Below are positions 1 to 64,000 of a stretch of DNA of 64,000 nucleotides, in pieces. Under the pieces are notes generated by a model that was not told where the DNA came from, searched no databases, and saw only the letters and a program-made list of their open reading frames with translations. The position numbers and the translations under genes are program-made. Position 1 is the stretch's first letter, and the number at the start of each line of letters is the position of its first letter. The stretch is taken from positions 6,171 through 70,170 of the forward strand of contig JAYUJN010000001.1 in assembly GCA_043765195.1 (NCBI GenBank), read 5' to 3'. The stretch comes from Bacteroidota bacterium (GTDB lineage Bacteria > Bacteroidota > Bacteroidia > UBA7662 > JAYUJN01).

Positions 1-511
1 TTGCCAACAGGTGCTGTGGCACACGCTGAACAAGGTCTGGTCTTTTTTGGAGTAAGTTCAAATATCGCTGTTCGGGAGAGGAAGTTTTAAATTCGTCAAA
101 ATCTATTTGTTGTTTGGCTAACAATTCTTCGGACAATATTCTGCACATTATTTCAAATTTTGGAAACTTACTGTTTACTTCTACGCCCATTTCAGCAGTT
201 GAAACTGAAAGTATTGTGTCTTCTACACAACTTATATAATATTCAGATGGAGCATTGTTTTTTGCACAATGAGGTGTTACGCCTTCCATTTCTGTATAAA
301 ATGCCGTCGTTTTTTCTTCTCCGTCTATGTCGTAATATTTTCGTATGCACCCTTTCAACACAAAATATTCTTCTTTCGATTTCTGTCCTTCTTTGAGTAA
401 AATAGTTCCTTTTTTGGTTGTGCGAAATAGGTCTAACGAAAGTATTGCTTGCTTTTCCTCTTCTGTCAGAGAAATGTATTTTGAAATAAAATCAAATAGA
501 ATTTCTTGCAT
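1..511 (-). CDS. Crp/Fnr-family cyclic-nucleotide-binding transcriptional regulator (partial; C-terminus runs off the left window edge)
   Basis: Absent from the ORF track because no stop codon lies inside the window. Hand translation of the reverse strand from the ATG (complement of 509-511) gives an open 170-codon frame: MQEILFDFISKYISLTEEEKQAILSLDLFRTTKKGTILLKEGQKSKEEYFVLKGCIRKYY...SPEQRYLNLLQKRPDLVQRVPQHLLA. This matches the usual cNMP-binding barrel plus linker of Bacteroidota Crp-like proteins. Confidence 0.7.
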   Translation of the reverse strand, partial: MQEILFDFISKYISLTEEEKQAILSLDLFRTTKKGTILLKEGQKSKEEYFVLKGCIRKYYDIDGEEKTTAFYTEMEGVTPHCAKNNAPSEYYISCVEDTILSVSTAEMGVEVNSKFPKFEIMCRILSEELLAKQQIDFDEFKTSSPEQRYLNLLQKRPDLVQRVPQHLLA

Positions 512-546
512 TTTTATGTGTTTTTATGTTGTGGTTACAATGGTGG

Positions 547-1887
547 CTACCTCTCAAACACCAGCCTTGCGCCGCTTTGCGGCGCACCTTTTTTTCCATT
601 TGCCCACACCAGTGCGCCGTTCACAAAACAGTACGCCACTTGCGCACTCATGCGCACACCTTCCAAGGGCGACCAACCGCATTGGTACAAAATATTTTGC
701 TTGGATACCACAAACGGCGCATTCAAATCGGTAATGACTAAGTCGGCAAAGTAGCCCTCTTCTATAAAACCACGGTTTTTTATGCCAAATAAACGTGCTG
801 GATTGTGGCACATTTTTTCGACGATGGTGGCTATGCTCGGCAAAACGCCCCGCTTATACAGCTCCAGCATGGCTACCCAAGTGTGCTGCACCAGCGGTGC
901 GCCCGAGGGCGCTTGCAAATAATCCACACTTTTTTCGGCTAAGGTATGCGGCGCATGGTCGCTGGCTATCACGTCTATTTTGTGGGTAAGTATGGCTTTT
1001 CGCAGCGCATCACGGTCGGTGTGGCTTTTTATGGCTGGATTCCATTTTATAAAATTCCCCCTTTCGGCATAGTCCTCTTCGCTAAACCAAAGGTGGTGCA
1101 GGCACACTTCGGCGGTTATTTTTTTGTGGGCGGTTAGCGGCGCATCGTCGAAGAGCGCAAGCTCCTTTTCGGTGGAAATGTGCAGTATGTGCAACCTGCT
1201 ACCGTGCTTTTTCGCCAGCAATACCGCTTTTTGCGATGACGCAAAGCAAGCCTCGGCATCTCGCACTTTTGGGTGGTGTTCGGGCTGCAAATTATTGCCG
1301 TATATGGCTTGGGTTTTCAGCAGGTTTTGGGCTATGAGGTCGTCGTCTTCGCAGTGGGTGGCAATGAGTGCGGGCGCATTTCTAAAAATTTCTTCTAAGG
1401 CAGTTTCGTCATTTACCCGCAAATTTCCTGTGGAAGAACCCATAAAAATTTTTATACCGCAGATTTTGGCATAATCCGCACGCATTATTTCAGCCAAGTT
1501 TTGGTTGCTCGCACCCAAAAAAAACGAGTAGTTTACCCAAGAGTTTTGGGCGGCAATGGCGTATTTTTGCTCCAGCAGTTCTATGGTGGTGGCTGCTGGC
1601 ACGGTGTTGGGCATTTCCATGTACGAGGTTACGCCGCCTGCGGCTGCTGCCAGGCTTTCGCTGGCTATGCTGCCCTTTGTGGTCAAGCCCGGCTCTCTAA
1701 AATGCACTTGGTCGTCTATGCACCCAGGCGTGAGCAGCCGCCCTTTTGCGTCTATGGTTACGTCGGCGATGCGCAGCTTGCTTAGGCTGTCTAAGTTGTA
1801 TATCAGCCCGTTTTTTACCAATATATTGGCTTCAAACTGCTGGTGGTCGTTTACTACTACGGCATTTCGTATGGCAAAACTCGGCAT
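547..1887 (-). CDS. pyrC: dihydroorotase (amidohydrolase fold)
   Basis: Track ORF 547..2046 trimmed to the internal ATG (complement of 1885-1887), giving MPSFAIRNAVVVNDH. Motifs DDQVHFREPGLTTKG and ASDHAPH are present. The 53 extra upstream codons overlap the divergent nrnA promoter and gene start. Confidence 0.85.
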   Translation of the reverse strand: MPSFAIRNAVVVNDHQQFEANILVKNGLIYNLDSLSKLRIADVTIDAKGRLLTPGCIDDQVHFREPGLTTKGSIASESLAAAAGGVTSYMEMPNTVPAATTIELLEQKYAIAAQNSWVNYSFFLGASNQNLAEIMRADYAKICGIKIFMGSSTGNLRVNDETALEEIFRNAPALIATHCEDDDLIAQNLLKTQAIYGNNLQPEHHPKVRDAEACFASSQKAVLLAKKHGSRLHILHISTEKELALFDDAPLTAHKKITAEVCLHHLWFSEEDYAERGNFIKWNPAIKSHTDRDALRKAILTHKIDVIASDHAPHTLAEKSVDYLQAPSGAPLVQHTWVAMLELYKRGVLPSIATIVEKMCHNPARLFGIKNRGFIEEGYFADLVITDLNAPFVVSKQNILYQCGWSPLEGVRMSAQVAYCFVNGALVWANGKKGAPQSGARLVFER

Positions 1888-1930
1888 TTTATTTGTATAA
1901 AAGAGGTATTGTAAAACAAAGATAGTGCAG

Positions 1931-1938
1931 TAACTTTG
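1931..1938 (+). promoter_or_regulatory. Bacteroidota-type -7 promoter box for nrnA
   Basis: TAACTTTG is a perfect TAnnTTTG. TTG at 1909-1911 is a possible -33 element. The nrnA ATG lies 20 nt downstream. Confidence 0.5.
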
Positions 1939-1957
1939 CAAACTATAAACTTTTTTT

Positions 1958-2965
1958 ATGCAGAACTTACCAGAGCTAAAAAAAATGCTCCTCTCGCCAC
2001 AGCGCATTGCCATTATTACCCACCACAACCCCGACGGCGATGCCATGGGTTCGTCGCTGGGCTTGTACCATTATTTTTTGGCTAAAAACATACACCAGCT
2101 CACCGTGGTTTTGCCGTCGGCTGCGCCCAAGTTTTTGGGTTTTTTGCCCGATAGCCACATTGCCATAAGCCACGACCAGCAGCCCGAGTTGTGCGTGCAG
2201 GCGTTGGAAGAAGCCACGCTCATTTTTTGTTTGGATTTCAACGACCCCGCACGGGTTTATGGTTTGCAGCAAGCCTTGGAGCAAGCCCAAGCCCCAAAAG
2301 TGATGATAGACCACCACCTTTACCCAAAAGATTTTTGCATTTTTGAGTTCAGCCAGCCCAGTGCCGCCGCCACCTGCCAGCTCATCTACGATTTTATAGT
2401 GCTTTTAAACGATGCCGAAAGCCTAAGCCCCACCATAGCCCAGTGCCTTTACACAGGCATTGTTACGGATACTGGCTCGTTTCGGTTTGCTGCCACTACG
2501 CCGCAAGTACACCAAATAGCGGCGCACCTCATAGAACTGGGCGCAAAAAACACCGAAATCCATCAGAGCCTCTACGACATAAATACGCCAGAAAAACTAA
2601 AATTTTTGGGTTATTGCCTCAGCCAAAAAATGCACGTGTTGCCCCAATACAAAACCGCTTACCTTAGCATATCGCTCGAGGAACTGCGCCAACACCACAG
2701 CCAACCGCAAGACACCGAGGGGCTGGTGAACTACGCCCTGAGCATACAAGGCGTGGCGCTGGCGGTGATTATGATAGAGCGCACCCACGAGGTGAAGCTA
2801 TCGTTTCGGAGCAAGGGCGCAATACCCGCCAACTTATTTGCCGAAATATTTTCGGGTGGCGGACATAAAAATGCAGCAGGCGGGCAATCAAAGAAAAATT
2901 TGCAAGAAACCACCGAGCGTTTTTTGGAGGAATTGCCCGCTTTTGCCCAAAAATACATTGTGTAA
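1958..2965 (+). CDS. nrnA: DHH-family oligoribonuclease / pAp phosphatase NrnA
   Basis: DHH-family motifs HHNPDGDAMGS and MIDHHL, plus the DHHA1 motif GGGHKNAAGG. Confidence 0.85.
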   Translation: MQNLPELKKMLLSPQRIAIITHHNPDGDAMGSSLGLYHYFLAKNIHQLTVVLPSAAPKFLGFLPDSHIAISHDQQPELCVQALEEATLIFCLDFNDPARVYGLQQALEQAQAPKVMIDHHLYPKDFCIFEFSQPSAAATCQLIYDFIVLLNDAESLSPTIAQCLYTGIVTDTGSFRFAATTPQVHQIAAHLIELGAKNTEIHQSLYDINTPEKLKFLGYCLSQKMHVLPQYKTAYLSISLEELRQHHSQPQDTEGLVNYALSIQGVALAVIMIERTHEVKLSFRSKGAIPANLFAEIFSGGGHKNAAGGQSKKNLQETTERFLEELPAFAQKYIV

Positions 2966-2977
2966 CCAGCCCTAAAA

Positions 2978-3469
2978 ATGACCACAAAAATACTTTTTTT
3001 GGATAGAGACGGCGTAATAAACCACGACCCCGAGGATTATACCAAAAACCTAAGCGAACTAACGCTGCTGCCAAATGCCACAAAAGCCGTGGCTTATGCC
3101 ACAAGTTTGGGTTACACCATTGTGGTAATTACGAACCAAGCGGGCGTGGGCAAGGGGCTTTATACCCACCAAAATGTAGTGGAAATACACCAGTACATCG
3201 CCCAAAAAGCCGAAGAAGCGGGCGGAGAAATAGCGGCTTTTTACTATTGCCCACACAACCCAAATGCCACCAAGTGCCTCTGCCGAAAACCCGACCACAT
3301 TATGGTACAAAAAGCACTGGCAAGATACAATGCCTCGCCGAGCCAGAGCTTGTTTATAGGCGACAAACCCCGAGACGTAGCCTGCGCCGAAGCCGCAGGC
3401 GTAAAAGGAATACTAATGCCGTGTAACGGCGACTTACTATACATTTTAACACAAAACCTACCCAAATGA
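2978..3469 (+). CDS. HAD-IIIA phosphatase, D,D-heptose 1,7-bisphosphate phosphatase-like
   Basis: Motifs LDRDGVIN, ITNQAGVGKG, CLCRKP and GDKPRD are typical of the GmhB / histidinol-phosphatase-like HAD subfamily. Confidence 0.7.
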   Translation: MTTKILFLDRDGVINHDPEDYTKNLSELTLLPNATKAVAYATSLGYTIVVITNQAGVGKGLYTHQNVVEIHQYIAQKAEEAGGEIAAFYYCPHNPNATKCLCRKPDHIMVQKALARYNASPSQSLFIGDKPRDVACAEAAGVKGILMPCNGDLLYILTQNLPK

Positions 3470-4551
3470 ACGCACCAGACAACGAATTTTTAGCCGAAGA
3501 AGAAGACCAATACCAAGACGAAAACCAGGACGAGAACCAAGACGAATTGTTTGAACACCACAGGTTTGTGGCAGATGCCAAACAAGGGCTTTTTCGGGTA
3601 GATAAATTTGTGGCAGACCGCCTGCCCAACACCTCACGAAATAGGGTGCAAAATGCCATAGATTCTGGTACGGTGTTCGTAAACGACAAGCCCACCAAGG
3701 CAAACTACAAGGTAAAACCGCACGATGTGGTAACCATTGTGATGGGGCAGCCGCCCAGAGACAAAACCATATTGCCCCAAGACATTGCGCTTAATATTGT
3801 GTATGAAGACGACGATATTTTGATTATAAACAAGCCTTCGGGTATGGTGGTACACCCAGGGTTTGGCAATTATGAAAACACGCTGATAAATGCGCTGGTG
3901 TTTCATTTTAAAAATTTGCCCACAAAAAACGGCTTAGACCGCCCAGGGCTGGTACACCGCATAGACAAAGAAACCTCGGGGCTGCTGGTGGTAGCCAAAA
4001 CCGAAATAGCCATGAACCACCTCGCACGCCAGTTTTTCGACCACAGCATACAGCGGCGCTATCAGGCTTTGGTTTGGGGCGATGTGGTGCAAGACGAAGG
4101 CACGATTACGGGCAACTTAGACCGCAGCCCCAAAGATAGGCGCATCATGGCGGTGTTTGCCGATGGCGGTCAGGGCAAGCACGCCGTAACGCATTACAAG
4201 GTTTTGCAGCGGTTTGGCTACGTGAGTCTGCTGGAATACGCCTTGGAAACGGGGCGCACCCACCAAATAAGGGTGCATTCGCAGTACATAAAACACCCTA
4301 TTTTTAACGATAGCTCGTATGGCGGCAACAAAATTTTGAGGGGAACGGTGTTTACAAAATACAAGCAGTTTGTCGAAAACTGTTTTGCAAAAATGCCCCG
4401 TGTGGCACTACACGCCAAAACGCTTGGTTTTATACACCCAACTTCTGGCAAAGATATGTTTTTTGAGGCTGCGCTGCCACCCGATTTTGTAGCCGTGATA
4501 AGTAGCTGGCAAAACTACGTAAACTACAAGCCATTGCCCGAAGAAGATTGA
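3466..4551 (+). CDS. rluD: RluA-family 23S rRNA pseudouridine synthase (RluD-like)
   Basis: S4-like segment RVDKFVADRL and catalytic motif HRIDKETSGLLVVAKT. ATGA start/stop overlap with the upstream gene. The N-terminus is acidic (QDENQDENQDE). Confidence 0.85.
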   Translation: MNAPDNEFLAEEEDQYQDENQDENQDELFEHHRFVADAKQGLFRVDKFVADRLPNTSRNRVQNAIDSGTVFVNDKPTKANYKVKPHDVVTIVMGQPPRDKTILPQDIALNIVYEDDDILIINKPSGMVVHPGFGNYENTLINALVFHFKNLPTKNGLDRPGLVHRIDKETSGLLVVAKTEIAMNHLARQFFDHSIQRRYQALVWGDVVQDEGTITGNLDRSPKDRRIMAVFADGGQGKHAVTHYKVLQRFGYVSLLEYALETGRTHQIRVHSQYIKHPIFNDSSYGGNKILRGTVFTKYKQFVENCFAKMPRVALHAKTLGFIHPTSGKDMFFEAALPPDFVAVISSWQNYVNYKPLPEED

Positions 4552-4982
4552 TACAGGTACAAAAAATAGAAAAACCCGAGGAGCTCGAGCAGGCATTTGG
4601 CATAAGAATGTCCGTGTTTGTGGTGGAGCAGGGCGTGCCAGCGCACATCGAGCAAGATGCCTTTGATGGGGCGGCGGATACCACGCATTTTTTGTTGCGC
4701 CTCGGCGGCGAGCCGTGTGCCACCGCACGGTGCAGGGCCACCGAACACGGCATTAAAATAGAGCGCATGGCGGTAATGGCTGGGCATAGGCACATTGCGG
4801 CGGGCAAAAACCTGTTGCTGTATATGCTTAATTACATACAAGAGGCGCAGCCAAACACACATATTTACCTGCACGCCCAGCACCAAGTTGTGGGTTTTTA
4901 TGCCCGTTTTGGTTTTGTGGCACAGGGAGCTACTTTTATGGAAGCCGACATTACACACCAAAAAATGGTTTTTGGTGCGTAG
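4548..4982 (+). CDS. GNAT-family N-acetyltransferase
   Basis: Pattern IRMSVFVVEQGVPAHIEQDAFD ... FYARFGF matches the GNAT fold. The start is a TTG overlapping the rluD stop, so the start is uncertain. Confidence 0.6.
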   Translation: MIQVQKIEKPEELEQAFGIRMSVFVVEQGVPAHIEQDAFDGAADTTHFLLRLGGEPCATARCRATEHGIKIERMAVMAGHRHIAAGKNLLLYMLNYIQEAQPNTHIYLHAQHQVVGFYARFGFVAQGATFMEADITHQKMVFGA

Positions 4983-5068
4983 TGAATTTGGCTATATTTT
5001 TAACGGCATTGTACTTAAAAATGGGCTTTTACCTCATTTACACCCACAAAACCATTGAGCTTTTACAC

Positions 5069-6145
5069 TCAACCGTGCGATTTTTCGAAGGCTTGCATTA
5101 TTTCTACCAAGGCTTGCACGCTGTCTAAATCCATGGCATTGTACATACTGGCTCTAAAACCGCCCACGCTGCGGTGTCCTTTTATGCCGCTGATGTTGGC
5201 TTGGGTAGCAAGTGCCATAAATGCGGTTTCTTGGCTTGGGTCGTGTAGCACAAAAGTGGGGTTCATAATGCTGCGGTCGGTAGGGTTGGGTACTACGGCA
5301 CTAAACAGCCCGTTGCGCTCTATTTCGTTGTAAAGCAGGGCGGCTTTGGCGTTGTTGCGCACTTCTATGGCATCTGTGCCTCCAAAATTATCCAGCCACT
5401 CGAGCGTGAGCATCATTACATAAACCGCAAAAACGGGTGGCGTATTGTACATACTGCCGCCTTTTATGTGCGTTTGGTAGTTGAGCATGGTGGGTATGTT
5501 CCTGCCCGATTTGCCCAATATTTCGTCTTTTACCACCACCATGGTTACGCCTGCGGGTCCCATGTTTTTTTGTGCGCCTGCGTATATTAGCCCAAATTTG
5601 GAGGCATCTATCGTTCGGCTGAACATATCTGACGACATATCGCACACCATCGGCACGGGGCTATCGGGGAAGCTGTGCATTCTGGTGCCGTATATGGTGT
5701 TGTTGGAAGTGCAGTGAAAATAGTCGGCATCTTTGGGTATTTCGTAGTTTTGCGGCACAAAATTGAAGTTTTTCTCTTCCGACGAGGCAAGTACGTTCAC
5801 ATTTCCCATCATTTTTGCTTCTTTGATGGCTGCCGTAGCCCACACGCCTGTATTGGTGTAGGCTGCCGTGCCTTGCAGGCTCAGGAGGTTCAGCGGCACC
5901 ATGGCAAACTGCGTGCTTGCGCCGCCTTGCACAAATATAACGGAGTAGCCTTGGGGTAGGTTTAGCAGTTTTTTTACCAAGTCCACCGATTTTTGCATCA
6001 CGGCTTCAAAATCCTTGCTGCGGTGCGAAATTTCTAAGATAGACAGCCCCGAGTCGTTAAAATTTAGAATGGCTTCCGCCGATTTTTTAAATACCTCTTG
6101 GGGTAAAATGGCTGGACCTGCGCTAAAATTATGTATTTTATTCAT
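5069..6145 (-). CDS. serC: phosphoserine aminotransferase
   Basis: N-terminus MNKIHNFSAGPAILPQEV and PLP-lysine region YAGAQKNMGPAGVT. Full length, 358 aa. Confidence 0.9.
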   Translation of the reverse strand: MNKIHNFSAGPAILPQEVFKKSAEAILNFNDSGLSILEISHRSKDFEAVMQKSVDLVKKLLNLPQGYSVIFVQGGASTQFAMVPLNLLSLQGTAAYTNTGVWATAAIKEAKMMGNVNVLASSEEKNFNFVPQNYEIPKDADYFHCTSNNTIYGTRMHSFPDSPVPMVCDMSSDMFSRTIDASKFGLIYAGAQKNMGPAGVTMVVVKDEILGKSGRNIPTMLNYQTHIKGGSMYNTPPVFAVYVMMLTLEWLDNFGGTDAIEVRNNAKAALLYNEIERNGLFSAVVPNPTDRSIMNPTFVLHDPSQETAFMALATQANISGIKGHRSVGGFRASMYNAMDLDSVQALVEIMQAFEKSHG

Positions 6146-6170
6146 TTGAAATCTGTTTTTTATTTAGTAA

Positions 6171-6178
6171 CAAAGGTA
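6171..6178 (-). promoter_or_regulatory. -7 promoter box for serC
   Basis: The reverse strand reads TACCTTTG (TAnnTTTG). The serC ATG lies 26 nt downstream. Confidence 0.45.
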
Positions 6179-6215
6179 AAACTTAATAACGGAAAAAAGC
6201 AATGGTAGTTTGGTT

Positions 6216-7130
6216 TTAGATGTTAAAACCTTCAAAATCGTCGTATTTGTGCAGCGTATCGCCGTATTTTTCGTAAATTTGCAGTACCAATCCATCTTTT
6301 AGCCCCACGTGCGAGGCTTTTATTTGTTTGATGTCGGTTTCTTGCAAAATGGTGTAAAAAATTTGGGCGGCTGGCACTATTACGTCTGCTCGGTTTGGGT
6401 TTAGCCCCAGTAGCTGCACCCGTTCTTTGAGCGAAAACTGCTCCATTTGCCTACAAATTTTTTCGAAACTCTTGCTGTCCGCACTCTTGTTTTTGGGTGT
6501 TTTTAGCAGTTCCATCAGTTTTTTTATGTTGCCGCCCGTGCCTATCACGCACTCTGGTTTTTGCGGTTTTATGTGTATTCTTAGCCAGTTGCGCAGCGCA
6601 GTCCAGGTTTTGTCGTCGTCTTGGTTGTCTAATATGCGCACGGTACCCAGCTCAAACGATTTGGATACCAGCTTATTTTTTCCGTTCATGAGCGTAATTT
6701 CGGTGCTGCCGCCGCCCACATCTACCAAAAGCGTGATTTCCTTGGGTTTCAAAAAATCTTGGTGTGCGTTTAGTATCAGTTCGGCTTCTTCTTGTCCGCT
6801 TATAATTTCTATGTTTATGCCCGTTTCTGCCAGTATTTTTTGGGTGATGTCGCCGCTGTTTTTTGCCTCACGCATGGCGGAGGTAGAGCAAGCCCGATAG
6901 TGCTGCACGCCGTAGAGCTGCATTAGGTTGGCAAAGGCGGTCATTAGTTTGATGAGTGCGGCTTCTTTGTGTGGCGGGATTTCGTGGTTCATAAACACAT
7001 AGTCGCCCAGGCGCAGCGGCACACGCAGGTACTGCACTTCTTTGTAGCGGGACGCCGACTCGCTACCCGCAAAAAAAGAACAGATGTACAGCCTCACGGC
7101 ATTAGAGCCAATATCAATGGCAGCTATCAT
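6216..7130 (-). CDS. ppx: Ppx/GppA-family phosphatase (exopolyphosphatase catalytic core, short form)
   Basis: ASKHA-fold motifs AAIDIGSNAVRLYI and DVGGGSTEI. At 304 aa it is the N-terminal two-domain core only. Confidence 0.8.
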   Translation of the reverse strand: MIAAIDIGSNAVRLYICSFFAGSESASRYKEVQYLRVPLRLGDYVFMNHEIPPHKEAALIKLMTAFANLMQLYGVQHYRACSTSAMREAKNSGDITQKILAETGINIEIISGQEEAELILNAHQDFLKPKEITLLVDVGGGSTEITLMNGKNKLVSKSFELGTVRILDNQDDDKTWTALRNWLRIHIKPQKPECVIGTGGNIKKLMELLKTPKNKSADSKSFEKICRQMEQFSLKERVQLLGLNPNRADVIVPAAQIFYTILQETDIKQIKASHVGLKDGLVLQIYEKYGDTLHKYDDFEGFNI

Positions 7131-7179
7131 TTTTATTTGGCTAAAAAAAATTGGGTTGTGCCTTGTCTATTTTGAGTTT

Positions 7180-7227
7180 GTTGGGCTGCATTTTTACCAA
7201 AGCGTTTTTGGTGCGGTGCAGCCCAAC
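7180..7227 (-). terminator. Perfect 11-bp stem hairpin 5 nt after the mreB stop (probable terminator or structured element)
   Basis: GTTGGGCTGCA (7180-7190) pairs perfectly with TGCAGCCCAAC (7217-7227). The 26-nt loop contains a second small stem, ACCAA/TTGGT. No U-tract follows immediately on the minus-strand RNA. A U8 run lies further downstream (complement of 7143-7150). Confidence 0.45.
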
Positions 7228-7232
7228 GGGTT

Positions 7233-8258
7233 TTATTTTAGTAAAAACGGCATAAAACGCTCCACATTTTTTAGTGCCACGCCCGTGCCACGCACCACCG
7301 CACGTAGTGGGTCTTCGGCTACGTGTACGGGTAGTTTGGTTTTTTGGCTAAGGCGTTTGTCCAAGCCACGCAGCAGCGAGCCGCCGCCTGTGAGGTAAAT
7401 CCCCCGCTGAAAAATATCCGACGACAGCTCGGGAGGCGTAATTTCGAGGGCTTTTAGTATCGCACTTTCTATTTTGGATATAGATTTGTCCAAGGCGTGC
7501 GCTATTTCGCTGTAATTCACGTTTATTTGCTTGGGTATGCCCGTCATTAGGTCTCTGCCGCTTACTTGTATGTCGGCTGGCGGATTGTCTAACTCGGGTA
7601 GGGCTGCGCCCACTTCTATTTTTATTTGTTCTGCGGTGCGTTCGCCTATCAGTATGTTGTGTTGTTTGCGCACATAATCAAAAATATCGGCGGTAAATGT
7701 ATCGCCTGCAATGCGTATGCTTTGGTCGCACACAATGCCCGAAAGGGATATTACCGCAATTTCGCTTGTACCGCCGCCTATGTCTATAATCATGTTTCCT
7801 GTGGGTTCTTCCACATCTATGCCTATGCCTATGGCGGCTGCCATGGGTTCGTGTATCATATAAACCTCTTTTGCGCCTGCGTGTTCGGCACTGTCTTTTA
7901 CGGCACGTTTTTCTACTTCGGTAATGCCCGAGGGTATGCAAATCATCATGCGCCAAGAGGGTGCGAACAAGCCTCTTTTTACGCCTATCATGTCTATCAT
8001 GCCACGAATCATGTACTCGGCAGCGTGAAAATCAGCGATTACGCCATCTTTCAGCGGACGTATGGTTTTTATATTGTCGTGGGTTTTGCCGTGCATTTGC
8101 ATGGCTTGTTTGCCTACGGCTATTATTTTATTTGTAAGCCTATCTTGTGCCACTATCGAGGGCTCATCTACTACTATTTTATCTTTGTAAATAATCAGTG
8201 TATTGGCGGTGCCAAGGTCTATGGCTATTTCTGGTGTTAAAAAATCGAACCAACCCAT
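7233..8258 (-). CDS. mreB: rod shape-determining protein MreB
   Basis: Actin-like motifs IAIDLGTANTLI and DIGGGTSEIAV. 341 aa. Confidence 0.95.
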   Translation of the reverse strand: MGWFDFLTPEIAIDLGTANTLIIYKDKIVVDEPSIVAQDRLTNKIIAVGKQAMQMHGKTHDNIKTIRPLKDGVIADFHAAEYMIRGMIDMIGVKRGLFAPSWRMMICIPSGITEVEKRAVKDSAEHAGAKEVYMIHEPMAAAIGIGIDVEEPTGNMIIDIGGGTSEIAVISLSGIVCDQSIRIAGDTFTADIFDYVRKQHNILIGERTAEQIKIEVGAALPELDNPPADIQVSGRDLMTGIPKQINVNYSEIAHALDKSISKIESAILKALEITPPELSSDIFQRGIYLTGGGSLLRGLDKRLSQKTKLPVHVAEDPLRAVVRGTGVALKNVERFMPFLLK

Positions 8259-8304
8259 TTTGTATAATTTATTAGTTTGTGTATATTAATTTAGTTTTGC
8301 AGCG

Positions 8305-8312
8305 CAAAATTA
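8305..8312 (-). promoter_or_regulatory. -7 promoter box for mreB
   Basis: The reverse strand reads TAATTTTG. The mreB ATG lies 47 nt downstream. Confidence 0.4.
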
Positions 8313-8330
8313 CGCTTAATTATGGTGATA

Positions 8331-9827
8331 TTAATGTTTAAAATGCCTAACGCCCGTAAAAATCATCGTCATTTGGTTTGCATTGCAATAGTCGATGCTA
8401 TCTTGGTCTTTTATAGAGCCTCCTGGCTGTATAATGGTGTTTATGCCTTCGAGGTGTGCCAGCTCTACGCTGTCGGCAAACGGAAAAAAAGCGTCGGAGG
8501 CTAAGGTTGCGCCTTGCAGGTCGAGGTTGAATGCCTTGGCTTTGGCTATGGCTTGTTTTAGCGCATCTATTCTGGAGGTTTGCCCCGTGCCGCTGCCGAT
8601 GAGTTGCAGGTTTTTGGTCAGTACTATGGCATTGCTTTTTGTGTGCTTTACAATGGTATTGGCAAAAATAAGGTCGTTTATAAGGTGCTGGCTCGGGCTG
8701 TTTTGGGTTACTACTTTTAGGTCTTGGGCTGTTTCTGTTTTTAGGTCTTTTTGCTGTTTTATAGTGCCGTTTAGCAGGCTGCGGTGCTGCCACGTGCCAG
8801 TAAGCGGTTTTATTTGCCGCAGCACAATCCTTTTTTTGTTTTGGGTGAGTATTTCTTGGGCTTCGGGCGTGTAGTTGGGGGCTATGAGTACCTCATAAAA
8901 AAGTTTGCTTATGTCCGTAGCCGTTTCGGCATCTATGGTGGCGTTGGTTATTAATATGCCGCCAAAAGCCGAAACTGGGTCGCCTTCGAGGGCGGCTTTC
9001 CACGCCTCGAGCACCGTGGGGCGTGAGGCTACGCCGCAGGCATTGGTGTGTTTGAGTATGGCAAAGGTCGTTTGGGTAAAGTCTTGCATTAAGTTTACGG
9101 CGGCATCTACGTCCAGCAGGTTGTTATAGCTGATGGTTTTGCCGCCTAAGTGTTCAAAAAGCTCGCTTAATTGCCCCTCAAATACCGCCGTTTGGTGCGG
9201 ATTTTCGCCGTAGCGCAGCGTTTCGCTTTGGTTGGTTTGGGCATTAAAGTAGCTGCTTATGGCTGCATCGTAGTGTGCGCTGGTGCTAAATGCCTTGGCT
9301 GCCAGCATTTTTCGTTGGTCGAGGGTGGTGCAGCCGTCTTGGTTTTGTAGCATTTCTATCACCTGCTCGTATTGCACTTGCTGCGAAATTATGGCTACAT
9401 CTTGGTAGTTTTTGGCGGCGGCTCTAATGAGCGAAATGCCCCCGATGTCTATTTTTTCTATCGTTTCTGGGTGGCTGGCACCGCTGGCGAGCGTAGCCTC
9501 AAACGGGTACAAATCCACGACCACCAAATCAAAACTGGGTATGTTGTATTGCGCCAAGGTAGCCATGTCGTCGGGTTGGCTGCGCCGTGCCAAAATCCCC
9601 CCAAAAACCTTGGGGTGCAGCGTTTTTACCCGCCCGCCCAGTATGCTCGGGTAGTCGGTTAGGCTTTCTACGCTGTGTACTTTTATGCCCATTTGCGCTA
9701 TAAATGCCTCCGTGCCGCCCGTGCTGTACAGCGTTGTGCCGTGGCTGTGTAGCGCATTTACTAAGGCATCTAAGCCCGTTTTGTCGTACACGGATATAAA
9801 TGCGCTGGCTATTTTAATGCTTTCCAT
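8331..9827 (-). CDS. purH: bifunctional AICAR formyltransferase / IMP cyclohydrolase
   Basis: MGS-like N-terminus (ISVYDKTGL), AICARFT C-terminal half, terminal RHFKH. 498 aa. Confidence 0.95.
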   Translation of the reverse strand: MESIKIASAFISVYDKTGLDALVNALHSHGTTLYSTGGTEAFIAQMGIKVHSVESLTDYPSILGGRVKTLHPKVFGGILARRSQPDDMATLAQYNIPSFDLVVVDLYPFEATLASGASHPETIEKIDIGGISLIRAAAKNYQDVAIISQQVQYEQVIEMLQNQDGCTTLDQRKMLAAKAFSTSAHYDAAISSYFNAQTNQSETLRYGENPHQTAVFEGQLSELFEHLGGKTISYNNLLDVDAAVNLMQDFTQTTFAILKHTNACGVASRPTVLEAWKAALEGDPVSAFGGILITNATIDAETATDISKLFYEVLIAPNYTPEAQEILTQNKKRIVLRQIKPLTGTWQHRSLLNGTIKQQKDLKTETAQDLKVVTQNSPSQHLINDLIFANTIVKHTKSNAIVLTKNLQLIGSGTGQTSRIDALKQAIAKAKAFNLDLQGATLASDAFFPFADSVELAHLEGINTIIQPGGSIKDQDSIDYCNANQMTMIFTGVRHFKH

Positions 9828-9849
9828 CTAATTTTTGGGTAGTTTTGCG

Positions 9850-9857
9850 CAAAGATA
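9850..9857 (-). promoter_or_regulatory. -7 promoter box for purH
   Basis: The reverse strand reads TATCTTTG. The purH ATG lies 23 nt downstream. Confidence 0.45.
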
Positions 9858-9870
9858 ATGCTTTTTAGCC

Positions 9871-9878
9871 TAACTTTG
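9871..9878 (+). promoter_or_regulatory. -7 promoter box for ppk1
   Basis: TAACTTTG. The ppk1 ATG at 9892 lies 14 nt downstream, with a second ATG at 9898. It sits back-to-back with the purH box. Confidence 0.45.
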
Positions 9879-9891
9879 CCACCAAATACCA

Positions 9892-11985
9892 ATGCGAATG
9901 AGCCTACACAATATTTATTATCAAACCAAGGTAAAACAAATCAATTGTAAAATACTAAATAGGGATATTGGCTGGCTGCAATTCAACGAACGGGTGCTGC
10001 AAGAAGCCGCCAATGCCAGCACGCCGCTGCTGGAGCGTTTGCGGTTTTTGGCTATTTTTTCCAGTAATTTAGATGAGTTTTACAAAGTGCGGGTGGCGGC
10101 ATTGCGGCGTTACACCAATTTACCCAAGGTAGCGCAGGCAAAGTTGCTGTTTAACCCAAACCATATTATCCACGAAATTACGCACCGAATAAACGTGCAG
10201 CGCATCGCTTTTGAGCGCATTTTCGAGGAAGCCATAAAGCCCGAGCTTACCCAACAAAATATTTTTTTGATAGACGAAAAAGCCCTGGATTTGGCGCAAA
10301 GTAGCTACGTAAAAGAGGTGTTTAAAGCCCAAATTTTGCCATTTATTACGCCCATAATCCTTTCGGAAAAAAGCAAAACCACGCCCTTAAAAGATACGCT
10401 TATTTATTTGGCGGTAACGATGCACAACCAAAAAATGCCCGAAAAAGTGCAGCACGCCCTCGTGGGGCTGCCCGTGCCGCTGCTGCCACGGTTTTGGGTG
10501 CTGCCCAGCGTGGGCAAAAAACAGTTTGTGCTTTTTTTGGACGATGTACTAAGGCATAATTTGAACGATATTTTTTCGCCCTTGGGCTACGATACATACC
10601 AAGCGCACACCATAAAAATAACCCGTGATGCCGAGCTGGATTTGGAGAGCGATGTACCCGAGTCGTACATTCAAAAACTGAGCAAAAGCCTAAAAAAACG
10701 CAAGCAAGGGCAGCCCATTAGGCTCATTTACGACCAAGAAATACCCGCTACATTTATTCAAATACTGACAAAAAACTTGGGCATAAAAAAAATAGAACTC
10801 AGCCCAGGCGGGCGCTACCACAATTTTAGGGATTTTATGGATTTTCCGAACCTGAACCACAAAGAGCTGCGCTATCCCACTTTTTTGCCCATTGCGCTGC
10901 CGCAGGTAGATGCCACGCCACGCATTTTTGATGCCATAAAAAAACAAGACATACTGCTGCATCACCCCTACCAAAGTTTCGATTATACGGTGCGGTTTTT
11001 GAGGGAAGCCGCCATAGACCCGCAGGTAGTTTCTATAAAAATAACGCTTTATCGGGTGGCAAAAATATCGAACATCGTAAATAGCCTCGTTACTGCCATC
11101 ATGAACGGCAAAAAGGTAACCGTGGTGGTGGAGCTGCGGGCGAGGTTCGACGAGGAGTCGAATATATACTATGCCGAGCGGCTAAAAGATGCGGGCGCAA
11201 CGGTCATTTATGGCTCTAACGATGGTAAAAAAGTGCATTGCAAAATGTGCCTCGTTACCCGCCGTGAGGCACGCAAGTTGCAGCAATACGCCCACCTAAG
11301 CACGGGCAACTACAACGGAAATACCGCTCAGGTTTACTGCGACGATGCCCTGCTCACCGCCGATAAACGCCTGACCGCCGACGTAGCCAAGCTCTTTAAC
11401 TACCTCGAAAAACCGCAAAGCATAGAGCCGCACTTCGACCATTTGCTGGTAGCACCCAAATACCTGCGAAGCGCATTTTACAAACTCATAGACCGAGAAA
11501 TAGCCCACGCAAAGCAAAAAAAACTGGCTTATATTCAGCTAAAAATGAACAGCCTCACCGATTTTGCCATGATAGCAAAGCTGTATGAAGCCGCCGAGGC
11601 GGGCGTAAAAATTCAGATAATAGTGCGGGGAGCGTGCAGCCTAATAGGCGAGTTGTACAAAAACATCACCGTAATAAGCATCATAGACCGCTTTTTGGAG
11701 CATTCTCGCATATACGTTTTTGGCAATGCGGGGCAGGAGGTGATGTACCTTGCCTCCGCCGACTGTATGGAGCGCAACCTGAGCAACCGCATAGAAATAG
11801 CCTACCCAATTTACCAAAAAAAGCTGCAAAAACAGCTAAAAAAAATGATAGACATACAACTAAACGACAACCAAAAAGCACGCCACATAGCCGACCCAAC
11901 CCAAAACACGCAGCCACAAAACCACAACAATGCGCCGAGCATTAGGGCGCAAGTGGATATTTATGCCTTTTTGCAGGGGAAATAA
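9892..11985 (+). CDS. ppk1: polyphosphate kinase 1
   Basis: N-terminal NRDIGWLQFNERVLQEA and two PLD-like C-terminal domains (KVHCKMCLV, FLEHSRIYVF). 697 aa. Confidence 0.9.
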   Translation: MRMSLHNIYYQTKVKQINCKILNRDIGWLQFNERVLQEAANASTPLLERLRFLAIFSSNLDEFYKVRVAALRRYTNLPKVAQAKLLFNPNHIIHEITHRINVQRIAFERIFEEAIKPELTQQNIFLIDEKALDLAQSSYVKEVFKAQILPFITPIILSEKSKTTPLKDTLIYLAVTMHNQKMPEKVQHALVGLPVPLLPRFWVLPSVGKKQFVLFLDDVLRHNLNDIFSPLGYDTYQAHTIKITRDAELDLESDVPESYIQKLSKSLKKRKQGQPIRLIYDQEIPATFIQILTKNLGIKKIELSPGGRYHNFRDFMDFPNLNHKELRYPTFLPIALPQVDATPRIFDAIKKQDILLHHPYQSFDYTVRFLREAAIDPQVVSIKITLYRVAKISNIVNSLVTAIMNGKKVTVVVELRARFDEESNIYYAERLKDAGATVIYGSNDGKKVHCKMCLVTRREARKLQQYAHLSTGNYNGNTAQVYCDDALLTADKRLTADVAKLFNYLEKPQSIEPHFDHLLVAPKYLRSAFYKLIDREIAHAKQKKLAYIQLKMNSLTDFAMIAKLYEAAEAGVKIQIIVRGACSLIGELYKNITVISIIDRFLEHSRIYVFGNAGQEVMYLASADCMERNLSNRIEIAYPIYQKKLQKQLKKMIDIQLNDNQKARHIADPTQNTQPQNHNNAPSIRAQVDIYAFLQGK

Positions 11986-12061
11986 CGGTGAATTAAGCGT
12001 TGTTTTCATCGTTTTAAAACACAAAAAAGTTATAGAAAACATAGATTTTTACCCATAAAAA

Positions 12062-12742
12062 ATGAACCAAAGTTTGGCACACATCGCCATAGTAGTGGAC
12101 GATTACGACAAAGCAATAGAATTTTATACCCAAAAATTGCATTTTAGGCTGACCGAGGATACCGTTTTGTCGGACACAAAAAGGTGGGTTTTGGTTACAC
12201 CACAAGGCGCAAGCGAATGTTCGCTGTTGCTGGCAAAAGCTGCGACCGAGGCACAAAAAAGCAGCATTGGCAACCAAACGGGCGGGCGGGTTTTCCTTTT
12301 TTTGCACACCGATAATTTTAAAAGAGATTATCAAAACCTGCTCGACCACAAAATTAAAATAATAAGAGAGCCATCAACCGAAACGCATGGCACGGTAGCT
12401 GTTTTTGAAGACATTTTTGGCAATTTGTGGGACTTGATAGAACCCGTTAAGACCCAAAATTTGTATTGTTCCACAGCCATTTTGAAAATAAAAGACCAAG
12501 AGAAAGTAGAACTTGTAAAAAGCGAACTTGCAAAACTCAAAGCGCAAACGATTATGGAAAAAGGAAACAAAACCTTTGACATTCATCAATCAAAAGAAGA
12601 CGAGACAAAAATAATTATTTGGGAGTGTTTCCTGAGCGAAAATGCGTTTAAAGAACATTTGGCTTCAAAGCACTTTCAGCATTTCTTTAGCCTGCACTTG
12701 GTAGAAATGGAAACTGCGCACACCACCAACAAAATTTTGTAG
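12062..12742 (+). CDS. VOC (glyoxalase/bleomycin-resistance fold) domain fused to an ABM-like (antibiotic biosynthesis monooxygenase-type) domain
   Basis: The first ~128 aa (LAHIAIVVDDYDKAIEFYTQKLHF ... FGNLWDLIEP) look like a VOC domain. The C-terminal ~95 aa (ILKIKDQEKVELVKSEL ... IIIWECFLSENAFKEHLASKHFQHF) look like an ABM ferredoxin-like domain. Confidence 0.6.
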   Translation: MNQSLAHIAIVVDDYDKAIEFYTQKLHFRLTEDTVLSDTKRWVLVTPQGASECSLLLAKAATEAQKSSIGNQTGGRVFLFLHTDNFKRDYQNLLDHKIKIIREPSTETHGTVAVFEDIFGNLWDLIEPVKTQNLYCSTAILKIKDQEKVELVKSELAKLKAQTIMEKGNKTFDIHQSKEDETKIIIWECFLSENAFKEHLASKHFQHFFSLHLVEMETAHTTNKIL

Positions 12743-12760
12743 TAGAACCAATAAAGCACA

Positions 12761-13129
12761 ATGGCACTAAAAATAATTTACATCGCAAACATAATTGTAG
12801 CAGGCTGGATAAGCCTCACTTCAATTTTCAACCCAAAACACTCGGCTGTTTCGGTTTTTCAAAACGCCTACCAGCCCACAGAAGTAATTAGGCTCGTGGG
12901 TTGTTTGTGGTTAGCCATCGCCGTTTTATCGGTTTTGGGGCTTTGGCGACCTGTTTCCTTTTCACCAATTTTGTTGGTGCAGCTCATTTACAAAGGAACT
13001 TGGCTTTTGGTGGTGGCACTTCCAGCCATAAAAAACAACCAACCCTATCCATCGGGCATGGCGGGTTTTTTTCTGGTTTGGTGTTTGGTTTTGCCATTCG
13101 TTATTCCGTGGGCGGAGTGGACGAAATGA
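12761..13129 (+). CDS. small integral membrane protein (about four hydrophobic segments), function unknown
   Basis: 122-aa ORF with hydrophobic stretches (IIYIANIIVAGWISL, LVGCLWLAIAVLSVLGL, LLVVALPAI, FFLVWCLVLPFVI). It starts 18 nt after the preceding gene. Confidence 0.5.
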   Translation: MALKIIYIANIIVAGWISLTSIFNPKHSAVSVFQNAYQPTEVIRLVGCLWLAIAVLSVLGLWRPVSFSPILLVQLIYKGTWLLVVALPAIKNNQPYPSGMAGFFLVWCLVLPFVIPWAEWTK

Positions 13130-13206
13130 TGGTTTTCGGGAGGTGTGGAAAGCGTAGTAAAGATGTATTTTTACTTTTTGATTTACACAAATCTCCCCCC
13201 AAACCC

Positions 13207-13809
13207 CTAATACAAAAACGGCAGGCGTGCCGTTAGGCTTCTGCCCAGCGTAATTTCGTCGGCGTATTCCAGCTCGCCGCCTATGGCTATGCCCCGAGCT
13301 ATGGTACTTAGTTTTATGGGCATACTTTTTAGGCGTTTGCTTATGTAAAAAGCCGTGGTATCGCCGTCCATGGTGGCGCTAAGTGCCAAAATAACCTCTT
13401 GCACCGAGCCACTTTTTATGCGTTCTATCAGGCTATCTATGTTTAGTTGGGCTGCGCCCACGCCCTCCATGGGTACTATAAGCCCGCCCAGCACGTGGTA
13501 CACGCCCCTAAACTGCCCCGTGTTTTCGAGTGCAATCACATCACGCATATCGGCTACCACGCACAGCGTATTTTGGTCTCGGGCGTGGCTGCTGCATATC
13601 CCACAAATCGGCGTATCGCTTAAGTTGTGGCAGGTGCTGCACCTCAAAATCTTTTCTTTCAGCACCGATATGGCATCGCAGAGCTGCTGCGCCACAGTGT
13701 CGGCTTGGGGTTGTAGTAGGTGCAGGGTAAGGCGCAAGGCGGTTTTTTTGCCAATGCCAGGCAGCCTACTAAATGCGTTTACGGTATCTTCTATGAGCTT
13801 TGGGGTCAA
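13207..13809 (-). CDS. recR: recombination protein RecR
   Basis: HhH motif LPGIGKKTALRL, C4 zinc finger CSTCHNLSDTPICGIC, Toprim region. 200 aa. Confidence 0.95.
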   Translation of the reverse strand: MTPKLIEDTVNAFSRLPGIGKKTALRLTLHLLQPQADTVAQQLCDAISVLKEKILRCSTCHNLSDTPICGICSSHARDQNTLCVVADMRDVIALENTGQFRGVYHVLGGLIVPMEGVGAAQLNIDSLIERIKSGSVQEVILALSATMDGDTTAFYISKRLKSMPIKLSTIARGIAIGGELEYADEITLGRSLTARLPFLY

Positions 13810-13821
13810 GGCTTGGTTGCT

Positions 13822-14700
13822 TTATTGGGTGAGTACTTGGTGCATCATGGCTTGTATGTCCGCCACAAGCGACGGTGCAGCCATTATTTTTTGTAATTTA
13901 TCTATGTTTAGCGTGGTGTTTAGCGGGCGTGCGGGCTGCCAATCTTGGGCATTTATGCTGCGAGGCATCACGAGGCTGGTGGGTAGTTTTAGGGCGTAAG
14001 CCACCGCAAGCGCAAACTCATACTTGCTCATTTGGGGCTGGCTACCCACGTTTAAAATGCCTTTTTCGGTTGTTTCTACGGCTAAATGGTAGATTATTTC
14101 GGCAAGGCTTTGGGTATATACAGGGTTAAAAAACACATTGTCAAACCCAGAAACAGCTTGGCGGGCTTGCAAGTTTTGTAGCAGCCATTCTGCCAGTGAT
14201 GCGCCAGTGGGGCTGTGTAGCCCAAAAATATTGGTGCGTAAAACCAGTGCATTTTGGCTGTGGGCAAGGGCGGCTTTTTCACCCTCTAATTTGGTTTTTG
14301 CGTAAATATTTAGCGGATTGGGCGTATCCAGTTCGGTGTAGTTGCCTTTTTTGCCATCAAAAACGCTGTCGGTAGAAATATACAAAAAACGGGCTTGCGG
14401 TGCATTTTTGGCTAAATATTCCGTGGCTTGCACGTGGCTTTGGTGCGCTATTTCGGGGTTTTGCTCGCAAAATTGCAGGTTGGTAAGCGCAGCGCAATGC
14501 ACTATTATTTCGGGTTTTGTGTGCGCCAGTAGTTTTTTTACAAAACTTTCTTGGCACAAATCACCCAATATAAGTTGGTTTTGGGGTATAAAATCGGCAT
14601 GGTTTCGGGCGGCTGCCCAGGTATTCAGCGCATTTTTTTTTGCAAAAAAACCATAAACTACCCTGCCCAGCAGCCCAGTTGCACCTGTAATGAGTACCAT
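13822..14700 (-). CDS. SDR-family NAD(P)-dependent sugar reductase, dTDP-4-dehydrorhamnose reductase (RmlD)-like
   Basis: Rossmann motif ITGATGLLG and YxxxK (YAKTK). Length and layout match the RmlD substrate-binding family. Confidence 0.7.
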   Translation of the reverse strand: MVLITGATGLLGRVVYGFFAKKNALNTWAAARNHADFIPQNQLILGDLCQESFVKKLLAHTKPEIIVHCAALTNLQFCEQNPEIAHQSHVQATEYLAKNAPQARFLYISTDSVFDGKKGNYTELDTPNPLNIYAKTKLEGEKAALAHSQNALVLRTNIFGLHSPTGASLAEWLLQNLQARQAVSGFDNVFFNPVYTQSLAEIIYHLAVETTEKGILNVGSQPQMSKYEFALAVAYALKLPTSLVMPRSINAQDWQPARPLNTTLNIDKLQKIMAAPSLVADIQAMMHQVLTQ

Positions 14701-14706
14701 TTTGGG

Positions 14707-16128
14707 TTAGTTTACCACTATTTTTGTGGTATAAATGCCTTTTTTACCCACAATTTTGGCTATATACACGCCATAACTCAGCGGCTTGGGCGCATATATT
14801 TGGTGTTGGTATAGCGCAGGCAGCTTTTGGTTTAGTATCTGTTTGCCCTGCGCATCGTATAGGGTTAGCTGCGCATCGGTTTCTATTTCTTGGCAATAAA
14901 TATTAATGGGCAGCTCGGGGCTTATGGTGTTTGGGTAAATGTTTATGTTGGTGTTTTGGGCGGTTTCTTGTGCGCTCACATTGATTAACGGCTTAAAATA
15001 ATTGTAGCTCGTATTGGTACAAAACGACCTGTTGCCCACGGGTTTTACGCTCCATTTAAACCACATGGAGCTAAATCGGAACACATTTACATTGCCGCTA
15101 TAACTATAAAATGTGTCGGTGGTAAACACATCGGCGTGAAACGAGTTGGGCGATGAGGCTCTGCCCACCCTAAAAATGTAGCCGTTGGCGTTGGGTACTT
15201 TGCGCCACGTAAAGTTAAAACTGGTTAGCCCCACCACCGAGTCGCTGGGCGAAACCAAGCTGGGCTGGGCGAGGTTCAAAAAGCTATTTACGCCGCCGTT
15301 GAGCAAATACGGGCGGTCGGCAGACAACGATACGTTCATGGCATTGGCTTGCTGGGGCGAAAAACGCCTCTGGCAATTGTCCAGCGAGTAGCTCATAAAC
15401 AGCGTTTGGTCGGGGTTGTATAGGTCGCCGTTGGGGTCGGTGTTAGCGCCAGTGTACGGGCAAGACCAGCGGTAATCCAAAAAATCGGCTCTGGTATCGC
15501 AAAACAAATCGCCAGCCGTGGCGCAGTTGCTACCATTTACGTACTCCAATTGCCCGAAGTTATTAAAAGGGTGCGGCAACGAAAGGTAATGCCCCATTTC
15601 GTGGGCGAGCGTGGTGCTGCCCGTGGGTGCGCTGCAGCTTATGTTCAAAAATATGCCCGCATTGCCCCCAAACGGTCCCGTTTGTGGGTAGTAGGCGTAG
15701 CCGCAATTGCCAGCGGGGCTGCTGTTTATATACACATTGCACACGTTGGCTACGTTGTATTGGTTCATGCACTGGTCGCCCACGGAGTAGTCGGTAAAGC
15801 TGTAATATGCGTCGTTGCTTATAAAATTTGTGGGCAAAACCATGTAAAACCGAATGTTTGTGGTATCGAACTGCTTGTTTAGCGTACACATAAGCTCGTA
15901 CAGGTTGGTTTGCCTATAAAATCCGCCGCCAGCCGAGTTGCCTATCAGGTGAAATTTTATGGGTACATATTTCAGTTCTTCGGTGCTACCCAAGCCGTTT
16001 TGTAGCTGTGCGGCACGTGCTATCCAGTTGGTTTTGTCGGTGGGTGTGTGGGTGGTGCCGCACGGGTTTTGGGCTACTATCTGGCTTGTTATGAGCAAAA
16101 GAAGTGATAGAAATGCTAATTTTTTCAT
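14707..16128 (-). CDS. secreted zinc metalloprotease (metzincin/M43-like) with T9SS C-terminal sorting domain
   Basis: Signal peptide MKKLAFLSLLLLITSQIVAQ and zinc motif HEMGHYLSLPH. The last ~80 aa (LTLYDAQGKQIL ... GVYIAKIVGKKGIYTTKIVVN) have the usual T9SS CTD pattern. Confidence 0.7.
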   Translation of the reverse strand: MKKLAFLSLLLLITSQIVAQNPCGTTHTPTDKTNWIARAAQLQNGLGSTEELKYVPIKFHLIGNSAGGGFYRQTNLYELMCTLNKQFDTTNIRFYMVLPTNFISNDAYYSFTDYSVGDQCMNQYNVANVCNVYINSSPAGNCGYAYYPQTGPFGGNAGIFLNISCSAPTGSTTLAHEMGHYLSLPHPFNNFGQLEYVNGSNCATAGDLFCDTRADFLDYRWSCPYTGANTDPNGDLYNPDQTLFMSYSLDNCQRRFSPQQANAMNVSLSADRPYLLNGGVNSFLNLAQPSLVSPSDSVVGLTSFNFTWRKVPNANGYIFRVGRASSPNSFHADVFTTDTFYSYSGNVNVFRFSSMWFKWSVKPVGNRSFCTNTSYNYFKPLINVSAQETAQNTNINIYPNTISPELPINIYCQEIETDAQLTLYDAQGKQILNQKLPALYQHQIYAPKPLSYGVYIAKIVGKKGIYTTKIVVN

Positions 16129-16156
16129 TTTAGGGTAATATAAAAGAAACGATACG

Positions 16157-16164
16157 CAAATATA
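16157..16164 (-). promoter_or_regulatory. -7 promoter box for the metalloprotease gene
   Basis: The reverse strand reads TATATTTG. The ATG lies 29 nt downstream. Confidence 0.45.
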
Positions 16165-16268
16165 CTGTTTTTCTTTTGTACTAAGTGCTTTTGGCTCAAA
16201 TTTTATGGGCGATGCGGGTTTTAGTGTGTGGTTAAGATAGGAATAAACGAACTTCTCCCCCCAAAAAA

Positions 16269-17045
16269 CTACCAGCTACCGCCTGCGCCGCCGCCGCCGA
16301 AACTACCGCCGCCAAACCCGCCGAAGCCTCCGCCACCCGAACTACCTCCGCCAAACCCGCCGCCCGACGAACCCCAGCCGCCGCCCATAAATGGCGTGCT
16401 GCCCCAGTGCGTGCGTGTGCCGTGTGGCGTGTACGTAATGCCCGAGCCGCCGCCGCCCATCGATTTTATGATAATCATTACAAGAATAAGCACCAACAAA
16501 ATAATGAGCCAAGTCGGTATGCCGTCGCTGCTATTGCTGGCATCGGCTTTGTATGCGCCAGTAAGCCGCAAAAAAAGGTTGTCCACGCCCGCATCTATGC
16601 CCTCGTAGTATTTTCCTTCTTTAAAAAAAGGTATCATTTCCTGCCGCACTATTTCGCCTGCCGCCATATCGGTTACAAAACCCTCTATGCCGTAGCCCGT
16701 GGCTATAAAACTTTGTCGTGCTTCGGGGCAAATGAGTATTACAATGCCATTGTCTTTGCCTTTTTGCCCTACGCCCCATATCCTGCCGAGCTTAAAAGCG
16801 TACTCGGCTATGTTTCCGTCTTCTAAGGTGGGCAGTATGGCTACCGTAATTTGGGTAGAGGTGGAGTCGTTGTAGCGCACCAGTTTGCTTTCTAAGGCGG
16901 TTTCTTGCTCAAAGCTAAGTACCTGCGCAAGGTCGTTTACGAGCCGTGGCGGATTGGGTCGCTCGGGTATTTGGTAACCAAATGCGGCATTTGCCACCAA
17001 AAGCAAAAGGCTGAAAAACACAAACGAATTTAGTTTTTTTTGCAT
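16269..17045 (-). CDS. TPM-domain protein (YgcG-like) with TM segment and glycine-rich tail
   Basis: Signal peptide, TPM-like core (LVNDLAQVLS, TQITVAILPTL), hydrophobic WLIILLVLILVMIII, then a GGGWGSSGGGFGGGSSGGGGFGG tail. Confidence 0.75.
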   Translation of the reverse strand: MQKKLNSFVFFSLLLLVANAAFGYQIPERPNPPRLVNDLAQVLSFEQETALESKLVRYNDSTSTQITVAILPTLEDGNIAEYAFKLGRIWGVGQKGKDNGIVILICPEARQSFIATGYGIEGFVTDMAAGEIVRQEMIPFFKEGKYYEGIDAGVDNLFLRLTGAYKADASNSSDGIPTWLIILLVLILVMIIIKSMGGGGSGITYTPHGTRTHWGSTPFMGGGWGSSGGGFGGGSSGGGGFGGFGGGSFGGGGAGGSW

Positions 17046-17047
17046 GG

Positions 17048-17476
17048 TTACAATCCGTAAGAAATTTCGTTGCTCAATTCATTGGTATCGCCGCTCTGGT
17101 ACGGAAAAAACTCCGATAGCCTCGCCGTAACCTCTTGTATGGCGGCTATCAAGCCGTCGGCGTATCTTTTTTGCCTAAAATACACCAAAATGAGCTGTAT
17201 AATATCGTCCCAATAATCTTCGGGTACAAGCGAATAAATGCCCTTGCCGCCGTATATGGCTATGCGCCGTGTGCCTGTGGCACAATAAATGAGCACGCCA
17301 TTTTGCTGCTCAGTTTCTTGCATTTTTAGGTGCTTAAACACTATTTTGGCACGTTCCAAGGCGTTCGTGTCGCATTTGTTTTCTATGTGTATGCGTATTT
17401 CGGCGGAGGTATGCTCCTCGGCGGTGTGTATGGCTTGTACCACACGTTGGTTTTCTTCGTCTGTTAAAAAATCCAT
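17048..17476 (-). CDS. TPM-domain protein (cytoplasmic-type, short)
   Basis: Track ORF 17048..17656 trimmed to the ATG (complement of 17474-17476), giving MDFLTDEENQRVVQAIHTAEEHTSAEIRIHIE. The longer version would overlap the lemA 3' end. Confidence 0.65.
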   Translation of the reverse strand: MDFLTDEENQRVVQAIHTAEEHTSAEIRIHIENKCDTNALERAKIVFKHLKMQETEQQNGVLIYCATGTRRIAIYGGKGIYSLVPEDYWDDIIQLILVYFRQKRYADGLIAAIQEVTARLSEFFPYQSGDTNELSNEISYGL

Positions 17477-17573
17477 GGTTTGGCTGAGTTTAGGCGGTTT
17501 GTTTTTAAAACAGATTTTTGTACGCAGCGGTTTTACAAAACAACTGCGTACAAAAAACAATGGTGCGCAGTGC

Positions 17574-18164
17574 TTATTTTTTTGTGCCAAAGTCCACAGT
17601 AGGCGGTGTGTCGCTGCCTGCTTTTGACTCGAAGTAGCCTTTGGTTTTAAACCCAAACATTTTTGCGGATATTACGCCAGGGAAGCTGCGGCAATCGCCG
17701 TTGTAGCCTTGTACTGCCTCATTAAAGTCGCCACGAGCCACGGTAATGCGGTTTTCTGTGCCCTCGAGCTGGTCTTGTAGGGCTTTAAATCCTTCGTTGG
17801 CTTTTAGGGTTGGGTAATTTTCCGATACCATCATCAAGCGGCTAAGTGCGCCGCTAAGTTGGCTTTGGGCGGCTTCAAACTTTTTTATGTTTTCTTCGCT
17901 CAAATCGTTGGCATCTAATTTTATTTGGGTAGCCGATGCCCTTGCCTGAATTACAGCCTCTAACGTGCCTTTTTCAAAATCTGCTGCGCCTTTTACCGTG
18001 TTTACCAAGTTGGGTATGAGGTCGGCACGCCTTTGGTATTGGTTTTCTACTTGCGCCCATTTGCCTTTGGTGTTTTCGTCGCCGCTTACCAAATTGTTGT
18101 AGCCGCAGCTACTTAGTGAGGCGGTAGCTACCAAAAGGAGCATAAAATTAAGTGTTTTTTTCAT
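17574..18164 (-). CDS. lemA: LemA-family protein
   Basis: Lipoprotein-like N-terminus (LSSCGYNNLV) and the LemA signature KWAQVENQYQRRADLIPNLVNTVKG. Confidence 0.85.
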   Translation of the reverse strand: MKKTLNFMLLLVATASLSSCGYNNLVSGDENTKGKWAQVENQYQRRADLIPNLVNTVKGAADFEKGTLEAVIQARASATQIKLDANDLSEENIKKFEAAQSQLSGALSRLMMVSENYPTLKANEGFKALQDQLEGTENRITVARGDFNEAVQGYNGDCRSFPGVISAKMFGFKTKGYFESKAGSDTPPTVDFGTKK

Positions 18165-18201
18165 GGTTTGAGTGTTTTTTGGTTTGAAAATGAATTAATA
18201 A

Positions 18202-18209
18202 CAAAGGTA
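18202..18209 (-). promoter_or_regulatory. -7 promoter box for the lemA-TPM-TPM cluster
   Basis: The reverse strand reads TACCTTTG. The lemA ATG lies 38 nt downstream. Confidence 0.45.
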
Positions 18210-18323
18210 TTTTTATTTTGTGAGAAACCAAGTATTTGTGCATTTTTTTATAAAACAAAAATTTTGCTGTAAAAATTCGGTGGTAGTTTAGTAACTTCGC
18301 ATTTCATTTAAAAAAATAGAGCT

Positions 18324-18776
18324 ATGCCAAGTTGGTTTTTATGCAAAATAAAATACAAAAAAGAAGATAACAAGGGGCGCATTAAAACGGTAAGCGAACA
18401 ATATTTGGTAGATGCCGTATCGTTTACCGAAGCCGAAAAACGCCTGCACATTGAGCTTGGTAGTTTGCTGGGCGAGTTTCACTTATCCAACATTACACGT
18501 AGCAATGTGGCTGATGTGTATTTGTATGAGGACTCGGATATTTGGTATCGCTGCAAAATATGCTATATAAGCATAGACGAGGCGCAGGAACGGGAGAAAA
18601 ATATAACGACCAATATGCTGCTGACGGCAAACGACATAAAAACGGCGTATGAGCGTGTGCAGCACCAGCTACGCACCATGGTGGTGAACTACGAAGTGCC
18701 AGAAATATCGCAGGTGGCTATTTTGGAGGTTTTTGCCAACTATGAAATGCCCAAGCTGCCCGCAAAACTGGTGTGA
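18324..18776 (+). CDS. DUF4494-like protein
   Basis: N-terminus MPSWFLCKIKYKKEDNKGRIKTVSEQYLVDAVSFTEAEKRL matches my recollection of the Bacteroidota DUF4494 family. Its TGA overlaps the kdsB ATG (TGATG). Confidence 0.55.
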   Translation: MPSWFLCKIKYKKEDNKGRIKTVSEQYLVDAVSFTEAEKRLHIELGSLLGEFHLSNITRSNVADVYLYEDSDIWYRCKICYISIDEAQEREKNITTNMLLTANDIKTAYERVQHQLRTMVVNYEVPEISQVAILEVFANYEMPKLPAKLV

Positions 18777-19537
18777 TGGTAGTAGGCATTGTACCCGCAC
18801 GCTATGGTTCTACCCGATTTTTGGGTAAGCCGCTGGTAAAAATAGGCAATAAAACCATGATAGAACGGGTGTATGCGCAGGCGAGCCTGGCGCAAAGTTT
18901 ATCGTGGGTGGCGGTAGCCACCGACGATAAACGCATATTCGATGCCGTGGTGGCTTTTGGCGGTAGGGCAATAATGACCAAAATAACCCACGAAAATGGC
19001 ACGAGCCGCTGCGCCGAAGCCGTGGCATTGCTTGGGCTTGCGCCCCAAGTGGTGATAAATATACAGGGCGACGAGCCTTTTATTGAGCCAGAACAAATAG
19101 ATGCGCTGGCAGGCGTTTTTTTGCAAAACCAATCGGTGCAAATAGCCACGCTCATCAAAAAAATAACCGAGCCAGCCGAGCTACTCAGCCCCAATTGCGT
19201 GAAAGCTGTGGTGGACAACCACGGCAAAGCCCTTTATTTTAGCCGAGCCGCCCTGCCGCACCACCGAGACGTGCCAAACCCAGCCCACTGGCTAAACCAT
19301 CAAACGCACTACAAACACATCGGGTTGTACGGATATGAAACCGAAATACTGCAACAAATAGCCGCCCTGCCGCCCACCGATTTGGAGCAAACGGAAGCCT
19401 TGGAGCAACTCCGCTGGCTGCAACACGGCTACACCATACACACGGCTACCACGCAGCACCAGAGCATTGCCATAGATACGCCAGCCGACCTCGAGCGCAT
19501 ATTACAAACCATGCCCGAGTTGCTTACCAAAAACTGA
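18776..19537 (+). CDS. kdsB: 3-deoxy-manno-octulosonate cytidylyltransferase
   Basis: Motifs IVPARYGSTRFLGKPL and NIQGDEPF. Start taken at ATG 18776, one codon inside the GTG listed by the track. Confidence 0.9.
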   Translation: MVVGIVPARYGSTRFLGKPLVKIGNKTMIERVYAQASLAQSLSWVAVATDDKRIFDAVVAFGGRAIMTKITHENGTSRCAEAVALLGLAPQVVINIQGDEPFIEPEQIDALAGVFLQNQSVQIATLIKKITEPAELLSPNCVKAVVDNHGKALYFSRAALPHHRDVPNPAHWLNHQTHYKHIGLYGYETEILQQIAALPPTDLEQTEALEQLRWLQHGYTIHTATTQHQSIAIDTPADLERILQTMPELLTKN

Positions 19538-19538
19538 C

Positions 19539-20447
19539 ATGAACACGCAGCTTAGGCACGTTATCGTTACCCGTTTTAATTTGAAATCGCAGGTGTGGCG
19601 CACCACCAAAAACAACGAACTGCTACAAACCCAAGCGTGGCTGCGGCATAGGTTCGAGCTTTTTGAGCTATATTGCCTGCCATCGGTACAAAACCAAACC
19701 AATCAAAACTTTGAGTGGTTTGTCTATTTTGATACCGAAACGCCGCCCGAGTTTTTGACCAAAATAAACCATTATGCCAAGAGCTACGGTAATTTTAAAC
19801 CCGTTTTTTTGGAAGACATAGAGCTGCTAAAACCGCACATAAAAGCCCACCTCCAACAAAATACCCAAACGCCCTACCTGCTCACCACAAGGCTGGACAA
19901 CGACGATAGCCTGCACCAAACCTTTGTGCAAACCATAAATGATTGCGCCCAAAACCATATAAGCCATGCAAATAATGCGCTCGAAACGCCGCTTTTAATA
20001 GACGTTACCCACGGTTTTATGCTGAATACCCAACCTAAAATGCTGCTCGGCAACTGCAAAATGCCCTTTAACCCGTTTATGAGCCTGCTCGAAGCCGTAG
20101 AACCCAACAACGAACCAATTACGATATACCACCAAAACCAAGAACACTGGATAGCGCACCCAAACTGCCTAAAAATAGCCAATAAACGGCTTTGGTTGCA
20201 GGTAATTCACGAAAAAAACAAGTTAAATAAATTTTCGCCCAGTAGCCTAAACCCAAACCTAAGCCAGCTCACAAACTTTGGCATTGCGCCCCAAAACATT
20301 GCAGAGCCTCAAAAATGGCTGGGTTTTGTGCAAGAAAATACCATAGTGCGCCAAAAAACATTGGTGCTAAACCTAAAAATTTGGGGCAAAAAAATGTATT
20401 GTAAAACAACTTGGCTGTTACGTTGTTTAAAAAAGCAAAATACTTAG
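19539..20447 (+). CDS. putative glycosyltransferase (rhamnosyltransferase-like family)
   Basis: N-terminal HVIVTRFNLK and the RLDNDD motif resemble the 'putative rhamnosyl transferase' family. It starts 1 nt after the kdsB stop. Confidence 0.5.
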   Translation: MNTQLRHVIVTRFNLKSQVWRTTKNNELLQTQAWLRHRFELFELYCLPSVQNQTNQNFEWFVYFDTETPPEFLTKINHYAKSYGNFKPVFLEDIELLKPHIKAHLQQNTQTPYLLTTRLDNDDSLHQTFVQTINDCAQNHISHANNALETPLLIDVTHGFMLNTQPKMLLGNCKMPFNPFMSLLEAVEPNNEPITIYHQNQEHWIAHPNCLKIANKRLWLQVIHEKNKLNKFSPSSLNPNLSQLTNFGIAPQNIAEPQKWLGFVQENTIVRQKTLVLNLKIWGKKMYCKTTWLLRCLKKQNT

Positions 20448-20451
20448 AACC

Positions 20452-21156
20452 ATGCAAAATATTTTAGTAGTAGGCGGCACAAAGGGCATCGGGCTGGCAC
20501 TCGTGCAAAACCTCGTAGCGGCGGGGCATCATGTGATTTCGGCGGCTCGCACCCACAGCACCACGCTCGCCGATTTGGGCGTGCAGCAAATTTTGTTCGA
20601 CGCTACCAAGCCCATCGCCGACCAAACGCTCGAGCTACCCGACGTGCTACACGGGCTGGCGTATTGCCCAGGCAGTATAAACTTGAAGCCGTTGCAGCGG
20701 CTTACCCAAGAAGATTTTTTGCAAGATTACCAAATAAACGTGCTCGGCGCAGTACAAATAGTGCAGCATTGCCTAAAAAGCCTGCGCAAAGCCGAAAGTG
20801 GAGCTAACATCTTGTTTTTCAGTACCGTAGCCGTAGGCACGGGCATGGCTTTTCATGCTTCCATCGCCGCCGCAAAAGGTGCATTAGAAGGGCTTACACG
20901 CTCGCTGGCTGCGGAGCTTTCGCCCAATAAAATTTGTGTAAATGCCATAGCGCCCTCGCTCACCAACACCTCGCTGGCGGGCGCACTGCTGGCTTCGCCC
21001 GAAAAAACGGAGGCAGCCGACAAGCGCCACCCGCTGGGTAGGGTGGGGCAGCCAAACGACGTGGCGAATATGGCGGCTTTTTTGCTCTCGCAAAAAAATA
21101 GCTGGATTACGGGTCAGATAATAGGCATAGACGGCGGTATGGGCAGCATAAAATAA
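20452..21156 (+). CDS. SDR-family oxidoreductase (atypical: no tyrosine in the active-site segment)
   Basis: Rossmann motif VVGGTKGIGLAL and the classical SDR layout. The segment where YxxxK is expected reads FFSTVAVGTGMAFHASIAAAKGAL and contains no Tyr. Confidence 0.7.
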   Translation: MQNILVVGGTKGIGLALVQNLVAAGHHVISAARTHSTTLADLGVQQILFDATKPIADQTLELPDVLHGLAYCPGSINLKPLQRLTQEDFLQDYQINVLGAVQIVQHCLKSLRKAESGANILFFSTVAVGTGMAFHASIAAAKGALEGLTRSLAAELSPNKICVNAIAPSLTNTSLAGALLASPEKTEAADKRHPLGRVGQPNDVANMAAFLLSQKNSWITGQIIGIDGGMGSIK

Positions 21157-21236
21157 ATGCTTGAACCGTAGGTTTTACGTAAAAAATAGCATAGCAATGT
21201 TGTGAGAATAAAAACCATAAAATCGGCTTTTTTTGC

Positions 21237-21244
21237 TAATTTTG
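21237..21244 (+). promoter_or_regulatory. -7 promoter box for the FkbM-type methyltransferase gene
   Basis: TAATTTTG. ATG 21268 lies 24 nt downstream, which argues against the upstream GTG 21202 start in the track. Confidence 0.45.
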
Positions 21245-21267
21245 TGCCTCATTTCAAACAAAAAAAT

Positions 21268-22044
21268 ATGCAGTTCGCCACAGTTCCCTACTACAAACGT
21301 AGGCTGCGCAGTATCATTTTTACGCTATTCAACCGTTTAGAGTACAACAACAATGCGCATTTTGAGCAAAATGGCGAGTCTCTTTTTGTAAAAAACCTGC
21401 TGAAAAAGCACGAAAATAGTACCATAAATGTATTTGATATAGGTGCAAACAAAGGCGATTATACCCAAATGTTGCTGGATATGCAGCCAAATTATGGTGT
21501 AAACTGCCAAATATCGGCGTTTGAACCGCAAAAAACGGCTTTTCCGTGGCTGCAAAAAAGGTTTGGGCAGCACGCAAACGTGCGGCTATTTAACTACGGC
21601 ATTTCGGACGAAAATACCCAAGCCCAAATTTATTTTGATGCGCCAGGCAGTACGCTTGCTTCGCTTTTTCATAGGGATTTTAGTCATTTCGAAAAGCACA
21701 ATTTGGCGCAAACAAACGCCGAAACCATAGAACTAAAAACGCTTGAATGGCATATAAAAACCGAAAATACGCCCAAAATTCACTTTTTGAAAATAGACAT
21801 AGAGGGCAACGAACTAACGGCATTTAAGGGTTTGGGGGCGTACCTAAACCCGAGTTTTATAGAAATAATACAGTTTGAATACGGCGGTGCGAACCTCGAT
21901 GCGGGCGTTTTTTTGAAGGAATTGTTTGAGCTTTTGGAAAAAAACGGCTATGCCATTTACAAAATCACGCCCAAAGGGCTGGAAAAAAAGAAGTATTCGC
22001 CGATGCTCGAAAACTTTCAATACGCCAATTATGTGGCTATGTAA
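21268..22044 (+). CDS. FkbM-family methyltransferase
   Basis: Motifs FDIGANKGDYT and KIDIEGNEL. Start moved to ATG 21268 (MQFATVPYYK) because the -7 box lies inside the longer ORF. Confidence 0.75.
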   Translation: MQFATVPYYKRRLRSIIFTLFNRLEYNNNAHFEQNGESLFVKNLLKKHENSTINVFDIGANKGDYTQMLLDMQPNYGVNCQISAFEPQKTAFPWLQKRFGQHANVRLFNYGISDENTQAQIYFDAPGSTLASLFHRDFSHFEKHNLAQTNAETIELKTLEWHIKTENTPKIHFLKIDIEGNELTAFKGLGAYLNPSFIEIIQFEYGGANLDAGVFLKELFELLEKNGYAIYKITPKGLEKKKYSPMLENFQYANYVAM

Positions 22045-22047
22045 CGG

Positions 22048-22839
22048 TTAGAGTGCCACGCTGCCCTGATACACAAAAGTGGCATCGCCCTCCAAAAAAA
22101 TGTTTTGAAACCTGCCGAGCCTCGGCTGCTCCAAAGAAACGGATAGCTCGCCGCCTTTTACCAAAAAATGGTGGTGGCTGCTGCCCAGCGTTTGTGCCTT
22201 AAACGCCAAAACGACCGCCGCCGCCGTTGCGCCCGTGCCGCAGGCGTAGGTTTCGTCTTCCACGCCACGCTCGTAGGTGCGCAGGTGGTTTTGGTTTTGC
22301 GCCTGCTCCAAAAAATTAACATTGGTGCCGCCCAGCGGTGCGTGCTGTGCGTTGTAGCGTATGGCTTTGGCTTGGGGCAATATGTCTATTTGGGCGAGGT
22401 TTTGGGTAAAAATGATGTGGTGCGGCGAGCCAGTATGCACAAAAAAATTGTGTTCATCTATTTTTGTTACCTCCGTTACATCTGCCATCGCCAACCGAAT
22501 TTTTTTGGGTGAAATGTGGGCGGTGTGCGTGCCGTCGGCTGCCATAAAAGCGGTATTTTCGTTGCTGGTTAGCCCCAAAAAGTGGGCAAAACGCACGGCG
22601 CACCGCCCGCCATTGCCGCAAAAGCTACCCAAGTTGCCGTCGGCGTTGTAGTATTTCATAGAAAAATCGAGGCTTGCGTGCGGCTCTAACACAATGATGC
22701 CATCTGCACCTATGCCAAAGCGGCGGTGGCACAGTTTTTCGTAGATTGCTGCGCTATGTGGCGGCAGCTCATTTTTTGGGTTGTGGAACAAAATAAAATC
22801 GTTGCCACAACCCTCGTATTTATAAAACGGAAATAGCAT
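22048..22839 (-). CDS. dapF: diaminopimelate epimerase
   Basis: Motif GCGNDFI and two catalytic-Cys motifs, SFCGNGGRC and YACGTGATA. Confidence 0.9.
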   Translation of the reverse strand: MLFPFYKYEGCGNDFILFHNPKNELPPHSAAIYEKLCHRRFGIGADGIIVLEPHASLDFSMKYYNADGNLGSFCGNGGRCAVRFAHFLGLTSNENTAFMAADGTHTAHISPKKIRLAMADVTEVTKIDEHNFFVHTGSPHHIIFTQNLAQIDILPQAKAIRYNAQHAPLGGTNVNFLEQAQNQNHLRTYERGVEDETYACGTGATAAAVVLAFKAQTLGSSHHHFLVKGGELSVSLEQPRLGRFQNIFLEGDATFVYQGSVAL

Positions 22840-23868
22840 TTATTTGGGTTGGGGTAAGCGAGGTCGGTGTGTTTGTCCATTTTTTCGATTGCCCGAAAAA
22901 GTATAGTCTTCGTAGCTTAGTTTGCGCTGCTCGGGTGTGAGCGCCCAAAAATCTTTGCATTGGGCGGAGCAGCAGTTTTCGTATTTTTGGGCGCAGTTTG
23001 CGCATTGCACAAAAAGTATATGGCAATAATCGTTGGCGCAGTTGCGGTGTTGGTCGGCGGGCTGGGCGCACTGGTGGCATTTGGCTACTATTTCGGCGGT
23101 TATTTTTTCGCCCAGTCGCTCATCGAACACAAAGTTTTTCCCCCTAAATTTGTTTTCCAAACCTTGCTCGCCCACCTGTTGGGTGTAGTTTATAATGCCG
23201 CCGTAGAGTTGGTTTACGTCCTTAAATCCGTGGTGTTTTAGGTATGCGCTGGCTTTTTCGCAGCGTATGCCGCCTGTGCAGTACAGCAAAATTTTGTGTT
23301 CCTCTTGGTCTTTTAGCAGCTCGAGTGTGAGCGGCAGCTCCTCCCGAAAACTATCGGCGTTGGGTCTGATTGCGTTTTCGAAATGCCCTATTTCGCTCTC
23401 ATAAAAGTTGCGCATATCCACCACCACAGCGTTTTTTTGCGCCATTGCTTGGTTAAACTCCGCCGCATCGAGGTGCGTGCCTACATTGGTTACATCGAAA
23501 CTGTGGTCGGGCAGCCCGTCGGCTACCAGTTTGTTTTTTAGTTTTATATCCAACACAAAAAAAGATTTGCCATCTTCGCCTATCGCTTTTTTTATGGGTA
23601 TGTTTTTTAGGTAAGCAAAGTCGTTTATCAGTTCCAAAAAAGCGGCGTACTCGTGTTCTGGCACGCTCATTTGGGCATTTATGCCTTCATTTGCAATGTA
23701 AATCCTACCAAAACAGTTCAGGCTATGCAGCTTTTGGTACAGCTCATCTCTAAAAACTTGGGGTTCGTTTATGTAAATGTACCTATAAAACGAAAGCGTG
23801 ATGCGCTTAAAAGTTTCGTTTTGTACCAATATTTTTAGTTCTTTTCTATTGATTTTATTAAAAAGCAT
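22840..23868 (-). CDS. trhO: rhodanese-domain tRNA uridine(34) hydroxylase (UPF0176/TrhO family)
   Basis: Rhodanese active-site loop LLYCTGGIRCEKASAYL and a Cys-rich C-terminal extension. Its stop abuts the dapF start with no spacer. Confidence 0.8.
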   Translation of the reverse strand: MLFNKINRKELKILVQNETFKRITLSFYRYIYINEPQVFRDELYQKLHSLNCFGRIYIANEGINAQMSVPEHEYAAFLELINDFAYLKNIPIKKAIGEDGKSFFVLDIKLKNKLVADGLPDHSFDVTNVGTHLDAAEFNQAMAQKNAVVVDMRNFYESEIGHFENAIRPNADSFREELPLTLELLKDQEEHKILLYCTGGIRCEKASAYLKHHGFKDVNQLYGGIINYTQQVGEQGLENKFRGKNFVFDERLGEKITAEIVAKCHQCAQPADQHRNCANDYCHILFVQCANCAQKYENCCSAQCKDFWALTPEQRKLSYEDYTFSGNRKNGQTHRPRLPQPK

Positions 23869-23883
23869 CGTAAAAATTGGGAG

Positions 23884-24408
23884 TTAGTCGTGTTTTAGCC
23901 AAACCTCGTTGGCGGTTAGGTCGGCGACGATGCGCTGGTTTTCGAGCGTATCTACGTGTATGCCGCAGTAGTCGGGTTCGATGGGGAACTGGCGGGAGTA
24001 GCGGCGGTTTACCAGCACCATTAGCTCTACTTTTTGGGGTCTGCCAAAGTCCAGCAGCGCATCAAACCCAGCCCTAATGGTGCGCCCCGTAAAAAGTACG
24101 TCGTCTATCAAAAGTACTTTTTTGTCTTCTATTTCAAAATTTATGGTGGTGTCTTCGGGGAGCATTATTTTGTTGTTTCGCCGAAAATCGTCTCGGTGAA
24201 AAGTAGTATCCAACTGCCCGTAGGTTATTTTTTTGCCCAATATTTTTTCTAAATTTTCTACGATTGGTAGGCTAAAAAAAATGCCTCTTGGCTGCAAGCC
24301 TATCACCACCGATTGCTCAAAATTGGCGTGTGTTTCGATGGCTTGGTGGCATAGCCGTTGGGTAATAATGGCTATTTGCTGGCTATTTAGTATCAGGCGG
24401 CTTTGCAT
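23884..24408 (-). CDS. pyrR: bifunctional pyr operon regulator / uracil phosphoribosyltransferase PyrR
   Basis: PRPP-binding motif VLLIDDVLFTGRT. Size and N-terminus are typical of PyrR. Confidence 0.85.
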   Translation of the reverse strand: MQSRLILNSQQIAIITQRLCHQAIETHANFEQSVVIGLQPRGIFFSLPIVENLEKILGKKITYGQLDTTFHRDDFRRNNKIMLPEDTTINFEIEDKKVLLIDDVLFTGRTIRAGFDALLDFGRPQKVELMVLVNRRYSRQFPIEPDYCGIHVDTLENQRIVADLTANEVWLKHD

Positions 24409-24429
24409 GGCGTGGGTTTTTAAGCGTGG

Positions 24430-26838
24430 TTATCGTATGGTTGCGCCCAGTTCGGTGGTAAATGCGTGCATTAATTTGTTCATGGTGCTTTCTATTTGGG
24501 CATCGGTGAGGGTTTTTTCGGTGTCTTGTAGTATAAAACTTAGGGCGTATTGTTTTTTGTCCGAGCCTATTTTTTCGCCTTCATACACATCAAAAACCTG
24601 TACATTTTTTATGAGTTTGCGCTCGGTTTTTTGGGCTATGGCTGCCAGTTGGGTGTATTCCACGCTTTTGTTTATGACCAATGCCAAATCACGGCGCACA
24701 CTTGGGTATTTGGGTAGCTCGGTGTAGCGCAGTTTCTTTTGGTCGAAGGCTTCCCACAGCTTTTGGTAGTATATTTGGGCGTAATAAACGTCTTGTTTTA
24801 TACCAAAGTTTTTTAGCACGTTTGGTGCTACTTTTCCTATTTCGGCTATGGTTTGGTTGCCTCTTTTGTAGCACAGCCCGATGCTAAATTGTTGATTTGT
24901 GCTGGTTTCTGTGCTTAGTTTTGTGAGGTTTACGGTACCAAATATTTTTTGGAGGAGGGCGTTTAGTTGGTAAAAATCCGTTTTTCGGGTGGCGTTGTAC
25001 CAGCTATCTGGCTCGGCTTGTCCACATATCCACATTGCCATTGTGTATAACTCGGTGGTGGTGTCGTTTGCGTTGTGGTATGTATTGCCAAACTCGAATA
25101 TTTTTAGGTCTTTTTGTTGGCGGTTTGCATTGTGGGCTATGGTTTGCAGCCCGCCCCAAAGTAAGGTGGGGCGGAGTATGTTTAGGTCTTCGCTTAGTGG
25201 ATTTTCGAGGGTGATTTCGGTGTTTTTCAGGTCAGAATCCAGGTGTAAATAGGCACTTGCCGTGAGCGAGTTGCACATTATTTCTTGGTAGCCTTGGGCA
25301 GCCAGTGTATCCGAGAGTTGGTTTTGTAGTTGCGTTTTGGTGGTGCGCAGCGGGTAGGCGGCTTGGTAGCTTATTTGGGTGGTTGTATGCACATTGTTGT
25401 AGCCATAAATGCGCAAAAGTTCTTCGGCTACGTCGGCGGGTGCGGTTACATCGGTGCGGTATGAGGGCGGCGCAAGGCTTACGTTTTCGTTGGTTTGGCT
25501 TAGTATTTCGAAGTCCAGTTTTTTGAGTATGTCCAGTATTGTTTGTGTGGGTATGGTGATGCCCAGGAGTTTTTGTAGGTAGGCGTAGTGCAGGGTGATG
25601 GTGGGCGGCGGCACGGGGTTTGGGTACACGTCTATGATGCTTGCGGCGGCTGCGCCGCCGCAGAGTTCCAGCACCAGTTGGGTGGCACGCTCTATCGAGG
25701 GTAGCGTGGCATTTATGTCTGCGCCCCGCTCAAACCGAAACGACGCATCGGTTTTTAGGTTGTGGCGTTTGGCGGTTTGGCGTATGGCGGTGGGCAAAAA
25801 GTAGGCACTTTCTATAAAAATACTCGTAGTTTCGGCGTTTATGCTGTGCGCCAAACCGCCCATGATGCCGCCCAAAGCTATGGCACTATCGTCGCCGTTG
25901 GCTATCACAATGTCGCTTGTGCTTAGGGTATAATCCTTTTTGTCGAGCAGCGTTATTTTTTCGTTTTCGTGGGCTGGGCGCACTATTATGCCCTTGGTTA
26001 AAGTACTGGCATCAAATGCGTGTATGGGTTTTCCGCTCTCGTGCATCACAAAATTAGTAATGTCCACCACATTGTTTATGGGTGTGAGCCCAATGGCAGT
26101 GAGGTGTTTTTTGAGCCAATCGGGCGAAGGTGCTATCTGTACATTTTGTATCAAAATGCCCGAAAACCTCGGGCAAAGCAGCGTGTTTTGTATGTCTATT
26201 GGCAAAGATTTTGTGGGTGCGGCGGTAGGTATGCTGGGCGGTTTGGGTAGGCAAATTTCCAGGTTTAGCACGGCGGCTACGTCTCGGGCTACGCCTATGT
26301 GCGAGGCGGCATCTATGCGGTTTGGGGTAAGCCCTATTTCGAACACGGGGTCGCTTTCTAGCCCAAAATACTGTGCGGCGGGCGTGCCTACCACAGCCTC
26401 GCTGGGTAGCACCAATATGCCAGCGTGCGATGCGCCCAAGCCTATTTCGTCTTCGGCGCAAATCATGCCCTCGGAGGTTTCGCCCCTGATTTTGGCTTTT
26501 TTTATCGCAAACGGTTCGCCCGTGCTGGGGTACACCGTGCTGCCCACGGGGGCTACCACCACCTTTTGCCCCGCCGCCACGTTGGGTGCGCCGCACACAA
26601 TTTGCAGCGCATCGCCCGTGCCTATATTTACCGTAGTAATGCTCAGGCTATCGGCGTTTGGGTGTTTGGCGCAGCTCAACACCTCGCCGATGAACAGCCC
26701 CTGCATTCCGCCTTTTATATGCTCCACAGCCTCCAAGCCATCTACTTCCAAGCCCGTTCCTGTGAGTATTAGGCTCATTTTTTCGGGGCTAAGTTCGGTA
26801 TTTATATATGTTTTCAGCCAACTGTACGATATTTTCAT
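24430..26838 (-). CDS. pheT: phenylalanine--tRNA ligase beta subunit
   Basis: MKISYSWLKTYI N-terminus with tRNA-binding, B3/4, B5 and C-terminal FDX-ACB regions. 802 aa. Confidence 0.95.
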   Translation of the reverse strand: MKISYSWLKTYINTELSPEKMSLILTGTGLEVDGLEAVEHIKGGMQGLFIGEVLSCAKHPNADSLSITTVNIGTGDALQIVCGAPNVAAGQKVVVAPVGSTVYPSTGEPFAIKKAKIRGETSEGMICAEDEIGLGASHAGILVLPSEAVVGTPAAQYFGLESDPVFEIGLTPNRIDAASHIGVARDVAAVLNLEICLPKPPSIPTAAPTKSLPIDIQNTLLCPRFSGILIQNVQIAPSPDWLKKHLTAIGLTPINNVVDITNFVMHESGKPIHAFDASTLTKGIIVRPAHENEKITLLDKKDYTLSTSDIVIANGDDSAIALGGIMGGLAHSINAETTSIFIESAYFLPTAIRQTAKRHNLKTDASFRFERGADINATLPSIERATQLVLELCGGAAAASIIDVYPNPVPPPTITLHYAYLQKLLGITIPTQTILDILKKLDFEILSQTNENVSLAPPSYRTDVTAPADVAEELLRIYGYNNVHTTTQISYQAAYPLRTTKTQLQNQLSDTLAAQGYQEIMCNSLTASAYLHLDSDLKNTEITLENPLSEDLNILRPTLLWGGLQTIAHNANRQQKDLKIFEFGNTYHNANDTTTELYTMAMWICGQAEPDSWYNATRKTDFYQLNALLQKIFGTVNLTKLSTETSTNQQFSIGLCYKRGNQTIAEIGKVAPNVLKNFGIKQDVYYAQIYYQKLWEAFDQKKLRYTELPKYPSVRRDLALVINKSVEYTQLAAIAQKTERKLIKNVQVFDVYEGEKIGSDKKQYALSFILQDTEKTLTDAQIESTMNKLMHAFTTELGATIR

Positions 26839-26923
26839 GGTGTTTTTTTAGTGTTTTTTTGGTTTTTGGGTTAATGCGAAATGGAAAGTTGAGTTTTTTG
26901 TAAAATCATTTTCTATGCCGTAC

Positions 26924-27847
26924 TTAATTCTCGCCAAGTCTGCGTTTCATTTCCTCGAGTTGTTTCAATAATTCTATATTTGTCTTTTCGCTTTCATTCA
27001 AAGCCCTCTGACTGTCGTCAAGTTCTTGCATTAGTTTGTCTGCTCTTTCTGCTTTTTCTCTTAAATCACCCGTCAAAGCATCAACAGTCCGCCAAGCCTC
27101 TTGTTCTATCTCTAATTTCTTTTTTTCCACTGGGTCTGTGCCCGAATAATGCAAAATGTCGGTTATGATTTTTACTTCTTCAATGTCTGCTTCATGCTTA
27201 AATTCCTTGGTTATTTCGGTAGAATCAAGAAAATCTGTTTGTTCAAAAACGCTTAACAACTTATCTAATTTCGTCTGATACCTATTCGTAATACGTCTTA
27301 CTTGAACTATATAACTGTCATGGGTTAGTTTTTCAACAAAATCACTTTTGGTATCAATTATCTTTTTACTGATTAAATCTCTATAATTTCTTTCTATTTT
27401 TATACACGATTCTTTGATTTCTGGGAGCTTAAATCCCAAAATATAGATTGTTGTAATTGGTAAAATCACTTTTTTGTCATTTACAATATCTTCTTTTTTA
27501 TACTGTTCGCCCAAGTAGTTTCTGAAACGCATTAAATCAATTTGATTTTTTGCTTTTTGAATCTCAATCAGTACTTTTTTGAGTTCGCCAGTTTCAGTTT
27601 TTATTGTCGCCACAAAATCTAAGCGCATCACATTGATAGAGAGGCGCTCTTGAATTTTTTGTATGATATATTTTTCTACCTCAGGGTCATCTTGGTCTAA
27701 GTCTTTGATAAAAGTAAACTCCTGCGGTTTTACTTCAACGGATTCTATGGTTTGCTCTAAAAGTGTTCCGATGAAAAACTTTGCAATGCGATTGTCTTCC
27801 ATTAGTCTTTTAAATACAACGTCGTATATAGGATTTGCAATTACCAT
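26924..27847 (-). CDS. PD-(D/E)XK nuclease family transposase-like protein with C-terminal coiled coil
   Basis: N-terminus NPIYDVVFKRLMEDNRIAKFFIGTLLEQ is typical of that family. A D...E-x-K arrangement is present (RLDFVATIK ... LIEIQKAK). The gene is markedly AT-rich compared with its flanks. Confidence 0.6.
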   Translation of the reverse strand: MVIANPIYDVVFKRLMEDNRIAKFFIGTLLEQTIESVEVKPQEFTFIKDLDQDDPEVEKYIIQKIQERLSINVMRLDFVATIKTETGELKKVLIEIQKAKNQIDLMRFRNYLGEQYKKEDIVNDKKVILPITTIYILGFKLPEIKESCIKIERNYRDLISKKIIDTKSDFVEKLTHDSYIVQVRRITNRYQTKLDKLLSVFEQTDFLDSTEITKEFKHEADIEEVKIITDILHYSGTDPVEKKKLEIEQEAWRTVDALTGDLREKAERADKLMQELDDSQRALNESEKTNIELLKQLEEMKRRLGEN

Positions 27848-27995
27848 TTTGTCTTATTTAGTCTTGTAAATGTGCCGTTTTTTAGTTTTTGTCCTAATAA
27901 TAAAGGTTGAAATATACGATTGTCCTATGATACTTAACGGTCGCACGTACTCGCAACCCTTTAATCACCCTCTTTTTACGTTACAAAGATAAAAC

Positions 27996-28027
27996 AAAAA
28001 ACCGCAACTTTACAGTTGCGGTTTTTT
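27996..28027. terminator. bidirectional rho-independent terminator
   Basis: Stem ACCGCAAC / GTTGCGGT (28001-28008 and 28015-28022) with a 6-nt loop. An A5 run lies upstream and a T-run downstream. It sits 25 nt after the stop of the minus-strand lipoprotein gene. Confidence 0.6.
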
Positions 28028-28051
28028 GAAATGAGGCGTTTGCGCCCCAAA

Positions 28052-28855
28052 TTATAATTTTACTTTGTTTACATTTATAAAAGTAATGGGCTTGCCAGCG
28101 GCATTTACTTCCCAAAGTACCACGGCGGCATACATTTTGCTCATCACCATGTTGGCTTTGTTTTTTACAAATATATAAGATTTTCCGATGTTGTCGGTGG
28201 CGGTTACAGGTCCGCTTTTTATGGTTTCGCCATAGCCAAGTGTGGCTTTACCTACTATTAGGTGGTCGTGTACAAATGGGTTTGTGGCTGCGCCAGCTTG
28301 TTGTTGGGCTATGCCATCTTGTAGTATATACACACCCAAGGCGTATATTTTGTTGCCTGCGTCCGCTTTCAAAAACTTCACACGGGCATCTATTTTTAGC
28401 GTATCGCCGCTCACGGTTTGGCGCACACCCAAACCTGCCAGTACGTTGCCAGCCGCCTTGCGGGCTGCACCAGCGGTTTTGCATTGTTGCATACTTTGCT
28501 CGTAGCCATTTATGCCCTCACCAAACGAAGGTATGCCCGATGCGCCACTTGGTGGGTACAATAGATTGTCTAATTCCACGGCTATGGGCGAAAAAAGAAC
28601 GTCGTTGTTGTTGCTTGGGTGGCAAGAAAAGCCTACGCTGGCGGTGTCTGCTGCCAATGCAGCCTTAAAATCGGGTATGCCATACTGCCCGCATGGTGGG
28701 CACCAAGTAGCCGTAATGTCGTAATACAGTACTTTTTGGTAGTCGGCGGTGGCTATTTTTTCGGGGGTGATTACCGTAGGCTCTTTTTCGCCGCAGGCAG
28801 ATAGTGCTAAGGAGGCTACGCAAGCCAAAAATGCAAGTTTAAATGTGTTTTTCAT
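28052..28855 (-). CDS. thioredoxin-fold lipoprotein with WCPPC motif (possibly Omp28-related family)
   Basis: Lipobox LALSAC and redox motif YYDITATWCPPCGQYGIP. 267 aa. The Omp28-related assignment is from memory only. Confidence 0.55.
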   Translation of the reverse strand: MKNTFKLAFLACVASLALSACGEKEPTVITPEKIATADYQKVLYYDITATWCPPCGQYGIPDFKAALAADTASVGFSCHPSNNNDVLFSPIAVELDNLLYPPSGASGIPSFGEGINGYEQSMQQCKTAGAARKAAGNVLAGLGVRQTVSGDTLKIDARVKFLKADAGNKIYALGVYILQDGIAQQQAGAATNPFVHDHLIVGKATLGYGETIKSGPVTATDNIGKSYIFVKNKANMVMSKMYAAVVLWEVNAAGKPITFINVNKVKL

Positions 28856-29075
28856 TGTAAGTTTTTTGAAGTGTTTGAATTTGGTGGTAAAGTTAATTTC
28901 TTTTTTTGGATATTAAAAATATAATTGTACGGGCATTTAGCCAACGAAGTTATAGGTACGCAAATCCGCCCAAAAGCGTTGGGTAATGCAGCAAATTTGG
29001 GTCAGAAAAATACATTTTTGGGCTGCCTGATGCAACTAAATGCTGTGTAAAACCAGATAGCAAGCCACAAAACAT

Positions 29076-29112
29076 AAAAAATCGATGAAAATTGCCAAAA
29101 AATCGATGAAAA
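29076..29112. repeat. two copies of a 16-nt direct repeat AAAAAATCGATGAAAA spaced 21 nt (candidate operator)
   Basis: Exact copies at 29076-29091 and 29097-29112, each centred on palindromic ATCGAT. They lie in the 350-bp divergent intergenic region, 48-84 nt upstream of the TATATTTG box of the C25 gene. Confidence 0.35.
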
Positions 29113-29159
29113 ACCACTTTTTTTATAGAAATAATGTACAAATACAGTTATTTCAATCC

Positions 29160-29167
29160 TATATTTG
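29160..29167 (+). promoter_or_regulatory. -7 promoter box for the C25-like gene
   Basis: TATATTTG. ATG 29206 lies 39 nt downstream. Confidence 0.45.
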
Positions 29168-29205
29168 CTTGTGATTTCTAATGTTCGTTTTTTAAAAACC
29201 CTTTT

Positions 29206-32200
29206 ATGAAAAAATTTCTCTTTTTAGCGCACTTTATCGTATTTTTACTCGTGGCGCACAGCAGTTTTGCACAGCTTTTTGGCAATGAGTGGATTAATGC
29301 CACACAACCTTACTACAAAATAAGGGTGGCGCAGCAAGGCATGGTTCGGCTATGGCAACCGCAGCTTTTGGGCGCAGGTTTGGCATCTGGCACCAACCCA
29401 AAAAATATGCACTTGTACCTAAACGGCGTAGAAGTACCCATGTATGTGCATGGCGAAGCCGACAATGCCTTTAATAATACGGATTACATAGAGTTTTTTG
29501 GTAGCCCCAACTCGGGAAGCACCGATGCTGGGCTATACGCCAACCCAGCCGACCAGCCGCACCAGTACAAAAGCCTCATAACCGATACGGCTACCTATTT
29601 TTTGACCCACAACAATACGCCAGGTTTGCGCTTTGTAGCCAGCAATACCGCCAGCCTAAGCGGCACGCCCGAGCCATATTATATGCACGAAGAGCTGCAA
29701 CTGCTCTCGGGCAGTTACTACACCAACGAATTGGTGGGTTCACGTGTGCCTCACTCCGACTATATGCCTGGCGAGCATTTGTGCAGCCCAAATTTTGCCA
29801 AAGGAAGTAACTTTAACTACACCCTAAATACGCCATATAGCTATCAAGGCACTGCACCAGCACCCAGCATTCAAATTTTGGGTTATGGGTCTAGCCAAAC
29901 TTGGATACCCAATAACCTCCATTCTCCCAAATTTTATGTAGGACCAAATGCCAGTAGCTTATCCCTTGTTTTGGATACATCTTACGCTAATTATGCCAAA
30001 ATAATGGTAAATAAGCCACTAACCATAGCCCAAATAGGTGCAGCTACCACTGCTGTGAGCATTCAATCACTACCTACCAATGGCATCGTAGAAACATCTA
30101 ACTACCACTATATAAAGCTAAAATACCCACGCAGTTTTGAGCTAAATGGCAGCAGCAGCAAACTATTCGATATAAACAGCGCAAGTGCCGCCAAAAGGAT
30201 AGAATTTGGCAACTACAATGCCGCCAAAAACACGGCTTATATATACAACCTAACCACAAATAAACGCATAAGAGCCAACCTAAATGCCAGCAACTGCGCC
30301 GCAATGCTCGATGCCAACGGAAAAATATACCTAACCGACAGCACCGATGCCATAGCAGCCATAGACGTGCAGCCGCTTACTTTTAACAATATAAATACGG
30401 CAGCCAACTACGATTTTATACTGCTCACCCACAACAAACTACTAACCGCCGCCCAAACCTACGCCAACTACCGCCGCACCAGCCAAGGCGGAAACTACAA
30501 CGTACTGGTAATAACTACCAGCACGCTCTACGACCAGTTTGGCTACGGTGTATTCAACCACCCGCTGGCAGTAAAGAATTTTATGCGCTACTTGGCAACA
30601 CAGCAAGCCAACCCACCGCAGCACTTGTTTTTGGTGGGCAAGGGCTACAACACCAAGGATTTACGGCTTGTGTCACGTTGTTTTTCTAACAATTTAGTGC
30701 CTACTTGGGGCGATATAGGCTCGGATAATATGCTTACTGCGCTCATCACCAACACATCTGTAAATGCTCCTGGCATATCCACGGGGCGGTTTTCTGCCAC
30801 CAACCCGCAGCAGGTATTGGATTATTTAGCCAAAATACAAGCCTACGAAACAGCACCCAGCGGCGCATGGCAAAAGAAAATAATAACCACCACTGGCGCA
30901 CGTTCAACAAACGATCGCACCAACTTTCGCAGTTATTTGAACCAAATGAGCCAACACTTTACTGGCTCTAAACTTGGGGCGGATACTGTAAACTTTGATA
31001 AGAGCTATGGCAACGAACCTACGCAGGTTATATCTAAAAACTTTATTTTAGACAAATTCAACCAAGGCGCTATTATGTACACTTATTTTGGGCATGGTAC
31101 TTACGGTTATGTAGATATAGATGAGGGCAAGCCCAGCGAATACCCCGACAAATTAGCAACGGGTCAGTTTCCGTTTTTGTACTACAACGGCTGTAACATA
31201 GGCAATGCCTTCGGCGATTATGTATCCAGGGGCGAAACCTTGGTAGCCGAACCCCGCAAGTGCGGTATAGGTTTGCTTTCACAATCTACTTTGGGTTTTG
31301 AGTATTACCTCGTAAAAATGGGGTTGATTTTTAGCCGCCGCTTTTCGAACGATGACTATGGGCAGCCCATAGGTGAAATTGCAAAAAGAACCGCAAATGA
31401 AATGTCTATCACATCAGAATATGACATAGTGCAGGTGCAACAAAGCGTGCTGCAATGCGACCCAGCCCTGCGCATGAGAACTTTTGCCAGCCCCGAACTT
31501 ACCGTAAGTTTTGATGCGGTGCAGCCAGCTTACAACGCATACGGCGACTCAATAAGCCTGAAAATAACCATACAAAACCTTGGTAGCACCGCACCAGACT
31601 CTATACCATACAGAATAGTGCGCACGCTACCCGACGGCACTACACAGGTATATGATTTTAAAAGTAAAAAAGTAGCCCAAAAAAATTCATTGACCATAAG
31701 CGTGCCTAACACAAACAAGTGCTGCGTGGCAGGCAACAATAGTTTTTTGGTGATTGTAGATAACACCAACCAAATAGCAGAAAGCAATGAGTCGAACAAC
31801 GCAGCGAGCTACACGCTAAACATAGCCAACGGAGCTACGGTAGCCGTTTTGCCCGTGAACCAAAGCATCGTAGCCACAAGTGCCGTGCAACTGATGGCGC
31901 AAAGCACCAACCTGCGTGCCTTGCCCGAGGTTTATACTTTCGAAATAGATACAACCATTAACTTCAACAGCAGCCAAAAAATTACGACCACCGCCAGCTC
32001 CATAAATGCTACGGCTACTGCCACAGTAAACCTTGCATTGAACAATACCGCTTACTTTTGGCGGGTGAAAACAGCCAGTGAAACCACTTGGCAGCAAAGC
32101 AATTTTACATACAGCAATGGCGCAACTGCGGGTTGGCAGCAAAATAGCTTTGAGCAGTTTAAAACCCTTTCAACCAGTCTCATTACCCTCGATGCCGCCA

Positions 32201-34077
32201 ACAAAAAGTTTGGTTTTGCCAACAATCACTACTTTATAAGTAGCAATACCGACGTTTACGGCACTTCTGGCATTTATGCTACGAGCATGAGGAACAATTT
32301 TACTTTAATGTCGGGTGGATATGATTGCGGCGCAAACTTACGCCTTGGTCATATAAAAAACAACACATTAGGCATTACAAAATTCACGGATTGTGTAGCC
32401 AACAGAGATGCCATATCCATTGATATAAGCAACCCAGCGGGCAGGCAAAGCCTAAAAAACATTTTAGACACCATACCCGCAGGTGACTATGTAGCCGTAT
32501 TTACTACCTTGGGTAGCGCAGAATACCTAAAATACAACAACTTGCTGCCCAGCCTTGCCCCTTACGGTGTGGATACCACGGCATTGCGCAACCTAAGCCC
32601 CACTTCTACTGGAAACTCACTGGCTTTTGTGGCACAAAAAGGCAACCCGAGCTTTATAAGTCAGGCGCTTGTGAACAGCCCAAGCAGCAGCCAAGATGTA
32701 TCGGCTCTTTCTCAAAACCACGTAAAAGGATTGTGGCACAGAGGCACGCTAACCACGCAGCGGGTAGGCCCAGGCACAAACTGGACGAGTTTTCAGTGCA
32801 GCTTTTTACCCAGCACCGACTCGGTACGCATAACCATATCGGGCATCAATACATCGGGCTTTGAAGTGGTGCTGGTAAACCAACAACTATCCAGTACCAT
32901 AAACTTGGCAGCCATACCCAATATAAACAATTATAGGTACCTAAAAGTAAAAGCACAGCTCTTTAACTACCGCACACGCATGGCACCGCAGCTACAAAAA
33001 TGGAGCATAAACTACACGCCGACTGCCGAAACCACCTTGGTTTTTGATGCTACGTATAGCCCAGTGGCAGATACCATGTACTCGGGAGGTGTGATACAAC
33101 AAAGCATAAAAATTAGAAATCTATCGCCCGCCACACCACCAGCTTTGCTACAATATTATTACATAAAAAATAGCAGCGGTGCAGTGGTGCATTTTATGGG
33201 AGGGAGCTTCATAAACCTAAGCGTAGCAGGCACTGCCACCGACCAAATGGTTGTGGTACTTAACCAGAGTATAAATAATTTGCCAGCGGGCAATTACACG
33301 CTCGTTACCAGCTTTTTGCCAAACGACCAGAGCTTGGAACAAAGCAAGGCAAACAACACTTTTTGTAAATCGTTTTATATAAAAGGTTCGCCGCTGCCTA
33401 TAAAAGTACTGCTGCAAGGCTGCTACAATACCAGCACAGCCCTCATGAACGACAATTTGCGCAGTTTGGGCGTTTTGCCCGCCACAGAGCAATACACAAA
33501 TATGTTGGCTGTTCCAGTAGCAAACAACTATACCATAGCACAACCCAATGTGTTAGCCCAAACGGGTAACAATGCCGTTGTGGATTGGGTAATGGTGCGC
33601 CTGCGTAGCAAAACCAACCCAGCCATAGTCGTAAAAAGCTATGTAGGTTTGTTGCAGCGAGATGGCGATTTGGTGAGTTCCGACGATGGCATTTCGCCCA
33701 TTGTTTTTGGGGTGGAAATCGACCAGTACTATGTAGAAGTGCGCCACCGAAACCATTTGAATGTAATGACAGCTACGCCCATTTCGCTACAAAGCACTGG
33801 CAACGCTATACTTGATTTTACCAACGTGAATACGCCTACTTACGGCATGAATGCCCAAAATGTAATGGGAGGTAAAAACGTGCTGGTTTCGGGCAATGCA
33901 AACCAAGACAAACAGGTAAACGCAACGGACTTTAATGCAAAATGGCTGCCACAAAATGGTCAGACTTACAACTACGTTACGCAACAAGCCGACTTTAATT
34001 TAGATGGGCAAGTAAACTCCTCTGATTTTAATACCCAATGGCTGCCAAACAACTCTAAACAATCGCAAGTGCCTTGA
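29206..34077 (+). CDS. large secreted C25 (gingipain-like) cysteine peptidase family protein with CARDB-like repeats and dockerin-like C-terminal duplication
   Basis: Signal peptide MKKFLFLAHFIVFLLVAHSSFAQ. C25-type core (FILLTHNKLLTAAQTYANYRR ... LFLVGKG) with the His-Cys dyad retained: YFGHGT (His630, 31093-31095) and YYNGCNIG (Cys663, 31192-31194). ESNESNNAASYTL-type CARDB signatures are present. The C-terminal pair NQDKQVNATDFNAKWLP / NLDGQVNSSDFNTQWLP lies at 33892-34050. No recognisable T9SS CTD. Confidence 0.7.
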   Translation: MKKFLFLAHFIVFLLVAHSSFAQLFGNEWINATQPYYKIRVAQQGMVRLWQPQLLGAGLASGTNPKNMHLYLNGVEVPMYVHGEADNAFNNTDYIEFFGSPNSGSTDAGLYANPADQPHQYKSLITDTATYFLTHNNTPGLRFVASNTASLSGTPEPYYMHEELQLLSGSYYTNELVGSRVPHSDYMPGEHLCSPNFAKGSNFNYTLNTPYSYQGTAPAPSIQILGYGSSQTWIPNNLHSPKFYVGPNASSLSLVLDTSYANYAKIMVNKPLTIAQIGAATTAVSIQSLPTNGIVETSNYHYIKLKYPRSFELNGSSSKLFDINSASAAKRIEFGNYNAAKNTAYIYNLTTNKRIRANLNASNCAAMLDANGKIYLTDSTDAIAAIDVQPLTFNNINTAANYDFILLTHNKLLTAAQTYANYRRTSQGGNYNVLVITTSTLYDQFGYGVFNHPLAVKNFMRYLATQQANPPQHLFLVGKGYNTKDLRLVSRCFSNNLVPTWGDIGSDNMLTALITNTSVNAPGISTGRFSATNPQQVLDYLAKIQAYETAPSGAWQKKIITTTGARSTNDRTNFRSYLNQMSQHFTGSKLGADTVNFDKSYGNEPTQVISKNFILDKFNQGAIMYTYFGHGTYGYVDIDEGKPSEYPDKLATGQFPFLYYNGCNIGNAFGDYVSRGETLVAEPRKCGIGLLSQSTLGFEYYLVKMGLIFSRRFSNDDYGQPIGEIAKRTANEMSITSEYDIVQVQQSVLQCDPALRMRTFASPELTVSFDAVQPAYNAYGDSISLKITIQNLGSTAPDSIPYRIVRTLPDGTTQVYDFKSKKVAQKNSLTISVPNTNKCCVAGNNSFLVIVDNTNQIAESNESNNAASYTLNIANGATVAVLPVNQSIVATSAVQLMAQSTNLRALPEVYTFEIDTTINFNSSQKITTTASSINATATATVNLALNNTAYFWRVKTASETTWQQSNFTYSNGATAGWQQNSFEQFKTLSTSLITLDAANKKFGFANNHYFISSNTDVYGTSGIYATSMRNNFTLMSGGYDCGANLRLGHIKNNTLGITKFTDCVANRDAISIDISNPAGRQSLKNILDTIPAGDYVAVFTTLGSAEYLKYNNLLPSLAPYGVDTTALRNLSPTSTGNSLAFVAQKGNPSFISQALVNSPSSSQDVSALSQNHVKGLWHRGTLTTQRVGPGTNWTSFQCSFLPSTDSVRITISGINTSGFEVVLVNQQLSSTINLAAIPNINNYRYLKVKAQLFNYRTRMAPQLQKWSINYTPTAETTLVFDATYSPVADTMYSGGVIQQSIKIRNLSPATPPALLQYYYIKNSSGAVVHFMGGSFINLSVAGTATDQMVVVLNQSINNLPAGNYTLVTSFLPNDQSLEQSKANNTFCKSFYIKGSPLPIKVLLQGCYNTSTALMNDNLRSLGVLPATEQYTNMLAVPVANNYTIAQPNVLAQTGNNAVVDWVMVRLRSKTNPAIVVKSYVGLLQRDGDLVSSDDGISPIVFGVEIDQYYVEVRHRNHLNVMTATPISLQSTGNAILDFTNVNTPTYGMNAQNVMGGKNVLVSGNANQDKQVNATDFNAKWLPQNGQTYNYVTQQADFNLDGQVNSSDFNTQWLPNNSKQSQVP

Positions 34078-34099
34078 TGTAAATGCACCTAAAACGAAC

Positions 34100-35248
34100 A
34101 TGAAACACAAAATATTTTTAATCGTAGCTGGCATTTGCCTAAGCCTAATGGCAGCGGCGCAGCCCTACGCCATAGGAAAAGCCACCCGCAACTACATAGA
34201 CCAAAGCCGCAGCAGCCGCAGCATAAATGTGGAGCTGTACTATCCAGCCCAGAGCGCAGGCACAAATACGGCGGTGGTAAGCGGCAGTTTTGGTACGATA
34301 ACGGTGGGGCATGGTTTTGTGATGGGCGTAGATGCCTACTACCACCTGCGAGATACGCTTGTGCCGATGGGCTATGTGGTGGCTCTGGTGAATATGGAGG
34401 GCGGTTTGTCGCCGAGCCACGGTAGTTTTGGGCAAGATATGGCTTTTGTAGCCCAAGCCTTAGCCGACGAAAACACGCAAAATAGCTCCATTTTTTATGC
34501 CAAGTTAAACGACAAAAAGGTGCTTTTGGGGCATTCCATGGGTGGCGGTTCTGGCATACTTGCCTCGAGCCAAAACGCCAACATAAACGGTTACATAGGT
34601 TTTGCGCCCGCCGAAACCAACCCCTCGGCTATTGCGGCAGCCAGTGGCATGAGCTGCCCCACGCTCATTTTTGCGGGCAGTGCCGACTGTGTATCGCCGC
34701 CCGCTGCCAACCAACTACCGATGTACAATGCCGCAAAAATGGGTTCGAGCTGCGCCACGTACATAGCCCTGCAAGGCGGAAGCCACTGCAAGTTTGCGTA
34801 CAACAATTTGGCGTGTAACTTTGGCGAGTCGAACTGCCAAGGCACAATTACACGTGAGGTGCAGCACCAAAGAATGTTCAAATACCTAAAACCGTTTTTG
34901 GATTATACCCTAAATGGCTCGCTGGTTAGCCTTACGCTGTTTAAAAACAACCTTACAACCGACCCAAACATTAGCTATGAGCAGCAATGTAGTGCGCAAG
35001 CCGAGCAAAATATAAGGGAAAAAATGAGTGCCAGTATCCAAAAGATTTCGGAGGGAAACTATAAAATTGTGGTGCAAGAGCCAGTAATGCTATCTGTATT
35101 TGATGTGCTGGGTAATAAAATAACGCAAAAAAATACTTACAAAAGTAGTTGGGAACTAAATAAGCAAGATTTTGGGGGCGCAGATGCCTTTTATTTTGTG
35201 CAGTTAAAAAACGCCCGCAACGAAATAATTTTTTTTAAATTGAACTAA
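34100..35248 (+). CDS. secreted alpha/beta hydrolase of the dienelactone-hydrolase/cutinase (PETase-like) type with T9SS C-terminal sorting domain
   Basis: Signal peptide. Nucleophile elbow GHSMGGG (Ser146, 34535-34537). PTLIFAGSADCVSP (Asp196, Cys197). LQGGSHCKF (His229, Cys230). The C-terminal ~80 aa (VMLSVFDVLGNKITQ ... FYFVQLKNARNEIIFFKLN) follow the T9SS CTD pattern. It starts 22 nt after the C25 gene. Confidence 0.7.
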   Translation: MKHKIFLIVAGICLSLMAAAQPYAIGKATRNYIDQSRSSRSINVELYYPAQSAGTNTAVVSGSFGTITVGHGFVMGVDAYYHLRDTLVPMGYVVALVNMEGGLSPSHGSFGQDMAFVAQALADENTQNSSIFYAKLNDKKVLLGHSMGGGSGILASSQNANINGYIGFAPAETNPSAIAAASGMSCPTLIFAGSADCVSPPAANQLPMYNAAKMGSSCATYIALQGGSHCKFAYNNLACNFGESNCQGTITREVQHQRMFKYLKPFLDYTLNGSLVSLTLFKNNLTTDPNISYEQQCSAQAEQNIREKMSASIQKISEGNYKIVVQEPVMLSVFDVLGNKITQKNTYKSSWELNKQDFGGADAFYFVQLKNARNEIIFFKLN

Positions 35249-35311
35249 CATACTATTGTGGATAAAGCGGCGTTTTAGTATAAATCTAACCAATAAACCA
35301 GAAAGATTTCT

Positions 35312-35518
35312 ATGACAAAACGCTACTCTAATGAAGTTCTAAAATTTAGTTTCGGGGAGTTTTCGGCGGACGAAAAAAATGGTTTTGAACACAAATTAAT
35401 AAGTAATATTGATTTACAAAAGCAGTGCCTGGAAATAAAGGCACTAAGTAAATTGATGCGCAATGCTTGTGTTCAGCCCCGCCAAACCACGATTGATGCT
35501 ATTTTAAATTATGCTTAA
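35312..35518 (+). CDS. small hypothetical protein (68 aa)
   Basis: ORF MTKRYSNEVLKFSFGEFSADEKNGFEHKL...IDAILNYA is followed 4 nt later by a very strong hairpin terminator, which argues a plus-strand transcript ends here. No family recognised. Confidence 0.45.
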   Translation: MTKRYSNEVLKFSFGEFSADEKNGFEHKLISNIDLQKQCLEIKALSKLMRNACVQPRQTTIDAILNYA

Positions 35519-35521
35519 ACA

Positions 35522-35554
35522 CCGCCCCCGCCCTGCGAAGCAGGGCGGGGGCGG
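35522..35554. terminator. strong GC hairpin between convergent genes (bidirectional terminator)
   Basis: Perfect 15-bp stem CCGCCCCCGCCCTGC / GCAGGGCGGGGGCGG with a GAA loop, followed by TTT. It lies between the plus-strand 68-aa ORF and the minus-strand diheme peroxidase gene. Confidence 0.7.
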
Positions 35555-35585
35555 TTTCGAAAGGCTGTTTACAAAATTTCTTGGC

Positions 35586-36686
35586 TTAAAAAGGACTTTT
35601 ATATTTTGGGTTGTTTGTAAAGCTGGTATCGGTAAGGGTTTTCAAAAAATTGACCATATCCGTTACGTCCGAGTTTGTAAACCGCAAGCCTTCGCCCACC
35701 GATTTTATTACGGGGTCGATGGTGTTCGAGCCTTTTTGGTGGAAGTTATAAAAATCTATGGTTTCCCTCAACGTCGCAAACCTACCGTCGTGCATATACG
35801 GCGCACTAAGCTCGATGTTGCGCAGGGTTGGCGTTTTAAATTTGCCTTGGTCTTGGGGCAAGCCCGTAACCATTCCTCTGCCTCCGTCGGTAAATACACT
35901 ATCCAAGCCGTTGTTTGTAAACTTATTGGTGCTAAAAAACACGTTTCCGTGGCAGTGGAAGCAGTCGCCGCCGCCCTTTAAACCCGAGGCGGTGCTTTTA
36001 AACTCTTTATCAAATAGCGATTTTCCGTTTGCCTCCGAGGTAGTGAGCGAGGCTTCGCCTCGCAGGTATTTGTCGTACTTCGAGTTGCCCGACACAATGG
36101 TGAGCATAAATTGCTCGAGGGCTTTTGCGATGTTTTCGGGTGTGATTTTGGAGTTGCTAAAAGCCTTGGCGAACATCAGTTCATATTTTCTATCGTCGGT
36201 GAGTTTAGCTACCACATTGGGCAGCGTTTCGTGCATTTCTATGGGGTCTTGTATGGGTATGAGGGCTTGCTCTTGCAGGTTTTTGGCTCTACCGTCCCAA
36301 AAAAACGGGCTGTTGCTCCACGCCAAATTAAAAATGGGCATGGCGTTTCTATTCCCTGCTATGCCATCGATGCCCACGCTAAATTGCCTGCTATCGGTCA
36401 GGGCATTGTTTAGGGCGTGGCACGAGGCGCACGATTGCGTGTTGTTGCGGGATAGCTGCGTGTCGTAGAATAGATGCCTGCCCAGCTCCACGCCCTCATC
36501 GGTAAGTGGGTTGTTGGCGGGCAATATGGGTGCTGGAAACCCCACGGGTCTCACAAAATTATAAGGCGTTTGCCCTTGTTTTAAGGCTTGTTTCAGCTCG
36601 CTATCGCAGGCTGTTAGGCTGCACACCGCCACAAAAAACCCAAGAAATAAACCAGTTTTATTATTCATTTTTAATGTATAATTCAA
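35586..36686 (-). CDS. diheme cytochrome c peroxidase family protein (MauG/MbnH-like)
   Basis: Two CxxCH haem motifs (CASCH, CFHCH), a lipoprotein-like N-terminus (SLTAC), and the typical PANNPLTDEGVELGRHLFYD segment. Confidence 0.8.
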   Translation of the reverse strand: MNYTLKMNNKTGLFLGFFVAVCSLTACDSELKQALKQGQTPYNFVRPVGFPAPILPANNPLTDEGVELGRHLFYDTQLSRNNTQSCASCHALNNALTDSRQFSVGIDGIAGNRNAMPIFNLAWSNSPFFWDGRAKNLQEQALIPIQDPIEMHETLPNVVAKLTDDRKYELMFAKAFSNSKITPENIAKALEQFMLTIVSGNSKYDKYLRGEASLTTSEANGKSLFDKEFKSTASGLKGGGDCFHCHGNVFFSTNKFTNNGLDSVFTDGGRGMVTGLPQDQGKFKTPTLRNIELSAPYMHDGRFATLRETIDFYNFHQKGSNTIDPVIKSVGEGLRFTNSDVTDMVNFLKTLTDTSFTNNPKYKSPF

Positions 36687-36691
36687 TATTT

Positions 36692-37429
36692 TTACCGCAA
36701 ATAAACCAAGCTAACCATGTCCTTCATGTTTTCTGCCAATTTGGGTGCTATTATTGCATCGCCTACGGTGTTGGTAGCTTCGCCAGTTTCGAAATTATGC
36801 GTGCCAAAAAACTTTTTTATGTCCAAATTGATGTTTCCACTCAGGCTTTTGCCGTCTATCACAAAGTTTTTATCGAGGGTGTACGTGCGAGCAAACTCAT
36901 CTGAACCTATGTGGTAAAAATACGTGCTGCGTGTGCCGTCGGCTTTGTTGTATCTGCCCTCCACCTTAAAGAAAATAAAGCCAGGGTTCCAGCTCCAATA
37001 CATATCGTTGTGTACCGATTGGTGCAGCACCGTTTTGGGCGATACGCTGGCGGGGTCGCCGTGGTTGCTGGTGGGGTCTATGCCTATCACAAATTTTATT
37101 TGCTTGTAATTTCCGCCAGGCGCATCTATGCTAAAACTCGATTGGTTTTCGCTTACATCTATCAGCCCTGTGGTATTTATGGGTACTTCTACGCCGTTTG
37201 CTTCCACCATCACTATTTCATCTACAAAATACTTTATTTTTTCTATGCTTATCTCGCTGTTTGCGGCTTGATTTAGGTATCTGCCCGAAAAAATAATGAT
37301 AGGCGTATCGCCAAAACTGTGCGAAAACGTCAAATTTATTTTGGCATCATTTGGTTCGGGTTCGCTCACGGTACACCCACCCAAGCCTAAAATGAGTAAA
37401 AAGCACAGCGCAAAAGAGATTTTTTTCAT
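36692..37429 (-). CDS. MbnP-family protein (partner of MbnH-type diheme peroxidases)
   Basis: Lipobox LGLGGC. Pattern INLTFSHSFGDTPI ... IEKIKYFVDEIVMVEANG ... MYWSWNPGFIFFKVEG matches my recollection of the MbnP family. It lies 5 nt upstream of the peroxidase gene. Confidence 0.6.
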   Translation of the reverse strand: MKKISFALCFLLILGLGGCTVSEPEPNDAKINLTFSHSFGDTPIIIFSGRYLNQAANSEISIEKIKYFVDEIVMVEANGVEVPINTTGLIDVSENQSSFSIDAPGGNYKQIKFVIGIDPTSNHGDPASVSPKTVLHQSVHNDMYWSWNPGFIFFKVEGRYNKADGTRSTYFYHIGSDEFARTYTLDKNFVIDGKSLSGNINLDIKKFFGTHNFETGEATNTVGDAIIAPKLAENMKDMVSLVYLR

Positions 37430-37564
37430 GGTTGTATTTATTTAAAAAAGGATTTATTTGTTGCCGATGCCCCTGCGAGCATTCGTCGTTTTTGTGTAAT
37501 TGCCCCATTTACCTTTACGTATTAAACGGTGTTGGGGTTTGTTTGTTTTGTTGTATCTCAAAAA

Positions 37565-40348
37565 TTAGTGCGCCTCGAGCCAGTTTTTACCCACGCCTAT
37601 TTCTATTTCCAGGGGTACGCTTAGGCTCATGGCGGTGGTCATGCAGTGTTTTATGGTGGTTTTTAGGGCGGGCAATTCACTATTTAGCGCATCAAAAACC
37701 AGTTCGTCGTGTACTTGCAAGGTCATTTTAGAAACCAAGTTTTGCTCCTGTATCGAAGTTTGGGTTTTTATCATGGCGAGCTTTATAAGGTCGGCTGCCG
37801 AACCCTGAATTGGGGCATTTATCGCATTGCGTTCGGCGTGTTGCCGTAGGGCTACGTTGCGGTTATTTATGTCGGCGAGGTAGCGTTTTCTGCCCAAAAT
37901 AGTCTCCACAAAGCCGTTTTCTCGAGCCAAATTTATTTGGTTGTCCATAAACAGTTTTATGCCTGGGTAGCTGGCAAAATATTCTTTGATGAGTTCCGAG
38001 GCTTCGGCTCGGGCTACGCCGAGCCGCTGTGCCAAACCAAAGGCAGAAATACCGTAAATAATGCCGAAGTTTACCATTTTTGCCTTGCGCCGTTGCTCGC
38101 TGTTCACGTCGCTTGGGCTTGTACCAAAAACCTTGGCTGCCGTGGCGGTGTGAATGTCTATGCCTTGCAAAAATGCGTTTATCATGGCTTGCTCCTGGCT
38201 AAAATGCGCCATAATGCGCAGTTCTATTTGCGAATAATCCGCAGAAACGATGCTAAACTCGGAGCTGCGTGGCACAAAAGCACGGCGCACCTCACGCCCT
38301 TGCTCGGTGCGTATGGGTATGTTTTGCAGGTTTGGGTTATTGCTACTGAGCCTGCCTGTGGCAGCCACGGCTTGGTTAAACGATGTGTGCAGCCTACTTG
38401 TTTGGCTGTTTATGAGTTCGGGCAGGGCATCTACGTAGGTGCTTTTTAGTTTTTGTAAGCCCCTAAAATCCAGCACTTTGGCGGCTATTGGGTGTTTTGG
38501 GGCGAGGTTTTGCAGTACTTCTTCGTCGGTTTTGTATTGCCCTGTGGCGGTTTTTGGCGGCTTGCTATCCAGCTTTAACAAATCAAAAAATACTTCGCCT
38601 ATTTGCTTCGGCGAGGCAATGTTGAAGTGCGTGCCAGCGAGGCTATAAATCTCTTTTTCGATGCCCACCACCGCTATCTCGAGTTCTTTTGAGTATTCGT
38701 TTAAGGCTTGTTTGTCTAAGGCTACGCCTTCGGTTTCGAGCTGTGCCAGCACACGCAGCAGGGGCAGTTCTACGTCGTAAAACAGTTTTTCTAATTTGGG
38801 TTCGGCGGCAAGGGCTTTTTCAAACACAAGTTTTAGTTGCAGCGTAATGTCGGCATCTTCGCAGGCGTAGTCCGTTATTTTTTCGAGGTCCACGGAGCGC
38901 ATGGTTAGTTGGTTTTTGCCCTTCTTCCCTATCAATTCGCTGATGCTGGTGGTTTGGTAGCCCAAATAGCTGCTGGCAAGGTAGTCCATGTTGTGGCGTT
39001 GGTCGGGCTGCAATAGGTAGTGCGCCAGCATGGTATCAAAGAGTTTTCCTTGTATATTTATGCCATATTTGAGCAAAACCTCGAGGTCAAACTTGATGTT
39101 TTGCCCTATTTTTTCGATGTTTGGGTTCTCGAAAAACGGTTTAAAAATCTGCACAATTTTATGCGTTTCCTCAAAATCGTCGGGCGTGGGTATGTAAAAC
39201 GCTTGGTGCGGCGTGTAGGCAAACGAAATGCCCACCAGCCCGCAGGTAATGGTATCCAGCCCGTCGGTTTCGGTATCGAAGCACACGCTTGGCTGCGCCT
39301 CGAGGGTTTTTGCCAGCTCGAGCATGGCTGCGTGGGTGGTTATGGCGTGGTATTGTGTGGGCTTTTTTTCCAAAAAAACGGGTGCGGCATCGGCTGTGGG
39401 CGCACTTGGTGGCTCGGGCAGCGCATTGCCAAAAAGGTCGAGCTGCGGCGCATTGCTGGGCTGGGCTTTGGCGGTGGCACTCGGGTTGAGCATGGTTTTT
39501 AGCAGGGTTTTAAATTCCAGCTCCTCATATATTTGGGTGAGCGCCTCGAGGTTGGGTTCGGCTATTTTTAGGGCATCTAAATCAAAGGGCATCGGCACAT
39601 CTATGTCTATGGTCGCCAGTTGCTTGCTCAATAGCCCTTTATCGCCATTTGCCATAATGGTTTCTTTTTGTTTGCCAGTGAGTTGGTGGGTGTTTTGCAG
39701 CAGGTTTTCGATGCTACCAAATTTTTGCAGCAGGGTTTTGGCGGTTTTTTCGCCTATGCCAGGTATGCCAGGTATGTTGTCGGAGGTATCGCCCATCAGC
39801 CCCAAAATATCGATGAGTTGCTTGGGTGTTTCGATGCTCCATTGCGCCAAAATTTCGGGTACGCCCAGCACCTCAAACCCCACTTCTTTGCGAGAGGGTT
39901 TGTACATAAAAATGTTTTCGCTCACTAATTGCCCGTAGTCCTTATCGGGCGTAACCATAAAAACCTGCACGCCAGCCGCCGCCGCCTTGGTGGCAAAACT
40001 ACCGATGATGTCGTCCGCCTCAAATCCTTCTTTGATTAAAATCGGTATGTTTTTTGCCTCCAAAACCTTGTAAAGATACGGCAGCCCGTCCCTGATGCCG
40101 TCGGGCATGGCTTGCCGCTGCGCCTTGTACTCGGGGTAGGCGATGTGCCTAAACGTGGGCGCAGCCAAATCGAAACTCACGGCTAAATGCGTGGGCTGCT
40201 CCTTGTTGGTTATTTGGTTTAGGGTGGTAATAAAGCCATAAATTGCGCTGGTGTTCAGCCCTTTGCTGGTGAGGCGTGGGGCATACTGAAAGGCATAAAA
40301 AGCACGGTAAACCAGCGCCATTCCGTCTAATAAAAAAAGTTTTTGCAT
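37565..40348 (-). CDS. polA: DNA polymerase I
   Basis: 5'-nuclease N-terminus, 3'-5' exonuclease region, and polymerase motifs DYSQIELRIMAH and LQVHDELVFD. 927 aa. Confidence 0.95.
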   Translation of the reverse strand: MQKLFLLDGMALVYRAFYAFQYAPRLTSKGLNTSAIYGFITTLNQITNKEQPTHLAVSFDLAAPTFRHIAYPEYKAQRQAMPDGIRDGLPYLYKVLEAKNIPILIKEGFEADDIIGSFATKAAAAGVQVFMVTPDKDYGQLVSENIFMYKPSRKEVGFEVLGVPEILAQWSIETPKQLIDILGLMGDTSDNIPGIPGIGEKTAKTLLQKFGSIENLLQNTHQLTGKQKETIMANGDKGLLSKQLATIDIDVPMPFDLDALKIAEPNLEALTQIYEELEFKTLLKTMLNPSATAKAQPSNAPQLDLFGNALPEPPSAPTADAAPVFLEKKPTQYHAITTHAAMLELAKTLEAQPSVCFDTETDGLDTITCGLVGISFAYTPHQAFYIPTPDDFEETHKIVQIFKPFFENPNIEKIGQNIKFDLEVLLKYGINIQGKLFDTMLAHYLLQPDQRHNMDYLASSYLGYQTTSISELIGKKGKNQLTMRSVDLEKITDYACEDADITLQLKLVFEKALAAEPKLEKLFYDVELPLLRVLAQLETEGVALDKQALNEYSKELEIAVVGIEKEIYSLAGTHFNIASPKQIGEVFFDLLKLDSKPPKTATGQYKTDEEVLQNLAPKHPIAAKVLDFRGLQKLKSTYVDALPELINSQTSRLHTSFNQAVAATGRLSSNNPNLQNIPIRTEQGREVRRAFVPRSSEFSIVSADYSQIELRIMAHFSQEQAMINAFLQGIDIHTATAAKVFGTSPSDVNSEQRRKAKMVNFGIIYGISAFGLAQRLGVARAEASELIKEYFASYPGIKLFMDNQINLARENGFVETILGRKRYLADINNRNVALRQHAERNAINAPIQGSAADLIKLAMIKTQTSIQEQNLVSKMTLQVHDELVFDALNSELPALKTTIKHCMTTAMSLSVPLEIEIGVGKNWLEAH

Positions 40349-40365
40349 CTACATAATTGTTTATA

Positions 40366-40373
40366 CAAAGGTA
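40366..40373 (-). promoter_or_regulatory. -7 promoter box for polA
   Basis: The reverse strand reads TACCTTTG. The polA ATG lies 18 nt downstream. Confidence 0.45.
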
Positions 40374-40445
40374 GAAACTTTAACCGAACAAAAGGGCAGT
40401 TTTTTGTGTTTTCTACCATTGACACCCAATATTTATAACCACTAA

Positions 40446-41147
40446 GTGAAAAAATACCTAATTCTTTTTCTGCTGCTCGGCGTACCGCCTATTTTTTACA
40501 TTTTTTACGTAACATTTGCCCAAAATAAATACAAAAAACAGCCCTACTACGGCGCACGCCTCGATACTTTTACGGCTTACAACCGCAAAGGAAAACCGTA
40601 CATAGATACCGTTTACCACAAAATAGCCGATTTTAGCTTCACCGACCAAAACAGCCGCACTTACAACAGTACCGATAGCCTGAACGGGCGCATTTATGTG
40701 GCGCATTTTTTTTATGCCACACCCAACGGGTTGAGCAAAAGCCTTATATACCAGTTTACGAGGGTTCAGAGTGCGTTTTCCGACAATCCAAAAGTGCGCT
40801 TGGTTTCCTTTACCGTAAACCCCGAGCGAGATACACCCGAAAAAATGAACTTATTTGCCCAAAAAAATGGCATCAACTACCCAAAATGGGTAGTACTTTC
40901 GGGCAACCGCACGGAGATAGAAACACTTGCCCAAAAGAGTTTTTTGCAGCTAAATAGTGGCTCGCAAAACGACGGGTTTTTCAACTCCTCGAGAGCCATA
41001 GTGATAGACGACGAAGGGCATATACGGGGCATATACGACGGCACATCTGCCCGCCCCACCGACGAAATGATGGGCGCAATACGTGGCTTGCTCATAGAGT
41101 ACACCAACCGCAAGCCGCTTTTGAAGGCACTAAACGCCAAAAACTAA
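40446..41147 (+). CDS. SCO1/SenC-like thioredoxin-fold protein lacking the CxxxC and His copper ligands
   Basis: SCO-like layout (FSFTDQNSRTY ... VSFTVNPERDTPEKM ... WVVLSGNRTEIETLAQKSF ... IVIDDEGHIRGIYDG). The position of FxxxCxxxCP reads FFYATPNGLSKSL, and the usual His position reads NSS. GTG start. Confidence 0.65.
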   Translation: MKKYLILFLLLGVPPIFYIFYVTFAQNKYKKQPYYGARLDTFTAYNRKGKPYIDTVYHKIADFSFTDQNSRTYNSTDSLNGRIYVAHFFYATPNGLSKSLIYQFTRVQSAFSDNPKVRLVSFTVNPERDTPEKMNLFAQKNGINYPKWVVLSGNRTEIETLAQKSFLQLNSGSQNDGFFNSSRAIVIDDEGHIRGIYDGTSARPTDEMMGAIRGLLIEYTNRKPLLKALNAKN

Positions 41148-41153
41148 CCAAAT

Positions 41154-41501
41154 TTACGCAGCCGCACCGAAGCCCGCACCGAGCTCGAGTTCTTGCAAGC
41201 AATAGTCGAGGTAGCCTTGTGTGGTGGCTATGGCGGCTACTTTTAGCTTGTAAAACTCCAAGCGGCGGGTTTCGAACCTGTGCCACCACGCAGCCGCAGC
41301 CACGCCCTCGGTGCTAAGTGCCACAATGGTTTCGTGCATTTTTTTGGCTGTGCCGCCTGGTTTGCCGCCCTCGCATTGCCTGATGCTCTTGGCTATCTGG
41401 CGCAGGTCTTGGGCAAATTGTTCAAAGTCGGTGCTGCCTACCAAAAAATTTTCTTGTATTTGGCTAAGTTTGTTTTGTATGTCTAAAATTGGATTTTTCA
41501 T
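41154..41501 (-). CDS. hypothetical protein (115 aa)
   Basis: ORF with ATG start and no recognised motif. It converges on the SCO-like gene with a 6-nt gap. Confidence 0.4.
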   Translation of the reverse strand: MKNPILDIQNKLSQIQENFLVGSTDFEQFAQDLRQIAKSIRQCEGGKPGGTAKKMHETIVALSTEGVAAAAWWHRFETRRLEFYKLKVAAIATTQGYLDYCLQELELGAGFGAAA

Positions 41502-41563
41502 GGTTCTTTGTTTATTTCACCACAAAACTACCAACCCAATAGGACACCTTTTGTCAAAAAAAA

Positions 41564-42895
41564 CTAACCCAGTTTTTTGGATAGGTAAAAAAAGCGTTTT
41601 ACCAGCAAAAAAGCCACAATAAGCAGCCCAAACGACAGCGCATACCAAATGCCAGCTTCGTTTAGCTGAAACCTAAATGCCAGCACATAGCCCATGGGTA
41701 TAGCCAGCACCCAGTAGGCGATTGTTATCATGATGGTCGGAACTTTTACGTCTTCCAGCCCACGTAGCAAGCCCGCCGCCACGGCTTGTGCGCCGTCGAA
41801 TATCTGAAAAAATGCGGCAATAACCAGTAGCTCTGCTGCAATGCGCACCACCTCATCGTCGTCGATAAAAAATGCGGCGATGGCGTGGCTGAACAAAAGC
41901 AATATCAAGCCGCAAACGCCCATAAAACCGATGCCCATCACCAACGAACTTTTGCCGATGTTGGTTACTTTTTCGTAGTTTTTTTCGCCCCTTGCCTTGC
42001 TTATAAGTATGGCACTGGCGGCGGCTAAGGCACTTACTACAATAAAAGAAAGCACGGCTATGTTTATGGCTATGTTGTGGGCAGCCAACGATTTTGTGCC
42101 TATCCAACCCATCATAATGGCGGCTACGCTAAATGCGCCTGCTTCCAAAGTCCACTGCAAACCGCCTGGTATGCCCAGTTTTAGCAGGCGAACAATCACA
42201 TCTTTTTTGGGCTTGGGCAGTATGTCTCTCGGAAAAAACGGCTTGAATACTGGCTTGCGCATCACAAAAATCATTAGCCCCACCATGATGGCGGTGCGGG
42301 TAAAAAAAGTGCCGTAGGCAGCGCCCATGTAGCCGTTGTAAAAGGTTATTTCGCCTGGGTTTGAGTTCATAAGCCAGTAGTTTAGCACAATGTTTAGCGG
42401 AACTGCCAGCAGCGCGGCTATGAGCGGCGGTATTACTATTTCGAGTCCTTCCGAAAATTGTTTGTAAGTCATAAAAACCATAAACGGAATAAACGACAAG
42501 CCGATAACTTGTAAAAAAGGTTTTGCGAGTATGCTTACTTCTGGCGGCTGGTTTAAATAAAAAACGATGTTTGCCCCGAAAAATATGGTAGCGGCTATAA
42601 TAATGGCAGCTATCATGTTTAGCATCAGCGAGTTATTGAGCATAATGGCTGCTTTTTTGGTTTCGCCTTTGCTTAGGGCATTGGCTAAAATGGGGCTTAG
42701 GGCGTAGGCAAGCCCCAAACCAAATAGCATGATAACCGAAAAAATGCTGTTTGCAAGTGCCACGGCGGCGAGCGGCGTAGCGCCCAATTTGCCCACCATA
42801 TAGGCATCTACCAAGCCGAGCAGTATCTGGGATAGTTGCCCCAAAATCATGGGCAGGGCGAGGTTGAGCGTATTTTTGGATTCTTGCAGTAGCAT
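41564..42895 (-). CDS. MATE-family efflux transporter
   Basis: 443 aa with about 12 hydrophobic segments and a typical N-terminus (LALPMILGQLSQILLGLVDAYMVGKLG). Confidence 0.85.
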   Translation of the reverse strand: MLLQESKNTLNLALPMILGQLSQILLGLVDAYMVGKLGATPLAAVALANSIFSVIMLFGLGLAYALSPILANALSKGETKKAAIMLNNSLMLNMIAAIIIAATIFFGANIVFYLNQPPEVSILAKPFLQVIGLSFIPFMVFMTYKQFSEGLEIVIPPLIAALLAVPLNIVLNYWLMNSNPGEITFYNGYMGAAYGTFFTRTAIMVGLMIFVMRKPVFKPFFPRDILPKPKKDVIVRLLKLGIPGGLQWTLEAGAFSVAAIMMGWIGTKSLAAHNIAINIAVLSFIVVSALAAASAILISKARGEKNYEKVTNIGKSSLVMGIGFMGVCGLILLLFSHAIAAFFIDDDEVVRIAAELLVIAAFFQIFDGAQAVAAGLLRGLEDVKVPTIMITIAYWVLAIPMGYVLAFRFQLNEAGIWYALSFGLLIVAFLLVKRFFYLSKKLG

Positions 42896-42916
42896 AGGGT
42901 ATTTGTATAAAGCAAA

Positions 42917-42942
42917 CAGCCCCGAAGTATTTCGGGGTGCTG
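42917..42942 (-). terminator. hairpin between the small membrane ORF and the MATE gene
   Basis: Stem CCCCGAA / TTCGGGG with a GTAT loop and partial extension (CAGC...GCTG with a bulge). T-rich sequence follows on both strands. Confidence 0.4.
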
Positions 42943-42961
42943 TATTTTGGGTAAAAATATG

Positions 42962-43162
42962 TTATTTTTTGTTCCTGGCTTTGTTGTCCATGTCCTCAAA
43001 AGCACCCGTACAAATGTACCAAGCAGCCGCAGATACCAAGGCGAGCAGTATAAATATGTGCGGGAATTTGATGTTGCCGTGTCCGTTGTACCCTAAGTTC
43101 ATGAGGTATAAAGTAAAGGCTATGGCTGTTGCGCTAAATGCTACGCCGAGTTTAAATTTCAT
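42962..43162 (-). CDS. small two-TM membrane protein, hypothetical
   Basis: Track ORF trimmed to MKFKLGVAFSATAIAFTLYLM...FILLALVSAAAWYIC...NKARNKK. No homology recognised. Confidence 0.35.
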   Translation of the reverse strand: MKFKLGVAFSATAIAFTLYLMNLGYNGHGNIKFPHIFILLALVSAAAWYICTGAFEDMDNKARNKK

Positions 43163-43226
43163 TTTGTGGTTGTTTTGGTGTGCAAAAATAAGCAATAAAA
43201 CTGATATTGCAATGTTTGTGCTGCGG

Positions 43227-45092
43227 TTATTTTGTTTTTAGTCCGAGCAGTTGGTCTATGGGTTGGCTCAGGTTTTCGAGGTAATGGTTTGTGTATTGGT
43301 AGCCTATTTCGGCTATTTTGGTGATAGAACCCATATCCAGCAGCCCGAAGTTTTTTACGGGCGGTTGCAAAAACATGGCTGCCTGCGTGCGCAGGTGTTT
43401 GGTTTTTTGGCTGCTATTTATGAGCGAGGCTCGCAGTATGATTTCTAAAATATCGGGCGTGCGGTTTTTTTGGGGTATGTTTAGCGTTTTTTCCAACAAA
43501 AAACTGAGCAGCGATGGTTTTTTTTTGCCTATTATTTCCAAATTATCGTGCGCCATTACGTCGGCTAATATGGTTTTACCGCCAAATTTTTGGTACATAA
43601 TGTCGGCTGGTAGGTTGTTTATCAGTCCGCCATCTATGAGCATTTTTTGGTTGGTTATCAGCGGCGGAAAAATTACGGGCAGCGATGCGCTGGCTCTTAG
43701 GGCTTGTGCCAGGCTGCCGCTTTGGTGTATTTCTATGTCGGAGGTGGCTAAGTTGCTGGATACGCAAAAGTAGTTGAGCCACATATCTTCTATTTGGGTG
43801 TTGCCAAATATTTTTTGGAGGTCTTCGTCGGCGGTTTTTCCTTTTATAATAGATACCGTGGGCAGGGTATAATCTTTGAGCAGCCGCCAGTTCGAAAAAG
43901 TTTTTTTGCATATTTCCTCCATGCTTTCCGTTTGCCAGTTTAGGGCTATGGAAGTACCAATAACTGCGCCCATGCTGGTGCCGCCCACGGCATCTATGGG
44001 TATGTGGTGTTCTCTTAGGGCTTTTATGATGCCAATGTGCGCCAGCCCTCGTGCGCCGCCGCCGCCCAGTACCAAGCCTATGCACTTGCCCGCCACAATG
44101 CGTGCGAGGCGGTTGTAGCTTTCGGGGGTGTGGTTTTGTATGTGAAAATGGTTTTTTGCGGGGTAGTTTTGCAGCCAGATGGCGGTGTTTTGGGGCGTGC
44201 TTTCGGGTGGGTGCAGCAGGGCTAAGTATATATTTGCTTTGCTGTTGGGTTGGGCGTGGTACAGCAGTTTTTTGAGCTGCGGGCTGGGGTAGGGCGGGCT
44301 TTGGGCATCGGCTACCACCAGTATAAGGTCGGCTTGGCGCAGGCTACGCAGCGTCCACGGGCTGGGGTCGGGGTCGGTTTGGTAGAGTATAAAGCGGTTT
44401 TTTTGTTCCTTTTGGGCGAGCCAAGTCGTTATTTTGTACGAAAAATCGGGGTCGTCTTCGCTTAGTTCTTGGGGCAAGTCTGCGTTTTTGCCAGGGTTTT
44501 GTGGGTTCAGCAGTAGGGTTTTGCCAATGTTGCTCAGGGCTTTGTTCAGGTTTTTGGCAAATATATTTAAGTCCGTATGCTCGTTGGCGGCAATGATCGC
44601 TATGTTGTTTATTTCGGCTTTTGGTTCACTAATTTTGGGCTGGGCAGATGGGTTGTTTAGCCTTTTTAGGGTGGTGTGGGTAATGTGGTAAAAAATCTGC
44701 GGGTACTTTTGGGTCAGTGCCTGAAACTCCGTGTGGCTAAGGCGAGCCAGCACACAATCCCGCAGGGCGAATATGCTCGCCGAGCGTTTTTCTTGCGGAA
44801 ACATCGCCATTTTTCCCACTATTTCGCCGTGTTTTACCTCGCCCACCGTGCGCTCTATGTGCGTGGTGCTGTTTTTTTGGCACACTTGCAGCCGCCCCGC
44901 CACCACTATATAAATGGCATCGGCGGCATCGTTTTGTTTAAAAAGGTACTCGCCGCTTTTAAGCTCTTGCCAGCTTATAGCGGCTTCAAAACTTTGGAGC
45001 ATCGCAGCATCGAGGCTGCCACCAAATAGCTTTAAAAGAATTTCGTGTAAATAGCCGTTTAGTGGGCTGTGGTCGGGCTGGGCGGTTTTCAT
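43227..45092 (-). CDS. cyclic-nucleotide-binding domain fused to patatin-like phospholipase (NTE-like)
   Basis: N-terminal cNMP-binding region (GEYLFKQNDAADAIYIVVAGRLQV ... RSASIFALRDCVL). Patatin motifs GLVLGGGGARGLAHIG, GTSMGA and IDGGLINNLP. Confidence 0.8.
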   Translation of the reverse strand: MKTAQPDHSPLNGYLHEILLKLFGGSLDAAMLQSFEAAISWQELKSGEYLFKQNDAADAIYIVVAGRLQVCQKNSTTHIERTVGEVKHGEIVGKMAMFPQEKRSASIFALRDCVLARLSHTEFQALTQKYPQIFYHITHTTLKRLNNPSAQPKISEPKAEINNIAIIAANEHTDLNIFAKNLNKALSNIGKTLLLNPQNPGKNADLPQELSEDDPDFSYKITTWLAQKEQKNRFILYQTDPDPSPWTLRSLRQADLILVVADAQSPPYPSPQLKKLLYHAQPNSKANIYLALLHPPESTPQNTAIWLQNYPAKNHFHIQNHTPESYNRLARIVAGKCIGLVLGGGGARGLAHIGIIKALREHHIPIDAVGGTSMGAVIGTSIALNWQTESMEEICKKTFSNWRLLKDYTLPTVSIIKGKTADEDLQKIFGNTQIEDMWLNYFCVSSNLATSDIEIHQSGSLAQALRASASLPVIFPPLITNQKMLIDGGLINNLPADIMYQKFGGKTILADVMAHDNLEIIGKKKPSLLSFLLEKTLNIPQKNRTPDILEIILRASLINSSQKTKHLRTQAAMFLQPPVKNFGLLDMGSITKIAEIGYQYTNHYLENLSQPIDQLLGLKTK

Positions 45093-45144
45093 GGCAGTTA
45101 GTTAGCACAAATCTAAGCAAAAAAAGCCAATGCGCCTACACACT

Positions 45145-45513
45145 TTATTTTTTTAGCAATTTTGTTCCCAAGTCGCTCAGTGCCTTGCTTATCGTGGCTA
45201 TGTCGGCGGTATCGGTGGTTAGCGTGTTTATTTTAAGGTTTAGCTCTCGGCTTAGTTCCTGTATTTTTGCCAGAGCCTCGGTTTTATTTTGCGTAGTTTC
45301 GGTTTGTAGTTGGCTGGTGGTTTTGGCTATTTTTTCATCAAAATAAACCTTCAATGCGGCTATTTTTTCGCTTTGCTCCGTCATTTGTGCGGTTAGCCTA
45401 TCTTCCAAAAGGTTCAGGCGTTCTTCCAGTCCGCCCATTTCTTGCCCAAAAAGAATGTCTTTTAGAGCGTCCATTTTTGTGTAGTTCGTGGTATCTACGG
45501 TTTTGTTTGACAT
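45145..45513 (-). CDS. coiled-coil hypothetical protein (122 aa)
   Basis: Heptad-rich, Glu/Leu/Thr/Lys-rich ORF immediately downstream of parB on the same strand. Confidence 0.45.
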   Translation of the reverse strand: MSNKTVDTTNYTKMDALKDILFGQEMGGLEERLNLLEDRLTAQMTEQSEKIAALKVYFDEKIAKTTSQLQTETTQNKTEALAKIQELSRELNLKINTLTTDTADIATISKALSDLGTKLLKK

Positions 45514-45590
45514 AATTTTGTGGAGTTTTATGAGTTAGTACTAAGTTACAAATATAGCATTTATTGAAATAAATATGCCAAAAAATATTT

Positions 45591-46505
45591 TTATATATTC
45601 GGCGATGAAGCCTCCAAAATATCCAGCATTCTATTCAAATCGTCGTTCGAGAGGTAAGGAATAATAATTTCGCCCTTTCCGCTGTTTTGGTGCTTTATTT
45701 GCACCTTGCTATCCAGCTTCATGCGCAGTTTTTCTTGCACATCTAACACAAAAACTTGGTGCGGATTGTCGTTTTTCGGCTTTTCTGCTATTGGCTCTTT
45801 TTCTGCCTTGGGCTGCTCGAGTATGCGCACCAGCTCCTCTACTTTTCTTACGGTAAGGTCGTTTTTTATAATTTGGTCATAAATGCTTATTTGGTCGCTT
45901 ACCTCCTTTATGTTAATGAGCGCTCGGGCGTGTCCCATGCTCAGTTTTGCGTCTCTTATGCCTATCTGAATTACGGGTGGCAGTTTGAGCAAGCGCAAAA
46001 AATTGGTTACCGTCGTGCGGTTTTTGCCCACACGGTCGCCCAGTTCTTCTTGTTTTAGGCTGCATTCGTCTATCAGTCGGCGGTAGGCAAAGGCTATTTC
46101 CATCGCATTTAGGTTCTCACGTTGTATGTTTTCTATGAGCGCCATTTCTATCATGCCTTGGTTGTCGGTTTCGAGTACGTAGGCGGGTATGTCTTTGAGT
46201 TCGGCTATTTTCGAGGCACGCAAGCGGCGCTCGCCCGATACCAGTTGGTAGTGGTCGTAGCCAAGTTTGCGCACGGTTATGGGCTGTATAATGCCGTGCA
46301 TTACTATCGATGCGGCGAGTTCTTGCAGGGCATCTATCGGAAAATCGGTGCGTGGCTGGTATGGGTTCGTTTCTATTTGGGTGAGCAATATACGCCCCAA
46401 TGTGCCAGAAATAGGCGGTTGTGTATTTTTTATACTTTCGTTTATGTCGTTCGATAGTAGTGCGCCAAGTCCTCTGCCCAATGCGTTTCTTTTGGTGGTG
46501 TTCAT
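45591..46505 (-). CDS. parB: chromosome partitioning protein ParB/Spo0J
   Basis: Motifs GRGLGALL and the ParB box SGERRLRASK, plus an HTH region. Confidence 0.9.
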   Translation of the reverse strand: MNTTKRNALGRGLGALLSNDINESIKNTQPPISGTLGRILLTQIETNPYQPRTDFPIDALQELAASIVMHGIIQPITVRKLGYDHYQLVSGERRLRASKIAELKDIPAYVLETDNQGMIEMALIENIQRENLNAMEIAFAYRRLIDECSLKQEELGDRVGKNRTTVTNFLRLLKLPPVIQIGIRDAKLSMGHARALINIKEVSDQISIYDQIIKNDLTVRKVEELVRILEQPKAEKEPIAEKPKNDNPHQVFVLDVQEKLRMKLDSKVQIKHQNSGKGEIIIPYLSNDDLNRMLDILEASSPNI

Positions 46506-46529
46506 TATTTGCTATAAAAAAAGATTGGT

Positions 46530-47339
46530 TTATTTTTGATTTTCGTTTCTATTCGACTGCACAGGCTGGGCTATTAGGTGGTTTTTTACCAGCAGTTCTT
46601 TGGCTAAATTGATGTAATTTATAGCGCCTTTGCTGGCTGCATCGTGCATTATCACCGATTTTCCAAAACTCGGCGCTTCGCTGATGCGGGCGTTTCGGTG
46701 TATAATGGTTTTAAACGCCATGTCGCCAAAGTGGTTGGTTACCTCTTCCACCACTTGGTTCGAGAGCCGCAGCCTACCGTCGTACATCGTTAGCAGAATG
46801 CCTTCTATTTCTAAGGTCGCATTCAGGCGGGTTTGCACTATTTTTATGGTATTGAGCAGTTTACCCAAGCCCTCCAAGGCGTAATATTCGGTTTGCACGG
46901 GTATCACCACCGAGTTGGCGGCGGTAAGGGCGTTTATGGTTACCAAACCCAGCGATGGCGAGCAGTCTATGAATATAAAATCGTAGAGGTTTTTTATCGG
47001 CTCTATCATTTGTAGCATGATGCGCTCTCGGTTGGGGCGGTTTATCATTTCTATTTCTGCGCCCACAAGGTCGATGTGTGCGGGCAGCAAATCCAAAAAC
47101 GGCACTTCCGTTTTTACAATGGCATCTCGGGCTGGCACGCCGTTTATGAGGCAGTCGTATATGCCCGATTGTATGTTGTTTACGTCGGCACCCACGCCCG
47201 ATGTGGCGTTGGCTTGCGGGTCGGCATCTATGAGCAGGGTTTTATACTCGAGTACCGCCAGGCTCGCCGCCAAATTTATGGCGGTGGTTGTTTTTCCTAC
47301 TCCACCTTTTTGGTTGGCAACACAAATTACTTTGCCCAT
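46530..47339 (-). CDS. parA: chromosome partitioning ATPase ParA/Soj
   Basis: Deviant Walker A motif [16 protein letters not shown]. 269 aa. Confidence 0.9.
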
Positions 47340-47565
47340 TGTTTGTATGTATTTTTATTTGAAATCTTTTTTTAAAATAAAGCAGTTTAGGCGCAGCAAA
47401 ATCATTTTTTTGGGTAAAAAAACCCAAGTTCAGTTACAAAAATGCTGTGCGCTAAAATCAATTTTTTAAACCATAGTGTATTTGGCTCGGGTTGGCTAAG
47501 GTCAAAAATGTGCCACAAAGTTAGCTTTTTTTTTGTTAGCAAAATAAAACAAAAACGCCTCCTTT

Positions 47566-48177
47566 TTAAAAAGCGTAGCCCACACTAAATACCACCCTCG
47601 AGGGTCGGGTGTCGAACTGGTAGGTTTCGCCGCCCACCGTAATGCCGTTGCCTAAGCCCGATACGCTGCCCTCGTATTTTAAATCCAAGATGAGCTTGCC
47701 CAGTAAATCTACGCCCACGCCCGCTTGGTAGCCGTAGGTAAAGGCATCGTAATATACGTCGGCATCGGTTAGCTCCGACCAGTTACTAAGCGTGTAGCTG
47801 CCTATGGGTCCGGCTTGTATGCGCAGCGGTCCGGCTTTCATGCCTACCATTACGGGCAAATCCAGGTTGTACCTGCTGCCGTTGTAAGTATTTATAATGC
47901 TAGTGCCTGCCTGCTCTATGGTGTATTCCATCGTGCCTGAGTTTAGCAGGGCTTCGGGCTGTACGTACAGCGGGCCCAATTTTAGGCGCATAAACAAGCC
48001 AGCGTGCAGCCCAAATTTGCTGCTTAATACTTGCTGCGTGTTGCCGCTTATGGCGAGGCTTTGGGCTTGGCTGGGCGATGTGCTTAAACCCACACGTGCG
48101 CCGTATTTAAAAATTTGGGCGTGGGTAATGTTGGTTAGTGTAGCGAAAAAAAATAAAAGAGCGTACTGTTTTTTCAT
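47566..48177 (-). CDS. small outer-membrane beta-barrel (porin-family) protein
   Basis: Signal peptide, alternating beta-strand pattern, and a C-terminal aromatic residue (VVFSVGYAF). Confidence 0.65.
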   Translation of the reverse strand: MKKQYALLFFFATLTNITHAQIFKYGARVGLSTSPSQAQSLAISGNTQQVLSSKFGLHAGLFMRLKLGPLYVQPEALLNSGTMEYTIEQAGTSIINTYNGSRYNLDLPVMVGMKAGPLRIQAGPIGSYTLSNWSELTDADVYYDAFTYGYQAGVGVDLLGKLILDLKYEGSVSGLGNGITVGGETYQFDTRPSRVVFSVGYAF

Positions 48178-48206
48178 GGTACAAAAAAGTTTATTGGTTT
48201 AGATAC

Positions 48207-48214
48207 CAAAATTA
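48207..48214 (-). promoter_or_regulatory. -7 promoter box for the beta-barrel gene
   Basis: The reverse strand reads TAATTTTG. The ATG lies 30 nt downstream. Confidence 0.45.
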
Positions 48215-48251
48215 CATAAAAATATGCTTACTACCAAACGAAACTTTTGCG

Positions 48252-48259
48252 TAATTTTG
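48252..48259 (+). promoter_or_regulatory. -7 promoter box for icmF
   Basis: TAATTTTG lies inside the track's longer ORF (48224 start). ATG 48290 lies 31 nt downstream. Confidence 0.45.
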
Positions 48260-48289
48260 CACACATATCACCCTTTACTTTTTATTCTG

Positions 48290-51200
48290 ATGCAAAATGC
48301 CACGCCTTACCAGCCAAAAAACCATATAAGAATTGTTACGGCTGCCGCCCTCTTCGACGGGCACGATGCCGCCATAAACATCATGCGGCGCATCATGCAA
48401 AGCTCGGGCGCAGAGGTAATACACCTTGGGCATAACCGCTCGGTGCAAGAAATAGTAGCCTGCGCCGTACAAGAAGATGCGCAAGCGATAGCCATTACTT
48501 CGTACCAAGGCGGACATACCGAAACCCTAAAATATATGTACGACCTGCTAAAAGAACAGGGCGCAGCGCATATAAAAATATTTGGCGGCGGCGGCGGTAC
48601 TATATTGCCCAGCGAAATAGCCGAGCTGCATAGCTATGGCATTACCCGCATATACAGCCCCGACGATGGGCGCAGCATGGGCTTACAAGGCATGATAAAC
48701 GACTTGCTGCAACAAGCGGATTTTGCACTGGATTATACTGGCTTGCACACCAATACCAACGACAAAAAAAATGTGGCTCGGCTTATATCGTGTGCCGAAA
48801 ACGAACCCGAGCAGTTTTTGGAACTGAAAAAAAACCTACAACCCAATGCCACAAAAACACCGATATTGGGCATTACAGGCACGGGCGGTGCGGGCAAAAG
48901 TAGCTTGGTAGATGAGCTTATTCGGCGGTTTTTGATGGATTTTGACGATAAAACGCTCGCCATTATTTCGGTGGACCCGAGCAAGCGCAAAACGGGCGGC
49001 GCACTGCTCGGCGACAGAATACGCATGAACGCCATAAGCCCCGAGCTGGCTGGCACACGCATTTATATGCGCTCGCTCGCCACCCGCCAAAGCAACCTTG
49101 CCCTAAGTAAATACGTGCAAGATGCCTTAGATGTGGTAGCCGCAGCGGGTTTCGACCTTATTATACTCGAAACTTCGGGCATTGGGCAAAGCGACACCGA
49201 AATTATAGAGCATAGCCACGCCAGCCTTTATGTAATGACCCCAGAATACGGGGCGGCTACGCAGCTCGAAAAAATAGATATGCTCGACTTTGCCGACGTA
49301 ATAGCCCTAAATAAGTTTGACAAACGGGGCGGGCTGGACGCATTGCGTGATGTGAAAAAACAATACCAACGCAACCACAACCGCTGGGAGGAGGATTTAG
49401 ATGTGATGCCTGTGTTTGGTACGATAGCTTCGCAGTTTAATGACCCAGGCGTGAATAATTTGTACCACGCCATACTCAAAAAAATAACGGAGAAAACGGG
49501 TGCCGATTTTAGTACGTCTCATTTTTTGGGCAGCCAAGCCCAAAGCGAAAAAATTTATATTATTCCGCCGCAGCGCACACGCTATTTAGCCGAAATTACC
49601 GAAAAAATACAGGGCTACAACCAACAAACGGTAACACAAAGCCAGATAGCCGACCAACTTTTTGCGCTGACCGAAACCATAAAAATACTGGGCGCAGACC
49701 ACACCAGCGACGATGTGGCAACGAAGCTGCAAAAAAAGTTTGAGACCATACAAAAAGACCTAAATCCGCACCACTGGGACATACTGCAAAACTGGCAAAA
49801 AACGCTGAATAACTATAAGGGCGATGAGTTTGTGTACCAAGTGCGGGGCAAGGACATTAGGGTGCAAACCCGCAGCCGGAGCCTGTCGAACCTAAGCATA
49901 CCTCGGGTGGCTGTGCCTCGCTATACGAGCTGGGGCGACCAGCTTCGGTGGGCGTTGCAAGAGAATTTTGCGGGGGAGTTTCCATATACAGCGGGCGTTT
50001 TTCCGTTTAAACGGGAGGGCGAAGACCCCGCACGAATGTTTGCGGGCGAGGGCTGCCCCGAGCGCACCAACAAACGGTTTCACTACCTAAGCCTGGGTAT
50101 GCCCGCCAAGCGGTTGAGCACGGCTTTTGATAGCGTAACGCTTTATGGCGAAAACCCCGAGCTGCGACCCGATATTTATGGCAAAATAGGCAATGCGGGC
50201 GTGAGCATTTGCTGCCTGGACGATGCCAAAAAACTGTACTCGGGCTTTGATCTCTGCGACCCAAAAACCTCGGTGAGCATGACCATAAACGGACCTGCAC
50301 CGATGCTGCTGGCTTTTTTTATGAATGCCGCCATAGACCAACAATGCGAAAAATACATTGTGGCGCATGACCTGACGCACCTCGTAAACCAAAAACTGAC
50401 CGAAAAATACGACCAAAAAAACCTGCCACGCCCCCAATACAACAGCCAGCCGCTGCCCGAGGGAAACAACGGGTTGGGCTTGCTGCTGCTGGGCATTACG
50501 GGCGATGAAATACTGGAACCCGCCATTTACCAAAAAATAAAAAGTGATGCCATGAGCCAAGTGCGTGGCACGGTGCAAGCCGATATTTTGAAGGAAGACC
50601 AAGCCCAAAATACGTGTATTTTTAGCACCGAATTTGCGCTTAGGCTCATGGGCGACGTGCAAGCGTTTTTTATTGAGAACCAAATAAGGAACTTTTATTC
50701 GGTGAGTATATCGGGTTACCACATAGCCGAAGCGGGCGCAAACCCGATTACGCAGCTTGCTTTTACGCTGTCCAACGGGTTTACTTATGTGGAGTATTAT
50801 TTATCCAGGGGCTTGAATATCAATGACTTTGCGCCTAATTTGTCGTTCTTTTTTAGCAACGGAACCGACCCCGAGTACGCCGTGATAGGTAGGGTGGCGA
50901 GGCGTATATGGGCGAAGGCAATGAAGCTGAAATACGGCGCAAACGAGCGCAGCCAAATGCTGAAATACCACATACAAACGTCGGGGCGCAGCCTGCACGC
51001 CCAAGAAATAGATTTTAACGACATACGAACCACGCTGCAAGCGCTGTATGCCATATACGACAACTGCAACAGCCTGCACACCAATGCCTACGACGAAGCC
51101 ATAACCACGCCCACCGAGGAAAGCGTGCGCCGTGCCATGGCTATACAACTGATTATAAATAAGGAACTTGGCTTGGCAAAAAACGAAAACCCGATGCAGG

Positions 51201-51664
51201 GAGCATTTATAAACGACGAGCTAACGGACTTGGTGGAGGAAGCCGTGATTTTGGAGTTTAACCGCATATCGGAGCGGGGCGGCGTGCTGGGCGCAATGGA
51301 AAATATGTACCAGCGCAACAAAATACAAGAGGAAAGTATGCACTACGAAATGAAAAAACACACGGGCGAGCTGCCGATTATAGGCGTAAATACTTTTTTG
51401 AACAGCAAAGGCTCGCCCACCATACTGCCGCAAGAGGTAATAAGAGCCACCCAAGAAGAAAAGCAATGGCAGCTAAATACCGTAGCCAACCTGCACCAAA
51501 CCCACGCCCAAAAACTACAAGCGGGCTTAGAAAAATTGCAGGAGGCAGCCCTAAAAAACCAAAATATATTTGACTATTTAATGGAGCTAAGTCAGTTTTG
51601 TAGCCTCGGGCAAATGACCAACGCCCTGTACGCCGTAGGCGGGCAATACAGGCGGAATATGTAG
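48290..51664 (+). CDS. icmF: fused isobutyryl-CoA mutase (B12-binding domain + MeaB-like GTPase + mutase barrel), IcmF
   Basis: B12-binding DxHxxG ([10 protein letters not shown]), P-loop [17 protein letters not shown], and a long methylmalonyl-CoA-mutase-family C-terminal domain. Start moved to [16 protein letters not shown]. Confidence 0.9.
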
Positions 51665-51989
51665 GGAGTGGGGGGAAGGCATAATGTCAGTTTGGTAAAA
51701 TAGTTTTTTATTAAAAACAATATTTGTTGTTTCTGTTTTTTTTGTATATTTACAAAGTTGGATTATTTCATTATATTGCTCTTGTCAAGCCCCAAAACGT
51801 TAGCGGTCATTTTAAAATAGAACCGCACACCAAAAGTGGAAGAAACTACAAAATTGAGAAAAACAGAACAAATTCATAAATGACGATGAAAAATTTAAGA
51901 CCACTAAAGTCATTGAAAAACAATACATTATGAAATGTTTCCTTTATTTATGAGGGAAACATAAATACTTTTGAATAAAAATTGAAAAT

Positions 51990-53000
51990 ATGAAAGATTT
52001 GACCGTTTCGGCTATTGACCGACAAAACATAATTAATAATAAAAAAGCAGTACAGAATATACAAACTTATTTGGGTGTTACTGGTATGCTTTTTCAAGGT
52101 GAGTATAAATTTACACGACAACAAATTATAGAATTTTACGCTATAGACAATTCAACCATAGATAGATATTTATCTCAAAACCAAGAAGAATTAAAACATA
52201 ATGGTTATGTAAATCTAAAAGGGAAAGCACTTAAAGAATTTAAAGATGAATTTGGTTGGATGTTGCAGGAGGGAGCTAAGGCTCCGCAACTTGGCATTTT
52301 CAATTTTCGTTCATTTTTAAATTTGGGAATGCTGCTAACAGAGAGTGAAAAAGCTAAAGCATTAAGGAGTAAAATATTGGATATTGTAATTGACACTCTT
52401 AACCAAAAGTTAGGTGGCTCAACAAAGTATATTAACCAGCGTGAAGAAGATTTTTTAATTGCAATGGCTCGTGAGCCCGTTTATAGAAAAGAATTTACTG
52501 AAGCATTAAATAAATATTTGGAAATGGGGAACTATAAATATGCTGTTTATACCGATGCTATTTATAAAGCCATTTTTCTTGAAAAATCAGCTGAATATAA
52601 AGTGATTTTGAAGTTAGAAGAAAAAGAAAATATGAGGGACACAATGTATTCTGAGGTTCTTCGGTTGATTGCTTCGTTTGAAGTAGGAATAGCAGATGCA
52701 ATGAAGTTAAAATCTGAAAAACTGAATAGGAAACTGCAACCACCAGAATTAGATGAATTGATAGACGAATTTTCAAAACAACGATTTTGGACACCACAAA
52801 TTGAAGATGCAAGAAGCAAAATGGCAAGCCGAGATTATGGTTTAAGGAATATTATTCATGAAAGGTTAAAACCCTATATCAATTCACTAAATGCAGTGGA
52901 TTATGACAGATTTTTAGGAGATAAAAGTAAAGACCTTATACAAAGAGTAACAGAAAATCCTGACCTATTAGATGTTTTCAAACGATTAAAAGACCGATAA
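51990..53000 (+). CDS. hypothetical DNA-binding-like protein, 336 aa (possibly distant RhuM-like), upstream partner of Doc
   Basis: N-terminal HTH-like stretch KFTRQQIIEFYAIDNSTIDRYLSQNQEEL followed by a long helical region. Its stop TAA is separated from the doc ATG by a single nucleotide. The RhuM resemblance is weak and from memory only. Confidence 0.5.
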   Translation: MKDLTVSAIDRQNIINNKKAVQNIQTYLGVTGMLFQGEYKFTRQQIIEFYAIDNSTIDRYLSQNQEELKHNGYVNLKGKALKEFKDEFGWMLQEGAKAPQLGIFNFRSFLNLGMLLTESEKAKALRSKILDIVIDTLNQKLGGSTKYINQREEDFLIAMAREPVYRKEFTEALNKYLEMGNYKYAVYTDAIYKAIFLEKSAEYKVILKLEEKENMRDTMYSEVLRLIASFEVGIADAMKLKSEKLNRKLQPPELDELIDEFSKQRFWTPQIEDARSKMASRDYGLRNIIHERLKPYINSLNAVDYDRFLGDKSKDLIQRVTENPDLLDVFKRLKDR

Positions 53001-53001
53001 C

Positions 53002-53448
53002 ATGGCATTTGCATATTTTGATACTGCTCGTGCTATAACGATGCACGACGAAATAATAAATCAATCAGGTGGGTCGTTAGGCATTTTGAATATAGGCTTA
53101 TTAGAGAGTGTTATAGAGCATATTCAAAATGATTTTTATTATCCAAAATTTGAACACAAACTTACGCACCTATTCTTTTCAATTAATAAAAATCACAGCT
53201 TTCAAGATGGAAATAAAAGAGCTTCAATTGCATTGTCTGCTTATTTTTTGGAAATCAATAATTGTTCATTTAAAACAGAACAATTTATAGCTGAAATGGA
53301 AAACGTAGCAGTGGATGTAGCAGACAACAGAATTGATAAAGATTTGCTTTTTGAAATAATCCATTCAATAATTTACGAAGACGATTACACCGAAGAATTA
53401 AAATTGAAAATAATTTATGCCAAGGGATTTGATAACGAAGACCAATAA
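53002..53448 (+). CDS. doc: Fic/Doc-family toxin (death-on-curing type)
   Basis: Fic motif HSFQDGNKRAS (53194-53226) and N-terminal HDEIINQSGG, typical of Doc. 148 aa. Confidence 0.8.
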   Translation: MAFAYFDTARAITMHDEIINQSGGSLGILNIGLLESVIEHIQNDFYYPKFEHKLTHLFFSINKNHSFQDGNKRASIALSAYFLEINNCSFKTEQFIAEMENVAVDVADNRIDKDLLFEIIHSIIYEDDYTEELKLKIIYAKGFDNEDQ

Positions 53449-53670
53449 TCTTACAATTCAACAGCCCCCCCAACTCCAACATTTCCCCTCCACCCACACT
53501 CTGCGCTCCGCCCTGTGTTTCTAACAAAAGTTTTTTGGTGCGGTTGAAAATTACTTGCGTTTTTATTGTTTTTTTGCTTAATTTTGGGCTTGAAAATATG
53601 CTATAATTTGCGCCTTTTTGCAGTTTATAGCCCAAACCCACCACCTACGACCAAACCTAACGCCTACGCT

Positions 53671-55590
53671 ATGAGCCTATTAGTAAAAACATTTAGCCTA
53701 TTTACGGACTTTGATGCCAATTTGTTCAAATCGGGCAAGCACTTTAAATTATACGAAAAACTCGGCTCGCACATCGTAACCCACGACGGCGAAACGGGCG
53801 TTTACTTCGCCGTGTGGGCACCCAACGCCAAAAATGTAAGCGTTATCGGCAACTTTAACCACTGGCAGCCCTACCAGCACAACCTCTGCGCCCGCTGGGA
53901 CGGCACGGGCATCTGGGAGGGTTTTGTGCCACGCCTCGGCAAGGGCGAAGTGTATAAATACCACATTCACAGCCAACACAGCGATTTGCGCTTAGAAAAA
54001 GCCGATCCCTTTGCCTTTATGTGGGAAGTGCCGCCCAGCACCGCATCTATCGTTTGGGATTTGGATTACAAATGGAAAGACAAAAAATGGCTGGCTGCCC
54101 GCCTCAAAAAAAATGCGCTCGACCAACCATTTTCCGTGTATGAAATGCACATAGCCTCGTGGCGGCGCAAGCTCGACGAGGGCAATCGGTCGTTTACCTA
54201 CTTAGAGCTTGCCAAAGAACTGGTGGCGTACCTAAAAGCCATGCACTTTACGCACGTGGAGTTTTTGCCCGTAATGGAGCACCCCTACGGTCCGAGCTGG
54301 GGCTACCAGAGCTTGGGCTACTTCGCACCCTCGAGCCGTTTTGGCACGCCCCAAGAGTTTATGCAGCTCGTAGATGCGCTGCATGAGGCGGGCATCGGCG
54401 TTATTTTAGACTGGGTGCCCTCGCATTTCCCAGGCGATGCCCACGGCATACACAAGTTCGACGGCACCAGCCTCTACGAACACGAAGACCCCCGCCAAGG
54501 CTACCACCCCGACTGGAACTCCTGGATATTTAACTACGGGCGCAACGAAGTGCGCAGTTTTTTAATAAGCAGCGCAGGCTTTTGGTGCGATTTGTACCAT
54601 GCCGACGGGCTACGGGTAGATGCCGTAGCCTCCATGCTCTACCTCGATTATTCACGCAAAGAGGGCGAATGGATACCCAACCAATACGGCGGCAGAGAAA
54701 ACTTAGAAGCCATTTCGCTGCTCAAAGAACTAAACGAATACCTCTACACCAGTTTTGAAGGCATACAAACCATCGCCGAAGAAAGCACGGCGTTCCCCAT
54801 GATTTCTCGCCCCGTGTATTTGGGCGGGTTGGGTTTTGGCATGAAATGGATGATGGGCTGGATGAACGACACCCTCCAATACTTTAAACGAGACCCATAT
54901 TACCGCCAATACCACCAAGGCGAAATCACATTTAGCCTCGTGTACGCATTCACCGAAAATTTTATGCTGCCCTTTTCCCACGACGAAGTGGTGCACGGCA
55001 AAGGCTCGCTACTAAGCCGTATGCCTGGCGATGCGTGGCAAAAGTACGCCAATCTCAGGCTGCTGTACGCCTATATGTTTTCGCACCCAGGCACCAAGCT
55101 CATATTTATGGGCTGCGAGTTTGGGCAATTTACCGAGTGGAGCCACGAGGGGCAGCTACCCTGGGAACTCACCCACCAACCCAACAACCAAGGCATTCAA
55201 AAGCTATTTGCGGAGCTAAACAGGCTATATACAACCGAAAAAGCGTTTTTTGAGCTGCAATTTTCGCCCGAGGGCTTCGAGTGGATAGACCACAGCGACA
55301 CCCAAAACAGCATAATTAGCTACGTGCGAAAAAGCAAAAACGGCAAAGACCAAATAATGGTAATATGCAACCTAACGACCATACCACGAAACAATTATAG
55401 ATTGGGCGCAACCAAAGCAGGCACGTGGCAGCAAATACTAAACACCGACGACCTTGCCTACGGTGGCAGCCAATACCAAATAGCGCCCCAAGCCAAAACC
55501 GAAGCCATAGAAAGCCACGGCAAAGCGCAATCGGTGCTGCTAAACCTACCGCCGCTCGGTGTAATTATGCTCAAACACAGCAAAGGATAA
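53671..55590 (+). CDS. glgB: 1,4-alpha-glucan branching enzyme
   Basis: GH13 motifs HADGLRVDAVASMLY, IAEESTAFP and LPFSHDEVVHGK. Start moved to ATG 53671 (MSLLVKTFSLFTDFD); the 35 upstream codons of the track ORF look non-coding. Confidence 0.9.
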   Translation: MSLLVKTFSLFTDFDANLFKSGKHFKLYEKLGSHIVTHDGETGVYFAVWAPNAKNVSVIGNFNHWQPYQHNLCARWDGTGIWEGFVPRLGKGEVYKYHIHSQHSDLRLEKADPFAFMWEVPPSTASIVWDLDYKWKDKKWLAARLKKNALDQPFSVYEMHIASWRRKLDEGNRSFTYLELAKELVAYLKAMHFTHVEFLPVMEHPYGPSWGYQSLGYFAPSSRFGTPQEFMQLVDALHEAGIGVILDWVPSHFPGDAHGIHKFDGTSLYEHEDPRQGYHPDWNSWIFNYGRNEVRSFLISSAGFWCDLYHADGLRVDAVASMLYLDYSRKEGEWIPNQYGGRENLEAISLLKELNEYLYTSFEGIQTIAEESTAFPMISRPVYLGGLGFGMKWMMGWMNDTLQYFKRDPYYRQYHQGEITFSLVYAFTENFMLPFSHDEVVHGKGSLLSRMPGDAWQKYANLRLLYAYMFSHPGTKLIFMGCEFGQFTEWSHEGQLPWELTHQPNNQGIQKLFAELNRLYTTEKAFFELQFSPEGFEWIDHSDTQNSIISYVRKSKNGKDQIMVICNLTTIPRNNYRLGATKAGTWQQILNTDDLAYGGSQYQIAPQAKTEAIESHGKAQSVLLNLPPLGVIMLKHSKG

Positions 55591-55622
55591 AAAGCTGGTT
55601 TACACCAAGCCCAAAAACCAAT
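55492..55622 (+). repeat. copy A of a direct repeat (functional 3' end of glgB plus ~30 nt downstream)
   Basis: 55495-55590 aligns without gaps to 58159-58254 (88 of 96 nt identical). Weaker, gapped similarity continues about 30 nt past the stop. Confidence 0.8.
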
Positions 55623-55697
55623 TTTGCCAAAAAAATATTCTTGCTTTGTTTCATTTGCCCCAAACACCTACAACACAGGCATTTGGGGTAAATTCTC

Positions 55698-57878
55698 TTA
55701 ATTCAGTTCCTCAAAATGCACCTGCCCAGTAGCAATGTCGTGGTAGGCGCTTATAATGCCAATCTCTTTGTGGTCTATTCTGTGCTTCAAATACGGGCTT
55801 TGCTCCAATATTTCTTTCACCGAATTGTTGGCATTTTGTTTGGTCGTTTTTTCCATGAGTTCATCTTCGCTGGCGTTTTCAGGTTTTGGGTAGCAACCAC
55901 ATTCGGCGGCTACCTTCTGAATTTTTGAGGTAACGGTATGAATGTTGTCGTCCATTACATTGGCTAACGAAAGCGCCACAGCACCGCAGCTCGAATGCCC
56001 TTTTACCACAATTAGTTTTGCGCCCAGTTTTTTTACCGCAATTTCCAAGCTCCCAATTATTTCGGGGTTTATAATGTTGCCCGCAATGCGAACGGTCAAT
56101 AAATCGCCCAAATTTGCATCAAACAATATTTCGGGCGAGGTTCTGCTATCGATGCAGCTAACCAAAACCGCCATCGGGTTTTGCCCCATAGAAGTAGCTT
56201 TTACCTGATGCAAATAGTGTTTGTCGGTGCCGTTTCCATCTACAAAGCGTTTGTTGCCTGCTTTTAGCAACTCCAAAGCGTCCAGTGGTTTTAGTTTTTG
56301 TTGGGTTTCTTTGTCCAACACATTTATAAACTGTACGTTGTCTTTTAAATTATATTGCCCTTTTATGCCAAGCAAATTCAACTGAATGTTTCTTTCGGGC
56401 GCAATGGTGGTTTTAAAATCGTCTATTATTTCACGCACATCATTGTCTATAAAATTGGCGTAGGTAGCATCTATCACCACTTTTGAGCCTTTGGGTATGC
56501 TCCAAAGCGTTTCTTTTATGGTTGCTTTGTTCAAAAATGAGGTTTGGTTGGGCAGCTCCAATTTTATAACCTGACCGATGTTCAGTTTGCTTTCGTTTCT
56601 TAAAAATGGGTTTTTAAAATTGCTCCTTAGTATGTAAAACACCGCAGTAGCCAAACCTATGATTACGCCGATTAATAAATCGGTAAAAACGATTGCCAAA
56701 ATAGTGATGACAAAAGGCACAAACTGCGGTCTGCCTTTTTGGTACATTTCTTTAAACAAAGATATTTTGGTTAGTTTATAACCCGTCATAAGCAGTATGG
56801 CAGCCAGCGATGCCAAAGGAATTTGGTTTAATAATGCACTTAAAAACAACACAAAAACCAACAAAAATGCGCCGTGCAATATCGCCGAAAGTTTGGTTTG
56901 GTTGCCCGCCTGCACATTTACAGAGCTACGAACAATTACCGAAGTTACGGGCAAACCGCCCAGCAATCCCGCCATCATGTTGCCTATGCCTTGCGCCACC
57001 AATTCGGTGTTTGGGGGCGAGTTTCTTTTGTGCGGGTCCAGTTTATCTACGGCTTCGATGTTTAGCAGTGTTTCCAGCGATGCCACAATGGCGAGCGTAA
57101 GCGCCACGAGCCAAACTTGGTAGTTCGATAGGTTGGTTAGGTTGGGTAAATGAAAATAGCCCGATAGGTTGTTGGTATCAATGGCTGGAATGTTTACCAA
57201 GTGGGATTGTTGAACGGCTAAAAAAGGCACAAAATTCGTAAAAATATAATTTAAAAACACCCCAAATATAACCACAAACAAAGATGCTGGCAACAGTTTT
57301 ACATTTTTTAGTGGCGTTTTGTCCCAAAAAAGGATTACCAAAATGGATAGTAAACTTATGGCAATTGCGCCTGGGGTAATGTGGTTTAGGGCATTTAATA
57401 TTTCCGAAAAACTGTTTTCGCCATCAACCTGAAAAAAGGCACTTTCGCCCTCGGGGTCTTTGTCGTAACCCAAGGCGTGCGGTATTTGCTTGATAATCAA
57501 CAAGATGCCAATAGATGCCAAAAGCCCTTTAATTACATTTGAGGGTACAAAGTTGGCTACCAAACCTGCTTTGGCTATGCCCAGCAGTAACTGAATAATG
57601 CCTGCCAAAAATACCGCAGTTAGAAACACCTCGAACGAACCGAGCTTTGTGATTGAGGCGAGTACCACGGCGGCAAGCCCAGCGGCGGGTCCGCTCACGC
57701 TTGTTTGCGATTGGCTTATAAACCCCACCACAATGCCACCAATGACCCCAGAAATGATGCCCGAAAGTAGCGGTGCGCCCGATGCCAAGGCGATGCCCAA
57801 GCACAGCGGAATTGCTACCAGAAATACAACGATACTGGCTGGTAAGTCGCTTTTGATGTTTCCGAATAATTTTTTCAT
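55698..57878 (-). CDS. SulP-family anion transporter fused to STAS-like region and C-terminal beta-carbonic anhydrase
   Basis: SulP membrane domain, STAS-like segment (IKLELPNQTSFLNKATIKE ... VVIDATYANFID). The C-terminal ~200 aa carry beta-CA motifs VSCIDSRTSPE and KGHSSCGAV. Confidence 0.85.
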   Translation of the reverse strand: MKKLFGNIKSDLPASIVVFLVAIPLCLGIALASGAPLLSGIISGVIGGIVVGFISQSQTSVSGPAAGLAAVVLASITKLGSFEVFLTAVFLAGIIQLLLGIAKAGLVANFVPSNVIKGLLASIGILLIIKQIPHALGYDKDPEGESAFFQVDGENSFSEILNALNHITPGAIAISLLSILVILFWDKTPLKNVKLLPASLFVVIFGVFLNYIFTNFVPFLAVQQSHLVNIPAIDTNNLSGYFHLPNLTNLSNYQVWLVALTLAIVASLETLLNIEAVDKLDPHKRNSPPNTELVAQGIGNMMAGLLGGLPVTSVIVRSSVNVQAGNQTKLSAILHGAFLLVFVLFLSALLNQIPLASLAAILLMTGYKLTKISLFKEMYQKGRPQFVPFVITILAIVFTDLLIGVIIGLATAVFYILRSNFKNPFLRNESKLNIGQVIKLELPNQTSFLNKATIKETLWSIPKGSKVVIDATYANFIDNDVREIIDDFKTTIAPERNIQLNLLGIKGQYNLKDNVQFINVLDKETQQKLKPLDALELLKAGNKRFVDGNGTDKHYLHQVKATSMGQNPMAVLVSCIDSRTSPEILFDANLGDLLTVRIAGNIINPEIIGSLEIAVKKLGAKLIVVKGHSSCGAVALSLANVMDDNIHTVTSKIQKVAAECGCYPKPENASEDELMEKTTKQNANNSVKEILEQSPYLKHRIDHKEIGIISAYHDIATGQVHFEELN

Positions 57879-57925
57879 TTATAAATTTTAGTAAAATATG
57901 GTGTTTTGCCTTTATTTTTGGCATA

Positions 57926-57933
57926 CAAATATA
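57926..57933 (-). promoter_or_regulatory. -7 promoter box for the SulP-CA gene
   Basis: The reverse strand reads TATATTTG. The ATG lies 48 nt downstream. Confidence 0.4.
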
Positions 57934-58155
57934 AGCTAAAATGGTGGAAAATCAAGCCGTGTTCAAAGTTTTATCTGTATTTTGGCTAAAAAGAAATTGA
58001 ATATAAAGAGTTTTAACAATTTGTAAATTAAGTGGTTAATTGTTTTTGGGTAATTGTGTTGGGTGTTTAAAATATACAAAAGCCGTGATGCAGCTAAGTT
58101 GGTTTTGGGTGTGAAACACATTGCCACAAAAGCTCAAAACCCAACATAAAAGCCA

Positions 58156-58254
58156 GCTAAAACCGAAGCCATAGAAAGCCATGGCAAAGCACAATCGGTG
58201 CTGCTAAACCTACCGCCGCCGGGTGTAACTATGCTCAAACATAGCAAGGGTTAA
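58156..58254 (+). pseudogene. orphan 3' fragment of a glgB gene (copy B of the direct repeat)
   Basis: Translates in frame as (A)KTEAIESHGKAQSVLLNLPPPGVTMLKHSKG*, versus KTEAIESHGKAQSVLLNLPPLGVIMLKHSKG* for the real glgB end. An in-frame TAA at 58147-58149 truncates it upstream, and no start codon is present. Confidence 0.75.
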
Positions 58255-58388
58255 AAGCTGTTTTTATACAAAACAACCGAAAAAACCAACAAAAGCTAAA
58301 AATGCGATTGAGTTTAGAAACTTTGTTAAATTGTTAAAATGTCTATGTGTTCTGCGCCCTTGCACCCAAAACCATAAAATATCGGCAT

Positions 58389-58396
58389 TATATTTG
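58389..58396 (+). promoter_or_regulatory. -7 promoter box for the 146-aa ORF / SulP-Dab operon
   Basis: TATATTTG. ATG 58421 lies 25 nt downstream. Confidence 0.4.
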
Positions 58397-58420
58397 TTGC
58401 TCTAACAAAAATGGGCAACA

Positions 58421-58861
58421 ATGCCCAAAATCAAGTGTTCAACCAACACAAAAAGTAGTTTACAAATGCAAGGCGCACAAAGAAAATTCTTATTTTTTGC
58501 TTTATTCACAGCTCTCTGCTGCTTTACCCAAGTGTTTTATTTGGGTAGCAACAAGCAAGCCGCTGTGCATAGCACCCAAATAAATGAGGTTAGCCAGCTC
58601 GTAAGCCACGCACCCAACTCGGACGTAAAAACGACCGAACTCGACTTTAAAAAGCCACAAATTTTTATAGAGGAAACTGCGCAAGACGATACCAGCGCTC
58701 CCGAAAAAAACTTTGGTGGCTCTAACCAACTTTTTAATGGTAGCAAAAACGAATTTGGCGCACATTTAAGCCAAATTTTTACTAATTTCTTTGCTATTTT
58801 AGGTATCTCTACCATAGTTCCACTTTACTTGCTTTACAACAAGTTAAAGGTTTTTTGTTAA
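58421..58861 (+). CDS. hypothetical protein with N-terminal and C-terminal hydrophobic segments (146 aa)
   Basis: ORF begins 25 nt after a perfect -7 box. It has an N-terminal hydrophobic stretch FLFFALFTALCCF and a C-terminal stretch FFAILGISTIVPLYLLY. No family recognised. Confidence 0.4.
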   Translation: MPKIKCSTNTKSSLQMQGAQRKFLFFALFTALCCFTQVFYLGSNKQAAVHSTQINEVSQLVSHAPNSDVKTTELDFKKPQIFIEETAQDDTSAPEKNFGGSNQLFNGSKNEFGAHLSQIFTNFFAILGISTIVPLYLLYNKLKVFC

Positions 58862-58924
58862 TTAATTTACGGCAATAAAATTACTCCAAAAGTAATTTGG
58901 GCTACCACCAAGGCATACCCCACA

Positions 58925-58968
58925 GCACGCTCGCACATTTTGTTTGCGCAGAGCCGTGCGTATTTTTT
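58925..58968 (+). terminator. imperfect GC hairpin followed by a T-run, upstream of the SulP start (terminator or attenuator-like)
   Basis: GCACGCTCGC (58925-58934) pairs with bulges to GCGCAGAGCCGTGC (58946-58959), then TATTTTTT (58961-58968). It lies 35 nt upstream of ATG 59003. Confidence 0.3.
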
Positions 58969-59002
58969 ACAAATCGTAACCAAAAAATTAATTAATCGAA
59001 CA

Positions 59003-60598
59003 ATGAACAATCAAAAAAACTACCCTGTCGATGGTTTCGCAGGCTTAAAACAAAATATTTCTACCGATGCCATTTCTGGCTTCATCGTATTTTTACTGGC
59101 ATTGCCCCTAAGTTTGGGTATCGCCAAGGCATCAGAGTTTCCGCCGCTCATGGGGCTGCTCACAGCCATGATAGGCGGGTTGGTGGTGAGCCTAATTTCT
59201 GGCTCATTGCTTACCATAAAAGGACCAGCCGCAGGGCTTATCGTAATTGTAGCTGGTGCCGTAACCGATTTTGGCGGCGGCGATACTGGCTGGCACCTTG
59301 CGCTGGGCGCTATGGTGGTGGCTGGCTTGATACAAATTTTATTTGGCGTGCTTAAATTAGGGCGATTCTCTGATTTTTTTCCGTTGGCTGCCATACACGG
59401 TATGCTGGCTGCCATAGGCATTATAATTGTAGCCAAACAAGTACCAGTGCTTATGGGCGTGAACCCCGCACTAACCAAGGGCAAAGCACCGCTGGAACTG
59501 CTGGCAAATATCCCCAATTTTATAACGCACCTAAACCCAACGGCTACGCTTATTGGCGTGGTTAGTTTGGTTATTATGATGGGTTTGCCGATGATAAAAA
59601 ACAAATTTGTGAAAAAAATACCAGGTTCGCTCCTCGTACTTATGGTAGCCATACCCGCAGCTTTATTTCTACAATTTAAAACCACCCAGCCCGCTTACAC
59701 ACTCGTAAAAATAGGCAACTTACTGGACAATATAAAAATAAACGTAGATTTTTCGGGCATACACCAAATGGGTACTTTTGTAAAATACGTAATTATGTTT
59801 GCGCTGGTGGGTACGCTCGAGTCGTTGCTTACCGTAAAAGCCATAGACATGATGGACCCCCACAAACGCAAATCCAACACCAACAAAGACATTATAGCCA
59901 TAGGTGTAGGCAACGTAATATCGGCAATATTGGGCGGTTTACCCATGATTTCGGAGGTAGCACGTAGCTCGTCCAACGTAAACAACGGCGCAAAAACCAG
60001 GTGGGCAAACTTTTTTCACGGGTTTTTTATCTTAGTATTTGTGCTTTTTGCAGCCCCACTCATAGAAATGATACCCAACGCCGCTTTGGCAGCCATGCTT
60101 ATAAGCGTGGGCATAAAATTGGCGCACCCAAAAGAGTTTATCCACGTGTTTAAAATCGGAAAAGAACAATTAGCCATATTTTTAGTAACCATTTTCTTTA
60201 CTTTATCCCAAGATTTATTGGTAGGCATCGCCGCAGGTATTGCCCTAAAAATGATTGTACACGTGATAAACGGCGCACCCATCAGCTCTTTGTTCAAAGC
60301 CGTGGTATCTATCTCATCGCACGAAGATGATTATTTGGTAGAAATAGAACAATCGGCGATATTCAGCAATTTTATAGGCATAAAAAGCCAATTGGAGAGC
60401 ATACCACACGGCAAAAACTTGACCATAAACCTTTCCAAAGCCAAACTAATAGACCACTCGGTGATGGAAAACCTGTACCATTTTCAGGAGGATTACATAG
60501 CCGAAGGTTATAGGTGCGTGCTCGAGGGCATACAAAACCACAGACCACTGTCGGCGCACGAGCTGGCTGCCAGAAAAATAACCCGCCTAACCGTTTAA
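59003..60598 (+). CDS. SulP-family anion transporter with C-terminal STAS domain (BicA-like architecture)
   Basis: Start moved to ATG 59003 (MNNQKNYPVDGFAGLKQNI). SulP membrane core and STAS-like C-terminus (YLVEIEQSAIFSNFIGIKSQLESIP ... LSKAKLIDHSVMENL). Confidence 0.85.
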   Translation: MNNQKNYPVDGFAGLKQNISTDAISGFIVFLLALPLSLGIAKASEFPPLMGLLTAMIGGLVVSLISGSLLTIKGPAAGLIVIVAGAVTDFGGGDTGWHLALGAMVVAGLIQILFGVLKLGRFSDFFPLAAIHGMLAAIGIIIVAKQVPVLMGVNPALTKGKAPLELLANIPNFITHLNPTATLIGVVSLVIMMGLPMIKNKFVKKIPGSLLVLMVAIPAALFLQFKTTQPAYTLVKIGNLLDNIKINVDFSGIHQMGTFVKYVIMFALVGTLESLLTVKAIDMMDPHKRKSNTNKDIIAIGVGNVISAILGGLPMISEVARSSSNVNNGAKTRWANFFHGFFILVFVLFAAPLIEMIPNAALAAMLISVGIKLAHPKEFIHVFKIGKEQLAIFLVTIFFTLSQDLLVGIAAGIALKMIVHVINGAPISSLFKAVVSISSHEDDYLVEIEQSAIFSNFIGIKSQLESIPHGKNLTINLSKAKLIDHSVMENLYHFQEDYIAEGYRCVLEGIQNHRPLSAHELAARKITRLTV

Positions 60599-60612
60599 AC
60601 GACACTAATAAA

Positions 60613-61377
60613 ATGAAATATTTCAAAATAATAATAGTAGCCGCCCTTGTATGTATGAGCGGCTACACCGCCCAAGCCCAGCGCAACACAGTAATAAACA
60701 ACAATGCGTGGCTGGTATATAACGGCGACCACAAAGTAAGCGATAAGTGGGGCGTTCACTTAGAAATGCAAGTGCGCCGCAACGAGCTGCTATCGAAACC
60801 CATGCAGCTACTGCCAAGGGTGGGCATTAACTATTACTTCAATCCGCAAGTAATGGCTACGGCTGGCTACGCCTACGTAGAAACCGACCCCTACGGCAAG
60901 TTTCCAGTAACCACCAAGTTTGGGGAGAGCCGTGCTTGGGAGCAAATACAGATAAAAAACCAGTTTAATAGGGTGGAGCAAGTAAACAGAATACGCCTCG
61001 AGCAGCGGTTTGTAAACCTGCCCGTTCGCTCGGCAACCGACGGCACGTACAAGCCCGGACCAGCCGTTTATTCCAACCGCATACGCCTACAAAACAGGAT
61101 AGCCGTGCCTTTAAACGGAAAAACGATTGTAGATAAATCGGTGTACGTTACGGCTGCCGACGAAATATTTGTGAATTTTGGTAAGAATGTAGGCAAAAAT
61201 ATTTTTGACCAAAACCGTGCCTACGCCGCCATAGGCTACAAAGTACCCAAACTGGGTAGGGTAGAGGCTGGCTATCTGTGGCAGGTAATAGCCAAATCGG
61301 ACGGCATACGCATAGAGAGCAACTACACGCTGCAAGTGGGCATTTTTTCTACCATCGATTTTTATAAAAAAAAGTAA
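60613..61377 (+). CDS. DUF2490-like protein with signal peptide (predicted beta-rich, possibly outer-membrane)
   Basis: Start moved to ATG 60613 (MKYFKIIIVAALVCMSGYTAQAQ). NNNAWLVYNGDHKVSDKWGVHLEMQVRRN matches my recollection of DUF2490. Its stop TAA is directly followed by the dabA ATG. Confidence 0.6.
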   Translation: MKYFKIIIVAALVCMSGYTAQAQRNTVINNNAWLVYNGDHKVSDKWGVHLEMQVRRNELLSKPMQLLPRVGINYYFNPQVMATAGYAYVETDPYGKFPVTTKFGESRAWEQIQIKNQFNRVEQVNRIRLEQRFVNLPVRSATDGTYKPGPAVYSNRIRLQNRIAVPLNGKTIVDKSVYVTAADEIFVNFGKNVGKNIFDQNRAYAAIGYKVPKLGRVEAGYLWQVIAKSDGIRIESNYTLQVGIFSTIDFYKKK

Positions 61378-63939
61378 ATGAACACGCACACACAAACCGA
61401 TAACACGTTCGATGCGCACGAAGTGCTGCACGAACTGGCGCACTATTTGCCCTCGCAAACGCCCATAAAAGACTTTATACACCACAACTCGCTGCACGCT
61501 TTTCAGGATATGAAGTTTTTTGATGCCATTTTTAAAGCCTCAAAAATATTTGGCTACCAAGCTACTTTGCAGCTCGCCGATTATAGAACCATGTATGAGC
61601 AAGGGCGCATTAGCCCCGAGGTACTAAACAGGCTTATTTTGGACAAAAAAGGTGTGGCGCAGCTCATTAACTGGCAACAAAAACTACTAAGCCAAACCTA
61701 TAATGTAGAAAGCGATGCCAGAATAGGCACATTGCGCCAAAACTGGAAAAAGCACTACAAAATAGACATGGACACAATGGTTCACCCTACTTTGTTTCGG
61801 ATACTTTGTAGCTATTTGGACCAAGGCATCGCCATTTGGGATTTTCCTACCAACGGAAAAGGCTTGATAGCGGGCTTAAAAACGCTGGAAAAAAACAGTT
61901 TTACCAGTTTTTTTAAAACCAAAACGGCTCGCAAGCTATTGCTATCCGATGACTGCACCATAGAATCGTTGCTTAAAATGGTGGTGGGCAACCCCAGCTA
62001 CTACAAACAATATTTGTACGACCAGCAGTTTGCGCACAGAGGCTGGTCGGGCATGGCGGCTACCTTAGAGCATAGCCCAGATACCTTGCTCAGTCCCAAA
62101 AAAATAACGCTGGAAGAGGTAGTGCTGCTCGACCTTTTGCTGGAAATAGACAACCTAACCTACAAATTTGGCGTGGGCAACTGGCAGCCACTGGCGGAGT
62201 ACCTAACCGAGCCGCCGATGGAGTTGCTGGATAGCGTGCCGCCCACGGAGCTGCAAGAGGTATATGAACTGTGGCAAAAAGCCTTTGAGTGGAGCTACTA
62301 CGACCAAGTACTGTCGGGCATAAGTGCCTTAAAAGACAAAAAAAGTAGGGAATTGCCGCAAAAAGAAGCGTACCAAAAAAGTTTTCAAGCCATATTTTGT
62401 ATAGATGAGCGAGAATGCTCCTTGCGCCGCCACGTGGAGCAGTTAGATACCGAATGCGAAACGCTGGGTATGCCAGGGTTTTTTGGGGTGGAGTTTTATT
62501 TTCAGGCAGAAAACGCCAAGTTTTACGACAAAATGGCACCTGCGCCCGTTACGCCTCGTTTTCTTATAAAAGAGCAAAACAACAACAAATCACGCCCGCA
62601 CGAGGCTTTTTATAATTCTAAGGCGCACACGCTTTTGGGCGGATATTTGGCATCGTTCACCTTTGGTTTTTGGGCTATTGGAAAGCTAATACGCAACTTG
62701 TACGCACCCAAAATGACACCCGCCATTTCCAATGCTTTTGCGCACATGCACAAATACTCGAGCCTGAGCATAGAAAACAAAGACGTAAACGACCAAGAAA
62801 ACGGGCTGCAAATAGGCTTTACCACCACCGAAATGGCGGATAGGGTAGAGGGCGCACTGCGCAACATTGGGCTTATAAAAAACTTTGCGCCGCTTATATA
62901 TTTGGTATCGCATGGGGCAAGTACAGCCAACAACCCGCACCACGGCGCATACGATTGTGGTGCGTGCAGCGGCAGACCAGGCTCTGTGAACTCAAAAGTG
63001 ATGGCATTTATGGCGAACCACCCCAAGGTAAGGGAAATATTGGTGCAAAGAGGCATAACGATACCAGATACTACGCAGTTTTTGGGGGCGATGCACGATA
63101 CTTCTGCCGACGAAATGCAGTTTTATGAATTAGATGCGCTCACAACCGTAAACCAAGAAGCACACAAAAACAATGAAATAACGTTTGAAAATGCTTTAAA
63201 TTACAACGCAAAAGAACGCTCTCGCAGGTTTGCCTCCATAGATACCAAAGGTAGCTTGGTAAAAGTACGCCAAAAAATAAAAGAGCGCTCGGTGTCGTTT
63301 TTTGAGCCACGCCCAGAGCTTGGGCACGGCACCAATGCCCTGTGTATTATAGGCAACCGCAGTTTTACCAAGGGTTTGTTTTTGGATAGGCGTGCGTTTA
63401 TGAACTCCTACGACTACAAAACCGACCCCGAGGGCAAGCTCTTACTGGGTGTGATGCGCCCCATAGGTCCGGTTTGCGGCGGTATAAACTTGGAGTACTA
63501 TTTTTCGAGGGTAGATAACTATAAGCTGGGGGCGGGTACTAAGCTCTCGCACAATGTAATGGGGCTTATTGGTGTAGCCAACAGCAGCGACGGCGACCTA
63601 CGCCCAGGCTTGCCCATACAAATGGTAGAAGTGCACGACCCCGTGCGCCTAATGGTAATAGTGGAGCATAGCCCCGAAATAGTACTAAAAGCAATAAACA
63701 CCCAAGCCGATACCTACCAGTGGTTTCAAAACGAGTGGGTGCATTTGGTGGCGGCTTGCCCTGTAACGAACAAGTATTTTTACTTTAAAAATGACCAGTT
63801 TCAGGAATATAAGCCAGGCTTTGTAGAAATACAAAACAAAAAAAACATGATTGACCTCATAGAATCGGCTAAACTAATGAAATCCAATAAAATAGTAGAT
63901 TCTACCAAAGAAAACCTCCCAATCCACATTTTACAATAA
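61378..63939 (+). CDS. dabA: DUF2309-family protein, inorganic carbon pump subunit DabA
   Basis: 853 aa. IKDFIHHNSLHAF. Beta-CA-like zinc site residues are conserved in the same spacing as described for DabA: FCIDERE (Cys341, Asp343; 62398-62406), His512 (62911-62913) and YDCGAC (Cys527, Cys530; 62956-62967). Confidence 0.85.
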   Translation: MNTHTQTDNTFDAHEVLHELAHYLPSQTPIKDFIHHNSLHAFQDMKFFDAIFKASKIFGYQATLQLADYRTMYEQGRISPEVLNRLILDKKGVAQLINWQQKLLSQTYNVESDARIGTLRQNWKKHYKIDMDTMVHPTLFRILCSYLDQGIAIWDFPTNGKGLIAGLKTLEKNSFTSFFKTKTARKLLLSDDCTIESLLKMVVGNPSYYKQYLYDQQFAHRGWSGMAATLEHSPDTLLSPKKITLEEVVLLDLLLEIDNLTYKFGVGNWQPLAEYLTEPPMELLDSVPPTELQEVYELWQKAFEWSYYDQVLSGISALKDKKSRELPQKEAYQKSFQAIFCIDERECSLRRHVEQLDTECETLGMPGFFGVEFYFQAENAKFYDKMAPAPVTPRFLIKEQNNNKSRPHEAFYNSKAHTLLGGYLASFTFGFWAIGKLIRNLYAPKMTPAISNAFAHMHKYSSLSIENKDVNDQENGLQIGFTTTEMADRVEGALRNIGLIKNFAPLIYLVSHGASTANNPHHGAYDCGACSGRPGSVNSKVMAFMANHPKVREILVQRGITIPDTTQFLGAMHDTSADEMQFYELDALTTVNQEAHKNNEITFENALNYNAKERSRRFASIDTKGSLVKVRQKIKERSVSFFEPRPELGHGTNALCIIGNRSFTKGLFLDRRAFMNSYDYKTDPEGKLLLGVMRPIGPVCGGINLEYYFSRVDNYKLGAGTKLSHNVMGLIGVANSSDGDLRPGLPIQMVEVHDPVRLMVIVEHSPEIVLKAINTQADTYQWFQNEWVHLVAACPVTNKYFYFKNDQFQEYKPGFVEIQNKKNMIDLIESAKLMKSNKIVDSTKENLPIHILQ

Positions 63940-63945
63940 ATTATT

Positions 63946-64000
63946 ATGCAACAGATACTTGCTCTTTTTATACTTATTCCATTGCTGGGGCTTATAATAA
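63946..64000 (+). CDS. dabB: start of NuoL/Mrp-like membrane subunit, probable DabB (partial, runs off the right edge)
   Basis: ATG lies 6 nt after the dabA stop. It reads MQQILALFILIPLLGLII, the hydrophobic N-terminus typical of NuoL-like proteins. Assignment rests mainly on context. Confidence 0.5.
   Translation, partial: MQQILALFILIPLLGLII

What the first reader, a model, noticed from the sequence alone, without database searches (positions are those of the whole stretch)
51665..53477. AT-rich cassette: a 336-aa HTH-like protein tightly coupled to a Doc/Fic toxin, inserted right after the icmF stop
Between two GC-normal housekeeping genes (icmF, glgB) lies a ~1.8-kb stretch that is far more AT-rich by eye. 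Individual 60-nt lines run near one quarter G+C, against about one half or more in the flanks. It carries two ORFs separated by a single nucleotide (TAA C ATG).

The second ORF is a clear Doc-type Fic protein (HSFQDGNKRAS). The first is 336 aa, several times larger than a Phd-type antitoxin, with an N-terminal HTH-like segment and a long helical body I cannot place confidently. It may be distantly RhuM-like, and RhuM/Fic associations are known from annotation.

This could be a non-canonical toxin-antitoxin or Fic-regulator module, or a defence-type pair.
Basis: partly seen in the sequence, partly recalled or inferred. Interest (0 to 1): 0.6.

Follow-up and report, generated by a model that had tools for sequence, protein, structure and literature searches.

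The report
Doc toxin with large DNA-binding partner
A 1.8-kb AT-rich insert between two housekeeping genes carries a Doc-type translation-blocking toxin gene coupled to a large antirepressor-like DNA-binding protein; the pair is widespread and already catalogued, but nobody has tested it.

Summary
Window 51665-53477 is 31.0% G+C against a genome mean of 45.1% (z = -3.6). It holds two genes joined by TAA-C-ATG: A (336 aa, 51990-53000) and B (148 aa, 53002-53448).

- **B is a true Doc.** It matches Pfam Fic and TIGR01550, has the motif HSFQDGNKR, and a close homologue's model superposes on P1 Doc (TM 0.75).
- **A is not RhuM.** PF13310 gives no hit and hhalign gives 17% probability. A has a KilA-N/ORF6N-type winged-helix head and a helical body with no Pfam family.
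- **The pair matches PADLOC PDC-M59A/B full length.** The source paper made only a three-gene form a candidate and rejected the two-gene form seen here.
- **The pair travels as a unit.** In 79 of 80 related loci from many phyla, Doc follows A within 18 nt. The two co-diverge (r = 0.84), and in about 7 loci Doc has decayed beside an intact A.
- **Context varies.** About a quarter of loci sit inside type I or III restriction-modification operons. This copy is solitary, between two arms of a host hairpin.

Most likely this is a type II toxin-antitoxin-like, possibly abortive-infection, module with A as a large modular antitoxin and autorepressor. No function has been tested.

The parts
51662..51681 (+). 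Left border: the icmF stop codon followed by a G-rich arm (TAGGGAGTGGGGGGAAGGCA). It is complementary to the right border.
   Evidence: Duplex energy with 53461-53482 is -24.7 kcal/mol, against -6.8 +/- 3.7 for 3000 random segment pairs 1.8 kb apart; 1 of 3000 reaches it. Listed as inverted repeat I5.
51682..51849 (.). AT-rich stretch inside the insert that is not shared with any related locus. Origin unknown; possibly donor flank. The 51-aa TTG ORF at 51724-51879 is probably spurious.
   Evidence: DNA homology to the nearest loci starts only at about 51850. G+C is 0.25-0.37.
51850..51989 (+). Conserved 140-nt leader of the mobile unit (promoter and operator region).
   Evidence: About 86% identical to L092-L097 from 51850 onward. 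Leader alignment A2.
51935..51962 (+). Palindrome ATGTTTCC-N12-GGAAACAT, 28-55 nt upstream of the A start codon. Candidate operator for autorepression, or alternatively an RNA hairpin.
   Evidence: Found at a fixed -55 position in the window and in L004-L012 and L015. Both arms change together (L007 GTTTCTC/GAGAAAC; L008 and L012 GTTTACC/GGTAAAC). Also flagged by the hairpin scan.
51966..51973 (+). TACTTTTG, a match to the Bacteroidota -7 promoter consensus TAnnTTTG (consensus recalled from memory). It ends 16 nt before the ATG.
   Evidence: Read directly from the sequence. The same position reads TACTT(A/T)TC in close relatives. This is inference, not a tested promoter.
51990..53000 (+). Gene A, 336 aa: the large DNA-binding partner of Doc (PADLOC PDC-M59A; NCBI name 'DNA-binding protein').
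   Evidence: PDC-M59A at 5e-112 over residues 1-334 of 338. No Pfam family. More than 6600 homologues and 1179 50%-identity cluster representatives. AF2 pLDDT 77.
52077..52265 (+). A residues about 30-92: beta-hairpin plus helix-turn-helix plus wing (KilA-N/ORF6N-type DNA-binding head).
   Evidence: Secondary structure. Weak ORF6N hits in 8 of 42 members and HTH_29 in 6 of 42. Foldseek hits to viral KilA-N and antirepressor proteins at probability 1.0. DdrC hits.
52413..52448 (+). A residues 142-153: loop GGSTKYINQREE, the most conserved motif in the protein, modelled with the lowest confidence.
   Evidence: G143, K146, I148, N149, Q150 and R151 are invariant; G142, T145, Y147, E152 and E153 are at least 90% conserved. 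pLDDT is 41-49. GGxT is present in about 70 of 73 pairs. EF-Tu Thr382 lies in GGRT(382)VG.
52827..52997 (+). A residues 280-336: conserved, low-confidence C-terminal helices ending in DVFKRLKDR. Proposed Doc-neutralising tail.
   Evidence: F308, G310, R332 and L333 are invariant. pLDDT is 45-65 both with and without Doc. Residues 271-330 hold 30 of the top 100 A-Doc covarying pairs against about 17 expected. No sequence similarity to Phd.
53002..53448 (+). Gene B, 148 aa: Doc-type Fic-fold kinase (PADLOC PDC-M59B).
   Evidence: Pfam Fic 1.2e-11. TIGR01550 DOC_P1 2.6e-12, above its cut-off. phrog_577 Doc-like toxin 2e-17. P1 Doc structures at 2e-4. Modelled fold versus 3K33/3DD7: TM 0.75, rmsd 3.2 A.
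53194..53220 (+). Doc catalytic motif H65-S-F-Q-D-G-N-K72-R73. The Lys is the residue that distinguishes Doc kinases from AMPylating Fic proteins.
   Evidence: Read directly from the sequence. H.F.DGNKR is present in 72 of 73 family members. The role of K73 in P1 Doc is described in PMC7180214.
53461..53482 (+). Right border: C-rich arm (ACAGCCCCCCCAACTCCAACAT), complementary to the left border.
   Evidence: Homology with related units ends at 53445-53459.

Best explanation
The AT-rich stretch is a horizontally acquired, self-contained two-gene module. It appears to have landed in the loop of a G/C-rich hairpin between icmF and the glgB promoter. It has no mobility gene of its own and is fixed in this population.

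Shown:
- Gene B encodes a Doc-type Fic-fold protein with the kinase-type motif HxFxDGNKR.
- Gene A is always immediately upstream, tightly coupled to B, and co-diverges with it.
- A has a KilA-N/ORF6N-type winged-helix DNA-binding head, like phage antirepressors, and a conserved helical body.

Inferred:
- The pair works as a type II toxin-antitoxin-like module.
- Doc phosphorylates EF-Tu at the Thr382-equivalent residue and arrests translation.
- A binds and neutralises Doc, most probably through its highly conserved but intrinsically flexible C-terminal helices. This would be analogous to the 'Phd-C' element of the PanA antitoxin of C. doosanense Doc.
- A's DNA-binding head represses the operon at the palindrome 51935-51962, which overlaps the promoter.
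- The large globular body serves as a sensor or trigger surface. Loss or inactivation of A, for example during phage infection, would free Doc and cause abortive infection.
- In many other genomes the unit is embedded in type I or III restriction-modification operons. Here it is a solitary copy.
For: Doc identity:
-. The motif is conserved in 72 of 73 members.

Linkage of A and Doc:
- A Doc gene lies 3-18 nt downstream of A in 79 of 80 loci from Bacteroidota, Gracilibacteria, Campylobacterota, Spirochaetota, Acidobacteriota and the PVC group. The single exception is cut off by the contig end.
- A-A and Doc-Doc distances correlate at r = 0.84 over 63 loci.

Asymmetric decay, as expected for toxin and antitoxin:
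- Doc is frameshifted, deleted or interrupted in L007, L021, L025, L035, L038, L045 and L079, while A is full length in each.

A as a DNA binder:
-.

Candidate operator:
- A clade-specific palindrome at a fixed position, with changes on both arms, lies next to a -7-like box.

C-terminal tail as the Doc-binding part:
- It is nearly invariant but modelled with low confidence.
- It is about twofold enriched among A-Doc covarying pairs.
- There is an experimental precedent for a large antitoxin neutralising Doc through two C-terminal helices while its globular domain is dispensable (PMC10440598).

Horizontal acquisition:
- G+C z = -3.6.
- The unit is more AT-rich than its flanks in 61 of 64 loci.
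- None of 40 relatives has a full-length homologue; two give only weak partial matches.
- The same unit sits in different neighbourhoods.
- The borders are complementary.

Defence association:
- PADLOC models match.
- Related loci are embedded in restriction-modification operons.
- The pair occurs in viral contigs and beside the integrase of streptococcal satellite prophages.
Against: - No experiment exists for this family. Toxicity, [14 protein letters not shown], DNA binding and defence are all inferred.
- A's tail shows no sequence similarity to Phd or to any antitoxin family at E up to 10.
- In the read-through A-Doc single-chain model the tail stayed at pLDDT 45-60. No coordinates or PAE were returned, so no interface could be verified.
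- The covariation signal rests on an effective sample of 29 sequences and is confounded by phylogeny.
- Payne et al. marked the two-gene cassette 'Reject' and promoted only the three-gene form to PDC-M59. The window lacks a third gene.
- A Doc gene with a small Phd-type partner, embedded in the pneumococcal tvr type I RM locus, showed no addiction phenotype and acted as a transcriptional repressor (PMC6265443).
- Some of the disrupted Doc genes come from metagenome-assembled genomes and could be assembly errors.
Confidence: 0.6

Rival explanations
1. The pair is a dedicated restriction-modification 'guard', comparable to PrrC. A monitors the state of a type I or III restriction complex, or the DNA ends and phage anti-restriction activity linked to it. 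It releases Doc when restriction is subverted. The solitary copy in this window would then act in trans with the host's type I system 78 kb away, or be a functionless orphan.
For: - About a quarter of the 80 loci have the pair on the same strand between hsdM/hsdS and hsdR, or between type III mod and res.
- The family was first picked up because it is embedded in such systems.
- The host genome has a type I system whose HsdR and HsdM are 56% and 62% identical to those flanking A-Doc elsewhere.
- A's best match among solved structures is DdrC, a protein that binds damaged DNA.
Against: - Most loci, including this one, are not inside a restriction-modification operon.
- The DdrC match has TM 0.2-0.4 and rmsd 13-18 A, so it may reflect only a generic winged-helix plus helical-bundle layout.
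- No contact with restriction subunits has been shown.
Confidence: 0.2
2. The pair is mainly a transcriptional regulator and not a growth-arresting toxin system. Doc acts as a co-repressor with, or alongside, the DNA-binding protein A, as reported for TvrT in the pneumococcal tvr locus.
For: - In S. pneumoniae, deleting the antitoxin of an RM-embedded Doc pair did not impair growth, and Doc repressed the neighbouring recombinase gene (PMC6265443).
- A is clearly a DNA-binding protein, and a conserved palindrome lies upstream.
Against: - The full kinase-type catalytic motif is conserved in 72 of 73 members, which argues for enzymatic activity.
- The tvr partner is a small Phd-type protein and is not related to A.
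- Recurrent decay of Doc next to an intact A fits a costly toxin better than a co-repressor.
- The solitary copy here has no obvious gene to regulate other than itself.
Confidence: 0.1
3. A is a RhuM-family protein, or the two ORFs are chance open frames in AT-rich DNA.
For: - A and RhuM proteins have a similar length (about 335 aa), an N-terminal strand-strand-HTH element at a similar position, and a similar genomic habitat.
Against: - PF13310 does not match A.
- hhalign gives 17% probability over 29 columns.
- Both ORFs have thousands of conserved full-length homologues and confident folds, so they are real genes.
Confidence: 0.02

Closest known systems
PADLOC phage-defence candidate PDC-M59 (Payne et al., bioRxiv 10.1101/2024.01.29.577857; PADLOC-DB v2)
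   Same: - A matches PDC-M59A full length (5e-112) and B matches PDC-M59B (2e-29).
- Same gene order.
- The family is often embedded in type I or III restriction-modification operons.
   Different: - PDC-M59 was defined from a three-family cassette with 46 instances. The two-gene cassette, with 414 instances, was marked 'Reject'.
- The window has only two genes and is not embedded in a defence system.
- PDC-M59 itself is an untested prediction.
Phd-Doc of phage P1 (type II toxin-antitoxin; Doc phosphorylates EF-Tu Thr382)
   Same: - Doc fold (TM 0.75 to 3K33/3DD7) and the kinase-type motif HxFxD(A/G)NKR.
- The partner gene is immediately upstream and tightly coupled.
- A palindrome lies upstream, as at the phd-doc operator.
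   Different: - The partner is 336 aa, against the 70-80 aa usual for Phd/YefM antitoxins (size as given in another scan note; not measured here).
- The partner has a KilA-N/ORF6N-type DNA-binding head and shows no detectable similarity to Phd/YefM.
- Doc has a roughly 25-aa acidic C-terminal extension.
- [14 protein letters not shown] and toxicity are not shown.
Doc(D6):PanA with Phd-C domain of Corynebacterium doosanense (Ernits et al. 2023, PMC10440598)
   Same: - It establishes the concept of a large modular antitoxin in which two C-terminal helices neutralise Doc and the globular domain is accessory, possibly sensory.
- A likewise ends in conserved helices that are predicted to be flexible.
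   Different: - A has no Panacea domain.
- No Phd-C-like sequence signal was found.
- The interface is not modelled or tested.
RhuM family (PF13310), often found in or near type I RM loci
   Same: - Similar size.
- An N-terminal beta-hairpin plus HTH.
- Similar genomic habitat.
   Different: - No homology is detectable beyond the HTH.
- A should not be called RhuM.
TvrAT (Phd-Doc homologues) in the pneumococcal tvr type I RM locus (PMC6265443)
   Same: A Doc-family gene pair embedded between hsdM/hsdS and hsdR.
   Different: - The tvr partner is a small Phd-type protein.
- Experiments there found no addiction phenotype, only a regulatory effect.
- The window's pair is not embedded in an RM locus.

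Membership tests
Doc subfamily of Fic/Fido proteins | Match to Pfam PF02661 and TIGR01550 (DOC_P1) above the curated cut-offs | tested here: met
   PF02661 scores 45.7 bits against a cut-off of 24. TIGR01550 scores 47.0 bits against a cut-off of 38.65.
Doc subfamily of Fic/Fido proteins | Kinase-type motif HxFxD(A/G)NKR, with Lys where AMPylating Fic proteins have Gly | tested here: met
   H65-S-F-Q-D-G-N-K72-R73. The motif is present in 72 of 73 family members. The role of the Lys is described in PMC7180214.
Doc subfamily of Fic/Fido proteins | Doc fold | tested here: met
   The Doc part of the model superposes on 3DD7/3K33 with TM 0.73-0.76 and rmsd 3.2-3.3 A over 127-129 columns. The model is of the L004 homologue, which is 82% identical to B.
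Doc subfamily of Fic/Fido proteins | Phosphorylates EF-Tu and arrests translation | not testable with these tools
   This needs a toxicity assay and a kinase assay. The host tuf gene is missing from the 82%-complete genome assembly.
Type II toxin-antitoxin module (Phd-Doc type) | Antitoxin gene immediately upstream, co-transcribed and tightly coupled to the toxin gene | tested here: met
   The junction is TAA-C-ATG. The gap is 3-18 nt in 79 of 80 loci.
Type II toxin-antitoxin module (Phd-Doc type) | Partner belongs to the Phd/YefM (or another known) antitoxin family | tested here: not met
   No Pfam, NCBIfam or PDB sequence match for A or for its last 66 residues.
Type II toxin-antitoxin module (Phd-Doc type) | Partner binds and neutralises the toxin | tested here: inconclusive
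   Co-divergence r = 0.84. Toxin-first decay. Covariation is enriched in A residues 271-330. However, the single-chain model left the tail at low confidence and no interface data were returned.
Type II toxin-antitoxin module (Phd-Doc type) | Autoregulation at a palindromic operator | tested here: inconclusive
   A conserved palindrome with changes on both arms lies at -55 in the window's clade only. Binding has not been tested, and an RNA hairpin is an alternative.
PADLOC PDC-M59 | Proteins matching the PDC-M59A and PDC-M59B models, adjacent and on the same strand | tested here: met
   5.1e-112 and 2.2e-29.
PADLOC PDC-M59 | Third component (cassette FAM_01085>>FAM_00079>>FAM_00939) | tested here: not met
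   No gene lies between the Doc stop (53448) and glgB. Payne et al. rejected the two-gene cassette. That A is FAM_01085 and B is FAM_00079 is my inference from the order of the models.
PADLOC PDC-M59 | Embedded in a BREX, DISARM or type I RM system | tested here: not met
   The window's copy lies between icmF and glgB. The host's type I RM system is 78 kb away. About a quarter of related loci are embedded.
RhuM (PF13310) | Match to the family model, or profile-profile homology | tested here: not met
   No hit at E <= 0.1. No hit in the window's own genome. hhalign gives 17% probability over 29 columns.
KilA-N / ORF6N DNA-binding domain proteins (phage antirepressor-like) | N-terminal KilA-N/ORF6N fold | tested here: inconclusive
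   The window protein itself has no Pfam hit. 8 of 42 homologues hit ORF6N weakly, best E 1.3e-4. Foldseek against viral models gives KilA-N and antirepressor proteins at E 3e-4 to 2e-3 and probability 1.0, but with TM of about 0.3-0.5.
DdrC (Deinococcus DNA-damage response protein C) | Winged helix plus four-helix bundle fold with global superposition | tested here: inconclusive
   It is the top hit among solved structures in two searches, with probability 0.99-1.0. But TM is 0.19-0.43, rmsd 13-18 A and identity 11-15%.

The most novel reading that the evidence does not exclude
A's most conserved element, the flexible loop G142-G143-x-T145-K-Y-I-N-Q-R-E-E, may mimic the EF-Tu loop that Doc phosphorylates (G-G-R-T382-V-G). 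A would then hold Doc in check as a pseudosubstrate, or be phosphorylated itself as a switch, instead of using a Phd-like helix. This would be a new way of neutralising a Fic-fold toxin, coupled to a KilA-N DNA-binding sensor.
Probability: 0.1. Interest if true: 0.7.

Novelty: new member of a known kind. Interest (0 to 1): 0.38.

Why it matters
- The A-Doc pair is one of the most widespread uncharacterised partners of a classic toxin. It has more than 6600 close homologues and 1179 representatives of 50%-identity clusters, and it spans several phyla and even an alternative genetic code.
- It sits in restriction-modification operons, prophages and satellites, yet nobody has tested it.
- Learning how a 336-aa antirepressor-like protein controls Doc would clarify how large 'sensor' antitoxins link translation arrest to phage infection. 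It would also explain why such modules nest inside restriction systems.
- For this particular window the finding is ordinary: one more solitary, horizontally acquired copy of a catalogued family. It has a clear insertion footprint but no new architecture.

Tried and rejected
1. **RhuM homology.** PF13310 gave no match to A or anywhere in the window's own genome. hhalign of the 42-sequence A alignment against 20 RhuM proteins gave 17% probability. Rejected.
2. **Phd-like signature in A's tail.** phmmer of the last 66 residues against PDB, and Pfam scans of six tails at E up to 10, gave nothing relevant. Not confirmed at sequence level.
3. **A-Doc complex model.** No multimer tool was available. 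I used the in-frame locus L004, read the A stop codon as Gly, and added unpaired A and Doc rows. Overall pTM rose from 0.45 to 0.62. The tail and the GGxT loop stayed at low confidence, and no coordinates or PAE were returned. Inconclusive.
4. **Empty site.** In 19 order-level relatives glgB does not follow icmF. A metagenome scan with the icmF C-terminal peptide gave 120 loci, but none above about 74% nucleotide identity and none with glgB. All contigs with the identical A protein share the same context.
6. **Third PDC-M59 component.** Seven recurrent neighbours were scanned against PADLOC. They are restriction-modification subunits or have no hit.
7. **Known RNAs.** No Rfam family and no tRNA lies in or next to the cassette.
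8. **Host EF-Tu target loop.** tuf is absent from the assembly. The motif was checked on E. coli EF-Tu structures instead.
9. **Literature.** No paper mentions PDC-M59 by name.
Full report
**Observation**

The window has a fused B12-binding/MeaB/methylmalonyl-CoA-mutase gene (icmF type) at 48224-51664, and a glycogen branching enzyme gene ending at 55590. Between them lie two same-strand ORFs:
- A at 51990-53000, 336 aa.
- B at 53002-53448, 148 aa.

They are joined by GAC CGA TAA C ATG. G+C in 300-nt windows falls to 0.25-0.34 across 51700-53500, against 0.48-0.58 in the flanking genes.

Measured against the whole 2.45-Mb assembly, the 1813-nt stretch is 31.0% G+C. Equal-sized genome windows average 45.1%, giving z = -3.6. 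Only 0.47% of 7843 equal-sized windows are as low.

**Gene B**

B is a Doc, on four lines of evidence:
- It passes the curated cut-offs of Pfam Fic/DOC and of TIGR01550 'death-on-curing family toxin'.
- It matches phrog_577 'Doc-like toxin'.
- It aligns to P1 Doc crystal structures.
- A model of the 82%-identical L004 homologue superposes on 3DD7/3K33 with TM 0.75 and rmsd 3.2 A.

Its motif H65-S-F-Q-D-G-N-K72-R73 has the lysine that makes Doc a kinase and not an AMPylase (PMC7180214). H.F.DGNKR is present in 72 of 73 distinct family members.

**Gene A**

A has no Pfam, NCBIfam or PDB sequence match. It belongs to a very large family:
- More than 6600 hits in the 90%-clustered collection. The top 120 clusters are 79-100% identical, and NCBI names them 'DNA-binding protein'.
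- 1179 representatives of 50%-identity clusters at E <= 0.001.

An AlphaFold model built on 42 homologues (pLDDT 77) shows these parts:
- Two N-terminal helices.
- A beta-hairpin plus HTH plus wing, at residues about 30-92.
- A site where other members carry a variable acidic insert.
- A long helical body.
- The loop 142-153, GGSTKYINQREE. It is the most conserved motif in the protein but has pLDDT 41.
- C-terminal helices 302-335 ending in the nearly invariant DVFKRLKDR, with pLDDT about 50-65.

Fold and domain evidence:
- Weak ORF6N hits in 8 of 42 members and winged-HTH hits in 6 of 42.
- Foldseek hits to viral KilA-N, antirepressor and regulatory proteins.
- Recurrent but loose hits to Deinococcus DdrC.

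A is therefore a KilA-N/ORF6N-type DNA-binding protein with an antirepressor-like build.

- PF13310 finds RhuM genes in 43 of 151 genomes of the class, but nothing in this genome.
- A profile-profile comparison of the A family with 20 RhuM proteins aligns only 29 columns over the HTH, at 17% probability.

A is not a RhuM.

**The pair as a unit**

- In 80 loci from named genomes, a Doc homologue starts 3-18 nt after A in 79. The loci come mostly from Bacteroidota, but also from Gracilibacteria (which use genetic code 25), Campylobacterota, Spirochaetota, Acidobacteriota, the PVC group and others. The one exception has only 187 bp of contig left after A.
- Pairwise distances of A and of Doc correlate at r = 0.84.
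- In seven loci Doc is frameshifted, internally deleted or interrupted by about 1 kb while A is full length. This asymmetry is expected if Doc is costly and A protective. Assembly errors cannot be excluded for some of these.
- DNA homology between the window and its nearest relatives (86% identity) runs from 51850 to 53445-53459. That is a 140-nt leader plus the two genes, and nothing else.
- The unit has no mobility gene and no shared terminal repeats.
- It is more AT-rich than its flanks in 61 of 64 loci.

**Where it sits**

- None of the 40 closest genomes has a full-length homologue; two give only weak partial matches.
- Identical or near-identical A proteins occur in unrelated neighbourhoods. 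One set lies beside IS66, WYL, SLFN-like helicase, methylase, ImmA/IrrE and other toxin-antitoxin genes. Another is a solitary insert between secretin and SprB genes.
- Clustering all neighbouring ORFs of the 80 loci gives HsdS upstream in 13 loci, HsdM in 9, HsdR downstream in 10, and type III Mod/Res around the pair in 4-6. All are on the same strand, and Pfam and PADLOC confirm the identifications. About a quarter of loci are therefore embedded in restriction-modification operons.
- The pair also occurs in 10 viral contigs. It lies next to the integrase of Streptococcus satellite prophages, where A is annotated 'CiaB protein'.

In this window the pair is solitary. The host has a type I system 78 kb further along the same contig, and A-Doc is not in it.

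The two borders of the AT-rich DNA, 51662-51681 and 53461-53482, are complementary. Their duplex energy is -24.7 kcal/mol, against -6.8 +/- 3.7 for random segment pairs; 1 of 3000 controls reaches it. Joined in silico, the two flanks fold into a hairpin of -32.7 kcal/mol. Related units do not carry these arms. The simplest reading is therefore that a host hairpin after icmF was split by the insertion.

All long contigs carrying the identical A protein show the same context, so the insert is fixed in this population.

**What is already known**

Both proteins match the PADLOC models PDC-M59A (5e-112, full length) and PDC-M59B (2e-29). These come from Payne et al. (bioRxiv 10.1101/2024.01.29.577857). 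[quoted passage not shown] Their supplementary table 8 lists two cassettes:
- The two-family cassette FAM_01085>>FAM_00079, 414 instances, marked 'Reject'.
- The three-family cassette with FAM_00939 added, 46 instances, marked 'Assign as candidate PDC-M59'.

The window has the two-gene form. The mapping of these family numbers to A and B is my inference from the order of the models. No paper mentions PDC-M59 by name.

Earlier notes of this scan describe the same pair in E. coli islands, a P2 prophage hotspot and RM operons, with similar conclusions. One of them claimed a Phd-like signature at A's end. I could not confirm that at sequence level.

**How it most likely works**

Shown:
- A Doc-type enzyme with an intact kinase motif.
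- An obligately linked, co-diverging upstream DNA-binding protein.
- A conserved leader.

Inferred:
- Doc phosphorylates EF-Tu and arrests translation.
- A neutralises Doc by direct binding.
- A, or the A-Doc complex, represses the operon.

For the operator, the window's clade has the palindrome ATGTTTCC-N12-GGAAACAT at 51935-51962. It always lies 55 nt before the ATG, and both arms change together in L007, L008, L011 and L012. A TAnnTTTG-like box follows at 51966-51973. More distant clades have other palindromes or none. An RNA hairpin is an alternative reading.

For [14 protein letters not shown], I favour the C-terminal helices, for these reasons:
- They are nearly invariant yet modelled as flexible.
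- Residues 271-330 hold 30 of the top 100 A-Doc covarying pairs, against about 17 expected. This rests on 73 pairs with an effective sample of 29, so it is weak evidence.
- Ernits et al. showed experimentally that a large antitoxin, PanA, neutralises a Doc through two C-terminal helices, while its globular domain is dispensable and possibly sensory (PMC10440598).

My single-chain proxy for the complex raised pTM from 0.45 to 0.62. It left the tail at pLDDT 45-60 and returned no coordinates, so the interface is unverified.

**Alternatives**

- **A restriction 'guard' role.** This fits the embedded loci but not the majority of solitary ones.
- **A purely regulatory role.** It has a precedent in the pneumococcal tvr locus. 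There, an RM-embedded Doc with a small Phd-type partner showed no addiction phenotype and repressed a recombinase gene (PMC6265443). The strictly conserved catalytic motif here, and the recurrent decay of Doc, argue against it.
- **The most novel reading not excluded.** A's invariant loop GG-x-T145 resembles the Doc target loop of EF-Tu, GGRT382VG. A could therefore be a pseudosubstrate or a phospho-switch. The resemblance is only four residues. A few members have Pro or Ala at the Thr position, and the model did not place the loop confidently. I give this about 10%.

**Verdict**

The cassette is one more solitary, horizontally acquired copy of a very widespread A-Doc module that is catalogued but never tested. 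It adds a clear insertion footprint and a candidate operator, but no new architecture.

- Novelty: new member of a known kind.
- Interest: moderate to low for this locus. The family as a whole deserves an experiment.

Noticed in passing
window 51662-51681 and 53461-53482: The G-rich and C-rich borders of the insert are strongly complementary (-24.7 kcal/mol; 1 of 3000 random controls reaches this). Joined in silico they form a hairpin of -32.7 kcal/mol. This suggests the cassette landed in the loop of a host hairpin after icmF. Related units do not carry these arms.
   Followed up: partly
G000:C1:137294-143879 (outside the window, same contig): The host's type I restriction-modification operon is hsdM, a 259-aa ORF of unknown function, hsdS, a 173-aa ORF, then hsdR. 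From its N-terminal sequence alone the 173-aa ORF (starting MAYNPAIHHRRSIRLKGYDYS...) looks to me like a REP-associated tyrosine transposase. So this operon has other embedded genes, but not A-Doc.
   Followed up: no
L018:6001-7425, L034, L020, L022: The Gracilibacteria copies of A and Doc contain several in-frame TGA codons, consistent with genetic code 25, so the module also lives in recoded genomes. L022, labelled Campylobacterota, and L020 each have one in-frame TGA in A. That could be mis-binning or a pseudogene.
   Followed up: partly
L049:2155-4020: In a Saprospiraceae genome assembly the Doc gene continues as an open frame of about 621 aa, so Doc is fused to a long C-terminal extension. 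Among the representatives, P0126 (639 aa) carries A at residues 300-638 behind an unknown N-terminal half.
   Followed up: no
L079:7083-8539: In Flavobacterium gawalongense, Doc is split by an insertion of about 1 kb between residues 88 and 92, while A is intact.
   Followed up: no
L268 (MK448629.1) 3001-4457: In Streptococcus satellite prophages (Javan742, 758, 313, 319) the A homologue (43% identity) is annotated 'CiaB protein'. It is followed by a 150-aa 'hypothetical protein' whose start overlaps A's stop (presumably Doc; not checked), right beside the integrase. The CiaB name looks like an annotation error.
   Followed up: partly
window 53566-53672: The longest glgB frame starts at a TTG at 53566. 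The plausible start is the ATG at 53672 (MSLLVKTF...). That leaves a 223-nt intergenic region with the glgB promoter downstream of the insert. A gene caller used a third start, 160 nt after the Doc stop.
   Followed up: no
whole genome G000: No tuf (EF-Tu) gene is present in the 82.6%-complete assembly. The only GHVDHGKT-containing ORF looks like IF-2, judged from its length and motif only. The predicted target of Doc could therefore not be inspected in the host.
   Followed up: yes
window 53448-58292: glgB is flanked by two apparent insertions: the A-Doc cassette upstream and the SulP-carbonic-anhydrase gene downstream. An earlier follow-up judged the second one strain-specific and bracketed by a repeat of the glgB 3' end. 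This neighbourhood may be an insertion hotspot.
   Followed up: no

Follow-up and report, generated by a model that had tools for sequence, protein, structure and literature searches.

The spacer between the branching-enzyme gene glgB and a downstream dab operon is a recurrent insertion site in an uncultured Bacteroidota and its sister strains, and the insertions there are accompanied by long target duplications. In the 64,000-nt stretch of DNA that we analysed (the window), the spacer holds a gene for a SulP transporter fused to a carbonic anhydrase (SulP-CA), which lies between the functional 3' end of glgB (copy A) and a second, displaced copy of that end (copy B). We favour, with about even confidence, an explanation in which this repeat is an insertion scar, left by a recombinase-independent insertion that duplicated 111 nt of its target and was followed by a shuffling of alleles.

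Table. Coordinates of the features at the glgB/dab spacer, given as positions in the window
Feature	Position	Strand	Description
glgB	53608..55590	+	1,4-alpha-glucan branching enzyme; intact, 660 aa from the ATG of public gene calls
Copy A	55491..55601	+	Last 32 codons of functional glgB, stop and 11 nt beyond
Inserted module	55602..58154		Absent from sister strains; equally drawable as 55491-58154
Hairpin	55653..55693		12-13 bp; between the convergent glgB and SulP-CA genes; carried by the insert
SulP-STAS-beta-CA gene	55698..57878	-	SulP anion transporter fused to beta-carbonic anhydrase; 726 aa
SulP-CA upstream region	57879..58154	-	276 nt, AT-rich (30% GC)
In-frame TAA upstream of copy B	58147..58149	+	Severs copy B from any upstream reading frame (translation)
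Copy B	58155..58264	+	Dead fragment of the glgB 3' end, stop and 10 nt beyond
Downstream block	58253..64000	+	Common to sister strains; blastn 95.4% to L111 13525-19291
Variable small ORF	58421-58861	+	In the conserved downstream block
SulP	59003-60598	+	Downstream block, Pfam
DUF2490	60613-61377	+	Downstream block, Pfam
DabA	61378-63939	+	Downstream block, Pfam

A repeat search of the window returned a direct repeat of 102 nt (55491-55592 and 58155-58256, spacing 2664) with 91% identity. Alignment and the codon table reproduced everything that the original prediction had described for the coding part: 88 of the 96 nt are identical without any indel, the stop codon is kept in copy B (TAA, 58252-58254), and seven codons are altered, five synonymously (His, Ala, His, Lys, Gly) and two not (Leu>Pro, Ile>Thr). 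Translation likewise confirmed the upstream in-frame TAA and, with it, the description of copy B as a dead fragment. The looser similarity that had been claimed for about 30 nt beyond both stops is true for 11 nt only (55591-55601 against 58255-58264, a 1-nt indel falling within an A run), the remainder being at the A-rich background level. We accordingly rejected a homology extending 30-45 nt past the stop of copy A, as 35% of the other A-rich segments of the window score equally well.

The repeat is far above chance. It is not low-complexity and is present in just two copies across the 2.45-Mb assembly, where the second copy has E=1.4e-36 and the next best match E=0.07. A degenerate-pattern scan of metagenome contigs retrieved only two unrelated glgB genes, via a conserved C-terminal motif. 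The repeat was also considered as a terminator or known RNA and rejected, with no Rfam match at the locus and a native post-stop sequence that is unfolded (-3.7 kcal/mol, z -0.5).

The source genome is a metagenome-assembled draft (59 contigs, 83% completeness), which could raise the suspicion of an assembly artefact. However, copies A and B are 100% identical in five further assemblies (L115-L119) that come from different samples and assemblers, and the repeat is therefore not an artefact of assembly. Furthermore, a diverged second haplotype (L125) has the same junction as the window. Together with the E value of the second copy, these observations refute both artefact and chance similarity, to which we give practically no credence.

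Comparison with sister strains identifies the SulP-CA module as an insertion. Sister contigs carry a glgB that is 97.5% identical at the nucleotide level, with the same flanking genes. These contigs (L111, L112, L114 and L124) match the window as far as 55601 and resume at 58253, without SulP-CA and without a second glgB coding end. Copy A is 97.5-98% identical to the matching segment of the sister strains and its homology to them stops at 55601, and the sequence that follows the glgB stop in these strains is the one that follows copy B in the window. As the sisters have neither SulP-CA nor copy B and share this post-stop sequence, the SulP-CA module of 2.66 kb must have been inserted beside glgB, as had been proposed, and strains without SulP-CA do not carry both copies.

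At the same spot, the sister strains hold a different cassette of 1.5 kb with two ORFs, flanked by its own 45-nt direct repeat of the post-stop sequence (95.6% identity). This cassette is 83% identical at the nucleotide level to a gene pair found in another organism in another context (L121/L122). Because two unrelated cassettes each have their own duplication, the glgB/dab spacer is a recurrent insertion site. For these two cassettes, the 111-nt and 45-nt duplications overlap in one 12-nt stretch, AAAAGCTGGTTT, just past the glgB stop, an overlap that may be coincidental with no more than two cassettes to compare. The public assemblies that we looked up include no contig with an empty site, and the ancestral state is a reconstruction. 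Among the GTDB species representatives we found no close relative: the best glgB there is 66% identical in amino acids, and the genome is the sole member of its family in that set. The glgB protein of the window, with Pfam matches to CBM_48, Alpha-amylase and Alpha-amylase_C, has an exact match in the public collection (P0121) and is 99% identical in amino acids to that of a sister strain (P0001).

The polarity of the event could in principle be reversed: SulP-CA would be ancestral, copy B would be left over from an old local tandem duplication or rearrangement, and the sisters would have lost SulP-CA and copy B by deletion between the repeats and only then acquired their cassette. A recombination event joining A and B in the post-stop sequence that both share would indeed recreate the exact glgB end of the sisters, the GC content of SulP-CA (43.2%) is near that of the genome (45.0%), and the arrangement is old enough for two diverged haplotypes. 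We nevertheless consider this order of events very unlikely, because it still requires an event that makes the duplication and adds a loss step that nothing calls for, and because both SulP-CA and the dab operon are missing downstream of glgB in L113, a relative whose glgB is 80% identical.

SulP-CA is the sole gene of the insert. It combines an N-terminal Sulfate_transp domain (PF00916, 2.4e-60) and a C-terminal Pro_CA domain (PF00484, 6.1e-32) in one polypeptide, and is by these domains a predicted fusion transporter; the same two-domain architecture is found in thousands of full-length SulP-CA homologues. Upstream of the gene, on the minus strand, a TAnnTTTG-type motif (TATATTTG) lies at 57926-57933, which we take to be a putative promoter element by the usual Bacteroidota -7 consensus. 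The hairpin folds on both strands (113-nt spacer, MFE of -24.9 kcal/mol on the plus strand and -32.5 kcal/mol on the minus strand, z about -2), suggesting a terminator-like structure with a putative terminator function.

The closest SulP-CA homologues are 84% (L131) and 79% (L126) identical in amino acids. The former comes from a contig of only 2.2 kb, which leaves hardly any flanking sequence, and the latter is surrounded by other genes, none of them glgB. No flank homology was found, and a donor lineage, for which the original prediction had proposed a search, was not found through these homologues.

In the reconstructed ancestral state, the glgB stop led straight into the sequence that now begins at 58255, the upstream region of the SulP/DUF2490/DabA/DabB operon, which is predicted to function in inorganic-carbon uptake. 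A self-contained expression unit of 2.55 kb, consisting of the terminator-like hairpin, the SulP-beta-carbonic-anhydrase gene and its own AT-rich upstream region, was inserted 11 nt past this stop. Under the favoured hypothesis, this would have happened in a recombinase-independent, illegitimate, short-homology event that duplicated 111 nt of the target. The left copy would thereby preserve the whole of glgB, and the right copy, being non-functional, would have drifted since. The duplication may have persisted because it let both glgB and the pre-dab sequence stay intact on insertion. In a later step, homologous recombination within the population would have shuffled the alleles of the flanks. 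The junctions show short homologies only, namely AAGCC plus a 4-nt filler, AGCT, at the right junction (58150-58158) and an A run at the left junction of L111. We know of no documented bacterial one-step mechanism that yields target duplications of 45-111 nt.

The excess of synonymous changes between the copies had been read as a sign that one of them is xenologous, derived from a related but non-identical glgB. To polarise the eight differences, we drew on four functional alleles and on L125, the second haplotype of copy B. The changes at 55518 (His, synonymous) and 55556 (Leu>Pro) are private to the dead copy of the window, and 55527 (Ala) and 55557 are polymorphic among the functional alleles, leaving four fixed differences (Ile>Thr and three synonymous). 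Finding at least five synonymous codons among seven has a P value of about 0.03 against pure decay, and of 0.14-0.18 against decay of B combined with purifying selection on A. The synonymous excess is compatible with this latter scenario of a duplication. With half of the differences reassigned and a P value of about 0.15, the synonymous excess does not establish a xenologous copy; the part of the xenologous reading that retains support is the position of the four fixed differences, all of which fall within the last 26 nt (P about 0.005).

These four differences adjoin 58255-58420, the stretch of greatest divergence between strain types (77% identity). The clustering points tentatively to a breakpoint of recombination within copy B, and the two tails are probably derived from distinct alleles present in one population. 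Copy B of the L125 haplotype differs from that of the window at 7 of 100 nt (93% identical), including Ser>Pro and Leu>Pro, in flanks that are 99-100% identical and beside SulP and DUF2490 genes that are 99.9-100% identical. Lacking an upstream frame, carrying damaging substitutions and evolving at a neutral rate, copy B is a pseudogene fragment. Its Leu>Pro change falls in an LPPL motif that is also carried by an unrelated high-GC glgB. The idea that copy B of one haplotype was refreshed by the functional glgB end of an empty-site strain is weakened, the patch that diverges between the two SulP-CA-type haplotypes beginning about 56 nt upstream of copy B.

The clustering in the tail counts against the favoured insertion with target duplication, since uniform decay does not predict it and a second step of recombination must be added. 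With that step, the last 26 nt of copy B would travel with the divergent downstream haplotype because the flank alleles were shuffled. Alternatively, a circularised fragment carrying SulP-CA together with some 111 nt from the 3' end of an allelic glgB may have entered by a Campbell-type single crossover, making both copies hybrids of resident and incoming sequence. This is a possibility that we hold tentatively and consider somewhat unlikely; it is essentially the idea put forward in the original prediction. A crossover near 55565/58229 fits the data, as the heads of the copies are identical bar private changes and the tails differ at the four fixed sites, three of them synonymous. The tail of B is contiguous with the divergent downstream haplotype, the tail of A and the following 11 nt resemble the sister-strain allele, and neighbouring genes contain pockets of 8-9% divergence, showing that recombination between divergent alleles does take place in the population. 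However, the crossover needs circularisation and a donor in which the module already stood 11 nt past the glgB stop, which amounts to more events than the favoured model, and no such donor was found: the best homologues at 79-84% are those described above. Furthermore, the 45-nt repeat of the sister cassette is wholly non-coding and, at 95.6% identity, resembles a plain local duplication.

The insert does not have the features of a transposon or insertion sequence: it contains no transposase ORF, the repeat search found no terminal inverted repeats at its ends, and the duplication measures 111 nt as against 2-15 bp. It does have an att-like arrangement, in which direct repeats (55491-55601/58155-58264) flank the element and one of them overlaps the 3' end of the target gene. 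No tRNA was found within 50000-64000, and no recombinase gene lies inside or beside the insert. A search of the genome for tyrosine recombinases (PF00589) found no integrase in or near the locus, its three matches being on C12, C37 and C40 and not on C1, the contig of the window.

A recombinase working in trans could also have produced such an arrangement through site-specific integration, the insert then being integrase-less, att-flanked cargo (CIME-like, or like a degenerate tycheposon) and AAAAGCTGGTTT the core. Each cassette would then bring a different length of target-like sequence beside this core. This would account for two unrelated cassettes at the same spot, between direct repeats whose common stretch is just 12 nt, and for that overlap it is as good an explanation as the favoured one, a point against the latter. 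Three tyrosine recombinases are encoded elsewhere in the genome, and there is ample precedent for att-flanked islands that carry a partial copy of their target gene (bioRxiv 10.1101/2020.12.28.424599). We still judge it unlikely: neither cassette nor the neighbourhood encodes a recombinase, the rest of the genome shows the putative core neither dispersed nor enriched nor associated with islands, the sequence is missing from the ends of L122, the donor-like locus of the sister cassette, and three recombinases are about what XerC/XerD-type housekeeping enzymes alone could explain.

Taken together, these results describe a real and fairly ordinary strain-variable insertion site, and not a new kind of element unless the site is a true att site. 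It would be quite a long shot for AAAAGCTGGTTT to be an attachment site for integrase-less cargo cassettes, including an inorganic-carbon uptake module, that are exchanged by a recombinase encoded elsewhere; if it were, this would be tycheposon-like cargo shuttling in uncultured Bacteroidota, at the end of a protein gene before a dab operon. The locus gives a base-pair view of the acquisition of an additional bicarbonate-transporter/carbonic-anhydrase gene by one strain of an uncultured Bacteroidota lineage, beside its DAB-type carbon-uptake operon (predicted functions), and of how co-occurring sister strains filled the same spacer otherwise. It is also a worked example of how misleading an excess of synonymous changes can be when a repeat is short, half of the differences having been reassigned with the help of a second haplotype and several functional alleles.

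Integrase-less cis-mobilizable elements (CIMEs) and tRNA-targeting islands insert at gene 3' ends and are flanked by a partial copy of the gene. Tycheposons of Prochlorococcus and their degenerate, cargo-only remnants also integrate at gene 3' ends with a flanking partial copy (bioRxiv 10.1101/2020.12.28.424599). Like these 3'-end integrative elements, the insert described here places nutrient-uptake cargo between a full gene end and a displaced, direct partial copy, and the site is filled by different cargo in sister strains. In contrast to these elements, neither cassette at the site contains or adjoins a gene for a tyrosine recombinase, an excisionase or replication, and the repeats differ in length (111 and 45 nt) with only 12 nt in common; unlike in tRNA-targeting islands, the target is the end of a protein-coding gene.

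In Campbell-type insertion-duplication, circular DNA enters by a single crossover and the homologous segment is duplicated around the insert. The direct duplication around SulP-CA is similar, and copies that are possible hybrids of two alleles fit the tail clustering; however, the circular intermediate and the donor arrangement are hypothetical here, and the segment of homology would measure no more than about 111 nt. Transformation-generated merodiploids and homology-facilitated illegitimate recombination provide partial duplication or short-homology joining independent of a recombinase, but the duplications described for them are much larger or anchored by long homology (PMC3784515, PMC3240628), and the natural transformability of the present organism is hypothetical.

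Finally, the locus resembles flexible genomic islets in that flanks of 95-98% identity enclose unrelated small cassettes in the same spacer of co-occurring strains. The neighbouring icmF-glgB spacer is likewise strain-variable, and no direct repeats were found around its cassette. Unlike the icmF-glgB cassettes and flexible genomic islets, each glgB-dab cassette has a long target duplication.

A repeat search of the window revealed a 102-nt direct repeat (55491-55592 versus 58155-58256; 91% identity, spacing 2664), of which the first copy (copy A) is the end of the functional glgB and the second (copy B) is dead; between them lies the minus-strand SulP-CA gene. Local alignment and codon comparison reproduced what had been predicted from the sequence: the last 31 glgB codons plus the stop are identical at 88 of 96 bases with an indel-free coding part, the codon changes comprise 5 synonymous and 2 nonsynonymous ones (CTC to CCG, Leu to Pro; ATT to ACT, Ile to Thr), and copy B keeps its stop (58252-58254) and is severed from the upstream frame by an in-frame TAA at 58147-58149. 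The repeat is present in exactly two copies in the 2.45-Mb assembly (second copy E=1.4e-36, next match E=0.07). A looser similarity of about 30 nt past both stops had also been proposed; this holds for 11 nt, up to 55601, after which the homology of sister strains to the window stops (GCTGGTTT/ACACC). Further out, 35% of the other A-rich window segments score at least as well against the ancestral post-stop sequence as the copy A flank does, and the repeat is accordingly 55491-55601 versus 58155-58264. At the right junction, AAGCC is common to both copies and is followed in copy B by a 4-nt filler, AGCT. An assembly artefact is ruled out by five further assemblies, one from Logan and four metagenome assemblies from ENA, whose contigs encode the exact SulP-CA protein and carry both repeat copies 100% identical to the window, as far as the contigs extend; the same neighbour genes are found on all contigs with the window's exact glgB.

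Features of the glgB/SulP-CA locus and identity to the sister strain L111 and to L125, a second SulP-CA-type haplotype
Feature	Position	Strand	Description
glgB	end 55590	+	CBM_48, Alpha-amylase, Alpha-amylase_C
Hairpin, 12-13 bp	55653-55693		folds on both strands, between convergent glgB and SulP-CA
SulP-CA	55698-57878	-	SulP permease fused to beta-carbonic anhydrase, 726 aa
SulP-CA upstream DNA			276 nt, 30% GC, TAnnTTTG-like motif
Small ORF, second SulP, DUF2490, DabA	3' of SulP-CA region	+	
Block shared with L111 (9870-11994)	53476-55601		97.5% (blastn)
Block shared with L111 (13525-19291)	58253-64000		95.4% (blastn)
L125, SulP-CA upstream region	57989-58154		98.8%
L125, copy B			93%
L125, 166 nt after copy B			94%
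L125, small ORF			95.5%
L125, stretch 58862-59002	58862-59002		100%
L125, SulP			99.9%
L125, DUF2490			100%

Among the GTDB species representatives searched, this genome is the sole member of its family and has no close relative (best GlgB 66% aa identical), and a degenerate-pattern scan of metagenome contigs for the repeat returned only two unrelated glgB genes with a conserved C-terminal motif. A large protein collection yielded GlgB proteins at 99% (P0001) and 80% identity (P0002). P0001 is encoded on the sister-strain contigs L111 (59.8 kb) and L112, with allelic variants on L114 and L124, while the 80% relative has a penicillin-binding protein 3' of glgB in place of the dab operon for inorganic-carbon uptake. 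Sister strains and window share the order patatin, ParB, ParA, outer-membrane beta-barrel protein (OMP_b-brl_2), icmF, glgB and, beyond the spacer, SulP, DUF2490, DabA, DabB. Alignment to the sister strains runs to 55601 and resumes at 58253; a search of L111 found neither SulP-CA nor a second glgB coding end, and the interval is occupied by 1.5 kb in which two ORFs, of 190 and 270 aa, lie on the plus strand. This confirms that the SulP-CA module is an insertion adjoining glgB, as originally predicted. We consider it very improbable that SulP-CA was ancestral at the locus and lost later elsewhere.

Directly behind the glgB stop, L111 has AAAAGCTGGTTTTGTACAAAAACAACCGAAAAATAGCCAAAAAA; these 45 nt recur immediately 3' of its cassette (95.6% identity), continuing into the sequence found 3' of copy B in the window. 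From this, an ancestral order in which the glgB stop was directly joined to window 58255 onward can be reconstructed, and two different cassettes have entered the glgB-dab spacer, each with a long target duplication, of 111 nt for the window type and 45 nt for the L111 type. In nucleotides, the cassette of L111 is 83% identical to a gene pair located 3' of an Sbt_1-family gene (SbtA-like bicarbonate transporter) in another organism, so that both fillings of the spacer may be linked to inorganic-carbon uptake. Homology between the pairs begins about 10 nt ahead of the first ATG and ends about 15 nt past the last stop, and repeat-like sequence is absent from the other organism's locus. The two L111 genes (12031-13420; compared with L122 738-3275) match nothing in PADLOC and give only weak Pfam hints, of DUF6978 and DUF1828.

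Sister strains have a perfect 16-nt palindrome, GTTTTTGTACAAAAAC, just 3' of the ancestral glgB stop (L111 13533-13548); the palindrome is degenerate in the window (GTTTTTATACAAAAC, 58260-58274). TTTTTGTACAAAAA-like palindromes occur at several further genome sites and could be a putative protein-binding site. Between icmF and glgB, the window has an AT-rich (31% GC) two-gene cassette (51756-53475; ORFs 51990-53000 and 53002-53448) that is flanked by no direct repeats and whose match in PADLOC is a candidate pair of defence genes (PDC-M59A, E=5e-112; PDC-M59B, Fic/Doc, E=2e-29); in sister strains its place is taken by unrelated ORFs, 164 and 284 aa long (L111 7595-9869).

The original prediction took the synonymous excess as a sign that one copy is xenologous. 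We sorted the 8 differences using four functional glgB alleles and two copy B haplotypes, one of them from L125, whose first 49 positions are Illumina adapter-like (…GTGACTGGAGTTCAGACGTGTGCTCTTCCGATCT) and were trimmed ahead of comparison. The window's dead copy alone carries the changes at 55556 (Leu to Pro) and 55518 (a His codon, "synonymous"); 55527 and 55557 are polymorphic among functional alleles, with copy B sharing one state; and the fixed differences between A and B are the remaining four, at 55565 (Ile to Thr) and, all synonymous, at 55578, 55584 and 55587. In simulations, at least 5 synonymous codons of 7 arose with P=0.013-0.037 when all changes were neutral and with P=0.14-0.18 when A took only synonymous changes and B decayed; the excess by itself therefore proves nothing, and one copy may or may not be xenologous. 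L125 copy B has its own Ser to Pro and Leu to Pro changes, in line with a dead fragment.

While this part of the evidence dissolves, another signal stands: the last 26 nt contain all four fixed differences (one-sided P ~0.005; for clustering at any position, 0.037), which directly adjoin the stretch most different between window-type and L111-type strains (58255-58420, 77% identity), and copy A, from its tail through the next 11 nt, agrees with the sister-strain allele. This is most simply read as a recombination breakpoint within the repeat; such a breakpoint could stem from a Campbell-type integration, as its crossover, or from homologous exchange at a later time. We consider a Campbell-type origin of the insertion rather unlikely. 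The two strain types diverge by 2-3% in the background and by 8-9% in pockets, indicating that divergent alleles recombine here. Two pockets in SulP (59242-59442 and 60142-60600) are 8-13% divergent from sister strains, which points to a more distant lineage as a partner in mosaic recombination. L125 shares the left junction of copy B, and its divergence from the window shows that the SulP-CA arrangement circulated long enough to diversify; the high-low-high identity along it marks about 58099-58861 as a recombination-like patch (4.5-7% divergence between haplotypes otherwise 99-100% identical). The small ORF, which matches no family and measures 146 aa in the window, 172 aa in sister strains and 131 aa in the public gene calls for L118 and L125, may not be a real gene.

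No donor lineage could be named through SulP-CA homologues. The closest protein (84% identical) is encoded on a contig of 2.2 kb that has hardly any flanking sequence, and the next (79%; L126-L130, all from the same sample series) are flanked by an ABC-transporter gene pair on one side and a DUF2490/RND-efflux cluster on the other, and have no glgB close by; DNA homology of these contigs to the window covers the gene only (73-78% identity). Among the species genomes compared, the best match is 64% in amino acids (G037:C59:8726-10864) and from a different order; same-order genomes reach just 47-54%, mostly across the SulP part alone.

With its hairpin, gene and AT-rich, motif-bearing upstream DNA, the insert resembles a self-contained expression unit. 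SulP-CA has a GC content of 43%, near the genome's 45%, and the L111 cassette one of 34%. No ORF in the insert besides SulP-CA has a Pfam match, and no tRNA, Rfam family or terminal inverted repeats were found at the locus; the post-stop motif was not found as a dispersed genomic repeat, nor has the native post-stop sequence a stable fold. The genome has three Phage_integrase matches, all on other contigs, and site-specific recombination at AAAAGCTGGTTT by a recombinase acting in trans appears improbable. The mechanism that we favour, with about an even chance of being correct, is a recombinase-independent insertion with target duplication, which would have been followed by drift and allelic recombination. 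Features of this kind are already known, and the glgB/SulP-CA locus is a new, well-resolved case.

Follow-up and report, generated by a model that had tools for sequence, protein, structure and literature searches.

Introduction

The locus analysed here has its closest described relatives in the DAB2 system of Halothiobacillus neapolitanus, in BicA of cyanobacteria, and in fusions of a SulP protein with a carbonic anhydrase (CA), which were reportedly described by Felce and Saier in 2004. SulP proteins transport many different anions. Those linked to inorganic carbon (Ci) genes in cyanobacteria and proteobacteria are HCO3- importers (PMC10880623). The DAB2 subtype consists of two subunits, with no DabC (bioRxiv 10.1101/476713; 10.64898/2026.05.01.722082). 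DabAB2 rescues CA-free E. coli and its uptake is CCCP-sensitive (bioRxiv 10.1101/476713), while structures confirm vectorial hydration that is coupled with proton-motive force (PMF) (PMC13144422; bioRxiv 10.64898/2026.05.01.722082). It has been argued that a Ci accumulator would lose its HCO3- pool if a cytoplasmic CA were expressed alongside it (PMC8552792). DUF2490 is listed in TCDB as the putative porin family 1.B.81 (PMC4827864).

Our results concern a 64-kb stretch of Bacteroidota DNA, referred to as the window. An earlier note on this DNA had described three Ci-related modules concentrated at one locus, and the Pfam identities of the parts bear this out. All parts belong to known families. 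The functional unit appears to be the plus-strand series SulP2-DUF2490-DabA-DabB, possibly preceded by orf146, as a Bacteroidota version of a DAB2-type Ci acquisition operon (probability roughly 0.6).

Organization of the locus

An ORF check of the window reproduced the genes and coordinates that the earlier note had given for 55698-64000, together with its CA motifs and spacers. The genes are as follows.

53566..55590, plus strand: glgB, 1,4-alpha-glucan branching enzyme (Pfam CBM_48, Alpha-amylase, Alpha-amylase_C)
55698..57878, minus strand: SulP::CA fusion, 726 aa, a SulP (SLC26) transporter, STAS-like linker and predicted cytoplasmic beta-CA (Pfam, NCBIfam, PDB, AF2)
58421..58861, plus strand: orf146, 146 aa, an orphan that has two hydrophobic segments (no family match)
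59003..60598, plus strand: SulP2, 531 aa, a B-type SulP/SLC26 with a C-terminal STAS-like domain (Pfam, NCBIfam, PDB)
60613..61377, plus strand: DUF2490, 254 aa, signal peptide and predicted 12-stranded outer-membrane beta-barrel (PF10677, 3.6e-47)
61378..63939, plus strand: DabA, 853 aa, DAB2-type, predicted cytoplasmic beta-CA-like subunit of a vectorial CO2 hydratase (PF10070)
63946..64000, plus strand: dabB 5' end, 18 codons (full gene on the source contig)

The ENA gene call starts glgB at 53608 (660 aa). This gene is 97.5% identical in nucleotides to that of sister strain L088; it is the left anchor of a variable slot and lies outside the Ci system. HMM runs gave matches to Pro_CA, DUF2490 and PF10070 and, for each of the two transporters, to Sulfate_transp; DabB was assigned to Proton_antipo_N/M. 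Pfam searches of all large ORFs in the window and in 8.5 kb downstream gave no RuBisCO, carboxysome shell, carboxysomal CA or carboxylase genes, in agreement with what the earlier note had said of RuBisCO and the carboxysome.

The last four genes are tightly spaced, with 14 nt from the SulP2 stop (60598) to the DUF2490 ATG (60613), 0 nt between DUF2490 and DabA, and 6 nt from the DabA stop (63939) to the dabB ATG (63946). Consensus scans from 55.4 to 61.5 kb stayed at chance level, both for sigma-70 promoters (13 matches versus 11.6 in shuffles) and for intrinsic terminators (11 versus 8.7). Therefore, the proposal that these genes form one operon draws its support from the spacers and the conserved gene order, and not from transcription signals. 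At gathering thresholds, Rfam matched nothing anywhere in the window; the operon is thus not preceded by any known riboswitch or leader RNA. Taken together, Rfam and the consensus scans identified no regulator, promoter or terminator with confidence. The Bacteroidota motif TAnnTTTG occurs at 118 sites in the window, versus 81 +/- 9 in shuffles. Its scan yielded one candidate site per transcription unit, each of them a motif match only.

57926..57933, minus strand: candidate -7 box TATATTTG of a Bacteroidota promoter, 48 nt before the ATG of the fusion (TAnnTTTG motif match only)
58389..58396, plus strand: candidate -7 box TATATTTG, 25 nt before orf146 (TAnnTTTG motif match only)

No plus-strand match other than the latter occurs in the interval from the fusion gene to SulP2. 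The adjacent orf146 has no Pfam or NCBIfam match and is not present in 80 DabA loci of other Bacteroidota; an exhaustive HMMER search among 1.8 billion representatives found only the sister-strain copy, which is 93% identical. Its dN/dS versus L088 is 0.29, based on only 26 substitutions. We read orf146 as a small membrane protein restricted to its lineage or, alternatively, as a stretch within a leader of ~600 nt.

DabA and DabB

DabA matches PF10070 with 3e-212 and 707.5 bits over residues 18-788, covering positions 2-747 of the 747 in the profile, and matches H. neapolitanus DabA2 (9RD0_A) with 4e-62. Residues C341, D343, H512 and C527 align with the zinc-site residues C351, D353, H524 and C539 of DabA2, and are invariant across 18 Bacteroidota homologues. 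The full DabB has 622 aa (L001 12569-14437; ENA ERZ27314324 k141_715639) and carries Proton_antipo_N and Proton_antipo_M. It is nearer to NdhF/NuoL (4e-39) than to DabB2 (9RD0_B, 5e-22). No ORF lies between dabA and dabB, which corresponds to the DAB2 subtype without DabC, and the next gene downstream encodes a CotH/LTD protein.

As a member of the Mrp/NuoL antiporter-type family, DabB would also suit a role in pH or ion homeostasis. Cycling of CO2 and HCO3- would then move acid equivalents and control cytoplasmic pH in poorly buffered or alkaline water, instead of supplying carbon, with DabAB admitting H+ as it makes HCO3- and SulP exporting or importing HCO3-. Judging from record titles, most carriers are MAGs from freshwater, soil, glacier streams and wastewater, and a cytoplasmic CA co-encoded with DabAB, as found in many of the loci described below, is hard to square with pure accumulation. 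However, neither the 80 loci nor the window has a linked gene for a Na+/H+ antiporter or for another pH-stress function, and characterised DAB/Mps systems complement the loss of CA, which is a carbon-supply phenotype. We consider this explanation very unlikely, and Ci acquisition remains the preferred reading of DabAB.

Gene neighbourhood of DabAB in Bacteroidota

In other Bacteroidota species we surveyed 80 DabA loci, of which 49 had complete flanks. Among these 49, DabAB was accompanied by a SulP in 48 loci, by a cytoplasmic beta-CA in 40 and by DUF2490 in 10. The synteny is therefore conserved, contrary to the possibility raised in the earlier note that it might be a peculiarity of one strain. 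The linkage spans at least four orders of Bacteroidota. Median intergenic gaps in the 80 loci are 7-33 nt, and the order DabA then DabB is kept in 79 of them with a median gap of 7 nt. Two operon types exist: SulP_A + CA + DabAB, and SulP_B + DUF2490 + DabAB without CA. The window represents the second type, and its order SulP-DUF2490-DabA-DabB is repeated exactly in L054 and L087. A CA is adjacent to 45 of the 67 SulP_A genes versus 0 of 9 in the other clade. One cultured carrier of the operon is Flavobacterium laiguense LB2P30 (L029).

Across the phylum, dabAB is almost never alone: it is joined by a SulP, and then by a cytoplasmic beta-CA or, in the CA-less variant, by a DUF2490 barrel. Periplasmic CAs in the operon were considered and rejected, as none of the 65 stand-alone CAs carries a signal peptide. 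From Firmicutes it had been generalised that CA and MpsAB/DAB are seldom found together and would work against each other; the co-encoded CA contradicts this. With a CA in the operon of 40 of the 49 loci, more than simple accumulation may be involved. Possibly, SulP, cytoplasmic beta-CA and DabAB are not redundant routes but one coupled machine in Bacteroidota, with DUF2490 as a fourth tier, although we regard this as doubtful. Such a machine may perform Ci cycling or retention without a carboxysome, with the CA gated by HCO3-; or HCO3- made at the expense of PMF may energise anion exchange by SulP. If true, either version would explain the presence of a CA beside a vectorial CA in those 40 loci, against published expectation.

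We found no paper on a SulP-CA-DabAB or DUF2490-DabAB cluster in Bacteroidota, which is a weak negative. With the same reservation, the searchable literature yielded no account of the phylum-wide operon architecture, of the CA encoded with it or of a link to DUF2490. The earlier note knew of no description of the whole gene combination. The SulP-DUF2490-DabA-DabB part recurs in other genomes, and the fusion facing it is strain-specific.

SulP2 and its putative substrate

In SulP2, Sulfate_transp matches residues 21-396 (8.8e-66). The earlier description of this protein as SulP + STAS was right about the transporter; the PF01740 STAS HMM stays below threshold at the C-terminus (E=0.0052, 17 bits versus a cut-off of 22.6), and fold and full-length alignment favour a STAS-like domain. 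SLC26Dg (5DA0) aligns to residues 263-509, and the NCBIfam DauA model, below its cut-off, to residues 17-512. The DabAB-adjacent SulPs of L004, L030, L043, L048, L054 and L077 are 63-78% identical to SulP2.

NCBIfam, which has no model for DUF2490 or DabA, gave no equivalog match for either SulP. Scores against the BicA equivalog NF050096 were 142.8 bits for the fusion and 152.7 bits for SulP2, both far under the cut-off of 880. Bicarbonate as SulP substrate is suggested by context only. SulP2 is a candidate HCO3- importer, because of the BicA precedent and the near-obligatory linkage with DabAB.

An alternative explanation might be anion exchange. Many SLC26 proteins are anion:HCO3- exchangers. 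DabAB and, where present, CA might produce cytoplasmic HCO3- as the counter-ion with which the SulPs take up another anion, such as sulfate or a dicarboxylate, admitted across the outer membrane by DUF2490. Two redundant Ci routes would not demand a SulP beside nearly every DabAB, and a CA that is paired with SulP_A or fused to a SulP would be expected in a transport metabolon. Moreover, the dicarboxylate model DauA slightly outscores the BicA model for both SulPs, with all scores below the cut-offs, and close homologues of the fusion have ars/metal or RND efflux genes around them, not carbon genes. Yet all NCBIfam scores are far under any equivalog cut-off, neither the 80 loci nor the window contains linked genes for sulfate assimilation or dicarboxylate metabolism, and the precedent of Ci-linked SulPs in cyanobacteria and proteobacteria is HCO3- import (PMC10880623). 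We therefore judge exchange to be unlikely, and retain HCO3- import as the proposed role of SulP2.

The predicted DUF2490 barrel

DUF2490 scored 160.9 bits against PF10677. Its N-terminus, MKYFKIIIVAALVCMSGYTAQAQ, was taken as a signal peptide by eye, and all full-length DUF2490 proteins of the surveyed loci have one. The AF2 model (pLDDT 89.9) has a helix at residues 2-16 followed by 12 long strands, and Foldseek returned outer-membrane barrels only (CymA, the EspP/BrkA beta-domains, NanC and PcoB). Arginines R126/R128/R132 and R156/R158 are invariant and R162 is nearly so; they alternate with hydrophobic residues. From the predicted fold and this pattern, DUF2490 is a candidate anion channel. 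It is not dedicated to Ci, as four of six sampled subfamily members occur in unrelated contexts, including an iron/TonB cluster. Near DabAB it occupies at least four different positions and comes from two divergent subfamilies, and in L082 and L083 it adjoins a stand-alone SulP::CA. This would give DUF2490 its first functional context, as a putative outer-membrane anion/bicarbonate channel.

The SulP::CA fusion

Pfam places Sulfate_transp at residues 9-390 of the fusion (2.4e-60) and Pro_CA at 570-720 (6.1e-32), and the NCBIfam carbonic anhydrase PRK15219 matches residues 513-722. The CA motifs C575-I-D577-S-R579 and H628-S-S-C631 are invariant or nearly so in 32 homologues. PDB matches are SLC26Dg, BicA and Rv3588c, and the modelled CA domain superposes on the last of these with TM 0.84 and rmsd 2.9 A (AF2 and Foldseek). 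The PF01740 STAS HMM has no match on the linker. In the AF2 model, residues 426-503 form a beta-beta-alpha-beta-alpha-beta unit. Alignments of the model with TM+STAS structures extend over 520-560 columns, those with TM-only constructs over 426-430. Fold and full-length alignments thus support a compact STAS-like domain. The STAS domain is cytoplasmic in SLC26 transporters, and in the model the fused CA comes after the STAS-like domain, so a cytoplasmic CA is predicted. At least 120 homologues share the SulP::CA architecture, with family members in Bacteroidota, Oxalobacteraceae and cyanobacteria at 61-84% identity; NCBI names them 'bifunctional SulP family inorganic anion transporter/carbonic anhydrase'.

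The gene lies in a segment flanked by a direct repeat.

55602..58154, no strand: strain-specific 2.55-kb segment, the SulP::CA gene and its upstream region (blastn versus L088-L091)
55491..55592, plus strand: direct repeat copy 1, last 32 glgB codons and stop (repeat search and alignment)
58155..58256, plus strand: direct repeat copy 2, the non-coding remnant of a glgB 3' end (repeat search and alignment)

In blastn of L088-L091 against the window, homology ends at 55601 and picks up again at 58155/58253. The fusion is missing in four sister-strain contigs, including L088, L089 and L091, which are otherwise collinear at 95-98% nucleotide identity. The repeat copies are 102 nt long, 91% identical and spaced by 2664. 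Copy 2 differs from copy 1 in seven codons, five of them synonymous and two non-synonymous, and is 90% identical to the glgB 3' end of L088. At the fusion site the sister strains have an unrelated 1.5-kb cassette of two ORFs, neither with a PADLOC match.

The SulP::CA fusion is a recent strain-specific insertion. Its accessory status follows from the sister strains without it and from the flanking 102-nt direct repeat. Contrary to what the earlier note suggested, the 'facing' arrangement is not a conserved design and should not be taken as a designed divergent regulon: the collinear sister strains do without the fusion, and its nearest homologues (79% and 72%) lie in unrelated neighbourhoods, with ars/metal or RND efflux genes. 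The 79% homologue is that of L082; the Ppx gene was tried as a gauge of L082 relatedness and rejected, since at 26% identity the genes are evidently not orthologous.

A second slot close by, upstream of glgB, likewise varies among strains and contains the candidate defence pair PDC-M59. No flanking repeats were found between icmF and glgB, where this second slot lies.

The fusion might have landed in a glgB-proximal accessory hot spot by chance, with no functional tie to the DabAB operon, in which case the 'stacked locus' would not be a unit. The different cassette at the same site, the variability of both slots and the position of the nearest homologues elsewhere in their genomes are consistent with this, as is the presence of a fusion within 6 kb of DabA in only one of the 80 loci. 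Conversely, in three other lineages (L009, L096, L097) the fusion lies immediately 3' of dabB, co-directional and with gaps of 15-102 nt, far above expectation for one gene among thousands, and the unfused SulP_A + CA pair is the commonest partner of DabAB. Chance juxtaposition is a tentative explanation that we consider somewhat unlikely. A functional link of the fusion to DabAB is our preferred reading, and the strict pairing of CA with one SulP clade provides a 'Rosetta-stone' argument for a real SulP-CA partnership in the fusion.

Proposed function

Bicarbonate supply for heterotrophic carboxylations at ambient CO2 is the most likely function of the operon. The matches above establish homology with H. 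neapolitanus DAB2, and by analogy DabB, as a NuoL/NdhF-like proton channel, would couple PMF to DabA, whose buried beta-CA-type zinc site (C341/D343/H512/C527) would hydrate cytoplasmic CO2 one way to HCO3-. SulP2 would bring in external HCO3- by cation coupling. The secreted DUF2490 barrel, with its alternating arginines, may offer HCO3- and small anions a path through the outer membrane. The resulting cytoplasmic HCO3- pool could meet the needs of biotin carboxylases, of anaplerosis and of carbamoyl-phosphate and purine synthesis in an aerobic heterotroph at ambient CO2 in dilute habitats. The SulP::STAS-like::beta-CA protein would be a separate accessory with its own promoter, which entered the strain-variable slot between glgB and the operon. 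As a transporter with a CA on its cytoplasmic face, interconverting HCO3- and CO2, it might provide what A-type operons encode as an adjacent SulP_A and beta-CA pair.

Comparison with known systems

Compared to the small monomeric 12-stranded outer-membrane channels of the NanC/KdgM family and PcoB, DUF2490 is likewise a predicted barrel of ~230 residues with a signal peptide, and has conserved basic residues alternating along its strands. However, it shows no sequence similarity to them, and all Foldseek E-values exceed 1e-3 with TM 0.4-0.5. BicA, the cyanobacterial Na+/HCO3- symporter (6KI1), shares the SLC26 fold and the link to Ci genes with the SulPs of the window (phmmer 1.5e-26 for SulP2 and 1.1e-26 for the fusion; Foldseek TM 0.76 over the TM domain), although identity is only ~25%. 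The fusion is essentially the same protein as the known SulP-CA fusions, those ascribed to Felce and Saier 2004 and M. tuberculosis Rv3273, with the same SLC26 TM, STAS-like and C-terminal beta-CA parts and with CxDxR and HxxC intact; the novelty lies in its repeat-flanked, strain-specific placement beside a DabAB operon.

DabAB is the same PF10070 + PF00361 pair as DAB2 of H. neapolitanus, Tcr_0853/0854 of Hydrogenovibrio crunogenus and MpsAB of Staphylococcus aureus. As in DAB2, there is a Cys/Asp/His/Cys zinc site, A precedes B with a tiny spacer, and DabC is lacking. DabA has 853 aa compared to 827 aa in DabA2, and DabB, at 622 aa, is closer to NdhF/NuoL than to DabB2. In contrast to DAB2, this pair belongs to a heterotrophic Bacteroidota and has neither carboxysome nor RuBisCO genes in its vicinity, and the Bacteroidota operon gains a SulP (48/49) and a beta-CA (40/49) or an outer-membrane DUF2490.

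Genes of the locus

All open reading frames that the earlier note had listed for this inorganic carbon (Ci) locus are present exactly as described, and the operon spacers measure 14, 0 and 6 nt, the same values that it had claimed.

Genes of the locus (window positions)
55698–57878, minus strand: SulP::CA fusion, 726 aa; Pfam Sulfate_transp at 9–390 (2.4e-60) and Pro_CA at 570–720 (6.1e-32)
58421–58861, plus strand: orf146, 146 aa
59003–60598, plus strand: SulP2, 531 aa; Pfam Sulfate_transp (8.8e-66)
60613–61377, plus strand: DUF2490 protein, 254 aa; Pfam DUF2490 (3.6e-47)
61378–63939, plus strand: DabA, 853 aa; PF10070 (3e-212), full length
from 63946, plus strand: 5' end of dabB, 18 codons; complete gene at 12569–14437 of locus L001 on the source contig

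The Pfam models Sulfate_transp, Pro_CA, DUF2490 and PF10070 all matched. The CxDxR and HxxC motifs noticed in the fused beta-carbonic anhydrase (CA) are indeed intact (C575-I-D577-S-R579 and H628-S-S-C631), and are invariant or nearly so among 32 homologues. The description of DabB as NuoL-like also holds; the full 622-aa protein on the source contig contains both Proton_antipo_N and Proton_antipo_M. The whole window is contained in the 134-kb ENA metagenome contig ERZ27314324 k141_715639. The observation as a whole is confirmed, while its interpretation is partly supported.

The STAS domain assigned to SulP2, the transporter of the plus-strand operon, was not recovered by its HMM: the C-terminus reached 17 bits, short of the cut-off (22.6), and the linker of the fusion gave no match. 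Despite this failed HMM, both proteins likely carry a compact STAS-like domain. The alignment with the DauA model covers residues 17–512 of SulP2, and that with SLC26Dg covers residues 263–509. For the fusion, an AF2 model with a mean pLDDT of 71 displays a beta-beta-alpha-beta-alpha-beta unit at 426–503, and it aligned over 520–560 columns with structures comprising transmembrane and STAS domains, but over only 426–430 columns with transmembrane-only constructs.

When 1.8 billion representatives were searched exhaustively, the sole homologue of orf146 was its copy in a sister strain, and the gene was found in 0/80 related DabA loci. Its dN/dS of 0.29 is based on only 26 substitutions. It could encode a small membrane protein restricted to this lineage, or be a piece of a long leader. 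Motif matches place a Bacteroidota-type -7 box (TATATTTG) 25 nt 5' of orf146 and a second one 48 nt 5' of the fusion gene; the -7 motif TAnnTTTG is enriched in the window as a whole (118 sites, versus 81 +/- 9 in dinucleotide shuffles). Scans of the locus for sigma-70 promoters and terminators gave counts at chance level, and the Rfam scan gave no match.

Conservation of the operon in Bacteroidota

A DabA profile, run against one genome for each GTDB species, retrieved at least 575 stretches that encode DabA. Counterparts of the window proteins were mapped onto the best 80 loci, all of which belong to Bacteroidota (Chitinophagaceae, Saprospiraceae, Lewinellaceae, Flavobacteriaceae, Sphingobacteriaceae, Cyclobacteriaceae and Chryseolinea). 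Full flanks, meaning at least 3 kb on the 5' side of dabA and 4.5 kb on its 3' side, are available for 49 loci. Among these, DabAB is accompanied by a SulP transporter in 48, by a beta-CA in 40 and by a DUF2490 protein in 10, while DabB adjoins DabA in all 49. Median intergenic gaps in these loci are 7–33 nt. An operon of this kind is conserved in Bacteroidota, which cannot be said of the fusion gene that faces it (see below).

Two types of operon can be distinguished. The majority (A-type) has the order SulP_A - beta-CA - DabA - DabB, where SulP_A shares 50–57% identity with the SulP portion of the fusion protein, and the CA is of one of two sorts: fusion-like (CA1, 41–46%) or Can-like (CA2, 'LWIGCSDSRVP'). 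The B-type, found in the window and in L004, L030, L043, L048, L054, L077, L087 and L095, has a SulP_B that is 63–78% identical to SulP2, no CA and usually a DUF2490 protein of the same subfamily (50–57%). A CA adjoins 45 of 67 SulP_A genes but none of 9 SulP_B genes. The operons with a CA come from among L003–L081 and include L009, L017 and L029; in L029, the locus of the cultured Flavobacterium laiguense LB2P30, the order is SulP_A-DUF2490-CA1-DabA-DabB-CA2. Signal peptides are absent from all 65 stand-alone CAs, which are therefore cytoplasmic, whereas every full-length DUF2490 protein of these loci does have one.

Some loci deviate in detail. One Chryseolinea MAG (L036, 9905–18916) has two convergent DabA-DabB pairs, one with SulP_A and the other with SulP_B; its second DabA is 55% identical. 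In L087, which comes from the Logan assembly of SRR23378605, a 247-aa gene without Pfam match (6243–6986) lies between SulP and DUF2490 in the order SulP-x-DUF2490-DabA-DabB, and at NCBI the DUF2490 protein of this locus (P0259) is assigned to a MAG of Phycisphaerales. DabA or DabB is broken into two or three ORFs in L013, L018, L057 and L087, which are either pseudogenes or assembly frameshifts.

All five protein families were already known, and that of the fusion already has a name. A full-text literature search of incomplete coverage, and hence a weak negative, found no description of the phylum-wide SulP-(CA)-DabAB operon, of the A/B dichotomy or of the link between DUF2490 and SulP/DabAB. 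The conserved operon is a useful starting point for tests of what DAB does in heterotrophs, of the partnership between SulP and CA, and of DUF2490.

Strain-specific insertion of the fusion gene

The earlier note regarded the SulP-CA fusion facing the operon as one stacked arrangement. This turned out to be a strain-level accident, because the SulP::CA gene is absent from all four sister-strain contigs (L088–L091), even though their DUF2490 proteins are 99% identical and their flanks show 95–98% nucleotide identity to the window. L088 and L089 have the full order icmF-...-glgB-[190-aa ORF, 270-aa ORF]-orf172-SulP2-DUF2490-DabA-DabB-CotH; L090 and L091 are shorter stretches of the same arrangement. 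Homology with the window ends at 55601 and restarts at 58155/58253, which leaves a window-specific segment of 2.55 kb (55602–58154) that carries SulP::CA. At the same spot, the sister strains have an unrelated 1.5-kb two-ORF cassette with a flanking direct repeat of 35–42 nt (L088 6089–6123 and 7632–7666). The site directly 3' of glgB is a cassette slot, and the position of the fusion gene in the window is recent. Neither the SulP::CA segment nor the sister-strain cassette contains a recombinase gene.

The fusion gene itself is bracketed by a 102-nt direct repeat of 91% identity. Copy 1 (55491–55592) comprises the last 32 codons and stop of glgB, and copy 2 (58155–58256) is a non-coding relic. 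The copies differ at seven codons, five of them synonymously and two non-synonymously. Since the differences are mostly synonymous, copy 2 resembles the 3' end of a functional glgB that had diverged, and an origin as a decayed local duplicate is disfavoured.

The opposite side of glgB is likewise strain-variable. Between icmF and glgB, the window has a 336-aa ORF and a 148-aa Fic/DOC protein (51990–53448, plus strand, GC 0.36) that match PDC-M59, a candidate defence system in PADLOC (A 5e-112, B 2e-29), where the sister strains have different ORFs of 164 and 284 aa. Directly 5' of this variable region lies a gene for a 1146-aa fused B12-binding/MeaB GTPase/methylmalonyl-CoA-mutase protein of IcmF-like architecture (48224–51664, plus strand).

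The fusion family is large, with members in Bacteroidota, Massilia/Pseudoduganella and cyanobacteria at 61–84% identity, and NCBI already names its product 'bifunctional SulP family inorganic anion transporter/carbonic anhydrase'. The closest homologues reside in other, non-carbon contexts. The 79% homologue (L082/L083) adjoins an RND efflux system and is convergent with a DUF2490 gene whose product is 54% identical to that of the window, while the 72% homologue (L084/L085, 10001–12175) lies within an ars/metal-resistance cluster (ArsR/ArsP/ACR3/LMWPc and cation efflux). Yet, in three other Bacteroidota lineages the fusion is located directly 3' of dabB on the same strand:

Fusion genes directly 3' of dabB
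L009, 14443–16629: gap of 45 nt
L096, 9001–11166: gap of 102 nt
L097, 8705–10870: gap of 15 nt

Therefore, fusion genes show a repeated affinity for loci with DabAB, though the placement of this one in the window is recent.

DUF2490 and a proposed mechanism

The DUF2490 gene takes at least four different places in these operons: 5' of dabA, 3' of dabB, between SulP_A and CA1, or 3' of SulP_B. The operon-linked proteins form two divergent subfamilies. This indicates that DUF2490 was recruited repeatedly to DabAB operons. In the subfamily of the window, 4 of 6 sampled members have unrelated contexts.

The family is listed in TCDB as a putative porin, 1.B.81 (PMC4827864). In the confident AF2 model (35-sequence alignment, pLDDT 89.9), 12 long strands come after an N-terminal signal helix, and Foldseek against the PDB returned outer-membrane barrels only (CymA, the EspP and BrkA beta-domains, NanC and PcoB), each at E > 1e-3 and TM 0.4–0.5. 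The predicted fold class, an outer-membrane barrel, is clear, without a specific relative. R126/R128/E130/R132 and R156/R158 are invariant, R162 is nearly so, and these residues alternate with hydrophobic ones on two strands. To judge from this pattern, the lumen may be charged and arginine-rich.

Most likely, DUF2490 would let bicarbonate pass the outer membrane and SulP2 would import it, such that the operon would supply bicarbonate to the carboxylation reactions of a heterotroph that lives aerobically at ambient CO2. The fusion would then give the CA-less B-type operon the equivalent of the SulP_A and CA of the A-type. The window is ordinary chromosomal housekeeping (ParAB, PolA, PheT, PurH, MreB, PPK1, RecR and a Bacteroidota-typical C25 peptidase). 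As the earlier note remarked, it contains no RuBisCO or carboxysome gene; carboxylase genes are likewise absent. It also has a copper-handling-like cluster (35586–37429, minus strand, and 40446–41147, plus strand) with an MbnP-family protein and a di-haem cytochrome c peroxidase (MauG/MbnH-like), near which lies an SCO1/SenC gene.

Comparison with known systems

Fan et al. (2021; PMC8552792) stated that MpsAB, the DabAB equivalent of S. aureus, and CA 'rarely coexist', and argued that a CA beside a Ci accumulator is counter-productive. The presence of CA within the DabAB operon in 40/49 Bacteroidota loci runs counter to this view. One possible explanation is that the operonic CAs are type II enzymes inhibited by bicarbonate. 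CA2 resembles Can/HICA, and the fused CA comes nearest to Rv3588c, which may point to type II. Alternatively, SulP_A and CA might act in an exchange or metabolon role, or serve a pH role.

By homology, DabA and DabB constitute a DAB2-type pair with an intact zinc site. DAB2 couples the vectorial hydration of CO2 to the PMF (PMC13144422; bioRxiv 10.64898/2026.05.01.722082) and rescues CA-free E. coli (bioRxiv 10.1101/476713). Alignment with H. neapolitanus DabA2 (PDB 9RD0_A, 4e-62) places C341, D343, H512 and C527 of DabA on C351, D353, H524 and C539, the four residues whose mutation abolishes DAB2 function (bioRxiv 10.1101/476713). The complete DabB matches both NdhF/NuoL (4e-39) and H. neapolitanus DabB2 (5e-22). 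With its 622 aa and Proton_antipo_N domain, it is much nearer to complex I NdhF/NuoL than to the solved DabB2 (551 aa).
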